64,000 nucleotides of DNA, taken from assembly GCA_977020255.1 (NCBI GenBank), contig CDROCS010001491.1, positions 1,612,001 through 1,676,000 on the forward strand, given 5' to 3'. The notes under the pieces are model-generated. The model saw only the letters and a list, made by a program, of their open reading frames with translations. It searched no databases and was not told the DNA's origin. This DNA is from Obrimoposthia wandeli. Its lineage: Eukaryota. Positions 1-64,000 of this stretch are shown one piece after another. The position numbers and the translations under genes were made by a program. Within the stretch, counting starts at the first letter, position 1, and each line of letters begins with the position of its first letter.

Positions 1-670
1 CCAATGAGATTCTCGTGACAAAGAAGGTGATAATCAGAAAGCTGCTAAAACATTTTTCATCATCAGACGACTGGCTAATCTTGTACGAGAGGATTCCAGT
101 CGCACAATTGAGCTGTATCCATCACTGTATCAATGACGTCTGCAATCGTCTACTGAGGCATCTCTATGTTTAGACTCACTGACCATCAGCACTTCCAAAG
201 GCTGTCGAGGAAACTCCAACAACTCTGAGCCAGAATCTGAGGCGAGCATGGGAAAATCCTGATATCACACCTCATGTAGCATCAACCAGCCAAAATTTAC
301 AAAAGACATAGCTCGATGCAGGGTTGGATGAGTTCTTGGCGGAACTTGTAACTCCTCAACCACAACAGCAAGCCCCACAGCAGTATCCTTTATTTCCAAC
401 GGCAGTAAAATGCTGTGACATGGCAATTGGTGCACGAGAAGGAGCAGAAAAGGAAAAAAGAAATGGGCGCCCAAAATAAGGCAGTAGCTACTTCTTCAAC
501 TTCTGCTGGTATTTTGCGGTTCGAGCAAATTCTCCTCGTCATGAACAAAGACCCTCGGCTGGTGTTTCAACATCGGCTGGCACATCTACATCAGCTGCAG
601 CACCTTCCAGAAAGTCAAGGCCAATCCAGCCGAAGCCGTCTGGGACGACAATTATTGCATGACAACCAGT
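1..670 (+). pseudogene. Degenerate copy of the Polinton-cluster disordered-protein gene (SQNLxRxW / LDEFLAEL family)
   Basis: Translation around 200-360 reads ...LSQNLRRAWENPDITPHVASTSQNLQKT*LDAGLDEFLAELVTPQP, matching the copies at 49590-49720 and 54853-54925. Contains stops and frameshifts and is truncated by the window start. Confidence 0.7.
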
Positions 671-1447
671 AGTTGTGACACTTAAAATAACAGTTTCGTT
701 ACAAGTTAACACATTTAAACTAGAAATGGGATATTCGTTAAAATAAAATAATATATTTGTACCAAATACACAATAAGTAGCTGTTATAGACAAATAGTCC
801 ACAATCTGAAAAATGTTGATAAACATTGTCTTAAATTTTTGCGCCTTTCATTCTTCATAGACAAAATTTAATAATGAACCAAGCATTAAATATTTTAAAG
901 AAAAATATATTTTAGTTTCTTCAAAACGTAATTTTTAAAGTATTAAAACTATCAAAAGGGTTGAAACAAAATTTTAATGGCTTAAGGGACTTAACTGAAC
1001 ACTACTTACTAAAAGTTAATAAAATTTGTATTACGTATTAAAATTATATATTTTACTTTAAGAGTACAACAGTGTTTTATGAAAGTTATTGCGTACTAAG
1101 TATATAAATTCCGTAAAAACAGAATAATAAGACTGATAGCTGAATAATTAAATCCAAACCGATGATGTGTACTGAAATGATCTACAAGTTGACCTTTTAA
1201 AGCCACACAAAAACCACAGTAACCGGGTCACAAAAATCGGATAGCTAAGCATGCATACCAACAGTAATTATGTCTTGTCAGTGTATGCGTGTTGTCTGTC
1301 CGATTATCTGATTGGTCACCTTTTTATTAACTAAATGTTAACCTTTCGATGTTGCTGCCTTGTGTTAGTTAAGGTTAAATAGTTCACATTGGATTGAAAA
1401 TCGATATATCAATAAACAGTACTGTGAAGCACATTGCTGAAATCAGA

Positions 1448-1637
1448 ATGGAAAAGCAGGTCAGCCTGGAGAGCTCAAATGTGTTCACTGACGCTACAAT
1501 ATCGAACAATGTAGATGTACTGGCGAATCTGATGGCAAAAGCTGTGAAAAATGAACACATGAGCAGTTTGAATGATGCTATTTTCTACGATGAACAGCCA
1601 CTGGAAATTTGCCTGGTTTGTGGCGATAAGTCATCAG
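1448..1637 (+). CDS. Nuclear receptor exon 1 (A/B region and start of zinc finger 1)
   Basis: [16 protein letters not shown] followed by donor GTGAGT at 1638. Confidence 0.85.
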
Positions 1638-4600
1638 GTGAGTTGCAATATTTATCATTTATTCAGAGTCAATGTATTAATTGTCAGATGCTTTTAATAA
1701 TTTTGAATTATTAATTATGATATTTATTTTATTTACCCTCAATAAAAATTAAATTTACTCGATAAATAAAATTGTAATTTAAGATATTATTTACTTTGTT
1801 TCCATGCCTCTAAATTCTAAAACTATTTTGTAACATAAACTGCGACACGTTTTAACTATTTACTCCTCAAATGTATTTTGATGGGATTATTTTTAATTGT
1901 ACCGTAATTTTGTCAGAAGTATTTTTGTAGTTCTGTACAAAATATTTACTATGTAAAGATTTGAAACATACTACTTTTAAAAATAATTTTCAGCAATTTG
2001 TACAATTTTTGTTCATCAAACTATTTTATAATAGATTCTTATGGAAATCCTTAAAGCGTAAATCTTTCACTTTTGATTTTGCTCAAAATTAAACTGAAAA
2101 GTATAAAATTAATTATCGAAATTTAAAATGACCTTTTAAAATTGACTAGATATAAAATTATTTTCAATAATATATTTTAGAATGGAATACGCTGCCGTGG
2201 TATTTATAGATCAGGGTTACACAACGAGGCTAATAAAAAAAATGTGAGGGCTGTAGGAATATATATCCAAATGAGAATGTATCATTTTCAAGAAAAAAAA
2301 GTAGTTTAGTAGGTAGAAGGATGGAGTCTAAGCCACTTGACCCCCCCCCTAAAGGGTGTCACACCATAAGGATGTCTTGCCACACCATAAGGGTATATGT
2401 TGCCTCACCTCTGGTGAGGCAACATATACCCTTATGGTGTGACACCCTTTAGGGAGGAGGGGGAGGGGGAGGGGGAGGGGTCAAGTGGCTTAGACTCCAC
2501 CCTTCTTTGATATACCACTATGGTCGTCCATAGGTTAAAGGGTCAAGTGGCTTAGTCTCCACCCTTTTTTTTGGCTAACCACTATGGTCGTCCATAGGTT
2601 AAAGGGTCAAGTGGCTTAGTCTCCACCCTTCTTTTGGCTAACCACTATGGTCGTCCATAGGTTAAAGGGTCAAGTGGCTTAGTCTCCACCCTTCTTTTTG
2701 TGATCTAGTCTCCACCCTTCTTTTTGTGGTCTAGTCTCCACCCTTCTTTTTGGCTAACCACTAATTCAAAGGGTCAAGTGGCTTAGTCTCCACCCTTCTT
2801 TTTGTGGTCTAGTCTCCACCCTTCTTTTTGGCTAACCACTAATTCAAAGGGTCAAGTGGCTTAGTCTCCACCCTTCTCTTGTGGTCTAGTCTCCACCCTT
2901 CTTTTTGGCTAACCACTAATTCAAAGGGTCAAGTGGCTTAGTCTCCACCCTTCTTTTTGTAATCTAGTCTCCACCCTTCTTTTTAAGATCATGTGAAAGT
3001 TCACACTTAAAAGTTAAGGAATGTATGACGTAATCATACACACACTATTCTATGTGAAAATTTAGGTTAAAGTTCACTCTTATCAGTTAAGGAATGTATT
3101 ACGTAATCACACACATACTATTCTAAGTGAAAATTTAGACTAAAGTTTTTCCTAGGCTTACACATCTAAAGAATTATGTTAAAATTTGTATTAAATCAAA
3201 AAAAAAATAAATAAGAAAGAAGTCAGAGAATAATACAAAATTAAACACATTTATTATGTAATTTCATAATGTCCATAAGCGCGGCTTCTATTTTTCTCGA
3301 TCCAATAGCGTTTGTCATCTGATGAGCTGAGAGCAGTCTTTTGTATTATGATCGTGTATAGTTGATGATTTATTGTTCCAAACTTCTTTTGAGGTATAGT
3401 ATATGCAATACCGTTTTCATACACGTCTAAATATGTTTGATGTACAACCGTTGAACCCTTAAGATTTACTCCTTTAGCTTTATTATTTTCAAAGTCATCT
3501 TCAAACTTAAGTGAATAACATTTACAAAGTAAGAAAATCCATTCTTTATACATTCGTCCTTCCGATTCATCTTTAAATAAACCTATTTTACTATTAAATT
3601 TATTAGAATATAATGGATCATTCACATTATAATTTGACGTATCTAATAATCCATCTGCAATCATTTTTGGTAACAACTGTTTTCTTAAATTAACGTTTTT
3701 ACATTCCAAAAAGAATGAGTCGGTATCACCGGCAACTATATTAATTGAACAATTGATTAAATTACGATATATTTGCAAATCATGATACTGAAGAGTATAC
3801 ATTCGTAATTTGCTAAGGTCTAGTACAGCTTGGCCTATATAATTTGGTCGATCGAGACAAATAAAATCTTTTCTTAATAAAACAGCTATTAAATTATCAT
3901 GAATTTCAATTGTTCGTTGAAACATAGGTTTGCTAGTATATGTGATTAATTTTGTAGAACTAGTGCAGATGCGAAGATTCAATCGTTTCTTAACATTTTC
4001 AACGGTCTTTCCATACAAACTAACATTTTTAAGTTTATAAAAATCTTTGTCACATTTATTCGTTGCTTGTGATCTCATTTCTGAATTATATTCTATATAT
4101 TCTGCGAATATCTTAGCCTGAGAGAATTTTACTGCTCGATGAATAATTGTTACCACTGCTCCTAAACTAACATACATCTGCAATAGTCTCCAATGAATAA
4201 CATAATGACTTTTTGGCGAATGCGTCATTATCATTTTTCAACTTTTTTACCAGGTGGACATTTCTTTTCTGGAGCTATAGGAAGATCATCTAAAAAGTCA
4301 TGAAGGTTTTCTGGTATTACCAAGTCTACTTCCATAAAATAACCATATTCAATATGTTCCATGTTCACATTTTTCATTTCATGCAATATTTCGTTTAATT
4401 TTATATCATCAAGAATCCATTAAAAATCTCCTTTTGGTAAAGGTTGATCAAGAGCCCATCCATATAAATTATTAACATCTATATATAAAAGACTTGTTTC
4501 TTCATCAGCGACTACATGATGCTTATTGACAAATGTCATTCCTCCTCGTATACCCGAAGAAATCATGTTGTACATTTCAGGATCCTGCATCAGTTCAACC

Positions 4601-7600
4601 TTATGTTTTAACATTTTTAGAGCACTTGCCCAACTCAACCCAGGAATGCTAAAAAAGTTAAGTGGTTCTAAACCATCTTCACTGAGAGCTTTTCTTCTGA
4701 ATGTTTGAAACACGTCAGCTAATAAATATACGTCAGTCTTTAAGTAAACTAACATATAATCAACATATTTCTACAATTGGTTATTTTCCAAACATCTTGT
4801 GCTTTTTGATATTCAGTGTCTGTGATTTTATCATTCCATTTTATTGGTAAACTTAACTTATTCTGGAGGACTTTTAATGATGTAGCAAAATCATATGGGA
4901 ATATTCCTTTGCCATCAATAAGTTTAGATAGAAAAACTGATCTTGTTAATGGAATAATTGGTAATTTACTGGCTAAATTTTCCAAAGATGATTGTAAAAA
5001 TTGCAAAGAATCTATAAATCTCAGAGTTATTTGACCTAATCTTACAATCATGGCTTGAAACTTTTCCGTTGATTGTGGTATAATATTTATATCCCAGTCA
5101 GTAAATTTATTCAATGCATGTTTTAAAATATGATGTAAATCATAACCTCTGAGATTATGAAACACAATAGGTAAAGTTGGACGAAGTTTTCTTGATAAAT
5201 TACATTCATTGCATGCAGGACCTAAATACTTGCCAGTAAAGTGATCATGATCTTTAACATATTTTTCAGATGATTCGTGACATAAATAACATTCAACGGT
5301 ATTGTTAAATGTATGAATCTCTGCATTTGTTAAGGGAATCATTACGTTTTTAAGAGCATCTAAATACCATGGCAAAACCTTTTCTTTAGCCAAGTTCTCT
5401 ATTGACTGAAGAAATTTAACTATGCAGTCATCACCAACATTATATCAATTTCATCTGTACTCATAAATAACATACCAGATGCGACAGGCATATGCTTTTG
5501 ATGATAACTCTCATCTGGTACTAATACAGATTCAAAATCAGCGTAAACGACATATTTCGGTGATATAGTTTTTGACCAATCATTGAATTTAACGTACTTA
5601 TTCTTAGGCATAGTATACATTGTAGTGCTTTCTTGATTATAGTCACATAAAACTTTATGCTTTTCTAATGACAAATCGGTTTTGAAACCATGTAAACACT
5701 TTTCACACCATTTTCTGCTAATTCTAGTCGTTCCAGTTCGAATATTTAATAGTCGGTTAAGACAACTTATTCCTATATAATGAAACCGTTCCTTGGATTC
5801 TAGTAACAATAAATTAACTATAGTTCCTTCCTTCATTTTTGATTTGTATGCAACATCGATATAAGGATTCTTGATAACATCAGTTTTTGATTCTTTTTCA
5901 CTTACCTCGTTGAATATGAATACATTTATTATTATACCAGGATTTTGCAGTTCAAATTTTGATATATTTGATATTTTCATTGGCATGTCTTCGGAATTAT
6001 ATACAAAATCATTTAAAAATCTTTCATAGTTGCTTGGTCTATTTCTATGTGATTCTATTTCATTATATTTAAGTATTGACAATATTGCATAAATAAAGCA
6101 AAGATTATCAGAGTTTAGAATATTTATGACTACTTTAGATTTTGTAAGAGAATTTGGTGATTTAATATATGAATGACCTGACAATGCACAAATTTGACTA
6201 TATTTAGTAACAATAAATGCATATTCAAGTATATTCATCAATTTCCAACCACTACCTTTTTCTGAATATTCTTCAACTTTATTTTCCATTGTATCTTCCA
6301 TTTCTGAAATTATAGCATGTGAAAAAATCATTGCTCGATGCGAAGCATACCATTCTTTAGTTTCTCCATCATTCTTTTCAAACCTCATTCTAATGATGTA
6401 TTGTATCTTTGCTTTTCCCATTAATTGTACTATTCTTTCTAGTTCGTTTAATAATGAAACTGGAACCTTAAGACTTACAAGATTGAGATGATCTACTTTC
6501 ATGGATATCATTGAATAACTATTTTCTAACGATGTTTTAGTATGTATATTGTCATTTATTTTACGTTTTCGTGACGGAGTAGGAGCTGAAATTACTATGT
6601 TTGATGGTTCATTAATTATATCAGTTCTTTTGCTTAAAGCCGGTACTTTAAATAATTTTTTCTTACTATCATTTTCATATTCTTTTAAATGACTAACATG
6701 TCGACTATAAAATAAGTTGTAATCAACATTTTCAGTGCTTAAACATTGTGGACATATGAAATAATTTATCCTTTTGTATGAATAACCAAAATATTTTTTC
6801 ATTATATCATGACATACTTGAGGATTAAAATGTGTATCCGAATAACAAAAATTTGAATAAGTTTTACATATACTCATCTGATGATATGATTGATTTGATT
6901 GGACTTGAGATATTGATTGATTTGTAGACTGAATAAAAAAAATATATAAATACAATAATTTAATTATTTTACTTACAATGTTAACAAATATTAATTATAA
7001 AGGAATTTGCTTAGATGATGTATCCAAATTAAAATTTCGAACACGACCAGAACAATACGTTTATAAAGCCAAAGATTATACAATACTTATTTTTAGAAAT
7101 AAGAAATGCAGGATTATGGGATGTAAGGTACCTATTAAAAATATTTCTTACCCTTTAAGGATAAATATACTTGGTATTCAATCAATTACGATATGTGAAA
7201 ATTTAGATCAAAGTATCAATCTATTTAAATTATGGAATGTGTTACGTAATACATGTTCATTTGACCCTGAGGTTTTCCCAGGCTTAAGATTAAATATTTT
7301 CAATCCATTATGTGTAAATATTTTCACATCTGGAAAGGTCGTAATTTTAGGTCTTAGAAATTTAGATTTTCAAAATCAAGTTAACGATATCATGACATAC
7401 ATTAAAAAAAATTATATAAATACGAAACAATTTCTAATTAAATCATTCAATTTTAAATGTCTTATAAAGCCGTTCAAAAGTATTACGAGTATGATATGTT
7501 CTTCTTGGCATCTGCATGGATTCATCCAATGACTATGCCAGTGACATTATCGAAAACTTTGTACAATTACCGAGTCTCTGATTTTGACGACAAAGACATT

Positions 7601-10600
7601 CAACAATTCAATGAAGTCGTCAAATATTTGAAAATTGACATTGAACTTGAGAATGAGGGTATATTTATGCGCGGAGATAAGTGTAAATTTTATGATTGTG
7701 GTGGAACAAAGATTTCGGATATTCAAGAAGATGGAAGAAGTTGGATGCTCGAAATAAAAATTCTCGGATATAAAATAAATAAACAGAATGAAACAACTCT
7801 CATCTGGAGGATTCATACAGCGACCGAATATTTTGATGTTTAATAAATATTTAATAAATGTTGTTATTGTTATAAACATGTACTTATTCTGATATATTTA
7901 TTTTATATTAATATTTATATATAATGTTATTAACAAACAATTCGACTTTTCAAGTAGTAGGACCAAGTGGTAGTGGAAAAACTTTATTTGTTTGTAAATT
8001 ATTAAATTCAAAAATGTTTAAAAATAAATTTAATAAAATATATTGGCATCAAGGTGGTGATGGAGAAGCTGGTTTAACAAACCAAGAATTTAATAAAATA
8101 AAAAACATTAAGATTATTAACGGTTTTGATGAAAATTGGACGACAAGACTCGTAAAAGGTGATGTAATTGTTATTGATGACTTATATCAAGAGGCTAACA
8201 AAGAATCTGATTTTAATGATTTATTTACAAAAATTGCAAGACATAGAGAAGTTACTGTAATTTTTATAACCCAAAATTTATTTAATCAAGGAGGAAATCA
8301 TCGTACTCGTAATCTTAATGTACATTATTTGATTTTATTCAAAAATCCTAGAGATCAAACAGTGATAGATTTTATTGCTCGTCAAGCATTTCCTCATAAC
8401 AAGAGTTATTTAATTGATGCGTTTCATGATGCTACATCTTTACCTCATGGTTATTTATTTTTAAATTTTACTCAATCATGTCCTGATGATTTAAGAATTG
8501 TTACTGATATATTTAACCGTAATGGTATTACAGTCTATAAACAAAATAAATAATAATAATGTTTTAAAATAAAATGAATTTAAAAAGAGTATTCTTAAAC
8601 ATAGTAAAAGGACAGATAAAGATGAAGTTAAAAAATTAATAAACACTGTATTATATGATCGTAATAATATTGAATTTTCAAAAAGTTTACCTTATTTTAA
8701 AACCTTAATTGACGTACCTAAAACGAATAAAATGAAAATGTTGAAATCATTTCCAATTTATGTAGTTGATGATTTAATAAAAATTTTAAATAAAATAATT
8801 TATGGTAAAATTAAACCTGATGATAATATTTTAAAATATAAAAATTCATTAATAAATTTAGCAAATTCACGTGGTAAAATTAATAAAAGAAACATTATTT
8901 ATAATCAAAATGGCGGATTCATATTGGTCCTACTGCCCGCTATAGCATCAGTAATAGCTAGTGTTATATCTTCAAGATGGGGATAGTTGTCTTAATAACG
9001 AAAATTATAATAATATTAAATAATTACATTCTTTCGTTTTATACAAACATATAAACAGATTAAAATATATTTAACTTTTATAATAATGGGGATAAACAAT
9101 ACAAAGTTGTCTAACCTATTTATAAATTTTAATTCTTCATGCTCCAATGGAAAAGATTTGGAACAATCCAGAAGATCCAGACGGTTATACAGGGTTAGAA
9201 AAATTGACAAAAAGAGTCAAACAATCAAAAACAAACACACAAAAATGGTTAAGAAATGAATTATCATATAGTCTGAATAAACCTTTAAGACGTAAATTCC
9301 CTACTAGATCATATAAAACTAATGGTATTAATTCGTTATGGCAGATGGATTTAATGGAAATGATTCCTTATTCTTCAGTAAATAACGGATTCAAGTATAT
9401 TTTAACTTGTATTGATGTATTTAGTCGTTTTGCAAGGGCAGTTGGTGTTAAATCAAAATCAGGTATTGATTTATTACATGCAATATAATCTTTAATTGTT
9501 GATGATGTACCAGTAAATATCCAAACCGATGAAGGTAAAGAATTTTTTAATTCACATGTTAAGAAATTATTTAAAACTGAAAATATCAATCATTATTCAG
9601 TATATTCTCAATATAAAGCTGCAGTAGTTGAAAGATTTAATAGAACGTTAAGAGAACGGTTAAAGAAATATTTTACTAAACAAGGTAATAAGAAATGGGT
9701 GAATGTATTACCAAAAATTATTTATGCTTATAATAATTCTAAACATAGAGGTTTAGATGGTTTAAAACCTGTAGATGTAAATAATAAAAATGAATTTGAT
9801 ATTTTGTTGAAACAAAATCTAAAAGAAAAGAAAGTTAAATCTAAATATAAAATTGATGATTATGTTCGAATATCAAAAATAAGTACAAGTCCATTTATTA
9901 AAAATTTTAATCAAAATTGGAGTGATGAGGTTTTTCAAATTCATGATATTAATTATAAACAAAATCCAATAATGTATATTTTAAAAGATATTGATAACGT
10001 CATCATCAAAGGAAAATTTATAAACAAGAGTTACAATTAATTGATAAACCTAAACTATATCGAATACAAGAAATTTTAGAAACTAAAGGTCGTGGTAAGA
10101 ATAAACAATATTACGTAAAGTGGCACGGATACTCTGAACCTTCTTGGATATTTGCTTCTCAAATTGAATAATGTCAAAATATATTATTTTACCTAGTAAT
10201 AGTTGTCCAAGTACTCAACCTAACAATACAGCCAATCAATTTACTGTAGATTGGGAAAACTCTCTAAATTTAGATGGTGAATGGGAGGTTGCCTTGACTG
10301 AATTTGTATTTAATTATACTCCTTTAACAATACAAACTAATTCAAAAATACTTTATAAAACGGAAAAGATAGAAATGAAAACTTTCGATGTATCTTTTGC
10401 AATTTTAAATGGATTAATTTTTAATAATTTAAATACTGTTTTCAATTTCAAAATTACAAAGGATCAAAAATTAGAAATATGTACAATTAACAGTATTCAT
10501 CGAATGTTGTTAAAATTCGAAACTTTAGAAGAATCAAAAATTATAGGTTTTAATGAAATACAAAAAATTTCTAGTCATGTTATAACAAGTGATGAAATTG

Positions 10601-13600
10601 TTGACATAAATAAAAATATTCATGCTAAAATGAGAATTACAATTTATTATTTAGCTGAATATGAATACGAAATAAAATTTAATCAAAATTATTTGATACA
10701 AGATAGTTCTTCATTATGTAATATTATAGCCAGTAAATGTAATGAAATTTTTAAAAGCTGTAATATAGATTCAGACGGATTATTTGATATTTTAATAAAG
10801 AAAAATGTAAAATCAGTTTTATTTGACGAAAAACTTGCATCTTTATTAGGTTTAAATAATGTTTTCTTTGAGAAACGAATTAAAGGTTTTCAAAAACCAA
10901 CACTTTCTAACTCATATAATCAAATGTATATTTATACTAGTTTAACAGATTCTGTCTTAGTAGGATCTGATTATGTTCCACTGTTAAAGTCTATTTGGTT
11001 AAAATCATTAAAATATCGATATGGAGATGTAGTAAATGTTAAAATTGATAATCCAATGTACTTGAAAATGAGAGATTCAAGTATTAATAGAATCGAGGTA
11101 AATATACGTGATGATTCTGGTAATTTAATTCCATTTTCATATGGAGCAAAAAAACTAGTTTAACTCTTCATTTACGTAAAGTATAAACAATATAAATATA
11201 TTTAAAATATAAACATATATAAAATGAATACATCAATTATAAAATTTTATAGCAAAAGTCAACAGGGCGGTGAACTTCCCTATTTCATTGGTAAACAATA
11301 TGGATCTGGTTGGTATCAAACTATTTCTAGATTAGCTATTCCATTTATTAAAAAATTTGGTTTATCAGCAGCTACAAGTGCTGCCAATGTAATTGGTGAA
11401 ACGGTAGGAACTGCGTTAACAAATCCAAAAAACATAATTTCATCTCTCAAAGAAAATACAATCAAAGAAGTCAAAACTTTGATTCCAAAATTAAAAAATA
11501 ATGCTGTTGAGAGTTTAAATAAAGTCGCAAATTGTGTTGAACAAAATGGAAGGGTCTTAAACGTAAAAGAAATAATTTAAATAGTATAAACAAACGTCTT
11601 AAAGGTACTATTTTCCAAAAATGACTAGTATAAAATCTGAATTGTGTATTTTCGATAGATCACTACCTCAAGTAGTGATTGAAAATTCAAGTTTTGAAGA
11701 AATATTTCCAATCAATTCAATTACTGGAAAAAATTTAAATGACATAGAATTTAATATTCATGCATCTGAAGAAGATTATCTGGATTTGAATGATACTTTG
11801 TTAAATATTAAATTAAAAGTTGTAAATGAAGATGGTACTGATTTAATGAAAGATAGCGATGTAACTCCAGAGAATTACATGTTTCAAACTTTGTTTAGAG
11901 ATGTTATTCTAACACTTAATAATGTAAAGGTTGAAGGAGGAAATGGAACGTATACTCATAAGGCTATATTCGATACTCTTTTGAATTTTAGTAGTGATAC
12001 CAAGTATACTAACCTTGAATGTTCCGGGTATGATGATGATGCAGAAAGTCGTAAACAATGGATTAGTGAATCTAAAATATTTTCATTGTGTAATTCAATT
12101 AGATTAGATTTCTTTGATCAACCAAAATATTTGATTCCAGGGATTAATGTTCATTTGAGATTTATGAGAAATCAGCATAATTTTTCGCTCTATTCAGAAA
12201 CTTCAAAACCAATTATTCAAATTCTAGATGCTAGATTGTATGTTAGAAGAGTAAAAGTTGATTCTTCAGTAATGATTGGACATCAGTTAGGTTTGCAAAG
12301 TCAGAATGCAGTTTACCCAATTAGAAAAACTCAGTTAGTAACATATTCAATTCCTCAGGGTTCTTTAGAACTTAATAAAGATCAAATATTCGGAGACTAT
12401 CGTTTACCCAAGTTCATTTTGATTGCTTTCAAAGATACACCTCAGGGTGGTAAGGAATACAAAGTTAAATCTTCTACGTTCAATACATTTAATGTTTCAA
12501 CAATATCATTAGCTAAAAATACAGATTATCGAGAAACTTATAATCTAGATAATAATAATTTTTCATTAGCATATATGCAGTCAATTATTCGAAATATGAA
12601 TATTTTAGATAAAAACGTGAATAATGGTATCAGATTTTCTGATTTTAAATCAGGAAGTTCGATTTTCACTTTTCTATTAGCACCAGATTTTGATATAAAC
12701 ACTACTCAAGTGCCTAAAACTGGTAATTTAAGACTTGAAATTAGATTTAATTCTCCTTTGACCGTTCCAACAAGTGTTTTGATTTACGGAATATTTGATT
12801 CCGAAATTCAGATTACGAAAAATAAAACTGTGATTGTATGAAGTAAGCTTATTGTATATTATATTCTTTATTTAAATTAGTACTTTAGAAATTTATAAAT
12901 CCGGAAAAATATTATTGAATAACAAATTTAATGGAGTATATTCATTGGATAAAATTCCATCATTAAAACCCGGAGGCTACATTATCAATACTCATACTTC
13001 AAATCTACCAGGCGAACATTGGATAGCAATATTCGTTGACAGATTCGAGTGTTTGACCCTTTTGGATTCTATTATCCTTCAAAGTTGGTGTCTACACTTG
13101 AAAAAGAAAACATTCCAGTCTACTATAATCGAGTTAAATGTCAGAATCCATTAACTAAAAACTGCGGACCTCTGAGTCTTTTATGGTTGAAACTTCAACA
13201 CAAATAATTTGAAGTATAAACAAATATATCATTATAGTATTTCATTTTATTTTTTCAAATGGCTTTTATTGATTTAGAATGTTTTATTGATAATAATGGA
13301 GAATATATTCCAAAGGAATTATGTATAATGTATGTGAATGATATGACTTGTCCATTTCATTACGTGTTTAAAAATCAAATACCATGGAGTAGTTTATCAT
13401 TTACAGTTAAAAGAAAAAATCTATATTTGATAAATCATCATCATCAGTTATCCTGGTTTGAAGGTGAAAGCTCTGATATTCATATTGATGATGTTGAAAC
13501 AATATTCTATGTTATGGATTCTATTGATGGAAAGAAAATTAATTTAGTGAAACGAATGTTTCCAAATTTAAGAATTGTGAATTATAATAAAAGTTTCAAA

Positions 13601-16600
13601 AATTTAAAGAAAATGCCAAAAAATATTCGATGTCCGTTTAGAAAACACGGAAAACATTGTGCTTATTTGAAATGTTTTTCTCTATGTATTGATTATGTAA
13701 ATTGTATATAAATATATTTATTAAGGATATTTATTTTAATATATAATTTATGTTATTTAAATAAATTTTATCATATTTCTTTAGATGTGTAAGCCTAGGA
13801 AAAAACTTTGATCTAAATTTTCACATAGAATAGTGTATGTATGATTACGTAATACATTCCTTAACTGATAAGAGTGAACTTTAGTCTAAATTTTCACATA
13901 GAATAGTGTGTGTGTGTTAAAAACCACATTCCTTAACTGATAAGAGTGAACTTTATCCTAAATTTTCATTATGGACGATCATAGTGGTATACCAAAGAAG
14001 GGTGAAGACTAGACCACTTGACCCTTTGAATTATGGACGATCATAGTGGTTAGCCAAAAGAAGGGTGGATACTAGACCACAAGAGAAGGGTGGAGACTAA
14101 GCCACTTGACCCTTTGAATTAGTGTTAGCCAAAAAGAAGGGTGGAGACTAGATCACAAAAAGAAGGGTGGAGACTAAGCCACTTGACCCTTTGAATTAGT
14201 GGTTAGCCAAAAAGAAGGGTGGAGACTAGACCACAAAAAGAAGGGTGGAGACTAAGCCACTTGACCCTTTGAATTAGTGGTTAGCCAAAAAGAAAGGTGG
14301 AGACTAGACCACAAAAAGAAGGGTGGAGACTAAGCCACTTGACCCTTTGAATTAGTGGTTAGCCAAAAAGAAGGGTGGAGACTAGACCACAAAAAGAAGG
14401 GTGGAGACTAGATCACAAAAAGAAGGGTGGAGACTAAGCCACTTGACCCTTTAACCTATGGACGACCATAGTGGTTAGCCAAAAAAAAGGGTGGAGACTA
14501 AGCCACTTGACCCTTTAACCTATGGACGACCATAGTGGTATATCAAAGAAGGGTGGAGTCTAAGCCACTTGACCCCTCCCCTCCCCCTCCCCCTCCTCCC
14601 TAAAGGGTGTCACACCATAAGGGTGTCTTGCCACACCATAAGGGTATATGTTGCCTCACCAGAGGTGAGGCAACATATACCCTTATGGTGTGGCAAGACA
14701 TCCTTATGGTGTGACACCCTTTAGGGGGGGGTCAAGTGGCTTAGACTCCATCCTTCTACCTACTTAGTTTAAATTGGTTTTTTAATGAGATTTAATGAGA
14801 AACACGCTTTTCCTATTCGAGTGTCATATTTTACGTTGAGGTTTCAAAATGTATTTTAAATGGTCGTTAGTCAAACAAGAACGTACTTTTTTATTGAAGT
14901 TCATGATGGAGAATGTCTGCTAACATTTGTAGGTGCTGCCAAAAAGACAGAACAGTTTCATTGCGGGATCTATAAAAAAAATGTACTTTTTACCATCCAA
15001 ATTTTTGTAGAAATCCTTTAAATCCTTCTCTGTGTTTATTTCGTTACATTACCGAACATTGCTGTTCAATAACTTCCCACTGTCTCTCTGGATCAACAGA
15101 AAAAGTATCTTCAATTAGTTTTAATTGAATGTCTTCCATAGTAGATAAAGTAAATCCTTTTCCAAATTATTCAATCAATAAGTCAATTTGCTTTACAAAA
15201 TTTTCACCCAAGTCGATGGGTTTTTCTGAGGAGTATGCAGAGCACACGTGAGAAATTTTGCCTTTCATCAACTGAGTCCTGAAAAGATTCAATTGCATTT
15301 GAAAACTATTTACTATTGCAAACATTTCAAATACAAATCGATACTTCCCCTCAAACTGTTTATTCACATTATTCAGATGTTTTGTAATATCTCAAAAGAA
15401 AAAATATCCTAATTCCAAGCTTCTACTTTGAGCTCAAGGAATTTTTGTGGTTCTTTTTCAAGGACATTAGTTATTTCTTCTTTCAATGTGACAAAACGCT
15501 GAAGTACTCGTCCACAACCCAACCATCTCGTATGCCAGTGTATGGTAAAGTAAGTTGATGCACTCTAAAAGTTATATGTTTGAGTCCATCTAGATCGGAT
15601 GTAATTTCTCGAAAATAGGCGGAATTCTCGAGTTTTTTACATTAATTGATTACTGAGATTTGAGGAAATGTCAGTTATTCTTCTCTGTATAGTCATTCTT
15701 GATAGACTGACATTCTCTAATAATCTTTTTTTCTGAGCATAATCACGTAACAGCTATTAGCATACACTTCTTTGCAAACTCACCTTTTGTAAAATATTTC
15801 CCAGCAGCAGCAATTTCCCTTGAAATTTGTAAGGTTATGTTGGTACCTGTCTTATTTTGTGTAAATGTTCTTGAACATTTGTGGTATTTAAGATAGATGC
15901 TTTGATTTTTTTTTACCTTTTGATTCAAATTGGAGGGAATGTGATGTTTGGTTTTAAAGTGGAATTGAAGATCGTATTCCTTCGCAATTACTGTCGTTTC
16001 ACGACATACGAGACAAGTTATTTTGTCTTTGAACATAGAAACATATATTTGTTCGTCCATTCTGTTTCTATTTTTCTTTTTTTGTCATGCTCATGGTTAA
16101 AAATAACTGTAGAAATAAACATACACATAAACAAATATTTCGTTTTGTAATTTATTTCCATTAAAATTAATAATCATATAAATATTATATTTTAAAGTCA
16201 AATTATTGAAGTTTTGAAATAAATCATTTGTTATAACAAAATAATATACAAAAATCATATTCAATTTAAAAAAAAAAATTTTAGAAGATTTTTTCCATTC
16301 CTCATATTCGTAATGTTATAATAATATAACTACTGCGGTCCGTTTGTTGTGCAGGTCTGGGTTAACCCAATAAAATTATAAAAATATTAACAATTAATTC
16401 AAAACGATAACTGTAAATTTCAGCAGGATTTAGGCTTTACATTTTCATAGGGTAATTATATATTTTAACTAATTATTATTAAATCTATGTAATTAAATGT
16501 ATTAATAAAGTATTTTGTTTTTGTTTACTTTCAATATTAATGTATTTTGTATATAAATTAATATAATTATTAAATTTTTAAATTAATTAGTTATTAACAT

Positions 16601-19600
16601 TCAACTTTTGAGTTAAATTTTATCTTTTATATATATATTTTACTTAATTATCTCACTTTTGCGTTTCAGTTGATTCTAACAACTGACCTATATATTCATT
16701 ACATTATTAGTAGATTATAATTTTAAAATTTATTTCTTTTTTAGTATTTATGGCAAAGTTTTTATTGCATGAAATCAAAAAATGCCTAATTATTGCCCAA
16801 ATAAACATTATTTTAAAATTTTACCACCAATTATATATTTTGCTTAACTAAATAAATTTAATTCAAAAATTTTGAAATTTATAATTAAATTTAAAAATAA
16901 TTCAACCCTTTTCAAAGTAACAAAGATTTAAATAAAGTGATTTTAACGATTTGTTAATTTTATAATAATGCAAATTGATAAATTAATTTATCAAAATATT
17001 ATTTTAGAACATTTTCCCTGTTCATAATAATGGTATAAAAAAAAGTATATATTAGATTGATAATATAATGGAGGCGAAAAAAACACCATACTCTGATTTC
17101 CTTTGTTGTTACCTTCATTTTTTGATCCAGTACAGTTTATAAGTAGATTTTGGTTTCAAAGTCATATAATGTGGGTTTATATAGATTGACTTGTTCGAGT
17201 GAAGCTATGGGCTTTATATATTATCTGTATTATCTAGAAGTTCTAACTGAAAATCCTGGGTAAAATTTTTTAAAACTTTAAGATGTGTTTGGTTCATCAA
17301 CGTACGACTTTTCATTGTCGAGAAATTCTTCCAAAAAGTTTTAATTAGGAATAGTTTTAATTAACAAAAAGGACAATTTTGTGAAAAATTTCTCGTACGA
17401 CAGTTGTAGAACTTTTCATTATAAAAGGTATAAAATAGTATTTAATTATGCTTCTAGATATAGTTCAGATTCTCAGTGAAGATCGATATATAAAAACTTA
17501 TTCTCAAAAAAAATGAATTTAATAATATTCTTAAATTATGGAGTTTTATTGCAGATCAATGGGTGACTTTTTCAAACAACTTTTTGCTAAAACGCTGATT
17601 GGTAATTTGATTTAAAGTCAGTATTTAAGTTAATTACTGTATTTTACTTTTCAAATGTTTTAAATAACAAATTTTGATTCTGTTGGAGCTAGAGTTCTTA
17701 CACTTCTTAAGGAAGCATTCAACTCGTGAGTTCTTAAAGTTATAGGACTTTCCTGGAAGACGTATCCGAGTAATTCTCAAATCTGAAGTTTAGGACAATT
17801 TCGGACAAAACGTACTGAGTAAAAAATTTATTGTAACACAACGTAGGACAAAAGCTAAAACAGTTTGTTATAGTATAACTTAGGTTAAGACGTACAACAA
17901 ATATATAAATGCAAATAAATTAGGATATAATTAGGATATAATGTAACACAAATAAATAATTTCAAGATTCCCAGCATAGACAAATAAAATTTCGTAATGA
18001 CGATTCAGAATCTCGGGGAGGGTCATATAGCGCTGTGGTTTATCATCTTAACGGGAAAAAATCGACAATTCATAAATTAACTTGCGACTAGAAATTATTG
18101 AGTTTGTTTGCTTTCGATATATGATCCAGGGGTTCACTGCAGTCATTTTAAATATGCTATCTTCTACATCCAGACTTCGTTGAAATCGACCTTGATATTG
18201 TTGTACATCAAAATCGCCTTTGCTTTTTTCTAACCTTTGGGTTGACATATGGAACTTTCTATTGGCTTGATATCGATTCGGATCATCGCTCCACACTCGA
18301 AGAATACAGATTTGTGTGGTTTCAGAGTTTGAGGTGATAACTCGCATCGATCAGCGTGGGTGGTTCCATTGATGATAGTGCGTGTTTGGAGGAGTAATTC
18401 AGCGAGATGTTTACAAGTAAACATATTGTCTGTTGTAACATAATAGCTTTTGTTGTATAAAGGTTCCATCAAGCGCAATCGAACAAACTCCTTATGTCTC
18501 CATATATGTCTGTATATTTCTCTGCCATACTCATTATGTCTCGTGGATCTTACTACCGCACAGAACCAGAAATATTGATCGTAAATTCGCAAAATTTATA
18601 TTCTAATTCCATTTATATGTTGTTGTTTGAGAATGGTGTCATATTTAGAATTAAATAAAGTTTCTTTTCGCTTTTTGATCATTTATACAGCACTCAGCAT
18701 TGTTATAAAAAATGTATGGCGAATGCTTTCAAATTTCAAATTTTGGTTTTCTTTTTTGAAATTGAAAATTACCCATTAGTCGTTTATAAAAAAAAAATTC
18801 AAATATATAGTAATAGGTAAATTTTAAAAATTCACCCCTATTGTTATGTAGCCAAATCCTACTGGGTATTCATCTCGATATTTACAGAGTTTAAAGTATT
18901 GTTAGAACTTAAATATGCATCTGAATGTTTATCTAAAGAATATTAGGCCTATTTATTCCTAGTTCTGCACCGTCAAAATTCAATTTTTTAATGGTTTATT
19001 TCGTTATTTCAACTGGATACCGTGAAATTTTTCATTATTTGGTATCATTTGGTGTCAGGTACAACATAGACTAATGAATTATTAATCATAATGTAATATG
19101 CGTATATTTGAACAGGGAGAGGGAGAAACTATAAAAACTATCAAAGAGGGAGAAATTTAGTTTATTTTACAAATATAAAGTTAACAAAATGAACGTAACA
19201 CTAATAGCAATTACGTTGAAAGGATCCACAGTAATAATTTAACTTTAAAAGGAAAAGATTACACAAGGATACAATTGGTTGTCACCATCTGGTTCAACAT
19301 AAGTTACATTATCTGCAAACGCTTCACCTTCAGAATATCCAAATCTCCAGCTTCATCTCCTTCTTCACTACAACTACTCGTTTCTTTGAAGTCTTATTCA
19401 CTTAATAATTTATCATTCTTGGTTTCTTCACTTCCAGCCTATGTCTATCCAATAAATCTTGCAATCCCGGTGCTGCTCGTTTGCTGCCATAATTGCAATG
19501 AGATTATTTTGATTTTGAATTTTATCAATACCATCACTATTTACATATATTTTTTAAATATAAAATTATATGATTGAACAGAATTTCCTGATATCATAAC

Positions 19601-22600
19601 AGTAGGTAGAAGGATGGAGTCTAGATCACTTGACCCCCCTGTGTGCGCACACCAAGTTAAAGGGTGTCACACCATAAGGGTGTCTTGCCACACCATAAGG
19701 GTATATGTTGCCTCACCATAGAAATGTCACACCATGAAGGTATATGTTGACTCACCATAAGGGTGTCACACCATAAGGGTATATGTTGCCTCACCATAAG
19801 GGTCTGGCTCAGAAAGGTTAAGATAGGGGGGAGGGGGGAAGGGTCAATTGATCTAGTCTCCACCCTTCTTTGATATACCACTATGGTCGTCCATAATTCA
19901 AAGGGTCAAGGTCAGTTTTGACTTGAAGGTTTTAAGGTATGATCATGACCGTCTATGGTTGGCCATCACATCTAAAGGGTTGTGGTCGTCCATAAATCAA
20001 AGAGTCAAGGTCAGTTTTGACTTGAAACTTTGAAGGTACAACTAACATCTAAAGGGTTGTGGTCGTCCATAAATCAAAGGGTCAAGGTCAGTTTTGACTT
20101 GAAACTTTGAAGGTATAATTAAGGTCAACTATGGTTGGCCATCACATCTAAAGGGTTGTGGTCGTCCATAGGTCAAAGGGTCGGACTAAAAAATTAAAAT
20201 ATCAAGGTTTTAGTACATGGTTGTAATCAACTTTAGAAGACGAAGTCACCCATAAAGTATGGTTGGTCATATATGAAGGGTTCGGGATATAGACCAAATC
20301 AAGTTTTAAATGTCAAAGTTTGAATACATGGTTGGAATCATCTTTAGAAGACCATATGTATGGTCGTCCATAGATGAAGGGTTAAAGAAAAGTCGGAATT
20401 TCATAGTTTCAAGTACATGGTTGTATTCGTCAACATATTACGAGTTTAATCATGTAAAATTTTTATGGTCGTTCACAAGTTAAGGGTCAGATTTGGAACA
20501 AACATGATAATTTTATTACATGGTTGTATTTGCTTATGAAAATTGACTTCAAAGATACCCTTAAGGTCATGCATACTTTAAGAGGTCCTTGTGAAAAAAT
20601 AAAAATACTTGTAATTTTCTAAAATAAAAATATTTTTAAATTTAAATTTGTGCCAAATTATTTTGTTAGATTTTGGTAAAGATAAACAAATTTTTAATTT
20701 AACGGGTTTTTTTAAGATATTAAAGTAACATTATTTAAAATAAATATTAAGGAAAATGTTAATAAACTCAAATTACTTTACTAATAGTATTATTATTATT
20801 ATTATTATTATTTGATAAATATTTAAATTTACGCAAATTTTTATCCATTTTATTAATGTAATTAAACAATTCCTGGTCCTGGTGAAAAATAAAAAAAAAA
20901 ATACTTGTAATTTTCTAAAATAAAAATATTTTTAAATTTAAATTTGTGCCAAATTATTTTGTTAGATTTTGGTAAAGTTAAACAAATTTTAATTTAACGG
21001 GTTTTTTAAGATATTAAAGTAACATTAATTAAAATAAATATTAAGGAAAAAAGTTAATAAACTCAAATTACTTTACAAACAGTATTATTATTATTATTTT
21101 ATTTATTTTTTTCATAAATATTTAAATTTACGCAAATTTTTATCCATTTTATTAATATAATTAAACAATTCTTTGCGGAAAAATTACTTTTAATTTTGTT
21201 TTTTCTTCAAAATAATAATAATTTAAATTTACGCCAATTTAATTTATTATATATTATTAAAGTTAAACAAATTTTAATTTAACAAGTTTTTAAATAAAAT
21301 ATTAAAGTACCAACACATCTATCAATCAATTATTCTATGTGAAAGTTCACTCACTCAATGTATTACGTAATCACACACACACTATTCTATGTGAAAATTT
21401 AGTACAAAGTTTTTCCCAGGCTTAGGCATCTAAAGAATTATGGTAAAATTTCTTTAAATAACTTAAATTTCATGTCATAAGGGTCTTGGAGAAAAATACT
21501 TGTAATTTTCTAAAATAAAAATATTTTTTAAATTTAAATTTGTGCCAAATTTTTCATCGTTTCTTTGATTTAATTAAACAAATTTGATTTTAAACATAAT
21601 GTTAATTATAAAATAATTAATAATTTGATAAATATTCATCTTACCACAAGTTATTCATCGAATCCATTGATGTATGTCCGTCAGCCTAATAGCATTATTC
21701 TATATTCTAACTGTAACTTTAGAAAAAATAACAAATTTATTACATTAAAATTTAAAAATTGCGCGGTTTTTTATTGTTTACAATTAATGTATTTAAACAA
21801 TGACGAAAATAGTTTCAAACGTAAAACAATTCATATAAATTATAACTAATTTATTAAAATAAACAAATTTACAAGTACTATTTGATATTTTTAAAATATA
21901 AATAATTTATTTAAAAAAAAAAAGAAGAATACTTCAGTTAAATTTTGATAAAAATCTGTAAAATGATAAATTCTAACATATTTTTTAAATTACCGCCATT
22001 TTTATATTATCCCTTTTGATGTATTTAAACAAATGTATATACAAACCTAATTATTATAACTATAAGTTAAATATCTTAAATATTTATTAATTTTAAAATT
22101 GCATTATTTTATGCCTAAAATAATTTGTAATTTTCAAATTAATACTAGCAACCAATGAATAACATTAATAATATGTTTACATTATATTAATTAATATGTA
22201 AATTTTCATGTATGTGTTTTCTCTCACATAACTTTCACATGTTATAATGATCAATTAACACTCACATAAATAATTAAAACATCCTTATAACATTCCTTAA
22301 TTGATTTTTATTTAAACTGATAAAATTAACTTCATGTTATTCAAAGCTTACTAATTAAAGAAATGTTTATTTATATAATTTGAGTATCAACTTTATTCGA
22401 TTTACACTATAAATATTCGAAAATATCTTTAACACATTAAAAATAATCATAACTTCATGTTATTCAAAGTTTACTAGTTAAAGAAATGTTTATTTATATA
22501 ATTTGAGTATTAACTTTATTCGATTTACACTATAAATATTCGAAAATATCTTTAACACATTAAAAATAATCATAACTTCATGTTATTCAAAGTTTACTAG

Positions 22601-25600
22601 TTAAAGAAATGTTTATTTATATAATTTGAGTATTAACTTTATTCGATTTACACTATAAATATTCGAAAATATCTTTAACACATTAAAAATAATCATAACT
22701 TCATGTTATTCAAAGTTTACTAGTTAAAGAAATGTTTATTTATATAATTTGAGTATTAACATTATTCGATTTACACTATAAATATTCAAAATATCTTTAA
22801 CACATTAAAAAAAATAACTTCAATTTTTAAAATTTGTATCAAATATTGAAAATTCATTTGAAAACACATGTTTTTCGTCTATAAATTCGAATATAAAATC
22901 TTTAATTATATTGTTTTATATGTAAATAAATTAAAATATGTACATATTCGATTATGAATTAAGACTAATTGTATGAATTAATACAAGTGTAAATGTAAAT
23001 AAAGGCAATTACAATTAACAATGAATGCAGGGTCAAGTACAAGTAAGAAAGAATACGAATACAATTATGAATGAATATGAATGCAAAAACAAATGTACAA
23101 GTACATGAATGAATATTAGTAAAAATATCAATGCATTTGACTTATAGTTTGAATAATGAGAGTTAGATTGAAAGTGAATGAATACAAGTATACATTCAAG
23201 TGAATGCAAATACGAGTAAGAGTTTCAGCAAGTAAATATAAAACTATGAATGAGTGACAGTATAAGTGATTGAAAATAAGAGTGTCGAGACTATGATTGA
23301 ATGAGAGTGTAATTTATACTATAAGTAAATTAAAATAGAGTTTTCGTATGAATAAAGTTATGTTAAGTTACAGTTAGATTAATAACAAGTAAGCAACTAT
23401 AGGAAGCAGTGATATTGAGTATGTTAAAAATTAGAACGACTAAGTTATGGCAAGATTAATAGAAAACAACACCAAGTTTGAAGGTATGAATGAAAATTAG
23501 TAAAATATTAATGTATTTGAATGTAATTGAAAGATAGTTTGAATAAATTACAGTTAGATTGAATGTAAATGAATGCAAGTATGATTGAATGCAGGGTCAA
23601 GTACAAGTAAGAAAGAGTACTATTGCAAGTACGAATGTCAAGTATGAATGAATATTAATAAAAATATCAATGAATTTGAGTTATAATTTGAATAAATGAG
23701 AGTTAGAATGAATGTAAATGAATACAGGTATGAATGCAAGTGAATACAAGTATGAATGCAAATACAAGTAAGAATCTTTGCAAGTGAATCTAAAACTGCA
23801 AGTGAGTACTAGCTAATTATTAAATTAATACTATCAATTAATTAAGATGTGAACTTTCATATTTTCACATAGTTTACCTCCAAGTTAAAGTTAATCTTTC
23901 ATATACATATTCATGCAATTAAATAATTAAAATGTCTTATCTCGTTTGATAAAATTCCTTAATTGAAATATTTTAAAATAATTAGTTAAATTTAAATTCT
24001 TTATTTTAAAATAACTTGATTATACAATTATATTCGGAAATATAATTGAAATTATCATTATTCTCTTTTTAACTATTCGAAACTGTATTTATATATACAA
24101 ATTTAGTAAATTAACTCAACAAACAATTTTTTTTTTAATTACTTGATATTTTTGCCATTGTCTTATTAATATAATATGAATATTCAATTTATTTCTTCAA
24201 AAATTCATTTTATATGTTAAATAATATTTCTTTATCACGTTATTGTGGTATTTTATCAAGTGATTTTAACCTTAAACTATAAAAATATTTTAATTATAAA
24301 GTTAGTAGCTGTACCTCACCGACTGCATATAATATAAATTTCAAATATAAAGTACTATTAAATGTATTCTTTTAAATAGTAAATGTTTTTTCGAGTTATT
24401 TAATTTTGTTTACTAGACATTCGAAAATTGACTTGTAAACATAATATAATTTTGCAAGAAACACCAGGCTCAAGTTTCTCATTGAGTTTTTGATGAGAAT
24501 TAATGTAATCTATTCAAACATGTACAATTTTTTTAACAGTTTGTGTTTTTATTGTAAATAAATACTCTGAACATGAGTACTTTCATTTCATTTTATTAAT
24601 TAAATGCTGTTTTTTGCATAAGACAATTAAATTATTGCACAGGGGTGCCTCCAGCCAGTGGAATGTTTCCATGGGGTTCCGCTCAAGCAAAAAGGTTGAA
24701 AAGCACTGATCTAAATGATCATACTGATGAACTTTTAAAAATATATGAAGCAACAGGTCTTACAGAAATTTTAAAATATCAAACACATTTGAAGCTAATT
24801 GAGCATATAGTTTTCTTTCCTGGGTACAGGGGTTTTGGATTATGGAGTGAGTAAGCTGGAGAATCCATTCATTTTGAATTTCTCAAGTATTTGGATTAGA
24901 TACCAGATAAATCTCCTGGATGTCCCAAAATATGGTGAGAAGCTCCAGAAAGCTGTCACAGAGTTTTCATCTCGGCATCTGTAATATTGACATCATGTCC
25001 TTTTACAATTTAGAATGGTATTTGATTTAAAAAATATGTTCATGGAATATTGTGTTATATTTTAATTAGAATTAATTGCATATTATTAACCTATAATTAT
25101 TAGCCTATTCAATTGGAAATTATGTGCTAACCCACTTTGTACTGAAACCTTTCTGTAGTTCAAAAATGTGGAATTTACACCATTGTCACCCAACAAAAAT
25201 CCAATGCTTTCTGTAACTATTTTACAATTTTCCACGTTTATGGCTTCATTCCCATTCTTCACTTTTAAATTAGTTTCTAAATGAATGGGATATTTTTGTC
25301 ATATTATTAAATTATAATTACAATAAATAAATTCGCTAAACTATATTTTATAATGTAATAACTTGGTTAATTTAAAAAGTCGATTTCTGAAAGTGATTTA
25401 AAGGTTAGCCGAACCATTTATATCATTAATACCTTTTAATACATTATATAATTAGTTCGAATATACCATTTCATTGTGTTAAGAAAATCCTCCCAATATA
25501 CAAAGTTTAGTTCTTAAAGTTCGATCTTAGGCAAATATAAAAATTGCACAACCAGTGTTTAACAATGGTGGATCACAATATTTATTGAACGTTTCAGTAA

Positions 25601-28600
25601 CTATTTATTGGAAATTCGTATTGCTTATAATTGTCAATAGTTGAGATAATATAAAGTATTCCGCACATTGCCGCTTCCAGGTCGTCATTACGGTGTTTTC
25701 TCGTGCGAAGGTTGTAAGGGCTTTTTCAAGCGGTCGATACGTGGTGGCAGCCAGTACAAGTGTCGTGGCAAGAATGACTGTGTCATCACCAAGAACTTTA
25801 GAAATCGTTGCCAGTACTGCCGACTCCAGAAATGCCTTCAGGTACATCTTATGAGTTCCTCTAATGTGGGCAATTTTATGCTAATATTACAACCCCTCAC
25901 ATGTTGGAACTCTATTGACTTCTAAAGAAACCATTTGCGTTTCTCATAAATGTAATTAGATTGATTTGTTTACAAAAATTGTTTGATATGCTAACTGACC
26001 ATTTTTTATGAAACACAGTTATTTAACATATTTTTTATTAGAAATTAACAAGGGAATTACATATGTACAAAGTACTCTCAAAAATAATTGTCTGGAATAA
26101 CATTTAAATATTTCATTCCAAAACGCATGCTAAGATTTTTAAAAATATTATTATTATTATTATATAGTTTAAATTAAAAATCAAGCTTCGAATTTTATTA
26201 AATTAATACAAATTGAATTATGCAAAAATTTATATTGTACATTTTTTTTTTAAATAAATGACTTTAACTAATATTTAGCCGTATTCCAATCAATACCACA
26301 AATTACAAACAAAAAGAAATGATGAGTTCCACGACTTTGTACATAGCGTAGCGCTGGTGACATTAAAATAAAAAAAACAATATATTTCATTCGTTGAAAT
26401 AAGAAATCATCGTAATTAGCTGAAAACTTGACAAATAGTTTGTGTTCATCTTGCCACTTACAGACATGTTTCAATCTTGTTAGACCTCATCAGACATGCT
26501 TATTAATCTGAAATTAGTCTATATTAAACAAATTTACCATAAAAGTTTGAAAATATAATTAATTTTACAAAATTGTGACAAACGAAATGTTAAATGTCTT
26601 TGTTCATTATCTAAAGCCTGCGACATAAAATATGGAGGCACATTTTATTTATAATGACAAATAATAACTCACAAATTATGGCTGCAAATGATTATAATTA
26701 CAAAGCATATTCATAATTTTTTTAAAATTAAACTTGGATATTTTAAAATTAAGAACAATGTTAAAATATTACTTTCCAAAATTCGATGGTTGCAATTCAT
26801 TATGGCCAAAGATAAACAATTTAATCTTAATGTCACTAACGCTGTGCTATGTACAAAGTCGTGAAACTTATCATACACTCAATGTTTCCCTTTGTTTGTA
26901 ATTTATGGTTTTGATTGGAGAATAGTTAAATATTAGTTAAAGTAATTTATTTTCTTAAATTGTTTTCAATATAAATTTTCACGTAATTCAATCCTTTCTA
27001 ATATTGTTTAAATGGTACGTAATGTTACTTAGGGTTTCACAAATTAGTTAAAACAATGTTAAAATTAAAAAGAATTATCGAAATTTCTCAATATCTTTAA
27101 TTAAATGATTGTCAAGTTTTTAGATCCAAGCTCAATTTAGTATGCATGTTTCCGGTGGAGTTCATATTCATGTGGTAAATTATTAGAAATATGAAGAAAA
27201 ATTATGCAACCAGTTTTTAAATGCTAATCTTGATTTGAAGCACTTGTATTTAACTTTGTCAGTTATAATATTACATAGGAACCATTTCCTACGTAAAAAA
27301 GACAGTTATGTTTAGCGACTTTGGTAGAACTACAACATGATACATTGAAATGTGAATACTTATTCATAGTCATTTAATAATTTAATAATTTATGTTTTTA
27401 AATGGGTAAACATGCAAAGTTGCCTTAAATGGAATACAGATACACGTTGATTACTGATTGAGAATAACCTCACTGGCGTTTGTGTTGCTGCAGGAGGGAA
27501 TGCGCGTAGAGTTTGTACAAAGTGAACGCAAGTCGTACCGGGCAGCATTGTACAACTTCGAGACGATCGATAATGCAGTCGGCTCAAAGCAGCGTCCCTT
27601 CCTGGTCATCAAGCCTCGAGTGGATGCCGGGGGGTTCCCTAGCTCAAATGTAGATGACAACGAAGACGATATTGACTTCCATGAGTGAGTTGACTTGTCT
27701 ACCACATGGGCGTTAATAATAATATATATAAACTCCAAAGACGTAAGGGAAGAATAAACAACCGTCCCGAGAAACGTAACTGGAGAAATATGTAAACACA
27801 ATAGACTAGGTAGGATGTGGTAATGTTGTGTGCTACCGTGTTACCTGTAAGACCTTTTCCATACTTTTGTCTGTGGATTTAAAAGTTAGTTCATGGTTTG
27901 AAACTTCGAATGTTGGCTTCTTGATCATAAAATTATCATTACAGATTCCAAAACTAAAAGCTTCAGATACGAGTTTTAGTGACTTTTTTGGTTGATTTGA
28001 TGTTATATATATATTATTGTTGTTTCATATCTAATTTTCTGCTACATGCTTTTCAGATGTATTACTAATAAACCTAACAGTATCATTCATAAAAAAATCC
28101 AGTCTTATAAATGCGTAATAATGAACTCATATGATTTAATGTAAGTAGGTGGATGTGTCCGGTCTAATCCACACCCCCCTTGTCCTTTAAAACCGCGCAT
28201 GTGTGTAGTGAAATTTCGTGTAGGTGTGTGGAGTGAAATTTCACTCCACACACATGCACGATTTTAAAGGACAAGGGGGGGAGAGGGGGTGTGGATTAAA
28301 CCGGACACATCCACCTACTAATGTATACATCCTATTATAGAAAAGTAGTTTTAAATGACCTTATATTCATTATTGAACAAACATATTCCGCAAATGCATT
28401 GTTTCACCAGATCGTTTTTATTATATTTGTGGCAAATTTACCTTTTCTGATCAAATACAGAATATGACAACAAAAATGTTAAAAAAGGATACAATGCATA
28501 TTTTAATTGCATTTTGGGTGACCTACAATGTATGGTCACATATTGTTTGCAAGCCTCGTAAAGAAATATTGCAACAGTGAGACAATGTAAATATCTTGAA

Positions 28601-31600
28601 ATGCCATTTAGCATTCCTATAATCCTGTGAGAGCCCCACAACCACGATGATGATTGCTATTTATGTATTAAAAATATAAAATAGATTGAATAAAAGAAAC
28701 GAAAGCAGTATTGTGTATCATAATTTGGACTCTGCTATGCCTCTGGTACCATAGCAGGGAAGTTCCTGCTCCCATTTCTTGTACTCATCAACAGCCGACC
28801 AGTGATACAAATATAATTTCAGAATCAGAATCTCACAACCATAATCAGTAATTTTGGTTAATGATGAAAAACCAATGCTGATGAACCAAGTAAATTAAAT
28901 AAGTGGGTAAGAGATCTATATCTCATAAAAAGTCATCGGAGCTCTTTGATTCAAAACTTCGAATTTCCTACAACAAGACAGATTTCTTGCCATCGTAATC
29001 GTGTCGAGGAGTTGCTGGAGTACATTTCAACTCCGGGTGCCTTAGTGTAATAAAACAATTTTGTGGGATTGGCAAATAAGGTGGTTGTTGATTATGTTGC
29101 CAGTGATTGGAGATTGTTTCTGGATTCATCCAAGCATAGTTTAAAAGTTGTTATACTGCATAATGGCAATACAATAAAGTCCTTACCAATCGTCCATTAC
29201 CTTATAACGAAACAACCATATTCTAACAATTTAATTTATATTAAAAAGACGAGATATTTGAAAACAAAACTTTAACAGACAATCAAAATGAAAATATGTT
29301 ACTATAATAGGTTTGTATATAAATAATTTACGTATTTTGTGAGAAAAATAGATGGGATACATATTTTAGTTTGGTTTTATTCGAATCGGTATAAAAATAG
29401 GTTAAGATACTCATTCCTTAAAAAACACAGCAGAAAAAATTCGATTTTGTTCACTGTTATGTTAATTATGCTTTTATAACAATGGTTGTGCCTATGACTT
29501 GCCTAGTTCTACTGGTTTGCTCATTTATTGTATGAACAAGTTTATTATATTGCAATGAAAGTTTATTATATTGCTTTATTGTATGTGAAACTTTGTAATA
29601 CATATTTATTGTCTAATGTCTGAGTGCTCTACCATATACGCATATTACTTTTATTTTTCAACATAAAGGTTTAAATATAAAGGAAAACTAATGTTAAGTA
29701 ATGATACAGGATTTTAAGTGATAATATCACACTCAACAATGCATAACAAATCAATTTGTTTAAAATCAAATAACTGTCGTATAGAAATCGACTTGCGTTT
29801 AGCTGCTATGTATACACATATCAGAGAGTCCCAGTTCGTGGCGGCAGACCTCACTGACACGGTGCATCAGGCAGTGGCTCCCCAGACCACTGCAACGCCT
29901 CCCTTGCTAGTCACTGAGCCCGTAAAACTGGAGACCAGTCTGCTCGATGACAAGCCAACCTCTGCTCCGTGCTCCCCGTCCCCAGAGCCGCATAATGTAC
30001 CAGTGTCACTACCCTCATTGTGCCTTCATCCAGCCAACATGCAGCTGGTCATTGAGCCAATCCCTGCTCCAGACAGCGTTACACTGGCCTTCATCAATGA
30101 CACCAGCTACAAGGTTCTCTTCCGCGTCATGGAATGGCTCGGGGGACTTTCGGTATTCGGAGATCTCAGGTGAGGCTATGTTGTAATTAAAACTAAAATC
30201 GACTACTTTCAAATGTAAATAGTTGATGAATATTTTAAATTTAATATAATTTGATGTTAACTTAAATCTATATTTACTTTTATTGTAATTAATAATATGT
30301 TAAAATTAAGTTTTGCATTATGACTTTTTCCGACTAATTTACACTAGTAACAAAATCAGTTTTTAAATATGTTAATATAATTATATTTAAACAAAATTTG
30401 CCTTATTCGCTTATCTGTGTTTTTTTATTGAAATATGGATGTCGTGAGGGTTTATGAATATTATTATGTTCTTTTAATGTTTTTTAATATCTAGTTCTTT
30501 CATTTTTTAGACAATTTGATGTAAAGTTTTGAAAATTGAATGTGTGTAAAGAAATAATACAATAAACAAAATTTTTAAATGTGATTAATGTGATTTTTAA
30601 ATGTTTAACTTAGGATAAACACGATTTTAAAAGATTAAAAAATGATAAAATGATAATTTCTAATATAATCATTTTTATCACAATTAACAATGTTTGAATA
30701 GTTTTAGATAAAATAATAAATCGTATTGTTTACCAAACTATTTCTTTAATACCTAAAGCATTATATGATTTGGATGAATCTTGGTCTAGAATAGTGTGTT
30801 AATATTTCTAAACAAATGAATCCTAATGTCTACGCATTTTTTTGGTCTTACTCACAATGTCAGTCTCATCTTCATTTGCTCATAGGAGCTTCAGTGGTCT
30901 GAAAAGACTAAAGACTTACCTTACAGCCCTGGCCCTGGTGCATATATATCGTGGAGCATCCATCTACTTCTAAAACATTTGATGCCAGGGGACACAGACA
31001 CATTGAAACCTAAGTGAGAACTATTTTTCGCTACAATATTTTTGTTTTTTTCATTTTAAGATTTTTCTTTATGTAATTTTAAAAAAATTCAAACATTTAC
31101 ATACTACGTTAGAATTGTTTTTTAAATTTGAAATAATTTCCTAACTGAAAAGGCTAACCTTTATTTTATGGCATGTACAATTTTATTTATTGGAAGTTAT
31201 TTTTATGTGTTTCCCCTTAGGTTAAATATATGGGTCCTCCTATTAATAAGATAAAATAAATATAGATAAGCTAGATTTTGCTGATAAATCAATTTTGTAG
31301 CATTTTGATTTCAAAACATCAAATTAATCATTGTTATTCAATTTTTCAATTTTTCAATCCACATTTTTATGTATTATAGACCCTCTTAGACCCACTTCTC
31401 CTTGTTTATTCACTGGGTTAGTGGTAGATAAGCGTCCTAATTGACTTCTTCTTCTTTCTCAGTTTCGAGTGCCAGTTTTGCCTGATCGGAAAATGTTGGA
31501 TCGGCCTGGTGGTGCTTGCCATGGTGGAGCTGGGACCGCACATGCATCTGGAGCTCATTCTTTCTTCCCTGTCACAGCACGTCTCCCGCCATGAGTCACA

Positions 31601-34600
31601 AAGTAAGAGCTACATTAAACAATGACAAGCTCATGCTTTTGTAGGTTTCGAAATTCGTATTTATCTTCTCGGTCGAGTGATATTTAATGTGATTTGGTCA
31701 TAACCATTAGTTAGCGCTATTTCTAGTAAATCATTATGCTTAGTAGCTATACACACTAAGGTGTCATAAAAGTAGTAAATACATGTACATTACCGGTAAT
31801 TCAGGCCATAACAATTAAATTAAAAAATACGTATAAAATATATATGCGTGGCATTATTGAGCCGAAATTTGAGTTGGAAAATTTAATTTCAAACCCGGCT
31901 TTTATGGGAAGAACAATCATCAGAGTACACATTATGTATAGGACAAACCTACATATAAAATCTTTTTCTATGTGTATTAAATTAGTGAAACGCCTACAAA
32001 ATTTGAATAAATGAGTTTCTGTACATTTTCTAACTTTATTTAATTATCAATTAACAATTATCTTTAATGAAACAATTTGGTTATCAATAAAACATGTGAG
32101 GGGTTGTAATATTAGCATAAAATTGCCCACATTAGAGGAACTCATAAGATGTACCTGAAGGCATTTCTGGAGTCGGCAGTACTGGCAACGATTTCTGGAG
32201 TTCTTGGTGATGACACAGTCATTCTTGCCACGACACTTGTACTGGCTGCCACCACGTATCGACCGCTTGAAAAAGCCCTTACAACCTTCGCACCAGAAAA
32301 CACCGTAATGACGACCTGGAAGCGGCAATGTGCGGCATACTTTATATTATCTCAACTATTATAAGTAATACGAATCTCCAATAGATAGTTAGTGAAACGC
32401 TCAATAAATATTTTGATCCACCATTGTTAAACACTGGTTGTGCCATTTTTATATTTGCCTAAGATCGAACTTTAGGAACAAAATTTTGCATATTGGGAGG
32501 ATTTTCTTAACACAAGAAAATGGTATATTCAAACTAATTATATAATGTATTAAAAGGTATTAAATATATAAATGGTTCGGCTAACGTTTATATCACATAA
32601 AGGAAAACAAAAAAGTAATTCTAAATTTTACTTTTATAATTCTCCAAAATAACTAATCTTAACTAGTCTCAATAACAACATTAACAGCTGTATTCCTCAA
32701 AGCAAGGTTATGTTGCCAATATGGTGGGATTACAAGGGAATTGCGTATTTTGAGCTTCTGATGCATAACATAAGAATCGACTCTAGTGTATACTGTCAGA
32801 AACTAACTGAATTAAACGATTCTTTGCAGTAAATACGTACAGAATTGTTATATGGTAGATGTAATGTGTTCCTTTGGGTCACTCAGACAAATATACAGGA
32901 GCTTGGCTGGGATGTTTTGCCACATCTACCATATAGCAACTATTATCTGTTTCGCTCTCTGCAAAACTCATTGTATAAGAAAACATTTCTCAAATGTCAG
33001 TATCAAAACTTACCGTGAAAATTTTATTGCTGAAAAATACCAGAAGGTTTATGAGACGGGGATCATGAAATTGTTGGAAAGATGCCAACAGATTATCGAA
33101 CAAAATGGCTTATATTCCATATTAAAGTATTTTTCTTTGTATAAAAAAGTATTTTTATTTCGTAATAAAAACGAAAATATAATTTTTTGTTGAACTGATA
33201 CAATGTTTCTGTTCTCGAATATAAGGTGTGTAAAAGAAGAATTTTTTAAAAGCCTTACCAAATTCGTCAAATTTTCATTTTCAATACAACCTCATGATAT
33301 TATAAGAATCTATATATTAAACTTTAATTCCCAATCTATGCGTCGCGACACACTAGTGTGTCGCCAAGCATATATAAGTGTGTCGCGAAAATTTTTAAAT
33401 TGCTATATGATTTCAAATTTGGAATTATTTTCGAATTATGAATTGTAATTTTCAAATTGTGAATTATCATTTTCCAATTGAGAACTATTTGAAAATTGAG
33501 AATATTATCATTTTTAAATTTGAAAACTCTCATTTAAATATAGAAAAGGAAATGAGAGTATGCTTGTCAGTAATACGTCCCAGAATTGAACGTTTGTGTG
33601 CAGAAAAACAAGCACATATTTCGCATTAATTGATTTTTAAACGTACGTATTACATTTTGTTATTCAGAATGATTTTGTTATTTAATTTTAGGTTATTCGG
33701 ACAGTGGTTGCATTTTTTTTTGGTGAGGAGGGAGAAAAAGAAACTCTTTTATGGAAACTGTAAAACTTTATCGATTTTGTTACAAATATTATTAAAGCGA
33801 ATAATAAAGTGACGAATTATTTAATAATCCATTTTTTATTTATTTAGCATTTATATCCATTTGTAACTGGTTTAGTTTCTTAAAATTTTAAATTTGATGT
33901 GTCGCGACATTAAGCGAAAAAAAAAAGTGTGTCGTTATTAAAAAAAGATTGGGAAACACTGTATTAAAGTAAAATATAATTTTTTTAAAATTATCAACAA
34001 GTGTAATCTACTCTATTTTATTGTTACTGATCAATTATGGAATTTGTACATCTAATTAATTGAAAATACTACAGAATTCTTTAGTTGTGGAAACACATTT
34101 AATGCGAACATATGAAACGTGTAAAATAAAGGACCATCATGTGAAATAGTGATGTTGACTGTTATACATGAGATTTAGAGAAAATTACAATCACATTTTC
34201 ATTCAAGTATAAGACAATTCAGTACTGTTCACAATTAAACCTTTCTCGCAGAATTGGCCGGTGCAGACAGTCTCCTACTGGAGATCCGGAAACTCGATGG
34301 GGTCAGAAAAATCCTCTCACAATCTCCGCTGTCCGGCATTGACTTTGCCTATCTGCGTTGCTTTTTATTATGCACCGAAGGTAACTGGCATAGTTGCCGC
34401 TATTGCGATTATTTTACTCACAAACAAACCACTCGAACTTCTGTAAAAGTGAGAGAGATCATCTATATAAGAGTTCTAGTGCTGGATCCAGGAAGTGTGT
34501 CATAAAGTTGTATTACGCGTCTAAGGTTTTAAACATTTCACATTTTAATATAAAATTTAAAAGTTATTGACTGAATCATCAATAAAAAATTAAACTGCGT

Positions 34601-37600
34601 CTTTTAGATATTGGCTGGTCAAACTACATAAATACTGTAAACCTATATATTGCTATCACGCATGGAAATATTTAAACTTACATTGTTCTTGTTTCGTGGT
34701 TCTTGGTGTTTACATAGTCTGTCGTTTTGAATGCAAAAAAGGAAATAGTTGATTTCATAATTAGAGAAAACTACAGTGAGTCTGAAAAGTCCTTGGAACA
34801 TATAGATAAACGAATTAATGAATAAGCCAGTAATTAGATGTGAATCTGTCATTTATTTTAATTTTAAACTGCTTAGTTGTGAATTTCGGTGAATTTTTAG
34901 GTGATTGCGAAAAAGGTTTGCATAATTTGTTGGATGATTTTAATCAAAATTCTGACGAGATTAGCTAAAATGTTGAGAGACTGGGTTCTTGTCAGTAGTA
35001 CACTTTACTTTATGAAAGTCATTTTTCTTGAAACTGGTTCAGTAACCAACTATCATCGTAGATCGGCAAAACCAGTAACTACCAGTTGGTGACAAAAATG
35101 TGTTGACGATAAAACTGTACACTCTGTGTAACTTACTAAAAAGTGAAAACTTTTTAAAATAGCTATTTTTAGTTGATTTTAAAGCCCGATGAAACGGATT
35201 TAAAATTATCAAGTATGTAAAACATTTATTTGATAAATTTTTAGCAAACATTCTCATTTTAACAGACTCTTGGAAGACTGTTAAAATCACTGAATTTCTC
35301 CAAAATTTCTATTTTAATTTTCTTAACACTTATTTTTGTTTTATAGTCCCAGAATAAAAGGTCGTCAAATCTAGTCATCAAAATCTGTCGTAAAAAGTGT
35401 TGAATTTTGAATTTAATTTTGAATTTAAATTGTTTTTAATATTTAAAATCAATCTATTAAACTATAAATCCATCTATTAAAATTCTAAAATTTAGTGTTC
35501 TTACTCTGTGTTTAATTGGATTTTAATTTTAAAATGTTTTGTAAGTGTGCGTGCAATTTTATTTTACCTGTTTTTCCACCTAGTGATTTTTTTTGTACCT
35601 ACTAACAGGTTTGAGATTATATTTTGGACCAATTGCCGGATGACTTATTGTACAGTAAGTTAGAGTATTATGCCGTAATTTATCTAGTAACTTTCTAGAT
35701 TCAATTTAGTAAGTTACAACGAGTGTAATAAACCAAGAACCAAACAACGTCAATGAGAAAATTGTCAAATGAAGTGAGAGTGTCAAAGTGGGATTGCTGC
35801 TCATCTTTATAAACAGATGTACTCTAGAACTCCACGATGGTGACGAAGACCAAAGAGAGCAGTTCGGTCAGATTATGAAAGAAAAGTTAAAAAACTGACT
35901 TCATGCATCTCTTGGGTCGGGCACAGTGAATTCGACGAAACCATTAATACGCAAGCATTATCAATTAAGTAAGCAAGCCAAAGGTTTCTCCCTGTTTCAA
36001 TAGCATATATGGAGAGACATTGTTTTTTTACCGAGATTGAGCAGCAGTTCATCATCCCCGCTATGAAAGAAATATGTTTGACATAAATCCTGCAAACATA
36101 ATAATTGAACGATCTGAAACCATAGAATAGCTGGTGCGTGCAGAAGACTTAACCGTATGATATTTCCCCTTTGTAATCTAACAAACTGAAAACTTTTAGT
36201 CAAAAATTTCATTAAGAAACATCGTTTGAATTTAAATATCAAATGCACTGAAAAAACATTTCGACAATTGGTAAAACGCCTAGACAAGTGTATTGCTAAC
36301 AATGTGATCAGTTTGAAGAATTCTTTTTGTATAGCGACTGTACTTCGAGCAGAAAAAAAATCTGATTTATTATTTTTCCGGATCGGTTTTTCTCAGGTAT
36401 TAAGGCTATAACAAAAGTTTACAAAATTAAACGTTGCTTTCTTGTTGAAACTTTATATATTTCGTTGCTAAAGTTTAACATTTATTTTCATGTCAGTTTG
36501 TTTCTATGTAATTTTTCTTCTTAAGTTCATTTACATTAATCAAGTAAATAAGCGGTTTTTGTAAATAAATACTTCATTTTCAAGTCAAATTTAATGATAA
36601 CTTGATTAATAATATCACAAATAATGCAGATTACAGAGGTAATATAAACTTTCTTATGTCTTAACTTCAATGAAAAATATTTTGCAGGTTTAAAATAATA
36701 TTTATGTAGCAAAATTTACACAGCGCTAGATGAAAATTTCTCCTCTAATGAAAAGAAGTTTTAGGCATAGTTAACTAAAATCGACCATCTTGATTACGAA
36801 AAATATGATAATTTTGATTTTATGTCATAAAAAACATGTTTAATAATTTTATTTTAATTTAATTAACTTCACACCATAATTTGTCAAACATCTCAATATC
36901 GGACATAGATACTGAAAAAATATTTTGTAAAATGATATTACAGATGCAGATTATGAAATTCAGATGTCATGAGAACCTTTTTCATTAAGTCAGAGTCAGT
37001 TAATGACTTAGTAAGAGATTTCTGTGTTTCTAAATAGCGAGGTGAATTATTTGACTAACGTTTGCAACAATGGAATCTATTAGAAACTAATGAAAGCATT
37101 AATAATTAATTGTTATAACTAAATATTCTGTTTTACATATGTTAAAATGTTATTTTGCGTATAAACATGTGTTTTCTAAATAAGCATGTCGACATGTAGA
37201 TGTCTCAAAATCGTGAGGAGAAACATTTAAAAAATAAACTAACACATTTAGATTAGAAATTTAAAATTTTGTTAAAGATAAATAAAAACGTAAAATTTAG
37301 TCGGTAGTGGAAATGTCCACAAATTACGACTCTAAACACAAACTTAAAGTTTCATAAATTTGTATTTGCAATATAAAATTTTTTCAAAAGTTTCTAAAAA
37401 AATTCTAAGGTGAAAATAAATAATGAACTAAAATATTGATAGCTATTTCTGAGAGAATGATTTTATGTAATTCACAAATAGACGATATTCGTTCAAGATT
37501 TTCCTTAATCTTGCAGTAATATAATAAAACGCCATGTCTCTAAGTTAGCGCTGATTGACAGGCAACGAGAAAGAGATGAGTACAAAGAACGTGGAGTCCA

Positions 37601-40600
37601 TAGAGTTGCTGTACGAAACTATAAAGCGGGAATACTGCGAGCACCTCAGCTCTCGGTTACCTGCCGACCAGGCCGCACTGCATATGGCGCTCTTATATGA
37701 CGCGCTAAGGGCCACTGCGCTCATCGACAAGAAACTGTTCGAGGACGTCTTTTTTGCCGGTAAGCCATGTGATATCTGATACAATGTGAAATATAATCTA
37801 ATATCAGTTATTCAGAATATACCTATTAAAAAATATACTTATTTCTACACTAAGTTGTAAACTACACAACTACACTTAGAAAGACGCCAATGGCCAGACA
37901 TTCACACACACGCTTGTGCGATTACAAATCACATAAAGTGCACAACAAATATTTGGCCCGATTGGCCAATTCAAATCAAATTTAAATTCATTACTAATTG
38001 CTGATTAAGCAAAAATCGTTTAATCATCCATTAGTCATCAACATAGCCACCCATGATCAGACCAATTCATCAACCAAAACAAATGCCCAAGACCGACCTC
38101 AACAAATCCACCCAAACTCTCAATTAAGCCAATTAACCCAATAAACGCCAGACATGAAAGTCGAAAGTAGAAATGGATGGGAGAAGGTTTGCTCGAAATT
38201 ATGTTGTTTTATTTATCTCTCATCGAGTATAGAACATTACCGTAAAATATAATTAGCCAGCTACAATAAATTGAAATCAAGATCAAGATAGTATGTAAAT
38301 TTTATAACTTGTAAAATATTAAAATATTATTTTACCTCTCACATTAAATTAGGTTTATTTAGAAATTTTCTAAAGGCTTCAAATCGTGTTGATGAAGCAT
38401 TCAGAGAAATACACAGAGTGACTTTCCCTGGAAGTTCAGAAGCAAAGTTAAAATAAATTTTGTTCAGCCAGATTTAAAAAATAAAAACATGAAGAATTTA
38501 AGAAGACATTTGACATTTGAAAATCAGATGAAAATATCAAATTCGTGATCAACGCAAAAACTACATCAGAAATCAAATAAAAATATTTCAGATTTTTTTA
38601 AAGTTTCAAAATTAATGTGATGAAACTGACAGAATAATACATTTTAAAGTATAGGCAAAGATGAGTAGGGAAGTAGAACATGATGGCATTAAAATAAGTA
38701 AGGGAAGTGTAAGACTTAATATTAAAATCTGAGCTTCATATAGTTTCTACTTACTAAAGATTAACCGGTGTTGTTTACGGTTTTGAAGGGATGCCTATAG
38801 CCAGTCCTTTGATTTTATAGATAGTTATAACATATTATGCTTAACTTTAAAATTTTGCTAATAGGGTGCTTCCTGTCATATGCACTGGGACAACCCCTAA
38901 AGAGCATTCAAAGAGCATTTTAATTCAAATATATGAATCGATAAATTTCAACATTTTCCCTCGTATGAATTTTATTTCCCTAACATTCTCATAATCCGTT
39001 CAAAATTTCCATTCTCCTTAAAAAGTCACCTAACATTTAAATTTGGCTAATTAATATTTTAATTAATATAATATGTATCTTATAAAAAAATTTTAAAAAT
39101 TGAAGAAAAATAGAAAAACTATAACCTTTAATTATGTATATATATTTATTTAATTAGAAACATTATATAAAAACAAAAATATAAATAAATTCAATTTATA
39201 CCGCAAACAAATCAGTTTTTCCTTGCTTTTAATTCTGCAAAATCTTTGACTAATTCTTCCATGGAATTTTTAAACTTTCGTTTTGAACACCGGCCGTCGG
39301 CTATCGCAAGGGCCTGATAATATGTATCTTTAAATTTTAAACTATTTCTTATTTATAAATTTAGTTTATACCGAATTTTTAAACTGTAACACACTGTAGA
39401 AAAGGGATGGCATATATTATTGCACATGACGTGTCAGATTTTTAGAGTGTGTGTATGATTATAATAATTATATACAGAAAACTCTGATATATTTCAATTA
39501 TAAAAAGTGAAACATTAGTTGAGCAAGAGTGCTTTTTATCGTTATTAAAAAGTGAAACTATTTAAAGTACCATTCTTAACACTACAAGGACCATCTGGGT
39601 CAAATCGACACACCTGTACTCTTTTTATACATGTAGCTGTTTTACACAGCAAAAAATATATCTACAGGGACCGACTGGTTCGAATCGACCCATACGGTAA
39701 TTTCTGATATATTATAATCTACGGCTACAAACTGCATGTGTAACAAATTATATTCCAAACGAATATCTTACAATCTACAAACAATTATATCCATGTAAAT
39801 CCAGGTGCCCCTTCAAACAATACAATGTGTCCAAATATTTTAGAAAAATGTTTAAAAAATGAAATATATTTACTTATACTTCAGTTAACTGCTTTTAATA
39901 TTTACTATTAATTTAATCAATGTAAAAATAATATAAATCAGTATAGAAAATATATTAACTATTTTTCATATTTGTTATACTAAATCACTGTCCATAAATT
40001 TTAGAAACAAATTTAAATATTTAAACTTAATTAATTTCTTTAAAATTATTTTGAAACGATTATTTTTTTTAGATCGTAACTTTTTGAATAAAAATACAAC
40101 TAACAAATGAGTTAACAAATGATTCACGTGTTCCATCAACAAAAAATGACACTATTATCCATAATTTTAAGTTAGAAAAATATTAAAATACAGATAATTC
40201 TAATAATATGAGCATGTAAAAGTGAGATAAAAACTCAATAACAATAATGTTTGATTTGATCTAAAGATTTCAAGCATATATTTTTACAGAATTTATATCA
40301 TTCACTACTGTGATAATTGTTCATAAAATTGACTTACAAAAATCTCACTCAAGCAATAGTTAATTCTTTTCTAAGTGAATATTTGTCAAATTTTATGAAG
40401 TAAATGATGCAATTTCTGAAATTCTGAATTAAAATTTATTTCGAGTTCTCGTTTGCAGATATGGTGCGTACGGTGCAAATTGTGCAGCTGTTGCCGATGA
40501 TTATGCGCACGAATGCCATGTTTACGAGTCGCAACAGCAGCGACACAAACAATGGAAAATCCAACAACATCGGCAGCAGTCAGCACGTACTGGGAACCAC

Positions 40601-40739
40601 AAAACCGTGCTCCATGGACCATAACAGCAGTGGGACATCGTTACCGACTCCCTCCACATCTTTGGGGCCGACTAATGGTCCACCAGCGACCATATCGTCT
40701 ATTCTGCACTCGCTTGGCTCTAGTCGACCTCCCATATGA
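1448..40739 (+). CDS. Host nuclear receptor, NR2C (TR2/TR4)/Hr78-like; 8 exons: 1448-1637, 25681-25841, 27494-27684, 29825-30169, 31463-31602, 34252-34380, 37562-37759, 40459-40739
   Basis: All junctions are GT-AG and phase-compatible; total 1635 nt = 545 codons. DBD: CLVCGDKSS|[21 protein letters not shown]...CRLQKCLQ|[13 protein letters not shown] (CEGCKG P-box, VQxERK T-box as in TR2/TR4/Hr78). LBD: [48 protein letters not shown]|[13 protein letters not shown]. The start codon is uncertain and an upstream exon is possible. Confidence 0.88.
2308..3196 (+). repeat. Left terminal inverted repeat of the Polinton, with fold-back hairpin and tandem subrepeats
   Basis: Reverse complement of 13757-14764. 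Hairpin centred on TCT at 2410-2412. About 12 copies of (G)TCTCCACCCTT between ~2490 and 2985. Confidence 0.93.
3254..6877 (-). CDS. polB: Protein-primed family B DNA polymerase (pPolB) with N-terminal Zn finger, terminal-protein region, C2H2 finger and endonuclease VII-like insert; broken by 3 frameshifts and 1 TAA
   Basis: ORF pieces 5420-6955, 4749-5393, 4420-4755, 3254-4234. Motifs YADFES (exo I), VFHNLRGYD (exo II), YLKTDVYLL (exo III), YIDVNNLYG (pol A), [10 protein letters not shown] (pol B), AGDTDS (pol C), [18 protein letters not shown] (Endo VII-like). Likely start is MSICKT at 6877. Confidence 0.95.
6978..7532 (+). CDS. TATA-binding protein (TBP)-like protein
   Basis: The second repeat aligns with the TBP core: [30 protein letters not shown] versus IQNI..IRL..L..SYEPELFPGL..P..IFVSGKIVLTG. 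The first repeat is degenerate (LTNI...[16 protein letters not shown]). The true stop may be at ~7419 if the A8 run at ~7404-7411 carries one extra A. Confidence 0.85.
   Translation: MLTNINYKGICLDDVSKLKFRTRPEQYVYKAKDYTILIFRNKKCRIMGCKVPIKNISYPLRINILGIQSITICENLDQSINLFKLWNVLRNTCSFDPEVFPGLRLNIFNPLCVNIFTSGKVVILGLRNLDFQNQVNDIMTYIKKNYINTKQFLIKSFNFKCLIKPFKSITSMICSSWHLHGFIQ
7457..7843 (+). CDS. Polinton hypothetical protein (128 aa), possibly OB-fold/SSB-like
   Basis: Intact ORF in the + strand gene run with TATAAATA 42 nt upstream. The fold guess rests only on a beta-strand-like pattern. Confidence 0.65.
   Translation: MSYKAVQKYYEYDMFFLASAWIHPMTMPVTLSKTLYNYRVSDFDDKDIQQFNEVVKYLKIDIELENEGIFMRGDKCKFYDCGGTKISDIQEDGRSWMLEIKILGYKINKQNETTLIWRIHTATEYFDV
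7924..8553 (+). CDS. A32/FtsK-HerA-type DNA packaging ATPase
   Basis: Walker A GPSGSGKT, Walker B IVIDD, RH motif ([14 protein letters not shown]), typical of Polinton ATPases. Confidence 0.95.
   Translation: MLLTNNSTFQVVGPSGSGKTLFVCKLLNSKMFKNKFNKIYWHQGGDGEAGLTNQEFNKIKNIKIINGFDENWTTRLVKGDVIVIDDLYQEANKESDFNDLFTKIARHREVTVIFITQNLFNQGGNHRTRNLNVHYLILFKNPRDQTVIDFIARQAFPHNKSYLIDAFHDATSLPHGYLFLNFTQSCPDDLRIVTDIFNRNGITVYKQNK
8574..8986 (+). CDS. Adenovirus pX-like core protein (Polinton small basic protein); 1-nt frameshift just after the ATG
   Basis: The frame is open from 8573. ATG at 8574 joins it if one T is added to the T run at 8579-8581. C-terminal [19 protein letters not shown] resembles the GGFLxxLIP motif of pX. 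Confidence 0.65.
9147..10171 (+). CDS. int: Retroviral-type (c-int) DDE integrase with C-terminal chromodomain; one in-frame TAA (9486-9488) and one frameshift (~10018)
   Basis: WQMDLM / IQTDEGKEF / VVERFNRTL catalytic triad. The shifted frame gives [30 protein letters not shown] (chromodomain), ending in TAA overlapping the penton ATG. Confidence 0.93.
10171..11187 (+). CDS. Minor capsid protein (penton, single jelly-roll; Polinton PX)
   Basis: N-terminal [31 protein letters not shown]-terminal [33 protein letters not shown] frameshift in the A7 run at ~11148-11154 restores ...[10 protein letters not shown]. Confidence 0.88.
11224..11580 (+). CDS. Polinton PZ / adenovirus pVI-like membrane-active protein
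   Basis: [32 protein letters not shown]: QxGG and QxGxG motifs followed by an amphipathic helix, located directly before the MCP as in other Mavericks. Confidence 0.7.
   Translation: MNTSIIKFYSKSQQGGELPYFIGKQYGSGWYQTISRLAIPFIKKFGLSAATSAANVIGETVGTALTNPKNIISSLKENTIKEVKTLIPKLKNNAVESLNKVANCVEQNGRVLNVKEII
11621..12841 (+). CDS. Major capsid protein (double jelly-roll, hexon-like; Polinton PY)
   Basis: Intact 406 aa. [31 protein letters not shown]-terminus and [19 protein letters not shown]-terminus, typical of Maverick MCPs. Confidence 0.92.
   Translation: MTSIKSELCIFDRSLPQVVIENSSFEEIFPINSITGKNLNDIEFNIHASEEDYLDLNDTLLNIKLKVVNEDGTDLMKDSDVTPENYMFQTLFRDVILTLNNVKVEGGNGTYTHKAIFDTLLNFSSDTKYTNLECSGYDDDAESRKQWISESKIFSLCNSIRLDFFDQPKYLIPGINVHLRFMRNQHNFSLYSETSKPIIQILDARLYVRRVKVDSSVMIGHQLGLQSQNAVYPIRKTQLVTYSIPQGSLELNKDQIFGDYRLPKFILIAFKDTPQGGKEYKVKSSTFNTFNVSTISLAKNTDYRETYNLDNNNFSLAYMQSIIRNMNILDKNVNNGIRFSDFKSGSSIFTFLLAPDFDINTTQVPKTGNLRLEIRFNSPLTVPTSVLIYGIFDSEIQITKNKTVIV
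12876..13207 (+). CDS. Adenain-like cysteine maturation protease (frameshifted, start codon apparently ATT)
   Basis: PGEHWIA (catalytic His). After a T-run frameshift at ~13055: FDPFG (Asp) and [10 protein letters not shown] (oxyanion Gln, catalytic Cys). Confidence 0.88.
13259..13711 (+). CDS. DEDD/DnaQ-like exonuclease-fold protein with C-terminal Cys/His cluster
   Basis: FIDLECF...YIPKELCI (DxE motif) and [15 protein letters not shown]. Homologs at 51139 and 56076. Confidence 0.7.
   Translation: MAFIDLECFIDNNGEYIPKELCIMYVNDMTCPFHYVFKNQIPWSSLSFTVKRKNLYLINHHHQLSWFEGESSDIHIDDVETIFYVMDSIDGKKINLVKRMFPNLRIVNYNKSFKNLKKMPKNIRCPFRKHGKHCAYLKCFSLCIDYVNCI
13757..14764 (-). repeat. Right terminal inverted repeat of the Polinton
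   Basis: Reverse complement of 2308-3196, with a near-perfect ~125-bp palindrome centred on AGA at 14661-14663 and more subrepeat copies. Confidence 0.93.
14830..16080 (-). pseudogene. hAT transposase relic (GTF2IRD2-like)
   Basis: [24 protein letters not shown] (BED-like), [17 protein letters not shown], and C-terminal [25 protein letters not shown] (hAT dimerisation motif). Confidence 0.82.
18048..18592 (-). pseudogene. piggyBac (PGBD-like) transposase relic
   Basis: [30 protein letters not shown] resembles the DNxFTS motif. Downstream SKGDFDV and [13 protein letters not shown] resemble KGGVD and NAwiiy. Confidence 0.65.
19601..21460 (+). mobile_element. Orphan Polinton TIR of a related subfamily (one end only)
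   Basis: Begins AGTAGGTAGAAGGATGGAGTCTAG and shares the CACACCATAAGGG units. 21330-21460 matches the inner TIR at 3040-3190. No partner end with a CATAAC TSD found. Confidence 0.75.
20591..21170 (+). repeat. Tandem duplication of a ~291-bp AT-rich unit, with a partial third copy at ~21490
   Basis: GTGAAAAA(T)...ATACTTGTAATTTTCTAAAATAAAAATATTTT recurs at 20591, 20882 and ~21490. Confidence 0.8.
22328..22821 (+). repeat. Minisatellite, 4 x 123 bp
   Basis: AACTTCATGTTATTCAAAG starts at 22328, 22451, 22574 and 22697. Confidence 0.95.
23020..23800 (+). repeat. Decayed GAAT/CAAGTA-rich repeat region with a ~566-bp duplication
   Basis: GAATGCAGGGTCAAGTACAAGTAAGAAAG at ~23023 and ~23587; many GAAT and CAAGTA subunits. 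Confidence 0.65.
25681..25841 (+). CDS. Nuclear receptor exon 2 (DNA-binding domain)
   Basis: Acceptor [27 protein letters not shown]...CLQ, donor GTACAT. Confidence 0.92.
26213..26995. mobile_element. Degenerate MITE-like element with ~160-bp inverted arms
   Basis: 26255-26375 (GACTTTAACTAATATTT...CACGACTTTGTACATAGC) is complementary to 26826-26950 (GCTATGTACAAAGTCGTG...AAATATTAGTTAAAGT). Exact termini not resolved. Confidence 0.55.
27494..27684 (+). CDS. Nuclear receptor exon 3 (T-box/hinge)
   Basis: [16 protein letters not shown]...; CAG acceptor and GTGAGT donor. Confidence 0.88.
28144..28319. mobile_element. 176-bp non-autonomous Polinton-type hairpin element (mini-Polinton/MITE)
   Basis: Ends AGTAGGTGGATGTGTCCGG...CCGGACACATCCACCTACT, 6-bp TSD AATGTA on both sides, whole element self-complementary. 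Confidence 0.88.
28380..29455 (+). pseudogene. Chapaev3-like (CMC) DNA transposon relic
   Basis: Fragmentary translation [36 protein letters not shown] and [22 protein letters not shown], motifs I associate with Chapaev3 transposases. Confidence 0.65.
29825..30169 (+). CDS. Nuclear receptor exon 4 (hinge and LBD helices 3-4)
   Basis: ...[26 protein letters not shown] aligns with TR2/4 YICESASRLLFLSMHWARSIPSF; donor GTGAGG. Confidence 0.88.
31463..31602 (+). CDS. Nuclear receptor exon 5 (LBD)
   Basis: [22 protein letters not shown]...; polypyrimidine-CAG acceptor and GTAAGA donor. Not in the ORF track. Confidence 0.82.
32091..32597 (-). pseudogene. Inverted ~505-bp duplicate of exon 2 (DBD) and its flanks, inside intron 5 of the same gene
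   Basis: Reverse complement of ~25392-25905. Exon copy carries S>W (VFWCEGC) and F>S (KNSRN) changes. Confidence 0.92.
32690..33125 (+). pseudogene. mariner transposase relic
   Basis: [49 protein letters not shown]. Confidence 0.8.
34252..34380 (+). CDS. Nuclear receptor exon 6 (LBD)
   Basis: [17 protein letters not shown] aligns with D..EYAYLKAIVLFSPD; donor GTAACT. Confidence 0.85.
35900..36330 (+). pseudogene. Possible second mariner relic
   Basis: [14 protein letters not shown] resembles the mariner C-terminal GI..LV.RWDKCI. Heavily decayed. Confidence 0.4.
37562..37759 (+). CDS. Nuclear receptor exon 7 (LBD helices 9-11)
   Basis: IELLYE...[23 protein letters not shown]; acceptor GACAG, donor GTAAGC. 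Confidence 0.85.
40459..40739 (+). CDS. Nuclear receptor exon 8 (helix 12/AF-2 and F domain)
   Basis: [16 protein letters not shown] aligns with GLIGNVQIDSVIPYIL; stop TGA at 40737-40739. Confidence 0.85.
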
Positions 40740-41929
40740 ATTGCATCCTCCAAAAATCGATATTTCAACCCCTCCAAATGCTCACTGAGTAGAATAAAAA
40801 TCCACATTGTACATATTACTTGAGATAAGAGTCACAAACCGATAAAACACATGTAAACGTTTCTTACTGCATTTCAGATTCAAAAATGATCCGTTATACA
40901 CAATGAAAATGGCTGAAAAACGTTTCGGTTATTAAGATGTATCAATAAATGTAAAATCGAAATGAATGCATATCTTTAAAGTCAACCGATTTCCCGTACA
41001 CAATAATCTTGTTACACTTACATATTTGTCCATTTTTTGAATTATCGGTCAAAGTTTTCTATTGGGATTGGAGCTCACGAAACAACGCCAATAAATGTGT
41101 AAATAATCTACTACCTTCCCATTTAAAACATCTGATCATTATGAAAGCTGTATATTGCTTAGCTCAAAATCTGACATTTACCAGCGCATTTTGATAACTA
41201 AATGTTTCAAATTATCTATGATTAATTTTATTTAAAATTACACTTATTTTTCGTTTCTTTTAAATGTAATTGTATTGCTTAAACCTTGATCATAGTTACG
41301 TCTTTCAATTTCTGTGTAAATACATACAGCATCAAAGTCAGCAGTACAATTGTAAACCATCGGTTTTTCTTTGTGATTTCGCCAAATGTTTTATTGACGT
41401 TAATGCTTCAATTAAACAGTTTTCTTCATTTCTATATATTTTCTATTATGCTAATACAATATATATTCAGTGACAATCTGATAATCAGTTTCTAACTGAA
41501 TATTGCTCTTGGATCTTCTTTATCAGATAACTTTTCATACTCTATTTTTTGTCAAAATAAACCCTACTTGTCTTGATTTCAATTTATTTGTTCACTTGTC
41601 AAAATTTGATAAGTATTGTTCAACTTGATAAATGAAATTAATAAATTGGATACTTTCTGAGAGGATCTAAGTTTACATGAATCATTTCAACATTTCAGTT
41701 AGGCGTATTTTAATTAATTCAATCAACTCTACTCGATTAAAGAAACACAAGTTCAATTTGCTTTAAATAAATCGATAAATATGTTAATTGGACGTTTAAA
41801 GAAAAAAGGATGACAACTATTATTCAATCGACGGATTTTTTAAAAGTTTTTTCATAATTGGACATAAATTTTCTTATAGTTTTTCGACTAGAAATAGTTT
41901 GTATAAGTTTTCTAGATCTAAATTTGTTT

Positions 41930-43368
41930 CGTTTTGTATATTAATTTCAAATCACATTGCTCGGTATGCACATCAAAATAGTAATAAAATATCGATTTAT
42001 TTCAAGTATGCTCGAAAGTTTTTCAATTTTCGTACTAAGAATGATCATTAAGAAAAATCGTTTTAAAGCATAATTTATTTTCAATTGAAAAATGTACGGC
42101 CCATCTTCAATTGGTAAAAAAATTCTATAGTATAAGAAGTACATAAAAGTACTATACTAGAAGTACAATACTAGCAGACAGACACACATGTTAATGTAGT
42201 ACTAAAAGTGGGCAATTAATCTTGATGGCCAAACCCCATTTAGACAAAACTAACCTAAATCAAAATCTCCGCCAGGAAGATCCGGCACAGAGTGTTAATG
42301 AGAGGGTATATAAATCCTGAAATTTGGGAGATGGATATATTGTATACCAGTGAAAACTAGATTGTTTTTCGAAATCAGCAAAATACGAAAACCTATTCTT
42401 GAAGAAAATGGACGAATGCAAATCTCCATTACAGTATTTGGAAGATGAAATGCCACAACTTCAGGCAGCGTGTAATGCATACGACAATTCATATACACAA
42501 TAACAGCAAGGTACAAGAACGCCAAGGTAATGAAAGATGCTGAGAAAGATTCCATCAATATGCACTCCAATTTATACCTAATGCTAGACCTATTGGATAT
42601 AATCCAGCACATCTAAAATTACCTTTTGGCGCATACGATGGTACGACCTTTTGTTTTGTATATTAATTTCAAATCACATTGCTCGGTATGCACATCAAAA
42701 TAGTAATAAAATATCGATTTATTTCAAGTATGCTCGAAAGTTTTTCAATTTTCGTACTAAGAATGATCATTAAGAAAAATCGTTTTAAAGCATAATTTAT
42801 TTTCAATTGAAAAATGTACGGCCCATCTTCAATTGGTAAAAAAATTCTATAGTATAAGAAGTACATAAAAGTACTATACTAGAAGTACAATACTAGCAGA
42901 CAAACACACATGTTACTGTAGTACTAAAAGTGGGCAATTAATCTTGATGGCCAAACCCCATTTAGACAAAACTAACCTAAATCAAAATCTCCGCCAGGAA
43001 GATCCGGCACAGAGTGTTAATGAGAGGGTATATAAATCCTGAAATTTGGGAGATGGATATATTGTATACCAGTGAAAACTAGATTGTTTTTCGAAATCAG
43101 CAAAATACGAAAACCTATTCTTGAAGAAAATGGACGAATGCAAATCTCCATTACAGTATTTGGAAGATGAAATGCCACAACTTCAGGCAGCGTGCAATGC
43201 ATACGACAATTCATATACACAATAACAGCAAGGTACAAGAACGCCAAGGTAATGAAAGATGCTGAGAAAGATTCCATCAATATGCACTCCAATTTATACC
43301 TAATGCTAGACCTATTGGATATAATCCAGCACATCTAAAATTACCTTTTGGCGCATACGATGGTACGA
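41930..43368 (+). repeat. Near-identical 722-bp tandem duplication covering the Gypsy 5' region and gag start
   Basis: 41930-42646 repeats at 42652-43368; ORF pairs 41947/42669 and 42295/43017 are near-identical. Confidence 0.95.
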
Positions 43369-46300
43369 TCTCAGGACTATTAAGCTTCATCAACCAGTAT
43401 CAATTATTTGCGAATACACTTAATTGGAATGAAAGGACACAATGCGACAGATTCCTCTTACATCTGAAAATTACTGCTATCCAAGCATGTTTGAAAATAG
43501 ACCCACGAAGAAGAAGAAATTGAAATCAATTAATTTGAGAAACAACTAGTCAATGGTGACAAGAAATTCATTGCAACTAGAAGTTTCAGAACACGTGACC
43601 AACGAAGCGATGAAAATGTAACGCAGTACGCATTCAATCTGCATAAATTAGCTGCTGAAGCATTCCCAGCACTCGGAAACTAATACATTGATACATTTTT
43701 AATATACCAGTTCCTTCTTCGAGTGAAACAACTTATCAAAACCCCACTGATGCTAGCAGATGTTACGACATTTTACGAAATACTTCAAAAACGATGTCAG
43801 GTAGAGTCACGAATGGGGTACGGTCAAATGTAAATGGAATGATGATTGAAATAAAAGAAATACAGCTCTCAATATCAATAAACCTAATTACAGTGATTAA
43901 AATTACGACAGACATCAGAAACGAACATACCAAGAGAAAACATTTCACACAGACAATAAACACGATAGACCTATTTACACAAATAAATATCAAGCATTAC
44001 AAAATATCAACAATTTTAAACACCCCAAAATGATAGGAATTTTAAACCAAATCAAGCATGTTTTGACAAGAATAAAAATAAACCATTCTATAATAATAAA
44101 AATAATACAAATTATTATATTAAAAATCATGGTCATACAATTGACTACTGTTGGTTCTTAAAAAATAATAATTTAAACAATATGAATTATAATTAAAATA
44201 CACAAAATGATTATAGTAAAGTAAGATTTGATAAAGAACCCCCTAAACAAGTCAATACAAACTTCGCCCAACTGATAGAAAATGATGAATAAATACGACA
44301 TTTAGAATCGGTTATAAAATATCAAAATATCAAATAACAGCGAGAGGAAGAAAACGAAATACTGATAGTCATGAAAACGAAAACCCCGAAGATGAGATGG
44401 CGATCCTCGACATCAAGCAGTGGAAGCCCCGGGACCGGCGAATCATCAGAATGTGCCATTGTAATGATGTTTGCTCTGAATTGCGTAATAGGAACCAATC
44501 CAAAAATAATTATCCAACTAAATGGAAAAAGTAGATTAGCGCTGATAGATACTGAAACCTCCACAACATTAGTAAATAACAACATTGTAAGCAAATACCA
44601 GAGAAAAATTATACAACCAACTAACTATATAATAAATACAATGAGTGGTAACAAATTCAAATCTGAACGATCAGTATCATGTTCAATAGGCATATGTAAT
44701 AGAATAATTGAACAAAATATTATAGTCGTTAAAAACTTACCGTTTCCATTTATAATAAGAATGAATATTCTCGCACAATTAAAATGTGCTGTATTTGACC
44801 CTACAATTAACAAATTAAAGTTCGAAGGGGAAGATACTATCAATTCAAAGGAAGTAGTTTTGGACGAAGACCTATCAGGTTCAAAATGGTGTGAAATATC
44901 ACTGACAGAACGACTACAAGAAACAAAAATTATGTTTGAACTAAATCGAGACTTCGAAGATAAATATAATCTTTTTTTGACCCCAACAGTTAATGTTCCC
45001 AATCAAGGAAATATTTGCGTAAGGATGGCGAACTGTAACATGACTAATATATGCCTTAATAAAGGCATTAAAATTGGAAATCTAACTCATATAGATCAAA
45101 ATGATATTTACCAGAATGATTATCAAATCCACAGGATCAAAGATCTGAAAATTCGAAATAATCTTCTTACGAATGATGAAAAAGGGAAACTTATTAAATT
45201 TCTCTTAAAATATGACACTGTATTTGCTGAACATAACTACGATTTAGGAAAAACGACATTGATAAAACATCTAATACCACTTAATAGTAATAATTTGATA
45301 AATCAAAAACCATATAGCATATACATTAAAGGATGAAGTCAAATGCCAAGTACAAAAAATGAAGGACAATAAGATAATACGACCTATTTTTTCATCATGG
45401 GCTTCTCCCATTGTAATGCTGAATAAAAAAGATGGAACCATGAGATTTTATGTAGATTATAGAAAATTGAATTCAGCTTCCAAAACGGACACGTACTCAC
45501 TACAAAGAATCAGCGAAATTATGTAAATTATGTAATGCACAATACTTAAATATTATAGCTACAAAGCTGTTATTGGCAAATAGAAATTGAAGAAGAAGAT
45601 TAATACTAAACGGCTTCTACGACAGGAGAAAGAATTTTTGAATTCAATGTGTTACCATTTGGACTTACTGGTGGTCCCTCCACATTTCAAATATGTATGA
45701 ACTACATATTAATGAATGCAACCATGATATGGTGTATATAGATGATATTATGATATTTTCAAAAACCTTTTAAAAGCATTCTAAAGATATTGAAGAAATA
45801 CTAGAAAGACAACAAATATCTGAACTTAAATTAAAACTAAAAATGTGAATGGGCACAATCAGTATCGTTTCTGGGCCATGTGGTATCAAAAGATGGAATT
45901 AAACCAGACCCATCAATTGTAGAAAAGTTTAGTTCCTTCCCTATCCCGAAAACGTAAAAGACATCCAAAGCTTTTTAAGACTCACCTGTTACTACAGAAA
46001 GTTTATACAAAATTTTGCAAAAATAGAGGAACCATTATATTTACTAATAAGATATTAACTTTGTGTGAAGAAAAAAACAACAAAGTTCATTTGACTAATT
46101 AAAATACATTCTCACTACTTATCCAATATTACGATTTTCATATATGAACAAAATATTCATCATCATGACTGGCGCAAGTTTTTATGTGTTAGGAGCAGTA
46201 TTAGTTCAAAAAGACAATAATGAAAAAGAATATGTAATTGCCTATGCAAGTCGAAGCTTAAAATCACACAAAAATAACTACTCTACAATATAAAAAGAAG

Positions 46301-46853
46301 CATTAGCAATTGTAATTGCTGTCAAACAATTTCACCACTATATATGGTCACCACTTACAATGGCTAATGCAACACAAATATAGAACAAGCCAACTCATAA
46401 GATGGGCCCTTTGCTTACAAGAATATGGACTCTTAATAAATTATAGAAAATAAAAGGCTAATGCAAATGCAGATTGTTTGTCGAGAATATTGTAAAAAGA
46501 ATCTCATGGTAACTTTATTACATGTGAACCAGATACACATAAAATAGCTGATTATCAACAAAAAGACCCTGAAACTAATAAAGAGATAATTAAATTACAA
46601 AAAAGAGGAAATAGTTCATCAAAAACTAATTACATATTAAACGATAATATACTATACTACAAACCCCACGAAAAACAACTTTTAGTAATACCAAAAGATC
46701 TAATCGATGACTTATTAATGCACTATCACGATGGGATTTTGGGTGGTCACAGATAAAACACAGGAAAACACTTAATCACTTATGCGAACATTACTATTGG
46801 TCCAATATAGAACGTGACATGAAGAGTTGATGCAAGACATGTAATGTATGCAT

Positions 46854-46870
46854 AGTAGGTACTACCTACT
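46854..46870. mobile_element. 17-bp fused Polinton termini (AGTAGGTA + CTACCTACT) inserted in the Gypsy integrase Zn finger
   Basis: Exact match to 8 nt of the left end plus 9 nt of the right end of the 2308-14764 element. Flanks ATGCAT / GCGCAT (imperfect 6-bp TSD). Removing 23 nt restores CKTCNVCMFQK. Confidence 0.65.
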
Positions 46871-48529
46871 GCGCATGTTTCAAAAGTCAACTTAACATTG
46901 TAAAGCCGAATTAAAACCAATAACCCATCCTACATCACCGATGAAAATAACCGCGGTGGATATATTAGGACCATTTCCAGAAACTATTAAAGGATATAAA
47001 TATATACTTGTCTTTTCAAACTATCTAACTAAATGGACTGAGGCATTTGCTTTACCAAATCAAAAAGCAGAAACAATAACCAAAATATTTACTGAAGAAA
47101 TACTATTGAGATTTGGACCACCAGTGAAGATAATTACTAATCGTGGAACAAATTTTATGAGTGACGTAATCGCAGAAGTAATGAAATTCTTTCGAATAAA
47201 AAAACTAAATACTTCTCCTTACCATCCACAAACGAACGGGCAGGTAGAAAGATTTAACCATACTTTAGAAAATATGCTATTCGCATATGTTAATAATAAA
47301 CATGGCAACTGGGTTGAATATATCGCAACATGTCCATTCGTCTATAGAAACACTAATCATTCAACTACCAAATAAACACCTTTCTTTTTAATGTTTTACG
47401 CGAATTTCGAATGCATACAGGCCTGAATTTTCTACTACCTTTGGATCAATACATGGCAACACCAACCTAAGTAGTTACTATGAAAGAGCGTTTGAAAGAA
47501 GCTAGGGAGAAAGCAAATTTAAATATTAAAGTTTCCCAAGAATATAAGAAGGAAAATTATTATAAAATTGGTAAACAACATAAATTTCAGACAGGCGACA
47601 AAATATTAATTTGCGTACCGTTACATCAGATAGGTTTAACAAAAGAAGTTCCATAAACCATACGAAGGGCCATATGAAATTATCGAAGTAATTGAACCAA
47701 ATTTAACAGTAAAATCATTAGTTAAAAAAGAAATACAAACAGTTCATGTAAATAAATGTAAACCTTATTACCAGACTCAAGACAACCAAAGATATAATTT
47801 GAGAAGCAATATACTTCCACAGGTCAATATTACAAATACATTTTTCGCAATTATTACTCTAGCAGTAATTGCTTCATGCTGCGGTGTCTAAACAAAAATA
47901 AAATTATGGACATATGCTATGCACCTATATTTATGGCAAAACAGAAGTACTTATAATTTTGAAATTTACACATTACCAAGAATATTTGATATAATCATAA
48001 AGGTATAACCAAATGTTGGTACATGTTGTGAACTTATAACATGTGGAAACTCAAAAAATTCTTATACAATAGTGAATAAATCATCAATAAATGCATTTGT
48101 ATGCAAACATATGTTACCATACAAAATGTTTCAAATAAAAATTCGGGAAAAGACAACATATTTCAATTCTTTGTCAGAACATTACAATTTTTACATCAAC
48201 CAAAGAACTTACATATAAGATCAGTACAAGAAAAATATATATTTGAGTGGAAAAGCTTACTTAGCGTGAACAAATTTAACCCAACAGGCTCCAAAAACCA
48301 AAACATTAATACTGATATATACCACGAAGTGAATATTTATAATCTACAAAAAAACACACTCCCCTACAAATAAGTAAATGAAATAATAAATACAAAACAC
48401 TCTACAAAATAACAATAACATGTTCTATACAAGAGTGCGACATGCTCTAAAAGTATTTACTTTAACATCGCAATACACAAGAATAAAGAAAAGATCTGCG
48501 GTGGCCCGACAAGCAATATATATATACAG

Positions 48530-50041
48530 GGTCGCGAATGGGATGGTCTCACTCCCTATGCTACTCCAACTTCGATAGCAGACAATACAGTGCCTGGACC
48601 ATTCAGAAGGCCACAATCTTCGATACGTGATTTTAGGAGAATAAAGGCGACGAATGAGGTTAGACTTAATTTATTTCAAATGTTTTTAAATTTCATTTTC
48701 AGAATCTTCAACTAGCTATAACACCGTCAGTGACCACGGCGGAGAGACTGATTGAACCTCAATACATGGTGAGTCAATCCAGCCAGGAAGAGCCGAGGAG
48801 TGAATACCAATACCTACCGACTCCGAATAATATTGAGGTAAATTATTTTAAATTAGATAATAATTTTAATTATTCACATAGGAAGCAGACTTGGTAGAGG
48901 AAGTTCTGGAGGAGGCAACCCTCAAACTATCCCTGGATAGGAGGCAGGAGGTGGTGAGGAAACCGCGACGACATCAGGTGAAAACATCAACAGTCCACAG
49001 GAAGAAGGCAAAGTTGGTGAAACAGGCAAACCTGCCTGTTATTGAGGTAAATTACTAATATACTTAAATTTTATTAATGCTTTTTTTGCAGGAACCTGCA
49101 ACACTTATTGAAGATGGTTTAGAGAGGCCACAACAATTCCAGGGATGTGGAAGCAGAAGGCAGTGGTACAAAAAACCAAACGCATTAGAAAGGCGAAAAA
49201 CAATATTCTCCAGTCTACCGAGACATCAATGGAGCATCAGGATAAACTTCCTTATACTATTATTGAGGTAAATTTTAAAATTTTAAAATATTTTATTAAT
49301 TATAATTTTTTATAATATTTTACTAATATTTTTTTAATGCAGGGTCCTTTAAAGGTAATTGAGGATACTTGGGGAGAAATTTCTCCTTTCCCGCAGAAAC
49401 GGACGAAGCGAACAGAGGTGCGGAAGACGAAACGCTCGAGAAAATGTCGCACCACAATGCTCATTTTTCTGAGGTGGGGATTGGCCAGCAGGAGATTCTC
49501 CCATCTCCAGTAGACGACGGACCAATTATGTACGAGATGATACCAGTCAACGACCCCTGCAGGAGACGGCACCAGCTCCATTAAACATCAGCCAAAATTT
49601 GGCCAGGGCTTGGGAGACTGCTTCTCCTCGTCCAACAACCAGCCAGAACTTGAAGAGGGTCTGGGATGAAGCTGGATTGGACGAATTCCTGGCGGAATTG
49701 GATACTCCGCAACCGGCAATGCTTCCAGATTCGCGAGGGCAGCAGGATGCCGTCTCATCCCAGCTTCAGCGCGAGGAGAAATTGAAGAAAGCTCCGCAGT
49801 AAAGGAAGGCTACAACTTCTTCATCGTTGCTATCAACATTGGCTGCACCTCCTCCCAAAACGTTGCGGCAACTACTGCCAAAACCTCAGGAAAGGTCAAT
49901 TAATGCACAGCAACCGGTGCAGCCGAAAAAGAAGCCAGTGTCGCTTACTCCTATAACACTCAGTCGGAGGGATATCGATGAGGTTGATCCCAACAAAGAC
50001 TTTGTGAAGTGTTTTGGAAAGAATATACCTTGTAAAAAATA
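48530..50041 (+). pseudogene. Multi-exon gene for a disordered protein (SQNLxRxW / LDEFLAEL family), block A copy
   Basis: Exons 48530-48658, 48703-48837, 48882-49046, 49092-49267, 49343-50041. Four phase-0 introns of 44, 44, 45 and 75 nt. Frameshifts and a TAA in the later exons. Confidence 0.7.
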
Positions 50042-50416
50042 ATTTTATGTGTTTTGTTTTATTTTTAAATTTTTATATTTTTTTTTTACAAATTTAGAAA
50101 TATTAAAATACAATCATAAATTTACTAAAATATAAAGTTGAAAAATAAAAAAAATAGGTAACTTATTCGAATGTGATAGGATTAATTAATAATAAAATTC
50201 TACATGTCTTCAAACTTCTTTAATTTCAAAAAGATAAGTATTAAATTTATATAGAAATGCAATGATTAGTTATTGATTTATTAAATTATAAACTCTCATT
50301 TGATAAATAAAAGTATATCATTTAATTGAATGTGATAAGATCAAAAATATTTTAAATTTATATATATAGGCTCAAATTTATTAACCTCTTCATAAATAAA
50401 ATTGAAATTTACTTAA

Positions 50417-50700
50417 ATGCAAAGTTTCGTGACGAAAATAGAAGAAATTATCAGAAGAAATGATAAGAAAGGAGATTTAAGAAAAAGGATCCTCAATCAG
50501 AATCTTTACGTTGTTGTCGCGACTGAGTAGAATCGTCGGGTGGTGATTCTAGACAGACGTCCAGCAGAACGACAACGGATCCTGGATTTTAATAGGAAGA
50601 AAGAATTGGAGTAAAGGAAACTGGATGAAAAAATAATAGTGTAGATGGCGGACAATCGCCGAGCAGCAAGAAAGAGAATCCTCCAGATTAAACCTGAATT
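50417..50700 (+). pseudogene. Degenerate paralog of the 55621-55941 coiled-coil (SERTA-like?) gene
   Basis: MQSFVTKIEEIIRRNDKKGDLRKRILNQNLYVVVATE*NRR. Confidence 0.75.
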
Positions 50701-51138
50701 TTTGAAAATTATTTTTTCTTTTTATCTTATTGATTATTTTTGTGTTACATAATTGTATAAATATTTTACATAACTTTACTAAATATAAACAATTTTATAT
50801 ATAATGTTTTTTTATAATATAGATCATAAAATAAATTGGAATAAATTATTCATTAAATTATCTCCAGATGTAATGGAAGATTATGAAAAAAAATTATATC
50901 TCAAAAAATTATACTCCTGAAATTGTTGCAAATAAAATATGTAATTTACTTTCCAAATATTTAGGTAGGTTTACATTTAATATAATTTATTTTAATATTC
51001 ATAGGAGAATTGAAAATATGTACCAATCTAAGGAGAAAAATGAATCCTGAGTATTTTGATATTTTAAAACATTTTGATAATTGGTTTTTTATTTTTATTC
51101 GTTATAAACAAAGGGATTTGTTACTTATATGTGTAATT

Positions 51139-51432
51139 ATGCAAGAATATATCATAGACTTTGAAGCTTTCATTAACAAAAATGGAGAATATATTATAAA
51201 AGAATTATGTATTATGGATATATGCGACGTTTTCCATCCTTTGCATTTCATATTTCATATAGATATCCCGTTTAGGAGTTTAGATTATAAGAAAAAGTTT
51301 ACTAATTTATATCTAACTAATTATTTTCATTTATTAAAATGCAAAGGAAAACATAAGGCTTTTTGTAAATATGTATTTTCGATACAATTAAATCTAATTT
51401 TGATATTAAAAATAGATTATTTTATGTTTTAG
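51139..51432 (+). pseudogene. Truncated DEDD exonuclease-like gene, block A copy
   Basis: MQEYIIDFEAFINKNGEYIIKELCI, near-identical to 56076; internally deleted. TATAAACA 36 nt upstream. Confidence 0.75.
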
Positions 51433-51717
51433 ATGAAATGTATGGTTAAAGTGAAAGAAAAAACACCAACACTCTTTCAAAATTTTCCAACAAAATTCCA
51501 CCTGTACATCAACATCCTCTTGGTTGGGTTCTATTATGATGAACTTTGTGAATTGTCTTCTGTATACAGGCCAACGAGGGTATGTTGGATGAGGAAACTC
51601 TCCATAAGTTCTGATCCATTTTGATAAACACTCCTCGTGGTATAGGTGGTTGCAGGCATTGGGTCTTGTTCTTCGTTCTGGTATATTTTCTAAACATATT
51701 GGACATTCCTCAGACAT
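51406..51717 (-). CDS. RING-H2 E3 ligase-like protein (C-terminal ligand pair decayed)
   Basis: CPICLE..ACNHLYHEECLSKW..RWPVYRRQF (C3H2C3 pattern with the last CxxC mutated). Confidence 0.7.
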   Translation of the reverse strand: MSEECPICLENIPERRTRPNACNHLYHEECLSKWIRTYGEFPHPTYPRWPVYRRQFTKFIIIEPNQEDVDVQVEFCWKILKECWCFFFHFNHTFHLKHKIIYF

Positions 51718-52958
51718 TCTAAATATATGATAACGATTAATTTCTGCATGGTTTCTACATAATTCTACACTTGTTTTTTACAATTACTTCTACAACATTT
51801 CTACATATTTTTATACACTAATTTATCTACAACCTACTCTGACTTGTCATGTCTTGATGGGAGGCAGAGGCAAGGGTTGCAATTCCACTTCCTCCATCAT
51901 GGGTGTGTTACAGAATCGCAGCTCTTTGCATCTCTAGAGATTACGGCCATTACGATAAAAGCATTGACTGGTGTCATTCAGCTGTCTGAGGATTGATAAT
52001 CGTACTTACTTTTGATGTTTGTCGGGTTGAATGGCGTTTCGAGTGGTGCTGTTTGGTTTCCGTGTATTATTTTCGATCTTTTGATAATTCACGGTTTCAG
52101 ACTTATTGTTTATTGTCTAAGTGATATTATTATTCGATATTTGAAATCCAGTGGAATCGTTCCCTTTACTCTTCTCCTCTAGATGATTGTGCTTTGGTTT
52201 CTGGAATTGGGCTATCTTCCTTTCACCTTTGCCTTTTTTATGATTGTGTTTGGTTTCCCGGGATGGAATTTCCTGGGTCTGATTCTCGTACCTATTCGAT
52301 TAAATTGACTTGTCTGGTACTTTAGAGTTACATAGTATATTTGATTTGTTATTACAATGATTACAGTAGAGGTTTCTTAGCATCACTGGGAATTCGGTTA
52401 CATGTACACTCGGCATCATAATGTGGTATCAAAATTTGGGGTTGTATTGCGAATTTGATTCTGTCATCTGGATTGGGACACGCCACTGTTACCTTGTCAG
52501 TTTCCAGCAGTCTGAAAAACAGGTTAATGGAATTCCATACGGTTTTACGTCGTTTACCTATGACCATAATCCTGTCAAAAACTTTCCAGGTACGCTCGTC
52601 AGTAGACAATATTACTGATTTTGTTCGGATAACTTGGATAATCCGTTTTCTTTTAGATATAGTTATTTGTAGATATAACATATTTTCATAATAGAATAGG
52701 ATCAGTCGGTAGTAAAGTGTATGATTGTCAATCTATATTTTAATATCGCAGATAACGTATAATTTTTTGATCAACATTTTCAGTTGCGGATGTTTGTAGT
52801 TGAATGTCTAATATGTGATTTCTTTTTAGTAAAAGTATTTCTATGTATAGCGCTCGTATCGTATCTTGTATCCATTAACTGACAATGATCTCGTAACCAG
52901 CTTCGGTCGTGGTGACTTGTATGACCAAAATGATTCCTATTATTGTCCGGTTCCGAAT

Positions 52959-53465
52959 CTAAGGGATTTCTCTGGGATAACCCAAAGTACTAATGAAGTA
53001 TGGCCTTTCCTCGATACGTTCATATATCGTTGGCTGATACTCCGGTGCTGGTTCATTTATGAATGCTGGTCTTGGTAGTGTTGTGTCGAATTTTTGTAAA
53101 TTCATTTGACCTGCTCGTCTTGAGAAATCATGACGTTTCTTTAATTTCAGCTCGATCTTTGTACAGCACACCAATATGAGTAATATTAATATTATGATTC
53201 CGATAATCAATGACATAATTGGATTGACCAATTCTAGAATGCCATAATGTATTATTTTCATTCTTTTACTCTTGATGGTTAAAATTTTAAATTTATGTGT
53301 GTTTTTGTTGGATATATCACTCAGAAGTACGATTTTAGTTTGTCCAAATGTGTATCCTTCACATGTGACAATACTAACGCCATAATATCCAGGTAGTGTT
53401 TTCATTTCTGTCGCTGGTATTATACACACTCGCTCTTGACAGCCTTTCACACACATGATCATCAC
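52959..53465 (-). CDS. Type I membrane protein-like ORF (Cys-containing ectodomain, TM helix, cytoplasmic tail)
   Basis: Hydrophobic IMSLIIGIIILILLILVCC followed by a basic stop-transfer segment. No recognised family. Confidence 0.45.
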   Translation of the reverse strand: MMIMCVKGCQERVCIIPATEMKTLPGYYGVSIVTCEGYTFGQTKIVLLSDISNKNTHKFKILTIKSKRMKIIHYGILELVNPIMSLIIGIIILILLILVCCTKIELKLKKRHDFSRRAGQMNLQKFDTTLPRPAFINEPAPEYQPTIYERIEERPYFISTLGYPREIP

Positions 53466-53509
53466 GGCTTTACTGTGAGACGTTTTGATTATTTCTAAGG
53501 TGTTGTTTC

Positions 53510-54244
53510 TTAATGTAAATTGTATTCAGCTAGCGTCATCAGTTCAGCTTTACCGGTTGGAATAGCTTGTAGCATTAATCTAATTACTAATCCGTAGATT
53601 AATCCTTGTGCAACAGTACACAAGGCCTTGCTTGTCACTTTGCAAACAGTTTTGATTATTATTTGTTTCAGACATATCTGTTTCTGGGTGCGTCGTTTTG
53701 TCTTGGTTATTTGTCGTTGTTTTGACATTTCTTCGATTCCGGTTTTTCCGATAATCAACTGTACTTGTTTGCCTTGCATCACTAGCTCTCCAAATCCATT
53801 TTTGGCACACAAGTATGTTTTATGTCCTTTCTTGTTTTCAATTATCACTCTCTTACTTCCATACTCACGTGTTTGGATGACATCGCCGTCGAATATATAC
53901 GTTGTACCTTTTGTATCCGCTTCTTCTTTTTTTATTTCCTTCGCAATTCGTTTTCTTCGCCCGCATCTTGCGAACGTTTCTGATATTCTATCGAGTATGC
54001 ACTGTTGGTCAGCTTCGTAGTCCATTCGGAATTGATTCAGTCGTCTGTTTTGGGGATAATATATCGTTTCATTCCCTATGTTCTCCTCGATCCATTCGTC
54101 TAGATAAACAAGTACTTTTGCCGTTGGTCCGTTTGGTCTCTTCATTTTTACAAACTGGAATCTTTCTGTGTCGATTCGTATGAGTCGAAACCATCTTTTA
54201 ATTAGCCAAACATCAATCAGTCCTATCAACACTAGTAACATCAT
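53510..54244 (-). CDS. Hypothetical 244-aa protein with hydrophobic N- and C-terminal segments
   Basis: Long open frame in a compact minus-strand cluster; no recognised family. Confidence 0.45.
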   Translation of the reverse strand: MMLLVLIGLIDVWLIKRWFRLIRIDTERFQFVKMKRPNGPTAKVLVYLDEWIEENIGNETIYYPQNRRLNQFRMDYEADQQCILDRISETFARCGRRKRIAKEIKKEEADTKGTTYIFDGDVIQTREYGSKRVIIENKKGHKTYLCAKNGFGELVMQGKQVQLIIGKTGIEEMSKQRQITKTKRRTQKQICLKQIIIKTVCKVTSKALCTVAQGLIYGLVIRLMLQAIPTGKAELMTLAEYNLH

Positions 54245-54456
54245 CAGTGTCGGTGTATTGTACTGTATGATGTAGTTGTTGATTTCTTTAAATCAGGAAC
54301 TATTTCCGTGGCTGGAGCCTATCTCCTGTGCTTTCTTTGTTGGCATTAGGCAACTTAACAAGCCTAGTGCTAGCAATCTTCGATACTGATCTCTGGGTAC
54401 TGTTGCTGTAATCGCACTCGTTTTTTGTTGTTTCTTCCTTTTTTCGGAATATTTAT

Positions 54457-54723
54457 TTATTTCTCGAACGAGTAACGGTTTGAATTCCGTGTCTGGTCTA
54501 TTCTGTTTTGAATGGTTTGAGTAAACCTCGTCAGGTGGTCTTGTGCATCGGTTATCTCTTGGTTTGAAGCACGTATATATCGTGTAGTGTCATCTTCAGT
54601 ATGTTGACATATACTGATTATCTCAATTCCAATTTCGACGATGTGAATTACCCGGTTTATACTGTGGAACTTTAATCCAGTAGTATCTATATCTCCTTGG
54701 TGGCATAGAAATACTTTCAGCAT
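54457..54723 (-). CDS. Hypothetical 88-aa protein
   Basis: Part of the same minus-strand cluster; coiled-coil-like C-terminal half. Confidence 0.3.
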   Translation of the reverse strand: MLKVFLCHQGDIDTTGLKFHSINRVIHIVEIGIEIISICQHTEDDTTRYIRASNQEITDAQDHLTRFTQTIQNRIDQTRNSNRYSFEK

Positions 54724-54852
54724 TAACTCAGTAATTTTGTCTACTTATGCTAAGAATAAGCCGGTCAACGATAATGATTGGAGGAAATTCTTTTCTTTTG
54801 GATCTTCGGGGATGTCATCCATCCATCTTCGTTCTTGTAACAGGAGTTGGTA

Positions 54853-55277
54853 ATTCGCCAAAACTTTAAGAGGGCCTGGGATGACGCTGGTTTGGACGAA
54901 TTCCTGGCGGAACTGGATACACCGGCAATGCTTCCAGATTCGCGAGGGCAACATGATGCCATCTCACGCCAGCTTCAGCGTGAGAAGGAGGAGAAACAGA
55001 AGAAAGCTCCGCGGAAGAGGAAGGCTACTGCTTCTATGTCGGGCCATCAACATCGGCTGCACCTCCTCCCAAAATGTTGCGGCAACTATTGCCAAAACCT
55101 GAGGGAAGGACAATTGCTGTACAGCAACCGGTGAAGCCGAAAAAGAAACTGGGCCGGCCAAAGAAGAAGGAACCAGTACCGCTTTCTCCTATCAAAATAA
55201 GTCGGAGGGAATACGACCCGGATGATCCCAATGAAGACTTCGTAAGGATTTTCAAAAATATAATTTATAAACATTAG
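54853..55277 (+). pseudogene. 3' part of the SQNLxRxW / LDEFLAEL gene, block B copy
   Basis: RQNFKRAWDDAGLDEFLAELDTPAMLPDSRGQ...LRQLLPKP..ISRREYDPDDPNEDFV, paralogous to 49650-50041. Confidence 0.8.
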
Positions 55278-55620
55278 TTTCTTGTGTTGTCTTTTTATTA
55301 TTATTTATTTTAGAATTTAGTAATATTAAAATATACTACTTAAGTTTATTAAAATAACAAGGTTAAAAATAAATTTTAGAATTTAGTAATATTAAAATAT
55401 CCTCCGTAAGTTTATTAAAATAAAGTTAACTTATTCGAATGTGATTGGATTGTTAAGGAATAAATAAAAAAAATTAGGATTAAATATAAATGCAATGATT
55501 AGATATATATTTATTAAACTTCTATTTGATAAATATATTTTAATTGCTTGTGATTGGATTAAAATTATCTTTAATTTATATATATAGGTTCAAATTTCTT
55601 AACATCTTCATAATTAAAAA

Positions 55621-55941
55621 ATGGAATTTATTAAAATGCAAAGTTTGGTGACGAAGATCGAGGCAAATATAAGAATAAATGAGAAGAAAGGAGATTTACG
55701 AAAGAGGATCCTCAACCAGAATTTATATACTGCTGTCGCGACCGAGTGGAATCGTCGGGTGGAGATTCAGGACAGGCGGCTAGCAGAACGACGTCGGGTT
55801 GTGGAGTGGAACAAGAAAATCGAAATGGAAAAAAAGAAGGTGGAGGAAAAAAGAAGAGAAGAGACGGAGGATGTTCGGCGAGCAGTAAGAAAGCGAATCC
55901 TCCAGATTAAACCGGAAGAGGGTCCTTCCACAAAAAAATAA
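55621..55941 (+). CDS. Small charged coiled-coil protein, N-terminus resembling a SERTA domain
   Basis: Intact 106-aa ORF; SLVTKIE..EKKGDLRKRILNQNLYTAVATE. Confidence 0.65.
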   Translation: MEFIKMQSLVTKIEANIRINEKKGDLRKRILNQNLYTAVATEWNRRVEIQDRRLAERRRVVEWNKKIEMEKKKVEEKRREETEDVRRAVRKRILQIKPEEGPSTKK

Positions 55942-56075
55942 ATTTTATAGATTATTATTTTGTCTTTATTGATTATGTTATAAAATTGTCTAAATACTAC
56001 CTCGTCATTTTAATAAATTTTTGATTAATAGTTTTTCGTTATAAACAACGGGATTTGCTACAAATTTGGGTAATT

Positions 56076-56564
56076 ATGCAGGAATATATCATAGATTTTG
56101 AGGCTTTCATTAACAAAAATGGGGATTATATTATAAAAGAATTATGTATTATGGATGTATGCGACGTTTTTCATCCTTTGCATTTCATATTTCATATAGA
56201 TATCTCATTTAAAAGTTTAGATTATAAGAAAAAATTTACTAATTTATATCTAACTAAATATTTCTATTTATTAAAATGGAAAGAAGGACATAAGGCTTTT
56301 TGTGAAATATGTATTTTCGATACTATTAAATCTAATTTTGAAATTGAAAATGGAATTTTTTATGTTTTAGATGACATGGATGGCAAAAAATATAAGACTT
56401 TAAAAAAATATTTTCCTAAAGTGAGGTTGAATACTTTAAATATTTCACGTGATCATCTATTAAATATTCCACAAAATATTTGCTGTCCATATCGTAATCA
56501 TGGTGACCATTGCACATATAAAAAATGTTTAAGTCTTTCTTATTATTACTTGACATGTAGATAA
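56076..56564 (+). CDS. DEDD/DnaQ-like exonuclease-fold protein (homolog of 13259-13711)
   Basis: IIDFEAFINKNGDYIIKELCI...CPYRNHGDHCTYKKC. ATG at 56076, TATAAACA at 56040. Confidence 0.75.
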   Translation: MQEYIIDFEAFINKNGDYIIKELCIMDVCDVFHPLHFIFHIDISFKSLDYKKKFTNLYLTKYFYLLKWKEGHKAFCEICIFDTIKSNFEIENGIFYVLDDMDGKKYKTLKKYFPKVRLNTLNISRDHLLNIPQNICCPYRNHGDHCTYKKCLSLSYYYLTCR

Positions 56565-56825
56565 ACAATTCTTCTAATTGGAGGAATTCATTATTAAAAT
56601 TTTACAATTATTTACAAATAAGCCTTTTGATTGGAGGAATAAAATTTTTTTCAACCTATAATATATGAATAATCCTTCTCTTTAATTGGAGGAATAAAAT
56701 TTTTTTTTCAACCTATAATAGATAAACAATCCTTCTCTTTAATTGGAGGAATACATTTTTTTTTCAACCAATAACAGATAAACAATCCTTCTCAGTGGAG
56801 GAATAAATTCAATTTTTTAATCCAA
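56562..56825 (+). repeat. Array of five ~55-bp direct repeats with core TGGAGGAAT upstream of the Zn-finger/PolB gene
   Basis: Core at 56579, 56632, 56687, 56744 and 56796; TATATAAG at ~56857. Confidence 0.8.
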
Positions 56826-56904
56826 TAGGAAAAGAGCATGTGTGCATAAATTTTAGTATATAAGCAAACACTTTCTTCATTTAAATCCCCGACAATTTGA
56901 AATA

Positions 56905-59900
56905 ATGCCTATGGTAAGAATTTATTTTTATTATTTCCTTATTAATATTTATTATTTCAGATTACGTGTAACCTATTCCCTGCGTATTGCTTTGCTTCGG
57001 CTCCGCATGGAGGAGAGTCCTGCATGGAGACAATGTCTGCATACTATCGGACAAAGTCTCAAGGTGTTCTGTTCTTCGTCTGCCCCTTCTGCAGAACAAT
57101 GGAGGAGAAGGAATTTCGAGAATTCTTCTGTGAACATCGAGCTCACCTATCGTGTTTCACGGCCAACAACAAGAAGAGGGATATCGTCCAATTGGTGCGC
57201 GATTCGCAGGCCGCTCCAGCTCCACCTCCAATTACAGTGGCAGTCAGTCTACCAGTTTATGGTCCTGCCATTGGTCCTTCTCTCCCGGCTCCTGATTCTG
57301 CTGCTTCCCCATCCACTCAAATGTCTAACAATGAGTGGATGAACGACATCTCCGAGGAAGATTTTGAGGAGTTGGCACCAGCAACCCAATTCTCAAACAA
57401 TGACTGGATGCGAAATATCACCCAGTCAGATTTCGAGATGGAGCAGCCTCAGTGGAGCGATAACTCATGGTTGGAGACCATCGAGGAATCCGACTTCGTC
57501 GAGTCAACGGACGACAGCTGGATGGATTCCATCAATGAAGAGGACTTCATTCCAGCTCAAAACTTGGATTGTCATCATTAGGTTTTTTTTTTTTTTTTTT
57601 TGTAAATTGTAATTATATATTTTATTTTTAATATATATATTTTATTTATATTATTTATTCAGGAAATACCGTTCTACAATCGTCATCTGCTACAACAGAT
57701 ATGCCTCCACCATCGCGAGTGCCTACATCGATGTTAGCACGCCTTAGAGGTAATAATTTTTAAAAATATATTTATTTTTTAATATATTTATTTCAGCAGC
57801 ACTAACTTCTACAACAGCCGCTTCTTCATCGGAAAGGTCAGCGGTCCCTTCAACATCATCTACAGTTGCCTCAACATCGGCAGCATCAACAATAGCAGCT
57901 GCTTCCACATCAGCTGCAATTGTCTCAACATCGGCAGTATCACCAATAGCAGCATCTTCAACCTCAGCTGCGATTGTCTCAACTATTAATATAAATAGTT
58001 GTCTTCCCGTTCAATTAGGGGGAGGTTTGTCAGCGACAAACGGAAGAAAGAGGCGAGGCCAATTTCTTAATAAGGTCCCACCCAAAAAACGTAGAGAAAA
58101 CGGTGCTACTATAGAGTATCACCTAAATAATAAATATGTTATAGTTAAGGTGCCATTAGGAAATGAAATTTTATTAAACGTAGTTGTAGATTCAAATATT
58201 GAAAATCTTTTAAAATCAGAAGTGACTAAATTAGGACAGGCTAAGGTTCAATTTTGCGCAACAGTGCAGTTTAAAAATGTCAATGAGGAAACTAAAACTT
58301 GGGTAATTTCACATAAAGCAACTGTTTTTTATGATAATTTTGTAACTGAAATTGGAAGAAATTGCTTTCTGTATAGCGTGTTGGCCATCCTCAAAAGGGA
58401 TGTAATTACTGAGCATAGAGAGCGTGTCAGTAAATATACCTCTTTTTTAAATGAATTGCAGTATCATGGAATAGATTTTCCTGTTAAATTAACTGCGATA
58501 TCAAGATTTGAACATCTTAATAACTTGAGTATTAATGTATTCAAATATAATACTGATATCCCAGTTAATGTAACAGATGAAGAAATTTTTAAAAATCCTT
58601 TTGTAGATGTAATTTATAGGAGCAAAAATGATCAGGTCAACTTAATTTTGCTCGAACATAATAATAAATTCCATTATGCTGCAATTCCCAGTTTAGATCG
58701 TCTTCTAAATTTAGATAATGGAGCCTTACCGGTTAGGATAAGGTGTAAGTGGTGTCATAGATGTTTGCATGGATTCCGATCCGAGCTCTCTTACAGCAAA
58801 CATCTGACATTATGTTCACTGAATCCTGATGACAATACGCTATATAGCATGCCTAAGGATAAGGATTTAAAATTCAGGGATTGGGCAAAATGCATACCCG
58901 TGGAATTCAGGGTGTATGCAGATTTTGAGTCAATTTTAGCATTGCACGACCAGTATGAGAGTATTCACCTACCGGCTTCGGCAGGACTACTATTCTTAGG
59001 CCCCAATATTACCCAGTATCATAAATTTTCCGGTCCAAATTGTATTTTAGATTTTATGTTAAAATTAGAGGAATTAGGAACAACAATTGTCAAACCGTGG
59101 TATGATCTCAATGCTCATCAAACAATGATCATGACAGGCATAGACTGGGTTAATTTTAATTCTTGTAGATTATGTTATTTGTGTGGAACCCAGTCTAAGT
59201 TAGTCAGAGATCACGATCATGTTACAGGGCGATACTTGGGAGCGGCGTGCAACCTTTGTAACCTTGGCCGTCGACTCCCTAAAAAACCACGCATTCCCAT
59301 CGTGTTTCATAACCTCAAAGGATATGATTTGCATCATATACTTAAATACGCGTTGGGTACATTAAGCTCTTGGGAAATTTCATGTATACCTCAAACTTGA
59401 GAGAAATATTTATCTTTAACTGCATATACTGAATTCTGCAGTTTAAGATTCATATATTCTCTGCAGTTTTTGAGCGGGTCTTTAAAAAATTTAACGGCAT
59501 CTTTAAATGCATGGCCAATTACACAGTCAGTGTTCCCAGCTTCGGTTAACGATAAGTGGATTTTTCCGTATAAATTTGCGAAAACTTTCGCAGATTTAGA
59601 AAATACAACTGAAATCCCACCCATAACTGAATTTGAGGTTGTAAGTCTTCAAGACTATAATGAGGCCCGTACATTTTGGGTGAATAATTGTCAAAATCTT
59701 CTCGAATATATGCTTTATTATATGAAGTTAGACATTTATCTTTTAGCTGATGTTTTTGAGTCCTTTCGTGTAAAGTCTTTAGCAGAAGATGGGCTAGATC
59801 CCATGCATTTCTTTAGTTTACCTGGTCTTTCATAGGCAACAGCAATAAAAACTCTTAAAATTAATATCGAGTTACTGCAAGATCCCGCGATGTATCAAAT

Positions 59901-61070
59901 GTATGATTATGGTATACGCGGTGGAATGACTTTTGTCAACAAACATCATGTTGTCAAAAATCAATCCACGGAGATTCTGTACATCGATATTAATAATTTG
60001 TATGGGTGGGCGCTTACTCAACCTACCGCATGCCAACTTTAAGTGGGTTTATGATGAGGAAGAGTTGAATAAGTTGATGACAGATTTGGCTACTGTTGAT
60101 ACAGTTTAATCCGACGTCGGCTATTTGGTTGAGGTGGACATAAATATCCTTCCCAATGTGCATGATAAATTAGATGATCTTCCAGTAGCGCCTGTTCATC
60201 AATGCCCACCTAATTCAAAGGTTAATAAATTATTGTTAACCCATGAAGACAAGTTGAATTATGTTGTGCATTGGCGGCTTCTTCAATTCTACTTAAAGTT
60301 GGGAACGAAAGTTACTCGAATTCATCGTGCTATAAGCTTCAGTCAAAACTTTGTGTTTAAAGACTATATTGAGAAGAATTCAAGAAAACGTAATTTGGCC
60401 ACTAGCAAATTCGATCGAGATTTTTACAAGTTAAAAAGTAATAGTCTCTTTGGAAAAACTGTAGAGGACTTGCGGAAACGTATTTGTCTACGGTTTTGCA
60501 ATGATGAGCGTAAACTAATAACATATACTAGCAAGTACAACTTCAAGCGTAGTTTTACAATTGCAGATGACTTGGTAGCAGTGTTATTAGGAAAACAGAG
60601 TATTTGTCTCGATCGACCGAGTTATATAGGTCAAACGGTTTTAGACATTTCTAAACTCAGAATGTATGAGCTTCAATACATAGAATTGGAGAAATATCGA
60701 CAAGAATTTGATTGTGAGATTAAAATCGCAGCTGGGGACACTGACTCTTTCTTTTTAGAATGTAGGAATGTTAGTTTAAATAATCAATTATTACCAGCAA
60801 TGTTTAGGGACAACTTACTAGATACCCATAAATATCCCGCTAACCATCCTCTACACTCTATGAGTTTAAAGGACATTATCGGGAAATTTAAGGATGAAAG
60901 CGAGGGACAGGTATCGTATGATGATTGTATTTTCCTACGCCCTAAATGATACAGTTTACATGCATCTAATAATACATGTTCAATGAGAGCAAAGGGTGTC
61001 GGAAGAAACAATCTTACACATGAGGCCTACCGGAAAGTTTATGATACTGGGTGTGTTGGGGTTTCTATAT
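56905..61070 (+). pseudogene. polB: Spliced Zn-finger / acidic-repeat / Ser-Ala-Thr linker / pPolB gene (exons 56905-56913, 56961-57581, 57663-57749, 57797-~61070)
   Basis: Introns of 47, 81 and 47 nt with GT-AG ends; exon 4 is in frame with ORF 58027. Pol motifs YADFES, VFHNLKGYD, YIDINNLYG, KLKSNSLFGK, AGDTDS. Nonsense codons at 59398, 59833 and 60947, frameshifts, an internal deletion and C-terminal truncation. Confidence 0.85.
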
Positions 61071-61510
61071 GAAACTGAGTTCTAATATAGATCCTCTTTA
61101 GTGGAGGGCCCCAACGTGAGTTCTATAGAAGCAGGACTTAAAGATGGTTGTGGCCTACTTAATGTTATGCTTGCCTGTCTCAATTCTTATCTGAAGGTTT
61201 GTTGTTTTGTCTTAATCTGAAGGGTTTATAACAACGCTTTCTAGTTGTAGGAAATCGTTTATTATTAAGCACACTAATTTAACACAAATTGACACGTCTA
61301 AGTACGTTCTAAAAATTACAATAAAATTCCTAAGACTTCTGTAAGTCTCTACACAAGTGGGGATGATCCACGTATCGATTTTAATTTTAGGGTTGAAGGT
61401 TTATAAAGTCTTTCTAATATATTGGTAACTGCACAAAATCAAAACTTGCTCTAATTTATAGAGTCTTTCTAGTAATTTAACGATTACAAACTTGCTCTAA
61501 TTTATAGAGG

Positions 61511-61995
61511 CTTCAAATCAATCAAAATCACTATTTAATCAATCGGCTTTCAAAATTACTATTAAATTAATCGGCTTTCCAAAATTACTATTTAATCAAT
61601 CGGTTTCCAAAATTACTCTTAAAATCAATCAGCTTCAAAATTACTATTTAATCAATCGGTTTCCAAAATCACTCTTAAAATCAATCGGCTTTAAAATTAC
61701 TATTTAATCAATCGGTTTCCAAAATTACTCTTAAAATCAATCAGCTTCAAAATTACTATTTAATCAATCGGCTTTCCAAAATTACTATTTAATCAATCGG
61801 TTTCCAAAATTACTCTTAAAATCAATCAGCTTCAAAATTACTATTTAATCAATCGGTTTCCAAAATCACTCTTAAAATCAATCGGCTTTAAAATTACTAT
61901 TTAATCAATCGGTTTACAAAATCACTCTTAAAATCAATCGGCTTCAAAATTACTATTTAATCAATCGGTTTCCAAAATCACGTTTAAAATCAATC
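61511..61995 (+). repeat. Minisatellite of alternating ~28-30-bp units (AATCAATCGG/TTCCAAAATTACT)
   Basis: About 16 copies of AATCAATC(G/A)G(T/C)TT(C)CAAAAT(T/C)ACT, alternating ATTT and CTTAA linkers. Confidence 0.92.
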
Positions 61996-62018
61996 TACTT
62001 TATTTCCGCGCTTGTTCC

Positions 62019-62297
62019 TTACCTCCTCCGTATAATCTGGCGTCCGGTCTCGATTGGCCTCCTCAGATGTCGGTCGAATCCTCTGCTGGGTACTCTTGAC
62101 GTGCTGTGATCGCACTGTACGGTTCTCGTTCTGGGTGATTCTGACGGTCTCTCCTTGTTTTTAGTTGTGCTGCCTTCTTCGTTTCCGCTGTTTGCTTCTC
62201 TTAATTTGGGTGCTCGGAATCTATCGCTGAGACTTTCTTCAAAAAAACGTCGCTCGGATTTGATCACGAGTCTTTCTGATTCCAAACTTTCTGGCAC
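62019..62297 (-). CDS. Hypothetical low-complexity exon/ORF
   Basis: TATATAAA on the minus strand at ~62331-62339 and a possible GTAAGG donor at its 3' end; no recognised family. Confidence 0.35.
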   Translation of the reverse strand: MPESLESERLVIKSERRFFEESLSDRFRAPKLREANSGNEEGSTTKNKERPSESPRTRTVQCDHSTSRVPSRGFDRHLRRPIETGRQIIRRR

Positions 62298-62391
62298 AAT
62301 AATGACTGCAACAAATCAGTAATCACTTGGGTTTATATAGCTCACCTTCTTCAATAGGCCCAGGCTTTGTCAATAATGTGACGTTCGGAGT

Positions 62392-62609
62392 TTCGGCTCT
62401 GTCCACAAGTGTCACTCAGCTTGTTGGCTCTGTAAACAATGTTGTTTACTTACACTTAATATAAGTGCACTTACTCTGGTTTGGATCCGGCGAATTCCGA
62501 TTCGGCTCTGTCCACAAGTGTCGCTCAGCTTGTTGGCTCTGTAAACAATGTTGTTTACTTACACTTAATGTAAGTGCACTTACCCCGGTTCGGATCCGGC
62601 GAATTCCGC
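62392..62609 (+). repeat. Two tandem 109-bp direct repeats
   Basis: TTCGGCTCTGTCCACAAGTGTC starts at 62392 and 62501. Confidence 0.85.
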
Positions 62610-63334
62610 TAAATCAACGACTTGGCTCCGTACTGCTAGATGAGTCACTTGTCGAATTCTTCTTATTGTTGACACTGGCTTGATTGAGTCACTTGGTGAA
62701 TTCTTCTTCACTTAATAATTCTGTTTCTTGGGCTTCTTCGTAATTGTAATTTTTTGGGCCTTTTAATAATTTAAACTCAACTATATATAACCCATGCTTA
62801 CACATGACCTTCGTGGTCTTAATATTTTCCCACTACTTTTATTTTTATGAATTTAATTCTTATAATTAATTTATCCTAATTTATAAACTTGCTTTCAAGG
62901 ATTTTTATTTTAATATAAATAGTTTAATTATTTTAATTAAATTTAAAACCTAATCCTAACATATCTCGGGGGTTCCAAAAAAGTTACGTCCTCGGAACGT
63001 ATCGATTTTAAATCATTAGTCCCTTATTTTAGAAACATCCCCACTTAACTTCAATCATTCAAGATCTACATCTACATTAAACATACCCACTTTTAGACAA
63101 GATTCGGTTTTTTGGTCTCTTAGAAATTCGGACTGGTCACGAATATGTGTATTATACAAAATAATTTTAAAGAAATGAGAAGGAGAAGGATCGGAGAAGG
63201 GAGTAATAGTGTTAATGTTAGTCTAGGGTCAGATCAATAGTCGGCTCCTGTTGATTCCGTTCCTCCAGGAATAGCATGACCCGTTCCAAGGGTAACATTG
63301 GGAATTCTGGGGTTTCTCCCTGGTAGAGCCCCAG

Positions 63335-63748
63335 CTACTGCAGGATGCTCAGGTGCAGGCTCGGCCAGAATAGGAGGTGGATATCGAGTCCTTGCGAAGT
63401 GTGGTTGTGGAGCCACATTCGCCGAGCGAACTGCCACGAGTGGTGGTCGCGGCTAGACCACCACACCTCTCGGATATTGCGCTGCGCGTTGCGACGGCGC
63501 ACAGGGCAAACGGAACACTGACAGTGCTCGCCATCAATGCAGCTGGTGGGTGAGCGGGTGCCCTTTGGTCGTCCACGGCACTGGAGTGCCCATTCGGTAA
63601 AGGGTGCACGGCACATCGGGCATGTTATGTGGCCCGCGGACTGAGCTCTGGTCCACATATAGAGGCACGGCTCGTGGAATTTGTGCCGGCATCCGGCAGG
63701 GATTGCCGAGTAGAACCGAATATGCTCGAGGCATATTGAGCATAACAT
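63335..63748 (-). CDS. RING-H2 E3 ligase-like protein with a second Cys cluster
   Basis: CSICLE..GCRHKFHEPCLYMW..TCPMCRAPF (complete C3H2C3), then CIDGEHCQCSVC. Intronless GC-rich island. Confidence 0.82.
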   Translation of the reverse strand: MLCSICLEHIRFYSAIPAGCRHKFHEPCLYMWTRAQSAGHITCPMCRAPFTEWALQCRGRPKGTRSPTSCIDGEHCQCSVCPVRRRNAQRNIREVWWSSRDHHSWQFARRMWLHNHTSQGLDIHLLFWPSLHLSILQ

Positions 63749-64000
63749 CTGCACAATGGTAGGTTGGTTAATCACTTTTTTATTTGGGGTTTAAGGGAAT
63801 TTTATTCCTAAATTACAACTTTAATATTTTAAATTAATACTTTAACTTTAGTATTTTAACCTACCGAATTTTGTCTTTACTTTGGGCATATTTTTCGCAT
63901 TCTAAGCATAAAAAATTGTCTTTTGGAATTTTCAGTAAAATAATTACAATTTCAAATAAACATCAAACATAAAAATGGTAAAGGTCATTTTACAGTTTCA

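Follow-up and report, generated by a model that had tools for sequence, protein, structure and literature searches.

A putative zinc-finger module ahead of the terminal protein in one clade of Polinton polymerases

The closest described system is the protein-primed polymerase (pPolB) of the Polinton/Maverick elements, or Alpha-class adintoviruses. According to the parts of the two sources consulted (10.1101/2024.03.18.585575; PMC8502044), it has the same terminal-protein (TP) fold as the polymerases considered here, with the priming serine in a Gly loop, the same vOTU dyad and the same polymerase domain (PF03175), and the elements have in common the endonuclease VII insert, the integrase and ATPase genes, presumably the capsid genes, terminal repeats and a 6-bp target duplication. 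What sets our elements apart from that description is an extra Cys/His module ahead of the TP, putative introns in the leader and a TBP-like gene. Krupovic et al. (10.1101/2024.03.18.585575) argue for a cleavage between TP and vOTU that leaves the TP on the 5' end, and the likeness of the Polinton TP to Y-family polymerases is already published. This recent TP-vOTU model covers the priming of replication and is silent on the region ahead of the TP; the word "zinc" does not occur in the accessible text of that paper, and the passages searched on pPolB architecture make no mention of zinc fingers. Fingers have been reported in stand-alone "Ziftr" genes of some adintoviruses (10.1101/2024.03.25.586562), and virophages have a zinc ribbon that is either stand-alone or placed on a GIY-YIG protein (PMC3671162). 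A functional analogy, and that only, is offered by the phi29 TP's N-terminal domain, which also precedes a priming domain, travels with the genome ends and is required for nucleoid localisation (PMC4357725); the phi29 TP is helical, unrelated in fold and free of zinc (Krupovic et al., 10.1101/2024.03.18.585575), and it binds DNA directly. All this bears on two questions: by what means a Polinton genome is retained in the nucleus, and how the integrase reaches ends that carry a covalently attached protein.

Our window, that is the whole stretch of DNA analysed, comprises 64,000 nucleotides of contig CDROCS010001491.1 of Obrimoposthia wandeli, whose AT-rich genome measures 1.35 Gb. It holds a complete Polinton, element 1, and a truncated copy of a second Polinton family, element 2. 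The main features of element 1 are as follows.

2308 to 14764, no strand assigned: Polinton element 1, with terminal inverted repeats, the 6-bp target duplication TAGTTT on both flanks, and ATPase, integrase, capsid-type and protease ORFs
3254 to 6877, minus strand: PolB gene, disrupted into four frames in the window copy, with an endonuclease VII (HNH) insert
6933 to 7532, plus strand: TBP-like ORF in head-to-head arrangement with PolB (PF00352, E 5.6e-12, one Pfam TBP repeat)

Pfam searches match element 1 to PF03175 (protein-primed PolB), PF00665 (rve integrase) and, for the packaging ATPase, Pox_A32; the capsid-type and protease ORFs have no Pfam match and are presumably what we call them, to go by their length, arrangement and motifs. 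Units of 26, 52 and 78 bp form arrays within the terminal inverted repeats (2460-2990 and 13990-14600). The TBP-like ORF faces PolB in head-to-head orientation in all 30 family-1 loci and is common to both families (6933-7532 on the plus strand in the window; loci L149, L152 and L157), and in the available text of Starrett et al. (PMC8502044) a TBP label appears only in a figure legend. A small ORF that follows it in family 1 (7457-7843, plus strand) has a distant homologue in family 2 on the opposite side and strand of TBP (L152:2881-3243, minus strand).

The module itself occupies the very start of the element 1 polymerase, and its counterpart in element 2 lies on the other strand.

6689 to 6877, minus strand: putative zinc module of element 1, Met1 to His63, consisting of a C-C-H-C add-on site, a helix, a three-stranded sheet with CxxC and a helix with HxxH
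6812 to 6868, minus strand: predicted add-on metal site, C4-x6-C11-x4-H16-x5-C22
6689 to 6754, minus strand: core finger ligands C42, C45, H60 and H63, CxxC-x14-HxxH
6650 to 6688, minus strand: short C-terminal helix with Phe/Tyr and a small lysine patch, which belongs to the conserved unit
56961 to 57146, plus strand: putative zinc module of element 2, predicted ligands C3, C10, H16, C21, C41, C44, H59 and H62

Both peptides are present as described by the initial annotation, from the ATG at 6877 (minus strand) in element 1 and at 56961-57155 (plus strand) in element 2. The range given there for the first, 6790 to 6877, covers only the first 29 codons, but the extent to about 6690 noted beside it agrees with a last histidine ending at 6689, and the conserved helix reaches further, to about 6650. 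The pattern proposed for the pair is correct apart from the spacing from the knuckle His to its Cys: element 1 has 5 residues there and element 2 has 4. An ungapped alignment pairs 69-70 residues of the two domains, with some 22% identity. Its score of 100 was reached by none of 20,000 full shuffles (maximum 66) and by none of 20,000 in which Cys and His were kept fixed (maximum 93). When the window was searched by tblastn in all six frames, the sole non-self match below E 0.1 was the other domain, at E 7.6e-10.

Downstream of the module, the element 1 polyprotein continues with a disordered basic linker, the TP, the vOTU domain and the polymerase.

6560 to 6571, minus strand: RKRK, a basic cluster like a nuclear-localisation signal (putative function), in the disordered linker
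6185 to 6547, minus strand: terminal-protein (D1) domain, spanning residues 111-231 and including Ser209 (codon at 6253), the predicted priming residue
5747 to 6160, minus strand: vOTU-like protease domain, catalytic Cys260 and His366
5645 to 5707, minus strand: internal CxxC-x12-HxxxC finger between vOTU and exonuclease, present in 98 of the best 120 of 882 relatives

Residues 111-231 match Y-family polymerases in Foldseek (probability up to 1.00, E 0.003, about 120 columns). Ser209, in the predicted linking loop, is invariant in 39 sequences, as are Cys260 and His366; the vOTU domain was identified from where it lies and from its motif, by reference to Krupovic et al., with no vOTU fold among the Foldseek rows shown. 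A basic cluster of the RKRK type is found in most carriers of the module. Given this order, and judging by the literature, the vOTU would cleave the polyprotein between itself and the TP, and the TP would become covalently attached to the 5' ends. The module and the RKRK cluster both stand upstream of the TP, so with a cut at that place they would remain on it and be carried at each 5' end of the linear genome. The module might then be a docking adaptor for a protein surface, be it host chromatin, a nuclear factor or the element's own integrase, which would hold the TP-capped genome at the site of copying or integration in the nucleus. That the partner is protein or chromatin and not a specific base sequence is the reading we tentatively place first, while giving it somewhat less than an even chance. 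An adaptor role at the genome ends, of either the TP/pPolB or the integrase for the other, is also suggested in a 2026 preprint (10.64898/2026.10.13.758929), as far as its accessible part goes.

Is the module really part of the polymerase? The initial annotation put it at the N-terminus of both PolB proteins. This is seen directly in family 1, but in family 2 only through putative introns, the domain there being outside the polymerase ORF. Both families have at least 150 near-identical copies in the genome, and their polymerases (elements 1 and 2) are 44-56% identical. The coding region of family 1 has no introns; 14 of its 150 best copies keep an open frame of at least 1200 codons (counted by eye), and two run from Met through domain, TP and vOTU to PolB in a single ORF of 1212 aa. 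In each family, 29 of 30 loci have the TP downstream of the domain. Among 30 copies each, the domain variants were 5 synonymous against 2 non-synonymous in family 1 and 20 against 4 in family 2, with the ligands unchanged in both, which shows that the domain is under purifying selection.

For family 2, the window copy would be read as follows.

56905 to 56913, plus strand: putative first coding exon (Met-Pro-Met)
56914 to 56960, plus strand: putative intron 1, 47 nt, GT..AG, 13% GC, directly preceding the domain
57582 to 57662, plus strand: putative intron 2, GT..AG, 6% GC
57750 to 57796, plus strand: putative intron 3, GT..AG, 6% GC, followed by the terminal-protein exon
57797 to 61058, plus strand: TP-vOTU-PolB coding region (broken in the window copy)

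The open frame around the family-2 domain has only 81-286 codons in all of the 150 best copies, hence its link with PolB requires splicing. Intron 1 is 47 nt long with a GTAAGA donor in 26 of 30 copies. In the 24 copies (of 30) that could be parsed, the exons are constant, one measuring 619 nt in 19 copies and the next 87 nt in 22, while introns 2 and 3 differ in length (48-83 and 31-63 nt). Counting across the introns leads into the TP frame in 14 of these 24, with no stop in nine; the remaining 10, which include the window copy, are broken. Two metagenome loci, L074 (with boundaries placed by eye) and L085, have three such introns each, with all exons open and the last one in the TP-vOTU frame. 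Because the phase is conserved in element 2 and in these two other elements, it is strongly implied, at the level of sequence, that the family-2 domain is spliced onto TP-vOTU-PolB via small AT-rich introns. Three or more short AT-rich putative introns lie between start and TP in each of three unrelated elements (56914-57796; L074:481-828; L085:685-979), and the introns seem to be confined to this leader. Intact vertebrate Mavericks, according to the part of the source consulted, are reported to be intronless (PMC8097293). Small introns and wrong starts make gene callers miss the domain, and the Polinton polymerases of the clade described below are therefore annotated short.

Element 2 (48500-61100) is truncated; it does not have the integrase and capsid half found in family-2 copies elsewhere, in which both the PF03175 PolB and the PF00665 integrase are present; three other copies of the family have the same set of genes. 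Its left part is partly duplicated at a spacing of about 5 kb. Roughly four acidic repeats that contain a Trp occur in the family-2 linker (57335-57560, plus strand). They follow the type W-M/L-x-x-I-x-E-x-D-F and resemble motifs of activation domains or short motifs for docking.

A database search with the domain alone returned no matches. The TP-vOTU region retrieved 882 proteins; the 120 with the best matches served as the set of relatives. A profile of just the two window sequences recognised 18 of them by their N-terminus (E < 0.02), and with a 21-sequence profile (19 rows from relatives) the domain starts 20 of them. As an outside test, six-frame translations of 80 metagenome loci gave six matches (E 1e-19 to 3e-11), all at a polymerase start and four of them outside the profile, with the next match at E 0.98; five of the six share one assembly. 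A profile search among longer proteins gave 10 matches, all of them these polymerases or N-terminal fragments thereof; this search was word-seeded, so it tests absence elsewhere weakly. Across the relatives, the 80 loci and the longer proteins, there was no match beyond the starts of Polinton polymerases. In a FastTree phylogeny of 117 rows, every carrier falls into one clade of 58 rows (support 96), namely 20 of 56 proteins plus both elements, and all carriers among the relatives are metagenome proteins. The domain would thus appear confined so far to one clade of Polinton polymerases.

Within that clade, 36-38 proteins have no unit: 28 begin only shortly ahead of the TP or within it, being truncated, and 10 have a long extension. 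For one of the latter (P0013) the domain was found just upstream on a contig of equal length, which leaves nine, and based on these nine the domain may be dispensable. Late start calls also matter on a smaller scale, since P0133 has the add-on site that its cluster-mate P0011 is missing for that reason.

What is conserved was judged on 41 units from 30 sequences and, for strict invariance (C42, C45, F56 and H60), on 21 aligned sequences. The core begins with two aromatics at the end of a helix and a hairpin that ends in aromatic-x-CPxC (the Pro in 34 of 41 units); 13 or 14 residues with aromatic-x2-Phe follow, then HxxH (37 of 41), a Phe and a lysine patch. The distance from the second Cys to the first His is 13 in 25 units, 14 in 11 and 15-19 in the remaining five. 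The add-on site, C-x4/7-C-x3/4-H-x2/5-C, occurs in 13 of the 41 units (in one without the His); 18 have an aromatic/Trp motif in place of its ligands, and 10 have neither or a cut start. Hence the "two-metal module" of the initial annotation is a fair description of the two elements in the window but not of the family, whose conserved unit appears from these alignments to be a single CxxC-x13/14-HxxH finger with the C-C-H-C site as an optional addition. Given the conservation of the ligands, the domain is predicted to bind zinc. Since the core persists without the add-on, the two sites are predicted to be sequential rather than cross-braced.

AlphaFold2 predicts a helix (19-30), strands at 31-34, 37-42 and 47-49, and a second helix (53-60). 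This would be an alpha-beta-beta-beta-alpha fold with one predicted zinc in the core and another in the add-on site. Mean pLDDT is 77 for the domain alone and 84-96 for residues 11-70 within a 485-residue model, while linker residues 80-106 are below 50 and disordered; according to the model, the domain folds independently of the linker. A domain of 70 residues that is predicted to fold this well is amenable to expression and assay by itself.

The conserved residues other than ligands are mostly aromatic or hydrophobic, and some members of the clade have no such domain, as would suit a structural or regulatory role inside the polyprotein (folding, stability, self-association or blocking of the TP until cleavage) with no outside partner. 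In our opinion such a role is improbable: the linker to the TP is disordered and very variable in length (the N-terminal extension of carriers has 124-233 residues), and units stand singly or in tandem, in up to three copies, all of which better suits a binding module.

Could this be a known domain after all? The initial annotation did not recognise it as RING, PHD or a classical C2H2, and proposed a profile search in case it had been described. Profile and fold searches bear this out, in that Pfam, NCBIfam, PDB-sequence and fold searches assigned it to nothing. There is some likeness to the Kruppel-type C2H2 finger (PF00096), with which it shares the aromatic-x-CxxC hairpin, a helix with two His, tandem arrays and the place in the polyprotein. 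It differs in a spacing of 13-14 instead of 12, in HxxH instead of HxxxH, in the additional helix and strand in front, in the optional second site and in the acidic helix. None of the 21 members matches PF00096; the classical spacing C-x2-4-C-x12-H-x3-5-H does not apply (13-14 in 36 of 41 units, HxxH in 37), and the basic/polar recognition helix is absent as far as a charge comparison can tell. The best Foldseek rows are DNA-binding fingers of Kaiso and Tramtrack, at non-significant values (E 5-8.5, probability at most 0.12), and the model contains a hairpin and helix as in a beta-beta-alpha finger, with no metal placed. Comparison by hhalign with the relatives' own C2H2 fingers gave 8 columns at a probability of 12%, within the shuffled range. 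As this is no better than shuffled columns, the sequences leave descent from C2H2 neither shown nor excluded.

These comparisons bear on the idea of the initial annotation that the domain reads the terminal repeats of the element, either marking the origin or repressing a promoter. There are tandem repeats within the terminal inverted repeats of element 1, and sister polymerases carry classical DNA-reading fingers. However, the ligand spacing and the helix charge are unlike those of DNA-reading C2H2 fingers, and the profile comparison just mentioned counts against it as well; nothing directly favours binding of origin DNA, and the finger helix, by its charge, speaks against base reading of the classical kind. 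We hold it to be very unlikely and continue to prefer a protein or chromatin partner.

RING and PHD fingers have eight cross-braced ligands, whereas here the first four are missing in most units and the last four persist; the best RING rows have E 0.16-0.38 (1 of 21 members), and Atlas PHD rows, at 0.75-0.77, are below the level of a lead. The retroviral CCHC zinc knuckle, of spacing C-x2-C-x4-H-x4-C, resembles the add-on site in its C-C-H-C order and in x4 before the His. Unlike in the knuckle, the first loop of the add-on site has 4-7 residues, and its last Cys is the beginning of a long helix that packs into the core. Among the 21 members, Pfam gave no zf-CCHC match.

Ubiquitin-binding UBZ fingers have a conserved helix Asp beside the His. 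Our domain presumably resembles them in its CPxC start and acidic helix, and a domain of deubiquitinase fold is present in the same polyprotein, so a finger for ubiquitin or a ubiquitin-like protein might serve the vOTU or bring the polymerase to ubiquitinated chromatin. Against this, an Asp next to the first His is found in only 4 of 41 units, no UBZ family is among the Pfam matches of the 21 members, and the cleavage would part the domain from the vOTU. We give this little credence.

The most serious competitor to a protein or chromatin partner is non-specific binding of DNA, by which the domain on the TP would clamp TP and polymerase onto the genome end or the host DNA; by analogy with phi29 it is possible, though we regard it as the less probable of the two. 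The slot ahead of the TP is filled in a sister clade by 2-5 classical C2H2 fingers (11 proteins) and in one protein by Rho_N, while in P0136 and P0137 classical C2H2 fingers stand ahead of the new unit. Because of these replacements and mixtures the slot looks like a modular one, at least from its sequences, taking interchangeable targeting modules, and in one clade it is now seen to be filled by a new finger family. These replacement modules are nucleic-acid binders, the phi29 precedent (PMC4357725, in the part consulted) binds DNA, and the Kaiso and Tramtrack rows, non-significant as they are, point the same way, as do the tandem copies, the slightly positive net charge of the whole unit (mean +1.7) and the patch of lysines that follows the second His, where two positions have K in 22 and 20 of 41 units. 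All but the tandem copies, the net charge and those rows also count against our preferred reading, together with the absence of the partner from the fold matches and the nine long-extension proteins without a unit. Nevertheless, the finger helix itself has a mean charge of -0.6 (21 of 41 negative, 6 positive), whereas the helices of the classical C2H2 fingers of sister polymerases average +2.3 (32 of 35 positive), in what is a crude comparison. It is for this neutral or acidic helix, against the basic ones of classical fingers, that we rank a protein or chromatin partner first.

From these data the domain appears to be a real finger family with a plausible place of action and new to the Polinton and adintovirus literature searched, where no description of it was found in the accessible text (including PMC8502044, PMC10748475 and PMC11957031; supplements, Repbase and subscription papers lie outside that scope). 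In a bolder version, this family, set apart by an alpha-beta-beta-beta-alpha architecture, would be what targets the genome ends in a large clade of Polintons: covalently carried on both ends via the TP, it would pass the genome on to the integrase or to a chromatin mark of the host, and module swaps (C2H2 arrays, Rho_N) would change the sites of replication and insertion. We think this unlikely as a whole; if true, it would provide the first testable handle on the coupling of protein-primed replication to integration. Until a partner is found, it is one more small, predicted metal-binding domain in a known element.

A few observations concern the rest of the window and the host. Termini related to those of element 1 also occur at 19601 and 28144 and probably belong to non-autonomous derivatives. 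Near element 2 there are two small RING-finger ORFs, at 51406-51777 and 63335-63790, both on the minus strand (PF13639, E 3e-9 and 7e-8). Two ORFs at 52959-54292 (minus strand) have no Pfam match, one with a transmembrane-like stretch at its end, and may represent an inserted element's envelope-like gene. At least 150 ubiquitin-like matches occur in the host genome; many of them form tandem arrays with a period of 267-270 bp, and they score well below true ubiquitin.

What the first reader, a model, noticed from the sequence alone, without database searches (positions are those of the whole stretch)
6978..7532. A Polinton/Maverick that encodes its own TATA-binding-protein-like gene
Seen: clear TBP core signature ([20 protein letters not shown]) with a shortened, divergent first repeat. 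The gene is intronless, AT-rich and embedded between PolB and the ATPase, inside the TIRs. Established: the canonical Polinton set (pPolB, INT, ATPase, PRO, MCP, mCP, PZ/PW) has no basal transcription factor; TBP homologs are known from NCLDVs, and beta/gammaherpesviruses use a TBP-like protein (UL87/ORF24/BcRF1) for late promoters. Inference: this element redirects host Pol II to its own promoters. I am not aware of this being described for animal Polintons but cannot search the literature.
Basis: partly seen in the sequence, partly recalled or inferred. Interest (0 to 1): 0.92.

Follow-up and report, generated by a model that had tools for sequence, protein, structure and literature searches.

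The report
Polinton with its own mini-TBP
An integrated virus-like transposon (Polinton/Maverick) carries a conserved, cut-down copy of the TATA-binding protein, and its capsid and packaging genes, but not the TBP-like or polymerase genes, share an unusual TATA-like box (TATAAACA), which suggests the element runs its own two-step transcription programme.

Summary
ORF 6978-7532 (+, 184 aa) matches Pfam TBP above the curated cut-off. Its AlphaFold model matches solved TBPs exclusively (top 44 PDB hits). It has one complete TBP repeat preceded by a helix-less four-strand remnant of the first repeat.

It lies inside a textbook Polinton at 2308-14764. That element has AG..CT termini, a 6-bp duplication (TAGTTT), ~850-bp inverted repeats, protein-primed PolB, an rve integrase, an A32-like ATPase and a double-jelly-roll capsid protein.

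It is not a one-off capture. The same 1.5-repeat protein occurs in 16 related contigs, in every long contig that spans the expected region except L027, and forms a diverse family known only from metagenomes. A more distant Polinton (L072) has a two-repeat TBP.

New here: the motif TATAAACA sits 31-40 nt before the ATG of the ATPase, capsid and many small genes (44 of 160 upstream regions against 3.3 expected). In 74 independent loci it occurs 191 times on the coding strand and 14 times on the other. It never precedes the TBP-like gene, which has ordinary TATA boxes.

The most likely reading is an early-expressed, element-encoded TBP that drives morphogenesis promoters. That step is inferred, not shown. 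Starrett et al. 2021 already labelled "TBP" genes in maps of related viruses, so the gene's presence is not wholly new. The host is undetermined, so "animal" is unverified.

The parts
2308..14764 (.). Integrated Polinton/Maverick, 12,457 bp, flanked by the 6-bp target-site duplication TAGTTT, with termini 5'-AG...CT-3'
   Evidence: Alignment of the two ends, inverted repeats, gene content
2308..3150 (.). Left terminal inverted repeat, with internal 63-, 78- and 73-nt tandem repeats
13801..14764 (.). Right terminal inverted repeat, 92-99% complementary to the left arm, with the same tandem repeat families
3254..6955 (-). Protein-primed family B DNA polymerase with an inserted Endonuclease VII domain. 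Broken: 3 frame switches relative to an intact relative.
   Evidence: Pfam DNA_pol_B_2 and Endonuclease_7 on separate pieces. tblastn with the L009 PolB gives 4 segments, 3 frame switches and 87% coverage.
6943..6952 (+). Canonical TATA box (TATATAAATA) about 35 nt before the ATG of the TBP-like gene. An identical copy lies at 7413-7422, before the next ORF.
6978..7532 (+). TBP-like gene, 184 aa, intact. It has a reduced N-terminal half (4 strands), one full TBP repeat, and a tail of about 35 aa that relatives lack.
7457..7843 (+). 128-aa ORF of unknown function between the TBP-like gene and the ATPase
   Evidence: no significant family
7871..7878 (+). TATAAACA box upstream of the ATPase gene
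7924..8553 (+). A32/FtsK-like packaging ATPase, intact
   Evidence: Pfam Pox_A32. 59-74% identical to relatives.
9141..10168 (+). rve-family integrase (relatives carry a chromodomain). Broken: 1 frame switch. A TATAAACA box lies at 9050-9057.
   Evidence: Pfam rve on one piece, tblastn outer bounds and count, motif
10171..11163 (+). 330-aa conserved protein of unknown function, intact (one or two paralogues in relatives)
11182..11215 (+). Two TATAAACA boxes upstream of the 118-aa gene
11224..11580 (+). 118-aa conserved small protein, intact
11585..11592 (+). TATAAACA box 36 nt before the capsid gene ATG
11621..12841 (+). Double-jelly-roll major capsid protein, 406 aa, intact
   Evidence: AF2 pLDDT 86.8. 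Foldseek top hit is a Maverick protein carried in a Cotesia bracovirus (E 7e-24), followed by giant-virus, virophage, adomavirus, MELD-virus and adintovirus capsid proteins. More than 174 relatives.
12876..13189 (+). Adenain-like cysteine protease. Broken: 1 frame switch.
   Evidence: tblastn with the L009 homologue. That homologue and the one in L021 carry faint or weak Peptidase_C5 hits.
13215..13222 (+). TATAAACA box 44 nt before the last gene
13259..13711 (+). 150-aa conserved protein of unknown function, intact

Best explanation
The ORF encodes a minimal TATA-binding protein that is a conserved core gene of one clade of Polintons/Mavericks. Shown: it has the TBP fold, it belongs to a conserved family, it lies inside the element, and the genes fall into two promoter classes. 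Inferred: the gene is transcribed early from an ordinary TATA box by the host machinery. The protein then binds the variant box TATAAACA, which sits about 35-40 nt before the ATG of the packaging ATPase, the capsid gene and many small genes. Through its intact C-terminal stirrup it recruits host TFIIB and Pol II, switching on the virion-morphogenesis module. The complete C-terminal repeat would read the canonical TATA half. The reduced N-terminal half lacks one of the four DNA-kinking phenylalanines and both helices, and it would read the odd AACA half. Losing those helices would also free the protein from host partners that grip the first repeat. In effect this is a two-tier early/late programme of the kind beta- and gammaherpesviruses run with their TBP mimic and TATT promoters.
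For: Fold and family. Conservation: 57 cluster representatives at E<=1e-30 and 3247 at E<=1e-3 in the 50%-identity library. Across 68 diverse members, F39 is present in 99%, F100 in 99%, F116 in 100%, E96 in 93%, E98 in 97% and L/I99 in 97%. These align with the E-P-E-L-F stirrup of solved TBPs (alignments). From established TBP biochemistry, that stirrup holds the TFIIB contacts and a kinking Phe. Core-gene status: a 1.5-repeat TBP-like ORF is present in L001, L007, L009, L010 (broken), L015, L016, L017, L018, L021, L022, L026, L033, L046, L049, L050 and L053, from several independent samples. L072 has a two-repeat TBP. Promoter classes: TATAAACA occurs in 44 of 160 upstream regions against 3.3 expected (p about 4e-36), and 33 of 60 occurrences lie at -31 to -40. 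It precedes the ATPase within 100 nt in 10 of 10 loci and the capsid gene in 9 of 10. It precedes the TBP-like gene in 0 of 9, and it is absent at the promoter distance (-20 to -60) before PolB in all 8 loci (L021 has a copy at -11, abutting the called start). Held-out loci show 10/0 and 15/1 on the sense/antisense strands. In 74 further loci the counts are 191 against 14. In the window, all 16 copies are on the + strand and 10 lie in 7871-13222. The motif tracks gene starts even where no upstream gene end is nearby: 17 of 88 starts, against 6 of 87 for isolated gene ends. TBP-like genes mostly carry canonical or near-canonical TATA boxes around -35 to -45.
Against: No expression, binding or transcription-start data exist. 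The link between the protein and the motif is co-occurrence within one lineage, with no TBP-less sister lineage examined as a control. The motif often also lies within about 20 nt of the upstream stop codon (median -4), so a polyadenylation role is not excluded. ATAAACA also fits the forkhead-factor consensus (known from the literature; one search returned forkhead papers). An ATG only 35-40 nt after a TATA box implies 5' UTRs of a few nucleotides, which is unusual for animals. Integrase genes are inconsistent: some carry the motif and some do not. One contig (L027) has 2.5 kb upstream of its ATPase without a TBP-like ORF. The window copy itself has broken PolB, integrase and protease genes, so this copy is probably inactive.
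Confidence: 0.55

Rival explanations
1. The protein is a TBP decoy or general competitor. It occupies host TATA boxes or titrates TFIIB/BRF so as to dampen host transcription, or it simply substitutes for host TBP on all element promoters. On this reading TATAAACA is read by host factors (host TBP, a forkhead protein) or serves as a polyadenylation signal.
For: The conserved stirrup residues would let it bind TFIIB whatever DNA it sits on. Loss of both helices of the first repeat removes surfaces that host partners use, as expected for a dominant interferer. The motif lies close to upstream stop codons and fits the forkhead consensus.
Against: Three of the four kinking phenylalanines and the β-sheet face are under strong constraint, which argues for real DNA binding. 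The motif follows gene starts more than gene ends, has a sharp -31 to -40 peak, and is specifically absent from the TBP-like and PolB genes. A generic host-read element would not obviously show that pattern.
Confidence: 0.22
2. The protein is a repressor. It sits on TATAAACA boxes and blocks host TBP, keeping the morphogenesis genes of the integrated element silent until it is removed.
For: The co-occurrence evidence is the same as for the activator model. A saddle lacking the TFIIA and TAF surfaces could be transcriptionally dead.
Against: The TFIIB-contact residues are among the best conserved positions, which a pure blocker would not need. Virus-encoded TBP homologues and mimics described so far (giant viruses, ASFV B263R, herpesvirus UL87/ORF24; abstracts listed) are activators.
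Confidence: 0.1
3. The ORF is a recently captured host TBP fragment or pseudogene with no function in the element.
For: The window copy has a tail of about 35 aa that relatives lack, and it sits in an element whose PolB, integrase and protease are broken.
Against: The same 1.5-repeat architecture recurs in 16 related contigs at 27-53% identity, with invariant structural positions. No member comes from an annotated cellular genome. The gene occupies two different but conserved positions in two sub-clades.
Confidence: 0.01

Closest known systems
Cellular and archaeal TATA-binding protein (Pfam PF00352)
   Same: It shares the saddle fold over about 171 aligned columns and has a complete C-terminal repeat. 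The E-P-E-L/I-F-P stirrup and the I-F-x-S/T-G-K strand are conserved.
   Different: The first repeat is reduced to four strands with no helices, so Pfam finds only one repeat. By alignment it keeps three rather than four kinking Phe. It is about 150 aa instead of about 180 for the core. It is encoded by a mobile element, and the family is seen only in metagenomes.
TBP genes labelled in MELD viruses with adintovirus-like PolB (Starrett et al. 2021, PMC8502044 Fig. 5; preprint 10.1101/697771)
   Same: A TBP homologue sits in a mid-size PolB/integrase dsDNA element. The same legends also list TRAF, and a TRAF/MATH gene lies next to the TBP-like gene in relative L010.
   Different: That paper gives only a label in a map legend, in a section on non-animal datasets. 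It has no analysis of architecture, conservation or promoters. I could not see the figure or test whether those proteins belong to this family.
Beta/gammaherpesvirus late-gene TBP mimic (UL87 / ORF24 / BcRF1) with TATT late promoters (PMC8360532, PMC12529657, abstracts)
   Same: The logic is the same: a virus-encoded TBP-like factor plus a variant TATA box on late or structural genes.
   Different: The structural similarity is weak (E 1.5e-3 to 1.6e-2, TM about 0.3). Those proteins are about 580 aa (BcRF1) and 733 aa (a UL87-domain protein), and per the abstracts UL87 binds Pol II while ORF24 uses a noncanonical DNA-binding mode. No other late-factor homologues were seen here.
Giant-virus (Nucleocytoviricota) TBP homologues, including ASFV B263R
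   Same: They are virus-encoded proteins with the TBP fold. They are the best viral structural hits, at E 1e-7 to 1e-4.
   Different: Those work with a virus-encoded RNA polymerase in cytoplasmic factories. This element encodes no polymerase subunit, so it must use the host's. Sequence identity is only 9-21%.

Membership tests
TBP (PF00352) | Sequence match above the curated Pfam threshold | tested here: met
   45.8 bits against 22.9, E 5.6e-12. The family profile against PDB TBPs reaches E 3.7e-21.
TBP (PF00352) | Saddle fold | tested here: met
   The AF2 model has pLDDT 87. The top 44 Foldseek PDB hits are all TBP, with TM about 0.6.
TBP (PF00352) | Two complete tandem repeats, each S1-H1-S2-S3-S4-S5-H2 | tested here: not met
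   Only one Pfam stretch is found. The N-terminal half has four strands and no helix. Internal repeat similarity is weak (hhalign P 0.006, 27 columns).
TBP (PF00352) | Two pairs of DNA-kinking phenylalanines | tested here: inconclusive
   F100 and F116 (C-terminal half) and F39 (N-terminal half) are 99-100% conserved. The position aligned with the fourth Phe is P/K/T, never Phe. The alignment of the N-terminal half is weak.
TBP (PF00352) | C-terminal stirrup residues that contact TFIIB | tested here: met
   E96 is 93%, E98 97% and L/I99 97% conserved, and they align to the E-P-E-L-F of solved TBPs. The window copy has D96 and V99. The identification of these residues as TFIIB contacts rests on established knowledge, not on a test here.
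TBP (PF00352) | Binds TATA DNA and nucleates a pre-initiation complex | not testable with these tools
   No binding or expression data are available.
Polinton/Maverick | Protein-primed family B DNA polymerase | tested here: met
   Pfam DNA_pol_B_2 on the pieces and 87% coverage of an intact relative. Broken by 3 frame switches.
Polinton/Maverick | Retrovirus-like (rve) integrase | tested here: met
   Pfam rve fragment. 53-67% identity to intact rve integrases of relatives. Broken by 1 frame switch.
Polinton/Maverick | A32/FtsK-type packaging ATPase | tested here: met
   Pox_A32, E 6e-5, above the cut-off.
Polinton/Maverick | Double-jelly-roll major capsid protein | tested here: met
Polinton/Maverick | Adenain-like cysteine protease | tested here: inconclusive
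   The homologue of proteins with weak or faint Peptidase_C5 hits is present but broken.
Polinton/Maverick | Long TIRs, 5'-AG..CT-3' termini, 6-bp target-site duplication | tested here: met
Herpesvirus-type late-transcription system (viral TBP mimic plus variant TATA box) | Virus-encoded TBP-fold factor | tested here: met
Herpesvirus-type late-transcription system (viral TBP mimic plus variant TATA box) | Variant TATA box confined to late or structural genes | tested here: met
   This holds for sequence statistics only. Timing is unknown.
Herpesvirus-type late-transcription system (viral TBP mimic plus variant TATA box) | Homology to UL87/ORF24/BcRF1 and presence of the accessory late factors | tested here: not met
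   Only marginal fold hits (E>1e-3), and no such families in Pfam scans of the element's ORFs. This is an analogy, not membership.

The most novel reading that the evidence does not exclude
A whole clade of Polintons/Mavericks carries a self-encoded, two-tier transcription programme. A minimal 1.5-repeat TBP, expressed from a normal TATA box, reads a C-containing TATA variant (TATAAACA) on the morphogenesis genes and builds a host Pol II initiation complex through TFIIB, bypassing TFIID, TFIIA and the host regulators that grip the first repeat. On this reading these small 'transposons' would control early and late genes in time, as bona fide viruses do, and the protein would be the smallest DNA-reading TBP known.
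Probability: 0.4. Interest if true: 0.85.

Novelty: new variant of a known kind. Interest (0 to 1): 0.74.

Why it matters
Polintons are thought to be ancestral to several eukaryotic dsDNA virus groups, yet almost nothing is known about how they are transcribed. A conserved element-encoded basal factor, paired with a sharply positioned and strand-specific promoter box that splits the genes into two classes, would make that question testable with existing transcript data. It would also strengthen the case that these elements behave as viruses with a temporal programme. The natural 1.5-repeat TBP shows which parts of the saddle can be lost. Finally, the motif is a practical annotation aid for gene starts in this otherwise 'dark' clade, which is absent from IMG/VR and from named protein records.

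Tried and rejected
1. Host identification failed. Rfam found nothing. Outside the elements the window holds only transposon debris: a piggyBac-like piece, a Spin-doc-type zinc finger, and LTR-retroelement protease and integrase pieces. The window's TBP-like protein is not on record as an exact sequence. All relatives are metagenomic.
2. IMG/VR holds no close relative of the TBP-like gene, only giant-virus TBPs at 30-39% identity, and no relative of the capsid gene.
3. The only GenBank copy found is a contig mis-binned in a Lysobacterales MAG, so it says nothing about the host.
4. dN/dS was not attempted. The nearest relative is about 53% identical in protein, so synonymous sites are saturated. 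Column conservation was used instead.
5. A literature search for the motif returned only primers and forkhead papers. Searches combining Polinton, Maverick or MELD with TBP found only Starrett et al., and that paper's supplements are not held.
6. The second Polinton-like segment in the window was tested as a TBP-less control. It is partial and rearranged, so it is uninformative.
7. Polyadenylation-signal reading of the motif: weakened but not excluded.
Full report
**1. The observation**

ORF 6978-7532 (+) is open for 184 codons. It matches Pfam TBP (PF00352) at E 5.6e-12 and 45.8 bits, twice the curated cut-off, with one repeat at residues 67-130. phmmer against PDB returns 35 TBP sequences, the best being Sulfolobus TBP 1mp9 at E 2.7e-14.

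An AlphaFold2 model built on 18 family members is confident, with mean pLDDT 87 and above 94 for residues 1-150. The 44 best Foldseek matches in PDB are all TBPs (E down to 2.6e-9, TM about 0.6). They align over about 171 columns, so both halves of the saddle are covered.

The "shortened, divergent first repeat" is real. Residues 1-50 form four β-strands and no helix. Residues 62-160 form the canonical S1-H1-S2-S3-S4-S5-H2 unit. hhalign places residues 24-50 in register with 101-127, though weakly (P 0.006).

**2. The surroundings**

The gene sits in a textbook Polinton/Maverick. Aligning the two ends gives bounds 2308 and 14764, termini AG...CT, and the 6-bp duplication TAGTTT on both flanks. 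The TIRs are about 850 bp, 92-99% complementary, and full of 63-, 78- and 73-nt tandem repeats.

The genes, in order:
- Protein-primed PolB with an embedded Endonuclease VII domain (-, 3254-6955).
- The TBP-like gene.
- A 128-aa ORF of unknown function.
- An A32-like ATPase (7924-8553).
- An rve integrase (9141-10168).
- Conserved unknown proteins of 330 aa and 118 aa.
- A 406-aa protein whose model (pLDDT 86.8) matches double-jelly-roll capsid proteins. The best match is a Maverick protein carried in a Cotesia bracovirus (E 7e-24), followed by giant-virus, virophage, adomavirus, MELD-virus and adintovirus capsid proteins.
- An adenain-like protease remnant (12876-13189).
- A 150-aa conserved protein.

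Relative to intact relatives, PolB has 3 frame switches, the integrase 1 and the protease 1. The other genes, including the TBP-like gene, are intact. The TBP-like ORF carries about 35 extra C-terminal residues that relatives lack and that the model does not fold. Whether the frame switches are decay or assembly errors in this AT-rich DNA cannot be told from one window.

**3. Not a one-off**

A word-indexed search found 17 proteins of 105-275 aa (most 145-170 aa) at 42-53% identity (E down to 7e-39). An exhaustive profile search of 1.84 billion cluster representatives found 57 at E<=1e-30 and 3247 at E<=1e-3. About a hundred of the top hits match the whole 1.5-repeat profile in a single stretch. 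Apart from JGI's automatic "TBP" label, none of these carries a name or comes from an annotated genome or named virus.

Using the capsid protein as a handle (more than 174 relatives), I fetched related contigs from ENA, NCBI, JGI and Logan. A 1.5-repeat TBP-like ORF is present in 16 contigs: L001, L007, L009, L010 (broken there), L015, L016, L017, L018, L021, L022, L026, L033, L046, L049, L050 and L053. A distant Polinton, L072 (capsid 28% identical), has a 203-aa TBP with two Pfam repeats. That suggests an ancestral two-repeat capture followed by reduction.

In the sub-clade closest to the window, the gene lies 0.4-1.6 kb upstream of the ATPase. In the sub-clade with 39-46% capsid identity, it lies 0.4-2.5 kb downstream of the capsid gene. 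One contig, L027, has a glycosyltransferase fragment and a dual-specificity phosphatase where the gene would be expected. L095 is distant and has none.

Across 68 diverse members, the most constrained columns are F39 (99%), M47 (100%), E96 (93%), E98 (97%), L/I99 (97%), F100 (99%), N114 (100%), F116 (100%), G119 and G125 (99% each).

**4. A second, unreported signal**

While reading upstream regions I saw the same box before many genes. Over 160 called gene starts in eight elements, TATAAACA is the most enriched 8-mer. It occurs in 44 upstream regions against 3.3 expected (binomial p about 4e-36). Of 60 occurrences of the 7-nt core TATAAAC within 100 nt of a start, 33 begin at -31 to -40.

By gene class (core TATAAAC):
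- ATPase: preceded by the motif within 100 nt in 10 of 10 loci.
- Capsid gene: 9 of 10 loci.
- TBP-like gene: 0 of 9 loci.
- PolB: no locus of 8 at the promoter distance of -20 to -60. L021 has a copy at -11, abutting the called start.
- Integrase: inconsistent.

Most TBP-like genes instead carry ordinary or near-ordinary TATA boxes around -35 to -45. In the window this is TATATAAATA at 6943.

Two loci fetched after the hypothesis was formed show the core TATAAAC 10/0 and 15/1 on the sense/antisense strands. In 74 further JGI loci (254 kb) the counts are 191 against 14. In the window, all 16 copies of TATAAACA are on the + strand. Ten lie in 7871-13222, and four lie in a second Polinton-like segment.

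The motif also tends to lie near the preceding stop codon (median -4), as it must in a tightly packed genome. But it marks 17 of 88 starts that have no gene end nearby, against 6 of 87 gene ends that have no start nearby. It therefore follows starts, not ends.

**5. Mechanism**

Shown: the fold, the conserved family, core-gene status, and two promoter classes.

From established TBP biochemistry together with the alignments, the E-P-E-L-F stirrup of the second repeat carries the TFIIB contacts and one kinking Phe. The F of the I-F-x-S-G-K strand is the other. Both are conserved here. In the reduced half, only the second Phe (F39) is kept.

Inferred: the protein is made early from a host-type TATA promoter, binds TATAAACA, recruits TFIIB and Pol II, and turns on the morphogenesis module. 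In solved TBP complexes the C-terminal repeat sits on the 5' TATA half and the N-terminal repeat on the 3' half. The altered half of this protein would therefore face the altered half of the box (AACA). This is an attractive correspondence, but it is untested.

Loss of both first-repeat helices would remove surfaces that host partners use. I give this model 0.55. The rivals are a decoy or general substitute with the motif read by host factors (0.22), a repressor (0.10), and a pseudogene (0.01).

**6. Comparison with what is known**

Virus-encoded TBP homologues are known in giant viruses, which are the best viral fold hits (E about 1e-7). Beta- and gammaherpesviruses use a TBP mimic on TATT late promoters (PMC8360532, PMC12529657). 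Those mimics are only marginal structural hits here (E>1e-3), so the likeness is functional analogy, not membership.

[quoted passage not shown] 2021 (PMC8502044, Fig. 5; the preprint also lists "TRAF UCH TBP Fbox"). It appears in a section on non-animal datasets and is not discussed. No other Polinton, PLV or virophage paper in the library mentions TBP or TATA.

So the presence of a TBP gene in such elements is not wholly new. The 1.5-repeat architecture, its status as a conserved core gene, and the TATAAACA promoter class appear to be undescribed. I rate it a new variant of a known kind.

**7. Caveats**

- The host is unknown. "Animal" rests only on weak hints: animal-type transposon debris in the window, and an insect Maverick as the best capsid hit.
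- Many relatives come from one assembly (ERZ25039515) and are not independent, although five or more samples contribute.
- Gene starts are those of automatic callers.
- No TBP-less sister clade was examined.

**8. Slips, stated as required**

I stopped, used it in no tool, and rest every comparison on tool alignments.

One script listing printed the bounds of two adjacent ORF pieces of a broken TBP-like gene in a relative (L010). They are not repeated here.

Noticed in passing
window 50700-64000: A second, rearranged Polinton-like segment. It has a PolB on the + strand (about 56946-60946, in several ORFs, 50-67% identical to the first copy, also with an Endonuclease VII domain). It has two homologues of the 150-aa gene (50986-51429 and 56025-56561), each preceded by TATAAACA. 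It has two RING-finger ORFs (51409-51777 - and 63338-63790 -). No TBP-like, ATPase or capsid gene is visible, and it may run off the window.
   Followed up: partly
window 19645-19938 and 21340-21474: Stretches 70-100% similar to the outer and inner parts of the element's TIR. This is probably a solo TIR or the stump of a deleted copy.
   Followed up: no
window 4749-5393 (-) and 58027-59400 (+); L007, L017: An Endonuclease VII (PF02945) domain is embedded in the protein-primed PolB of both window copies and of relatives. This appears to be a lineage trait, in place of the OTU domain that Starrett et al. mention in connection with adintovirus PolB genes.
   Followed up: no
L072:12141-12749 (-): A distant Polinton (capsid 28% and PolB 36% identical) encodes a 203-aa TBP with two Pfam repeats. 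It is a possible intermediate or ancestral state of the reduced protein.
   Followed up: partly
L010:3952-4941; L001:448-900: Relatives carry host-like accessory genes next to the TBP-like gene: a TRAF/MATH-domain protein (L010) and a RING finger (L001). This echoes the 'TRAF UCH TBP Fbox' list in the Starrett preprint.
   Followed up: no
L027:8-1260: In one relative, the 2.5 kb upstream of the ATPase holds a glycosyltransferase-4 fragment and a dual-specificity phosphatase instead of a TBP-like gene. This is either host flank of a truncated copy or alternative cargo.
   Followed up: partly
L009 = L013 (JANOGQ010000345.1, GCA_031406105.1): A complete-looking 12.7-kb Polinton of this clade is deposited as a contig of a 'Lysobacterales bacterium' MAG. 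This is almost certainly a binning contaminant of eukaryotic or viral origin.
   Followed up: no
window 22368-22746 (-): A tandem array with a 123-nt period, each unit containing TATATAAATA.
   Followed up: no
window 42295-43334 (-): Two nearly identical 105-aa ORFs 722 nt apart, indicating a tandem duplication of unknown nature.
   Followed up: no
window 15743-16060, 18230-18592, 44338-47375: Transposon debris: a Spin-doc-type zinc finger, a piggyBac-like transposase piece, and LTR-retroelement protease and integrase pieces. No clear host gene was found anywhere in the 64 kb.
   Followed up: partly
IMG/VR scans: The whole clade (capsid family of more than 174 members) has no representative in IMG/VR and no named protein in the 5.8-billion-protein collection. 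It is a 'dark' Polinton lineage that is common in soil and freshwater-type metagenomes.
   Followed up: partly

Follow-up and report, generated by a model that had tools for sequence, protein, structure and literature searches.

The closest described counterpart of the locus analysed here is the herpesvirus vTBP (KSHV ORF24, EBV BcRF1, HCMV UL87). As set out in PMC12529657, a viral protein that has the TBP fold and whose DNA face is polar there works with host Pol II at a minimal non-canonical TATA before late structural genes, and our locus would resemble it in these respects. Virophages and PLVs, also small integrating DNA viruses, are similar in having a common motif before one gene class (10.1101/2022.07.28.501842). 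Adintovirus-like elements carry a TBP label in figure legends (Starrett et al., PMC8502044; 10.1101/697771). Here, we describe an 8-bp box, TATAAACA (core ATAAAC), in an animal Polinton. This box is probably the core promoter of the late-class genes, and the short TBP that the element encodes probably reads it, which would give an early-to-late switch. Literature searches found no description of such a TBP-box pairing, nor of any promoter for animal Polintons.

The window, the whole 64,000-nucleotide stretch of DNA analysed, contains a Polinton/Maverick of family F0. This 12.5-kb element has at least 150 near-identical copies in genome G000 (TBP identity 98-100%). Its ends are terminal inverted repeats, with a 6-bp target duplication on both sides. 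Pfam recognises a protein-primed polymerase B and an rve integrase, both broken in the window copy, and a double jelly-roll capsid occurs together with an A32-like ATPase. The major capsid protein (MCP) is unrecognised by Pfam and PDB sequence searches, whereas fold search does recognise it (Foldseek: PBCV-1 capsid, E 3.3e-16; mavirus MCP, E 1.5e-13). A Pfam search gave no match for the DEDD-like gene, and an Atlas search gave no usable match for ORF 7457. The protease intron has an identical position in 11 of 26 elements. Copy counts for the boxes in Table 1 (up to 20) refer to copies of family F0.

Table 1. Features of the F0 element and box sites of the second element in the window ("box" is TATAAACA unless another sequence is given).
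Feature	Position	Strand	Evidence or remark
Polinton/Maverick, adintovirus-type, family F0	2308..14764		terminal inverted repeats from 2308 and to 14764; 6-bp target duplication TAGTTT on both sides
Protein-primed DNA polymerase B, several pieces in window copy, no box upstream	3254..6877	-	Pfam DNA_pol_B_2 4.6e-10
Predicted early promoter of TBP gene, canonical TATA TATAAATA 33 nt upstream	6945..6952	+	identical in 20/20 copies
Element TBP gene; TBP core is residues 1-145	6978..7532	+	Pfam TBP 5.6e-12; structure model
TATAAATA, 42 nt before ORF 7457	7415..7422	+	20/20 copies
Conserved ORF 7457, mostly adjoining TBP	7457..7843	+	homologs 22-30% identical in F1-F6
Box, 53 nt before packaging ATPase	7871..7878	+	19/19 copies; nearest box of relatives at 33-56 nt in 12/12
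A32-like packaging ATPase	7924..8553	+	Pfam Pox_A32 6e-5
Box within final ATPase codons, 39 nt before pX-like gene	8536..8543	+	17/17 copies
pX-like gene, broken in window copy	8575..8986	+	label from earlier note; 136-137 aa in 9/12 copies
Box, 97 nt before integrase ATG	9050..9057	+	19/19 copies; 8/12 relatives
rve integrase, chromodomain-type end, broken in window copy	9147..10172	+	Pfam rve 8.4e-6
Two boxes (9954, 10019) within integrase gene, 217 and 152 nt before penton	9954..10026	+	family-wide; position not common to other families
Penton box AATAAACA, 71 nt before penton, position common to relatives	10100..10107	+	box before penton in 18/19 relatives
Penton / minor capsid gene	10171..11163	+	label from gene order, not fold; homologs 26-40% in relatives
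Two intergenic boxes (11182, 11208), 42 and 16 nt before PZ	11182..11215	+	replace penton-codon box of most relatives
PZ-like gene	11224..11580	+	label from earlier note
Box, 36 nt before major capsid gene	11585..11592	+	16/17 copies; 45/50 relatives
Double jelly-roll major capsid protein (MCP)	11621..12841	+	model pLDDT 91.5; Foldseek
Box within MCP gene, 144 nt before protease ATG	12694..12701	+	18/18 copies
Maturation protease gene, broken further down in window copy	12838..13215	+	predicted 38-nt GT-AG intron after base 5
Box, 44 nt before DEDD-like gene	13215..13222	+	19/19 copies; 18/21 relatives
DEDD-like gene	13259..13711	+	label from earlier note; Maelstrom only as a lead (0.86)
Box, 36 nt before truncated DEDD-like copy, second element	51103..51110	+	duplicated segment, F1
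Box, 36 nt before DEDD-like gene (56076), second element	56040..56047	+	element is an arm of TBP-bearing family F1

The box is strongly over-represented in the late region. An earlier note had listed ten TATAAACA sites there, and all ten lie on the plus strand at the positions in Table 1. It had put the expectation below one copy; Markov models of orders 0-4 give 0.63-1.37 for positions 7844-13800 (74.7% AT), so the excess holds (Poisson P 1.5e-9 to 1.9e-6). TATAAACA ranks first among the 8-mers of this region at Markov orders 2 and 3. Its reverse complement does not occur there, and TATAAATA occurs twice. The whole window has 16 copies on the plus strand versus 0 on the minus strand. The ATG distances claimed for the ATPase, pX, PZ, MCP and DEDD genes also hold, as does the presence of TATAAATA before the TBP gene and ORF 7457. 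Two assignments needed correction. The site at 9050 is the integrase box, and the two sites credited to penton are present but lie away from the position common to other families, where the shared site is AATAAACA. A variant box, GATAAACA, lies at 9091, upstream of the integrase. The two sites reported for the second element each precede an ATG as claimed; they belong to one duplicated segment (88% identical) and to family F1. Across 153 sites, the core ATAAAC is without variation, while the first base is T in 121 of them and the eighth is A in 140.

The box is conserved before one class of genes in related elements. Among de-duplicated relatives, it lies upstream of 129 of 140 ATPase, pX, penton, PZ, MCP and integrase starts, and of 50 of 54 such starts in clusters where a TBP gene is seen. 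TBP is seen in only 11 of 62 relative clusters because most contigs are short. By contrast, the box precedes none of the 11 TBP genes of related elements, most of which have a canonical TATA. The integrase box lies 88-123 nt before the ATG in 7 of 12 relatives, a spacing that the site at 9050 shares, and the protease has an upstream box in 21 of 26, mostly at 35-55 nt. Orientation is nearly invariant, with 130 sense sites versus 3 in reverse (11.6 expected in reverse windows). In family F1, where the DEDD gene is inverted, the box is inverted with it. For ATPase, DEDD, MCP and penton, the spacing to the ATG has a lower limit of 33 nt. The box thus has the fixed orientation of a Pol II TATA-type element and leaves space for a start ~30 nt downstream. 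We found no depletion of the box within MCP genes (3 seen, 3.6 expected). Three elements with distant MCPs (L100, L101, L113) carry TATAAATA in its place. Viral-contig scans gave no match for MCP relatives; with TBP, they gave six loci at 30-40% identity.

The box before PZ turns over in a compensatory way, with intergenic boxes replacing a penton-internal one. It is kept in all 34 elements: 20 have it within penton only, 13 between the genes only, 1 has both and 0 have neither. On an MCP tree built with FastTree, its location changes six times, and at least four of these changes are forced. The penton-internal box reads ATA AAC in all 19 parsed far-box elements (pooled usage 0.29 and 0.25); the window element reads ATT AAT at this site, not ATA AAC. 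The claim that the motif is an oriented, gene-class-specific promoter box with TATA spacing therefore receives strong support from conservation, strand, spacing and compensatory turnover. A promoter role for TATAAACA is strongly supported by these sequence comparisons.

The candidate reader is a reduced TBP. Its structure model (pLDDT 93) matches TBP in Foldseek (E 1.3e-9; TM ~0.7-0.8 of query) at ~22% identity to cellular TBP. In this model, the two-lobed saddle fold is present, with the N-lobe reduced to its sheet and its helices lost. The C-terminal repeat motifs FxPExFP and FxSGK are kept. Positions that contact DNA hold conserved polar residues, and EPE is kept in 67 of 69 TBPs. The residues N, R, M, S, T and N presumably occupy the cellular positions V, V, T, N, V and L. 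Three of the four intercalating phenylalanines are conserved. The first, which we take to be at the yeast F99 position, is without an aromatic counterpart in the shortened N-lobe, and its apparent loss could weaken DNA binding. Nucleocytoviricota TBP genes also encode viral TBP folds, and BcRF1 of EBV was only a weak fold match (E 4.3e-3). GT-AG introns, predicted in both the TBP gene and the protease gene, suggest transcription by nuclear Pol II.

Different TBP lineages carry different boxes. Lineage II, which is one element (L119), has TTAAGC at 5 of 6 upstream windows versus 1 of 140 in the window clade. In lineage III, five families from a single contaminated assembly (L160-L174), TATTTAAG occurs at 9 of 30 windows versus 0 of 140; a lineage III box is found in only 13 of the 30, and NATAAAC[AG] in 3. 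Box, TBP, phylogeny and host all vary together, and in the two outside lineages lineage is confounded with host. L119 has a long branch and an unsure position in the TBP tree, so the tree does not establish that the three lineages of TBP arose separately. The only complete TBP-less Polinton found (L244) has TATAAACA at 0 of 6 windows, mixed TATA-like sites and no shared box. The earlier note had proposed splitting Polintons by TBP presence. Run in part, with this one element on the TBP-less side, the split agrees with its expectation, as the box differs by TBP lineage and is not shared in L244.

Other potential TBP-less controls were discarded. The second element belongs to F1, whose full copies encode TBP. 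L130 is too decayed, and L151 and L153 are too incomplete. Two F6 loci (L148, L149) show no TBP within the 20 kb taken, because pieces of other elements adjoin their MCP upstream. Searching G000 with distant MCPs returned only the TBP-bearing window clade, and hence no control from the same host.

The element TBP likely reads the box, since the box precedes capsid and packaging genes rather than the TBP gene, and since relatives with another TBP version carry another box. It is rather unlikely that host TBP or a paralog instead uses the box as a weak TATA variant, with C7 holding the structural genes down until copy number rises and the element TBP serving otherwise, for example as a decoy. 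Host TBP can use such a box: a crystal structure has cellular TBP on a C(-25) TATA variant (PDB 1qn3), a complex described as containing a Hoogsteen pair (PMC8643651), and in Arabidopsis protoplasts the activity left to TATAAACG was 27% (PMC10005294 Table 4). The host also has several TBP paralogs, and L244 carries two TATAAAC sites, TATAAACT and TATAAACG, before ATPase and pX. However, many weak variants could serve a host factor, yet C7 is fixed, with T in only 4 of 40 late windows that lack the exact box. Further, the box differs from one TBP lineage to another, the DNA face of the element TBP is strongly conserved, and ATAAACA occurs in 0 of 12 upstream regions of host histone genes.

A forkhead site can lie in either orientation, with G or A as its purine and C or T as its pyrimidine. 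The earlier note had raised the alternative that the motif is such a site (RYAAAYA), through which a host forkhead factor would time late expression. ATAAACA matches this consensus, and the reverse motif TTGTTTA occurs in 9 of 12 host histone upstream regions versus 0.63 expected. Nonetheless, the box census shows little of this freedom: sites are almost all sense, GTAAACA is unused (4 versus 2.7 expected), T7 is rare and the 33-nt floor is sharp. The host histone motif has the opposite orientation, and the same genes in other TBP lineages carry non-forkhead boxes. We thus consider the forkhead alternative very improbable. Slightly more improbable still is a box copied from the promoter of a helper giant virus, although Sputnik, Mavirus and the Polinton-like PgVV are described as bearing helper promoter motifs (10.1101/2022.07.28.501842). 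Against this stand the spliceosomal-type introns of two genes (TBP and protease), the TATA-like spacing, a TBP encoded by the element itself, the number of chromosomal copies and the lack of a known helper here. Finally, it is hardly credible that the box is a side effect of protein motifs (S-I-N-K, Y-K-Q) or of AT-rich composition: many boxes do lie within upstream coding sequence, but the box is just as fixed in non-coding spacers, occurs in every reading frame, has no synonymous changes where it is retained and leaves a gene once codons change, and the turnover before PZ contradicts this explanation.

From sequence, we infer both the reading of the box by the element TBP and its late timing. 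In the proposed switch, host TBP and Pol II would first transcribe the TBP gene from its canonical TATA box. The element TBP would then bind TATAAACA before the capsid, packaging, protease, integrase and DEDD-like genes, and could recruit host TFIIB via its acidic EPE stirrup. Transcription would begin ~30 nt past the box. Lacking the N-lobe helices, the element TBP may escape some host TBP regulators. On balance, we lean towards the view that Polintons evolved a one-gene orthogonal late switch more than once. In each case, the DNA face of a minimal TBP would have co-evolved with a TATA variant private to it (TATAAACA, TTAAGC or TATTTAAG), and TATTTAAG would have converged on the TATT box of herpesviruses.

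These findings bear on whether animal Polintons are real viruses and on how their capsid genes are timed. A conserved 8-bp box and a 145-residue candidate reader can be tested by binding assay and reporter, and the whole element is not needed. If true, the switch would be direct evidence that animal Polintons run a timed lytic programme, and it would provide a natural set of TBP-promoter pairs of altered specificity. Should the three pairs of TBP and box prove specific, they would illustrate how TBP specificity is rewired and supply Pol II with orthogonal TBP-promoter pairs.

The locus differs in distinct ways from each known system. Adintovirus-like elements have the TBP label, but "promoter" is absent from both main texts and no cognate box is given there (PMC8502044; 10.1101/697771). 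Motifs of virophages, PLVs and Nucleocytoviricota are described as read by the helper's or the virus's RNA polymerase, whereas the F0 Polinton has no RNA polymerase, its genes have introns and its candidate reader is self-encoded. Cellular TBP and the Pol II TATA box (Pfam PF00352) share with it the fold, the two C-terminal motifs, a T-preferring first base, sense-strand placement and at least 33 nt to the ATG; the element TBP departs from cellular TBP in its low identity, helix-free N-lobe and altered DNA-face residues, and its box in the fixed C7. KSHV ORF24 is described as large and multi-domain, part of a six-protein complex, without the acidic TFIIB-binding residues and in direct contact with Pol II (PMC12529657). 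The Polinton TBP is a bare 145-aa core that retains the EPE stirrup, and the five partner proteins of the herpesvirus vPIC are absent from the 12.5-kb element. The lineage III box TATTTAAG fits the herpesvirus late promoter TATTWAA, while the window-clade box TATAAACA does not. Thus, the proposed switch would resemble the herpesvirus vTBP/TATT switch in its working, yet would be a separate system.

The box TATAAACA is almost certainly a promoter box. All ten copies that the earlier note had reported in the window's Polinton are present where it placed them, and across the whole window the box occurs 16 times on the plus strand and never on the minus strand. The enrichment claimed for it also holds: 0.63-1.37 copies are expected in 7844-13800 (Markov order 0-4) against those ten, and it is the top-ranked 8-mer of that interval (P 1.5e-9 at order 2; ~1e-4 allowing for all 8-mers). 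The distances to the ATG are 53 nt for the ATPase, 39 for pX, 42 (and 16) for PZ, 36 for MCP and 44 for DEDD. Across 20 copies of the window's family, F0 (mean identity 98.4%), the boxes are family-wide, identical in 17/17 to 19/19 copies; those at 11585 (16/17) and 11208 (14/17) are less uniform.

The genes of the window's Polinton include those for polymerase B, a TBP, an A32-like ATPase, an rve integrase and a capsid protein of the double jelly-roll type; pX, PZ, penton and DEDD are labels that follow the earlier note and gene order. The host genome holds at least 150 copies (TBP 98-100% identical) and six further Polinton families, with MCP DNA ~63-84% alike where alignable. In each of the six, one or more of the sampled loci carry a TBP gene, and boxes precede the same gene classes. 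The DEDD gene of family F1 is inverted, and its box lies on the minus strand along with it. The window's second element corresponds to the DEDD-polymerase arm of F1 (96-98% identity), and its boxes are therefore those of a TBP-bearing family.

Features of the window (positions in nt)
Feature	Position	Strand	Remark
Polinton	2308-14764		terminal inverted repeats; TAGTTT target duplication
Protease-gene intron	12843-12880		short, GT-AG; predicted
DEDD-like late gene	13259-13711		Maelstrom, a piRNA-pathway domain, is a weak Atlas lead (0.86); may have an anti-silencing role
Near-perfect 66-nt palindrome	14595-14729		inside the terminal repeat; mirrored at the left end
Solitary left terminal repeat	19601-21450		akin to the element's own; gene-free
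Further AGTAGG-type end	near 28144		
TATAAACA copies	35808; 37160		outside segments matching Polinton families of the host genome; probably chance
Decayed LTR-retrotransposon pieces	44338-47891		aspartyl protease, rve integrase
Two RING-finger ORFs	51406-51717; 63335-63748	-	Pfam zf-RING_2; near the second element
ORFs of 244 and 167 aa	52361-54244	-	between two DEDD-bearing arms; hydrophobic segment and cysteines; no match in a Pfam search; may belong to an envelope-like gene

The box is real, conserved and gene-class-specific. A metagenome scan gave 74 loci of relatives, which together with F0-F3 group into 62 clusters at 85% DNA identity. In an unbiased 7-mer count that included the lineage II element L119, TATAAAC ranks first upstream of MCP (42/51 vs 0.84 expected) and level first upstream of PZ (32/34), while ATAAACA ranks first upstream of the ATPase (12/13), penton (18/20), DEDD (15/21) and integrase (8/13). 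With L119 left out, ATAAACA occurs in 130/149 late-gene windows (11.6 expected), its reverse complement in 3/149 (11.6 expected) and GTAAACA in 4/149 (2.7 expected). A point against pairing with the element's TBP is that three distant members (L100, L101 and L113), which may or may not have a TBP, carry TATAAATA before MCP. The protease has a box in 21/26 elements, with position 1 mostly C, A or G; for comparison, the MCP body holds 3 sites of this type in 32,800 nt. No box precedes the TBP genes of relatives (0/11), and a canonical TATA lies within 250 nt before 7/11 of them, at 33-57 nt in 6 of the 7. The nearest box lies 33-56 nt ahead of the ATPase start in relatives, and at 33-47 nt in 17/18 boxed DEDD genes. 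Pol II starts about 30 nt downstream of a TATA box, and these distances fit such a start followed by a short leader.

Differences in TBP between lineages coincide with differences in the box, and phylogeny and host differ along with them. L119 (3582-13072) is an intact Polinton with an MCP 28% identical and a different TBP (Pfam 4.1e-12); no ATAAAC box precedes its late genes, and its top upstream 6-mer is TTAAGC (7/18 ORFs, P 1.5e-7 uncorrected for 4096 words), whose TAAG core we take to resemble the baculovirus late motif. This element, with a third TBP type, also has two penton-like genes. Group III (L160-L205) comprises eukaryotic contigs inside one bacterial assembly, in which TBP adjoins a TFIIB-like gene (e.g., L165:8586-9943); its top 8-mer, TATTTAAG (9/36, P 5e-15), fits the herpesvirus TATTWAA consensus. 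Several group III families have two MCP paralogs. L244, 12.3 kb long, is a complete Polinton flanked by repeats; a profile search found no TBP in it, and the sites before its late genes are mixed and TATA-like, including TATAAACT and TATAAACG. Among late-gene windows of this clade, L119, group III and L244, respectively, NATAAAC[AG] occurs in 129/140, 0/6, 3/30 and 1/6, TTAAGC in 1/140, 5/6, 2/30 and 0/6, and TATTTAAG in 0/140, 1/6, 9/30 and 0/6. The earlier note had tied the box to the presence of a TBP, and the clade and the TBP-less L244 differ accordingly, in a split that covers a single TBP-less element, a single lineage II element and one host for group III.

The box likely pairs with the element's TBP, as judged from sequence comparison. 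This protein has 16 close homologs (43-52% identity) and 52 representatives at E < 1e-30. Its model (pLDDT 93) matches cellular TBP best (E 1.3e-9), with strands present and helices absent in the N-terminal lobe. We surveyed 80 proteins chosen by an N-lobe motif, assuming yeast TBP numbering (V71, V122, V161, L205) and lobe assignments. On that numbering, conserved polar residues in the element proteins occupy positions that are hydrophobic in cellular TBP: Asn at V71 (52/53) and L205 (63/63), Thr or Ser at V161 (60/63), and Arg at V122, which is partly fixed by the motif selection. The acidic EPE stirrup is retained in 67/69. The host's own TBP is canonical; several TBP-family paralogs also occur in its genome (L206-L213), including a head-to-head pair on contig C238. 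A TFIIB search of the host genome gave 12 matches and no multi-copy element TFIIB gene, so the clade would have to rely on the host's TFIIB. Short GT-AG introns, found in the TBP genes of F1, F2, F4, F6 and L057 (one position shared) and in 11/26 protease genes, point to nuclear Pol II transcription. Such introns are present in some families and absent from others.

Reading of the box by cellular TBP is the alternative with most in its favor. There is a structure of cellular TBP on a TATA variant with C(-25) (PDB 1qn3 entry), a complex with a Hoogsteen pair (available text of PMC8643651), and in a plant assay TATAAACG retained 27% activity (PMC10005294, Table 4); both count against reading by the element TBP. 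The reverse motif TTGTTTA occurs in 9/12 host histone upstream regions (0.63 expected), some of them near-duplicates, and ATAAACA in 0/12. The histone motif (L214-L243) reads in the sense direction some 35-90 nt ahead of the ATG and is possibly a host core-promoter or forkhead element.

The box before PZ moves between coding and spacer DNA. Among 34 elements with enough sequence, 20 have it solely within the tail of penton, 13 solely in the spacer that follows, 1 in both and 0 in neither (Fisher 1.5e-8, on rows related by descent). An MCP tree of 31 of these implies 6 changes of location, and well-supported branches make at least 4 of them unavoidable. Elements keeping the inner box spell it ATA AAC in all 19 parsed, and ATA and AAC usage in pooled MCP genes is 0.29 and 0.25. 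This codon choice and the shift into the spacer rule out a protein-level by-product and point to selection on the DNA itself, since F0 keeps the same Ile-Asn as ATT AAT yet gains spacer boxes. Box avoidance inside MCP genes was not found (3 vs 3.6 in codon shuffles).

Pairing of the box with the element's TBP suggests a scheme that, as a whole, we consider fairly probable on sequence grounds. Host machinery would transcribe the TBP gene from a canonical TATA; the element TBP would then bind TATAAACA, recruit host TFIIB and Pol II, and turn on the ATPase, pX, integrase, penton, PZ, MCP, protease and DEDD-like genes. We infer the early and late assignment from gene class only. No description of a Polinton promoter box or of its TBP was found in the accessible literature; the gene may be listed in Repbase reports, in supplements or in papers behind subscription. 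The available text of the adintovirus paper and preprint (PMC8502044, 10.1101/697771) names TBP in figure legends only and does not use the word promoter; a term search found TBP, TATA and promoter absent from the main text of 10.64898/2026.10.13.758929, 10.64898/2026.06.19.733378 and PMC11131425. KSHV ORF24 has a polar face too, but is without the acidic TFIIB-binding residues (available text of PMC12529657); the element TBP keeps its EPE stirrup. The proposed scheme would be of the same style as the herpesvirus vTBP late switch, but in an unrelated small virus-like element.

Follow-up and report, generated by a model that had tools for sequence, protein, structure and literature searches.

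Non-autonomous Polintons described so far are, to our knowledge, kilobase-sized. The exit of animal Polintons from the chromosome and their replication have been inferred rather than observed. In copy-back and snap-back defective genomes and in parvoviral flip-flop hairpins, a terminus is copied back through a bulged terminal hairpin. Inverted-repeat template switching and snap-back repair give products which resemble the inverted-flank class described below. Casposon solo-TIRs, according to the accessible part of PMC4779613, are remnants of a self-synthesising element which arise repeatedly from full-length copies and match one TIR. The MITEs Gnome, Elf, and Goblin were born from Ozma through microhomology, by deletion between homologous sites, and were later amplified to at least 116 identical copies beside a single-copy parent (PMC3814204, available sections).

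In our study, a 64,000-nucleotide stretch of Obrimoposthia wandeli DNA (hereafter the window) was found to contain a 176-bp element with the ends of a Polinton, which belonged to a family of similar miniatures. Like the deletion derivatives of Polintons/Mavericks, which here formed a size continuum up to 9.6 kb, the miniatures contained parent termini and a 6-bp TSD and were devoid of coding capacity; unlike them, they were only about 180 bp long and were a stereotyped product set by the internal hairpin of the TIR. They were terminal-repeat remnants, as are casposon solo-TIRs and solo-LTRs, but in contrast to the one-TIR casposon remnants of PMC4779613 (accessible part) they retained the TSD and two complete termini, owing to the direct repeats that arise from the TIR palindrome. 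A miniature with both termini could still be a substrate of the integrase. As in the Ozma group (PMC3814204, available sections), several miniatures came from one parent, whereas only one identical pair was found among 55 copies here. The loop forms of a second family (family B) were similar to parvoviral flip-flop, although the miniatures are known here as chromosomal, TSD-flanked copies. The inverted-flank class differed from general template-switch products in being tied to a transposon end and in recurring in two families. The TIR and TSD features agreed with the accessible parts of PMC4196379, PMC3014272, and bioRxiv 2023.08.22.554363. No mention of such miniatures was found in the available parts of bioRxiv 2025.02.07.637071, bioRxiv 2024.01.15.575659, PMC6431247, and PMC12220804, and no description of sub-200-bp Polinton derivatives was found in the searchable literature, outside which lie Repbase and most subscription papers and supplements.

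Structure and Site of the 176-bp Element

The element was a near-palindrome at 28144–28319 with AGTAGG...CCTACT ends, flanked by the TSD AATGTA at 28138–28143 and 28320–28325 (forward strand), and the sequence bore out the earlier note in its extent, termini, and TSD. Its bases 1–138 (28144–28281, forward strand) aligned with the left end of a 16.5-kb Polinton (G000:C301:99537-116022, hereafter the C301 Polinton), with 134 of 137 positions identical. This part contained the terminus, C tract, outer stem arm with a duplicated unit, palindromic centre, inner stem arm, and inner G run, in that order. The 31-bp terminus (AGTAGG..., 28144–28174, forward strand) is likely the integrase attachment and priming end, and its first 17 bases were found at 19,760 exact occurrences in the genome (G000). 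A perfect 30-bp palindrome at 28224–28253, with the centre GAAATTTC, formed the centre of the TIR hairpin, followed by the presence of the G tract (at about 28276–28290) and the right terminus (...CCTACT) at 28276–28319 on the forward strand. The 3′ part was identical to the right end of the C301 Polinton at 69 of 71 aligned bases. The element combines the left hairpin and the right terminus of a subfamily within a sister Polinton family (family A), which agrees with the earlier proposal of a folded-back TIR end from a sister family. The predicted DNA fold was one bulged hairpin of −74.1 kcal/mol (z = −16.6), and none of 200 shuffles was equally stable. The element had no match in Rfam.

The host site was an old AT-rich repeat, and the paralogues L063, L064, and L066 span the site without the miniature. 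The site seems to lie within an intron of a nuclear-receptor-like gene, the zinc-finger exon near 25660–25845 presumably being nuclear-receptor-like, as judged from its motif. Both junctions were present in the contigs of run X1 and the right one in those of run X2; the two runs represent one sample, probably the source of the assembly, and their support is thus not independent. No empty allele was found among the joints listed in the run contigs of this sample. The same exon and its flanks were present as an inverted duplication (91–99%) at 25384–25905 and 32091–32605, 6.2 kb apart. The inverted repeat 25384–32605, which encloses the miniature, was rejected as a transposon and is an inverted exon duplication.

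The Parent Polinton

Ten long ends carrying the family A terminus were followed up to 20 kb; five closed with a TSD (0–1 mismatch), giving TSD-flanked elements of 4.9–16.5 kb, and five remained unclosed within the stretch followed. The C301 Polinton contained the hairpin TIR at both ends, the TSD TGTGTG, and rve (E = 1.2e-13), DNA_pol_B_2 (one piece, E = 3.4e-5), and Pox_A32 (E = 4.3e-5) domains. Its pPolB was broken, and a pPolB match of E = 1.1e-25 was found in the C197 copy. A parent with a TIR starting AGTAGGTGGATGTGTCC had been predicted, and the C301 Polinton, with its integrase, pPolB pieces, and ATPase, is such an element. The miniature is Polinton-derived, in that it shares its termini with an element coding for pPolB and a retroviral-like integrase and has a TSD fixed at 6 bp. 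No double-jelly-roll capsid was found in the parent by Pfam. The capsid-like ORF of the C48 copy had atlas neighbours at 0.97, with PF21738 (DJR-like) in 15–65% of members and a recognition score just below the tool threshold, which hints at double-jelly-roll neighbours. The 39-bp hairpin core was found 2,875 times in the genome, and a sample of 30 comprised 24 long-element ends and six miniatures; family A parents outnumber the miniatures. A search pattern for the truncated inner arm (253 matches) hit mutated outer termini instead and led to the parents.

The 1.35-Gb genome had a very high Polinton load: the 19,760 family A and 8,588 family B termini correspond to roughly 14,000 Polintons or their remnants. 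In the window, a broken internal fragment of family A without termini was present at 54857–61058, its pieces being 83–98% identical to the C301 copy (pPolB 87–97%), and no further terminus motifs for it were found in the window. A broken, partly duplicated Polinton body extended over about 48500–61058, where the pieces at 48535–50698 were only 74–78% identical to C301. Elsewhere, Polinton ends were nested within the TIR of another family A element (L103:164-276 and L099:9869-9935). Two pairs of oppositely oriented Polinton ends, with spacings of 11 and 30 kb (L044/L051 on C1111 and L080/L081 on C197), contained the same flank beside both ends and are large inverted duplications in place of a TSD.

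Copy Number, Size, and Target Site Duplication

The search of its own genome with the miniature gave 3,504 candidates, and the 40 scored were all full-length and 89–100% identical; on the basis of these 40, the element is a member of a family and not a chance hairpin. Exact-terminus patterns gave 403 two-terminus structures, of which 75 were 128–158 bp, 296 were 159–189 bp, and 32 were 190–220 bp long. The miniatures represented about 4% of the family A termini. An exact 6-bp TSD was found in 24 of the 30 loci first cut out and in 64 of the 93 distinct family miniatures examined, whereas a TSD of 4 bp was found once and those of 5, 7, and 8 bp were not found among the 93; flanks shuffled in 10,000 rounds gave a mean of 0.79 6-bp matches and a maximum of 5. 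The 6-bp length given for the window copy is fixed in the family. An unbiased set of 47 loci, taken from the first 50 of the 296 patterns listed (the other three were already in the BLAST set), contained 35 with a TSD (0–1 mismatch), eight with inverted flanks, and four with neither. The miniatures L014 and L017 were located within Polinton bodies, and the flanks overlapped by exactly 6 bp on the empty copies.

The miniatures have the shape of MITEs, being short, non-coding, homogeneous in size, and equipped with TIRs and a TSD. Amplification of the MITE type was not found: the 403 miniatures compare with 19,760 termini, and many junction types were present. The idea of a Polinton-mobilised MITE class was not supported, given the excess of parents, the lack of sub-lineages, and the many independent origins. 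TSD-flanked deletion forms of 100, 297, 448, 640, 808, 1,133, 4,862, and 9,630 bp were also found. Two-terminus forms smaller than the miniatures were L143 (100 bp, TSD CACACT) and L077 (73 bp, without a clear TSD).

Junction Types and Divergence

Each TIR carried an internal inverted copy of about 57 bp, and therefore the inner arm on the left and the outer arm on the right are direct repeats. Every miniature was a join at this arm repeat, either at the GAAATTTC centre or at the G run, and all of the predicted join types (0, 1, or 2 duplicated units; long or short right tract) were present. In sequence, the miniature has the form of a solo-TIR-type remnant, a direct-repeat join of the two ends of the parent with the TSD retained. 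In the unbiased set, a long left with a short right tract was found in 17 miniatures and the reverse in two (p = 7e-4), and a short outer tract was found in only two of 24 long ends, which indicates that many joins occurred in the G run. The window copy belonged to the rarer type with the short left tract.

Among 55 TSD-flanked miniatures with one duplicated unit, 50 singleton and nine shared substitutions were found; eight of the nine shared ones were G>A, in two to three copies. No substitution was mirrored on the two arms, against 50 unmirrored ones. The only identical pair (L021 and L022) was located at different sites, and no sub-lineages with diagnostic changes were found among the 55. 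The divergence per 67 columns was 1.03 in the miniatures (n = 30) and 1.25 in the long hairpin ends (n = 24; p = 0.70), or 1.5 and 1.9%, an equality that does not separate the models. Counted by strand, the second base of the target site was A in 62 of 128 for miniatures and 41 of 80 for parents. The births of the miniatures are recurrent and independent, without sign of later amplification.

The Inverted-Flank Class

About one in six of the apparent miniatures (8/47 in the unbiased set) was devoid of a TSD and was a fold-back at an integrated Polinton end. Among all loci examined, the flank of 12 was copied in inverted orientation for 16–208 bp past the second terminus, and nine of the 12 then resumed in the subterminal repeats of the Polinton, apparently at 2–4-bp microhomology, as judged by eye. 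In L007 and L211, a complete miniature passed directly into the Polinton body without an inverted host flank. Since the inverted-flank class needs flanking host DNA, it arose at integrated ends, and it shows that synthesis switches template at the TIR hairpin. These structures look like miniatures, yet they are not mobile units. An artefact of folded-back reads is an unlikely source, as the copies were short, five of 12 differed from their source (93–99% identical), and nine of 12 resumed in the body. The earlier note had suggested that a terminal hairpin is released and integrated on its own; the fold-back at the hairpin stands, whereas the release and spread as a MITE class found no support. 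The fold-back loci were L010, L019, L120, L125, L203, L207, L213, L228, L233, L237, L238, L251, and L252, some of which carried the duplicated unit on the outer arm and others on the inner one.

The Family B Polinton of the Window and Its Miniatures

The window contained a family B Polinton at 2308–14764, with its own hairpin TIR, the TSD TAGTTT, pPolB, the A32 ATPase, and an integrase homologue at 9147–9818. Its TIR contained the same parts in the same order as the miniature (terminus, C run, hairpin with a one-sided duplication, G tract, and partial complement of the terminus), which confirmed the shared layout described earlier; the first 39 bp of the two termini were only about 62% identical. 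This Polinton was rejected as the parent of the 176-bp element: among the best 30 TIR matches, none had a close within 300 bp (one was at 347 bp), and the miniatures of family B have a different sequence. Genome-wide, family B had 8,588 exact termini and 11 miniatures of 186–213 bp, eight with a TSD and two with inverted flanks. These came from several subfamilies, were nearly all different, and each represented its own subfamily variant on both arms. Family A had far more miniatures per terminus (296/19,760, counting a single size bin of 31 bp) than family B (11/8,588).

The hairpin loop triplets of 30 family B ends (L031–L060) were TCT in 17, TCC in seven, GGA in three, and AGA in one, representing flip and flop forms; the loops of the window element are located at 2409–2411 and 14661–14663, and the duplicated unit is present in different numbers in its two TIRs. 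An ORF with a TATA-binding-protein domain (PF00352, E = 5.6e-12) was present inside this Polinton at 6978–7532 (forward strand). A second family B left end, from 19601 to about 21500, contained a non-palindromic interior and a different set of subterminal repeats, and no right end for it was found among the AGTAGG sites checked. At 46941–47375 and 63335–63748, the window contained a fragment of an unrelated rve integrase, at 24% to that of the Polinton, and an ORF with a RING finger.

Origin of the Miniatures

We consider the window miniature to be the solo-TIR-like scar of an integrated Polinton that collapsed in place, with a probability of about 0.55. The trigger would be a break or stalled synthesis within the element, during the repair of an excision gap or by stalling of a fork at the hairpin, after which a nascent strand with the inner arm at its end would pair with the complementary outer arm. 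Pairing with the far end would delete 10–16 kb and keep the original TSD, giving a TSD-flanked miniature, and pairing with its own end would give the inverted-flank class; each miniature would be a separate birth, not copied from another one. We favour this reading because a single in-place process accounts for the range of junctions, for the absence of lineages, and for a ratio of the two classes that is similar in both families. The TSD would be left equally by a collapse in place, and hence it cannot separate insertion from collapse. Some points count against collapse. A homology of about 57 bp across 10–16 kb is short for ordinary recombination, and the excess of miniatures per terminus in family A could be explained by some amplification. 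If collapse had been slow and spread over a broad range of ages, the miniatures would be older than the long hairpin ends, which they were not; the substitution counts of both were near Poisson, and a single burst could hide an age difference. No pair of a full Polinton and a miniature, as alleles or paralogues of one site, was found in the flank comparison of the examined loci or, for the window site, in the run contigs of one sample, a thin sampling, and the flank search for a second allele of L021, whose flank is a repeat, found none.

It is possible, though less probable, that the miniatures are instead copy-back defective genomes. An extrachromosomal, protein-primed nascent strand would fold back at the TIR hairpin and run off the free terminus, and the resulting molecule of about 180 bp with two complete ends would be inserted by the integrase with a fresh 6-bp TSD and little further spread. 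The recorded fold-back speaks for this, since fold-back copying of a free end would finish flush with the terminus, as in the loci L007 and L211; so do the target preference shared with the parents and the family B flip and flop triplets, which fit hairpin copying. The divergence equal to that of the parents and the lack of mirrored substitutions fit birth at or before insertion, and the racket-like model of the Polinton intermediate brings both TIRs together (PMC4196379, accessible part). Yet a replicon 100-fold shorter than its parent and with two full ends should outnumber it and leave clonal bursts, neither of which was seen, and the inverted-flank class is chromosomal, with a similar ratio to TSD-flanked miniatures in both families, which suggests one shared in-place process. 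The broader proposal, that hairpin Polintons shed such two-ended molecules of about 180 bp, inserted genome-wide by the integrase as the smallest Polinton-mobilised unit, can be held only tentatively. We regard as unlikely a true MITE family, in which the Polinton integrase would have amplified, in trans, one or a few founders that had been excised or copied. The hundreds of homogeneous copies of 168–187 bp with complete termini and TSDs, the sharp size peak (296 against 75 and 32), the insertions at unrelated sites and, with clean 6-bp overlaps, in Polinton bodies (L014 and L017), and the identical pair at different sites would suit such a family, but diagnostic sub-lineages were absent, many junction types and parent subfamily variants were present, the family B miniatures were nearly all unique, and parents outnumbered miniatures. 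An unrelated cut-and-paste MITE (Ginger, Sola, or similar) shares the general MITE shape alone and is, like an assembly artefact, highly improbable given the 134/137 identity to a Polinton end and the junctions backed by run contigs. Ginger elements have TGT termini and 4–5-bp TSDs (PMC2836005, available part), whereas the miniatures have AGT and 6 bp, which excludes a Ginger-type origin.

Significance

The miniatures and the inverted-flank ends number in the hundreds and represent, in two families, the fossil products of reactions at a single defined hairpin. If the miniatures are scars of collapse in place, Polintons have a solo-LTR-like exit, which possibly marks sites of excision, and a clean TSD around a MITE-shaped element does not by itself mean that the element moved. 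Integration as free molecules would instead imply that about 180 bp are enough for Polinton integration; under copy-back, a by-product similar to defective-interfering genomes would define the smallest set of cis signals with which a Polinton replicates and integrates, and would document, in the genome of an animal, that free Polintons replicate. Local inverted duplication of host DNA is a further effect of the TIR hairpin.

Follow-up and report, generated by a model that had tools for sequence, protein, structure and literature searches.

The locus and its two Polinton families

The window analysed here is a 64,000-nt part of a eukaryotic assembly of 1.35 Gb. At about 2.3-14.7 kb lies a Polinton that looks complete (element 1, family A); the forward strand at 54857..61058 contains a truncated and dead copy of a second family (family B). 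Matches of sister copies are confined to 54857-61058 (97-98% identity). No TIRs and no capsid, integrase or ATPase genes remain in the window copy of family B; its sisters carry TIRs, target duplication and the remaining genes. An older family B paralog lies at 48535-51445 (74-88% identical). The surroundings comprise a nuclear-receptor-like exon and LTR retroelements, a gene content that suggests an animal genome, and RING-finger frames adjoin Ty3/Gypsy-type remains at 51406-51777 and 63335-63790 (-), as well as at locus L021, where gag-, protease-, RT- and envelope-like frames and further Cys-rich motifs were found.

A DNA search of the genome placed family B at no fewer than 40 scored places (93-98% identity, window included), while the finger protein used as query returned at least 150 genome matches at 98-100%. 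Judging from these matches, family B is a high-copy family with at least 150 near-identical copies, and its polymerase gene appears to have kept three introns through the expansion. We examined 69 loci of young sisters, 65 of which could be mapped over all exons. The old paralog was used to find 20 further loci, 18 with finger or PolB and 2 without; the copies of this subfamily are old and decayed.

All three sisters examined for their ends begin and finish with the same AGTAG-led sequence, with inverted matches of 98-112 nt (89-93%), and a 6-bp target-site duplication is exact in two of them and has one mismatch in the third. Sister locus L033 contains an rve integrase (E 1.3e-09) and a chromodomain (E 8e-06), and the packaging ATPase matched Pox_A32 in element 1 (E 5e-05), with a 71% identical gene in L033. 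By these sequence characters (TIRs, 6-bp duplication, integrase and ATPase), family B is identified as a true Polinton. Two element 1 frames of capsid-like size and position, with 412 and 331 aa, have homologs in sisters (55-59% and 38-58% identical, respectively) and no Pfam or PDB sequence match. They may be the double and single jelly-roll capsid genes, a label suggested by size and position. No adenain-like maturation protease was matched in the subset of frames scanned. The description of Polinton core genes as intronless, which is not a strict criterion, does not hold here: three conserved intron-like stretches, presumably spliced, interrupt the polymerase gene.

Other genes accompany these elements. 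A TBP-like gene (PF00352, E 5.6e-12) is located at 6933-7532 (+) of the window and also in L025, L028 and L033, being present in both Polinton families; in element 1 it stands head to head with the polymerase gene. A conserved frame of 157-179 aa with a DxE motif at its start and no Pfam match was found in the window at 56025-56564, 51079-51445 and 13238-13711; we assume that it is exonuclease-like. In family B it precedes the polymerase, and in element 1 it occupies the far end. The left arm of family B carries a cargo gene (window 48535-50000, remnant at 54857-55240; L032 6263-8410) in which the scan found mini-introns of 44, 45 and 75 nt, and whose product is an acidic/basic low-complexity protein without Pfam match. 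Among host genes, a chaperonin gene has an AT-rich intron of 85 nt. Besides intron-containing CCT genes, the genome has no fewer than 20 chaperonin-like open frames (PF00118; about 545-585 aa) that lack introns and are spread over different contigs (e.g. L118-L124); they would be retrocopies or mobile-element cargo.

Predicted exons and introns of the polymerase leader

The family B polymerase gene is preceded by a TATA-like box, TATATAA (56857..56863, +), 48 nt 5' of the start codon. Of 66 young copies 64 keep the box, a putative promoter element, as do 11 of the 14 old ones. Still further 5', at 56570-56818, lie four to five tandem units of about 55 nt with ATTGG/CCAAT and GATAA motifs, the number of units differing between copies.

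Coding exon 1 (56905..56913, +) consists of the ATG, which supplies the start codon, and two further codons; it is 9 nt long in all 65 mapped sisters and keeps the ATG in 64. Intron 1 follows (56914..56960, +; 47 nt, phase 0, GC 0.13). Exon 2 (56961..57581, +) encodes the zinc finger, a Pro/Ala/Ser spacer and four acidic repeats. The first of these is a Cys/His domain, C-x6-C-x4-H-x5-C ... C-P-x-C-x14-H-x2-H (56967..57146, +), predicted to bind zinc and belonging to no Pfam family; the repeats, W-[ML]-x-x-I-x-[EQ]-x-D-F (57327..57545, +), were read directly and are retained in old copies. Intron 2 (57582..57662, +; 81 nt, GC 0.06) has phase 1 in the sisters and varies from 53 to 84 nt in young and from 52 to 92 nt in old copies. 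Its donor is weak and T-rich in the young family and mostly a stronger GTA in the old one. Exon 3 (57663..57749, +) is a 29-codon Ser/Thr/Pro linker with two conserved Met, 87 nt long in 62 of 65 young sisters and 81, 87 or 93 nt in the 11 old copies that could be anchored. Intron 3 (57750..57796, +; 47 nt, GC 0.06, phase 1) would, if retained, lead to a stop in 61 of 65 young copies. The start of exon 4 (57797..58089, +) is a Ser/Ala/Thr linker with a basic cluster that may act as an NLS; a 54-nt in-frame length variant of this linker region recurs among sisters.

The three introns that the first-pass annotation had placed at 56914-56960, 57582-57662 and 57750-57796 are all present. Each is bounded by GT..AG and has 6-13% GC, against 44-49% GC in exons 1-3. 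All of them were found again when AT-rich islands bounded by GT..AG were sought automatically, with one overlapping alternative donor for intron 3. Exon 4 is likewise open from 57797 into the PolB N-terminus, as had been claimed (ORF 57757-59400). Contigs of 4 public runs (one sample, of unknown kind) cover intron 1 evenly, and its joint is absent among the 15 of 81 joints listed from these contigs. No processed copies were found in the genome with two short junction probes.

The frame in sister copies

The phases 0/1/1 are found in 57 of the 65 mapped sisters, and 53 keep all seven start and splice dinucleotides. With these phases, the 3-codon exon 1, the finger with its acidic repeats and the Ser/Ala/Thr linker are joined to the terminal-protein (TP), OTU and polymerase domains. 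The frame is open through every exon to 58090 in 23 of 65 mapped sisters, a sample in which intact copies are over-represented since the sisters were the best search matches. Non-triplet indels make up 85 of 104 events in introns vs 23 of 69 in exons; these events are not independent, and the contrast is a trend rather than a test, because the triplet events of exons include paired artefacts of the alignment and repeated counts of a single inherited 54-nt variant.

The window copy itself does not join. Its exon 2 ends in phase 0 on a TAG directly before donor 2, whereas 59 of 65 mapped sisters show phase 1 at this point; one sister (L069) also has phase 0, owing to a second indel of its own. 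A frameshift at 57555..57565 (+) brings the TAG at 57579-57581 in frame. The addition of one A to the run at about 57559-57562 had been proposed as the repair needed here, to be checked by accurate reads over that run. A frameshift indeed exists, with the contigs of all 4 public runs showing the sister state, but it is not a one-base loss: an identical frame-shifting indel of another kind near 57,559 sets each of the 67 sisters that span the site apart from the window copy. By this comparison the window copy is the odd one, and the frameshift is read as a defect of a dead copy. The same holds for the TAG at 57579, once suggested as the source of a free regulator, which is out of frame in the sisters and is a product of damage; a free regulator made by this stop is not supported. 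The window copy also lacks a segment at 58361/58362, is interrupted by stops at 59398, 59833 and 60947 and near 60023 by a frameshift, and its ends are cut, at 61058 on the polymerase side. As its sequence reads, it is dead several times over.

An older subfamily and selection on the proposed frame

The 18 loci of the old subfamily show about 75-86% DNA identity over the leader and have all three introns at the same places as the young family. Intron 1 has phase 0 at both borders in 15 of 15 anchored copies. For intron 2 the phase is kept at 11 of 14 donors and 12 of 12 acceptors, and for intron 3 at 15 of 15 donors (phase 1) and 7 of 10 acceptors. In one copy of about 67% identity, introns 1 and 3 still have their GT..AG and intron 2 its acceptor. 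A more distant degraded copy (L098) has an ATG-GTAAG..AG stretch before the finger, a weak indication from a single copy, and no AT-rich stretch between finger and terminal protein. The introns of family B have accompanied the element in its copying through two or more expansions.

We calculated net dN/dS as the divergence between 16 young and 12 old copies, without significance test. In the proposed frame the values are 0.17 for the finger, 0.32 for the spacer and acidic repeats, 0.67 for exon 3 (28 codons), 0.46 for the exon 4 linker and 0.17 for the terminal-protein side. In the two other frames they range from 0.72 to 5.65, the 0.72 belonging to exon 3 in frame +1. All five coding parts are therefore below 1 in the proposed frame, with the weakest signal of selection in exon 3. 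Introns 1 and 3 equal or exceed the exons in conservation between subfamilies (0.075 and 0.082 mismatches), which is not the usual pattern of introns and may be explained by AT-richness and alignment.

Since the window copy and many sisters are broken, the AT-rich stretches could be thought of as spacers or decay products of dead elements and not introns at all. We find this barely credible: subfamilies that differ by 14-25% retain GT/AG and phase, as does the copy of about 67% identity, the selection acts on a frame that splicing alone gives, and exon 4 would otherwise be left without a start codon.

The predicted zinc finger and intronless relatives

The finger positions C3, C10, C21, C41, P42, C44, F55, H59, H62 and L63 are invariant in 16 rows, and zinc binding is predicted from this Cys/His pattern. 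The domain does not have the profile of classical C2H2 fingers (PF00096, C-x2-4-C-x12-H-x3-5-H) and has no Pfam match; its spacing is C-x2-C-x14-H-x2-H, preceded by a second C-C-H-C group. Sequence matches were found neither in Pfam and PDB nor by word-based protein search, in Atlas, in viral contigs or in metagenome contigs (P0018 as query). The structure model of the finger (pLDDT 76) gave no fold match at E <= 0.001, with a best Z of 2.7 and a weak resemblance to Kaiso/CTCF fingers only at E > 3; null searches of this kind do not establish a new fold.

The PolB frame of element 1 has a homologous finger at its N-terminus (6620..6877, -), and no intron separates this finger from the polymerase. 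It shares the Cys/His spacing of the exon 2 finger (E=1e-10) and the frame runs on into the OTU/exonuclease part (E=3e-62), which bears out the earlier statement that finger and PolB are contiguous in this element. Among the best 150 matches of family A, 18 are in open frames of at least 1200 aa (not read individually). Just 5' of the element 1 finger ORF, a 48-nt GTAAGT..TTCAG stretch (6976-6929, -) is a possible 5' untranslated intron.

A search of the full library with the finger yielded 29 proteins. The motif is present, once or repeatedly, in 27 of them; P0001 and P0028, which are repetitive and do not have it, were dropped. The frames of P0013, P0015, P0018, P0019, P0021 and P0027 stop shortly behind the finger, in tails that are hydrophobic and resemble introns. 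The finger is contiguous with PolB, with no intron, in 4 of 42 public proteins scanned: P0030 (1286 aa), P0031, P0033 and P0035. All four have the finger directly before the terminal-protein domain, and the last three are among the five closest long PolB relatives; in P0005, P0022 and P0026 it is followed by terminal-protein-like sequence. In P0004, P0010, P0011, P0012 and P0017 the finger occurs two or three times in tandem, in some cases preceded by classical C2H2 fingers. None of 7 viral-contig PolB loci was matched by the finger profile. In the PolB tree, from which 3 short rows of 47 were left out, families A and B and P0031-P0036 form one clade of 8 rows (support 100/98), 5 of which have the finger. 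We suggest that the finger is an uncatalogued Cys/His domain at the N-terminus of such polymerases, common to different hosts.

One family B copy (L089, 2986-4851; 1 of the 150 matches listed) has finger and PolB in one 621-aa frame with introns 2 and 3 deleted. We rejected it as a case of intron loss, as a single microhomology deletion also removes exon 3 and coding sequence.

Start codons and the status of intron 2

Exon 2 has no Met before codon 22, a position already past three of the conserved Cys, and the finger therefore depends on intron 1 for its start codon. No Met precedes the terminal-protein domain in exon 4 in 55 of 57 young copies, and PolB thus needs intron 3. The Met pair of exon 3 is kept in 65 and 64 of 67 young and in 13 and 14 of 15 old copies; PolB could therefore start there, which makes intron 2 the weakest link.

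The locus could accordingly hold two genes, a finger/acidic protein of exons 1-2 that ends within "intron 2" and a polymerase starting at an exon 3 Met, with only intron 3 used. The conserved Met pair and the weak donor 2 fit such an arrangement, as do an in-frame stop inside the retained intron in 54 of 65 young copies and an ATTAAA in 8 of 14 old ones (0 of 64 young), and adintoviruses, in the text available of PMC8502044, often have a separate Cys-rich "Oncoid" gene 5' of PolB. We nevertheless regard it as very improbable. No stop is fixed, 11 of 65 copies being stop-free in intron 2, whose length varies freely; the acceptor phase is kept in all 12 old copies; the stretch of exon 3 ahead of its first Met contains no stop in any of 15 old copies and changes by whole codons; intron 2 has an AATAAA in none of 64 young and none of 14 old copies; and finger and PolB share one frame in family A and in the four public proteins. 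Sisters that consistently ended the finger ORF at 57581 with a polyA site had been named in the first-pass annotation as the finding that would speak for separate genes; the sisters continue. Intron 2 as an intron is supported by its acceptor phase, the stop-free, whole-codon exon 3, the missing fixed stop and AATAAA, and the intronless relatives.

Both products may also arise from one locus, full splicing giving the replicase and retention of the weak intron 2 giving a free finger/acidic regulator. The T-rich donor 2 of the young family and the stop reached on retention in those 54 copies are compatible with this, and the acidic repeats are, as we take it, similar to activation motifs. On the other hand, the retained form would have a variable, unconserved tail, 11 of 65 copies would read on, and old copies mostly have the stronger GTA donor, which leaves this possibility rather improbable in our view.

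Polymerase domains

The terminal-protein and OTU-like protease domains occupy 58090..58700 (+), the segment spanning their boundary being the one missing at 58361/58362. They are followed at 58701..61058 (+) by an exonuclease with an endonuclease-VII-like insert and the polymerase core, both broken here, with matches to PF02945 and PF03175. For the latter, separate pieces of the window copy gave E 5.7e-09 and 8.5e-04. A structure model was built from the natural frame of a sister (pLDDT 85). Its terminal-protein part has the PolIV little-finger fold of 4ir1 (Z 8.3, rmsd 2.4, 91 aligned), the best match of this domain here and a structure with which TP is also compared in PMC11161782, as far as its text goes. 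Residues 150-281 match many OTU folds at Z 7-7.9 (top Z 7.9, rmsd 3.3, 93 aligned), and C170 and H275 of this domain are nearly invariant in 47 rows. The N-terminal OTU-like domain with Cys and His, a trait of alpha-class adintovirus PolB, is thus present. Overall, the model matches adintovirus, MELD and bidnavirus-type PolB, and the modelled domain order would be TP-vOTU, as in PMC11161782.

Proposed expression and comparison with known systems

Taken together, the results suggest that the locus is the 5' end of a protein-primed DNA polymerase gene, in which host splicing of three mini-introns likely joins a leader of about 310 residues to the TP, OTU, exonuclease and polymerase domains. The intron-containing Polinton polymerase with a finger/acidic/low-complexity leader, as first proposed, is backed by the sisters, the diverged subfamily, codon selection and intronless relatives. 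By comparison the leader introns seem real and are well supported, their splicing being inferred from these data. Transcription by host RNA polymerase II would begin downstream of the conserved TATA-like box, and the spliceosome would remove the three introns to give one polyprotein; judging from the DNA, this part of the scheme is very probable. In size the leader introns resemble those of the host chaperonin gene (85 nt) and of the cargo gene (44, 45 and 75 nt). The later steps are speculative and rather doubtful: under the model of PMC11161782, cleavage by the OTU domain on the far side of the terminal protein would leave leader and TP on the genome ends, where the finger might bind element DNA and the acidic repeats might recruit host nuclear proteins. 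An unlikely extension is a replicase under host splicing control, with the leader as a built-in regulator of a new zinc-binding fold and acidic activation repeats, staying with TP on the genome ends or freed by intron 2 retention, and the locus switching between "regulator only" and "replicase" in an adenovirus-like way.

Polinton core genes have been described as intron-free and annotated as plain ORFs, and family B implies that such genes are truncated in annotations. The element would, in addition, require nuclear transcription and a host capable of splicing introns of 47 nt. The splice junctions could serve as a simple RNA read-out for the timing of Polinton replicase expression.

In element context family B is like known Polintons, with TIRs, 6-bp duplication, rve integrase with chromodomain and A32-like ATPase. 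Its polymerase shares the TP fold, the OTU domain with Cys and His and the PF03175 core with the pPolB of Polintons and adintoviruses as described in the text available of Krupovic et al. 2024 (PMC11161782) and Starrett et al. 2021 (PMC8502044). The former names only two globular domains (D1 and D2) in the N-terminal region and gives the order TP-vOTU-Exo-Palm, and its main text contains neither "zinc" nor "intron". Family B differs from that pPolB in having about 310 more residues ahead of TP, among them a finger that belongs to no Pfam family, and three introns, inferred to be of the spliceosomal type. The best structural match of the TP-OTU part (E 6e-24) is A0A7D4VFN9 of Drosophila-associated adintovirus 2, a "C2H2-type domain-containing protein", and zinc fingers linked with PolB N-termini are thus already on record in databases. 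A0A7D4VFN9 and the more distant PolBs P0040, P0041 and P0043, the latter at their start, carry classical C2H2 fingers, while the family B finger misses PF00096 and its profile misses them.

In the Polinton, Maverick and adintovirus literature, within the text available of each source, we found no account of introns in a Polinton polymerase or of the family B finger, including 10.1101/2023.08.22.554363, PMC12220804 and 10.64898/2026.10.13.758929; spliced PolB models may exist in supplementary genome maps (PMC8502044, 10.1101/2024.03.25.586562), in Repbase entries or in closed-access papers. The core genes of vertebrate and nematode Mavericks, polymerase included, are stated to be intronless in passages of PMC8097293 and 10.1101/2022.07.12.499685. 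According to the same passages, nematode Mavericks have intron-containing cargo genes beside the left TIR, and family B does likewise; unlike in these Mavericks, its polymerase is an interrupted gene. The dinoflagellate polinton-like proviruses that bear introners are similar in having introns inside the element. Most of those introns, in the portion available of PMC11957031, are transposon-derived and post-integration, whereas those of family B are copied with the element.

Adenovirus E2B offers a further likeness, which should be taken as an analogy: related replication genes are made there by splicing. From the text available, pTP of HAdV-37 is annotated with a first coding exon of 9 nt (PMC2397415), as long as exon 1 of family B, and the pTP and Ad-pol mRNAs share 5' exons (PMC11304566). 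The adenovirus differs in that its TP is a separate protein, its intron is kilobases long and it has no finger leader.
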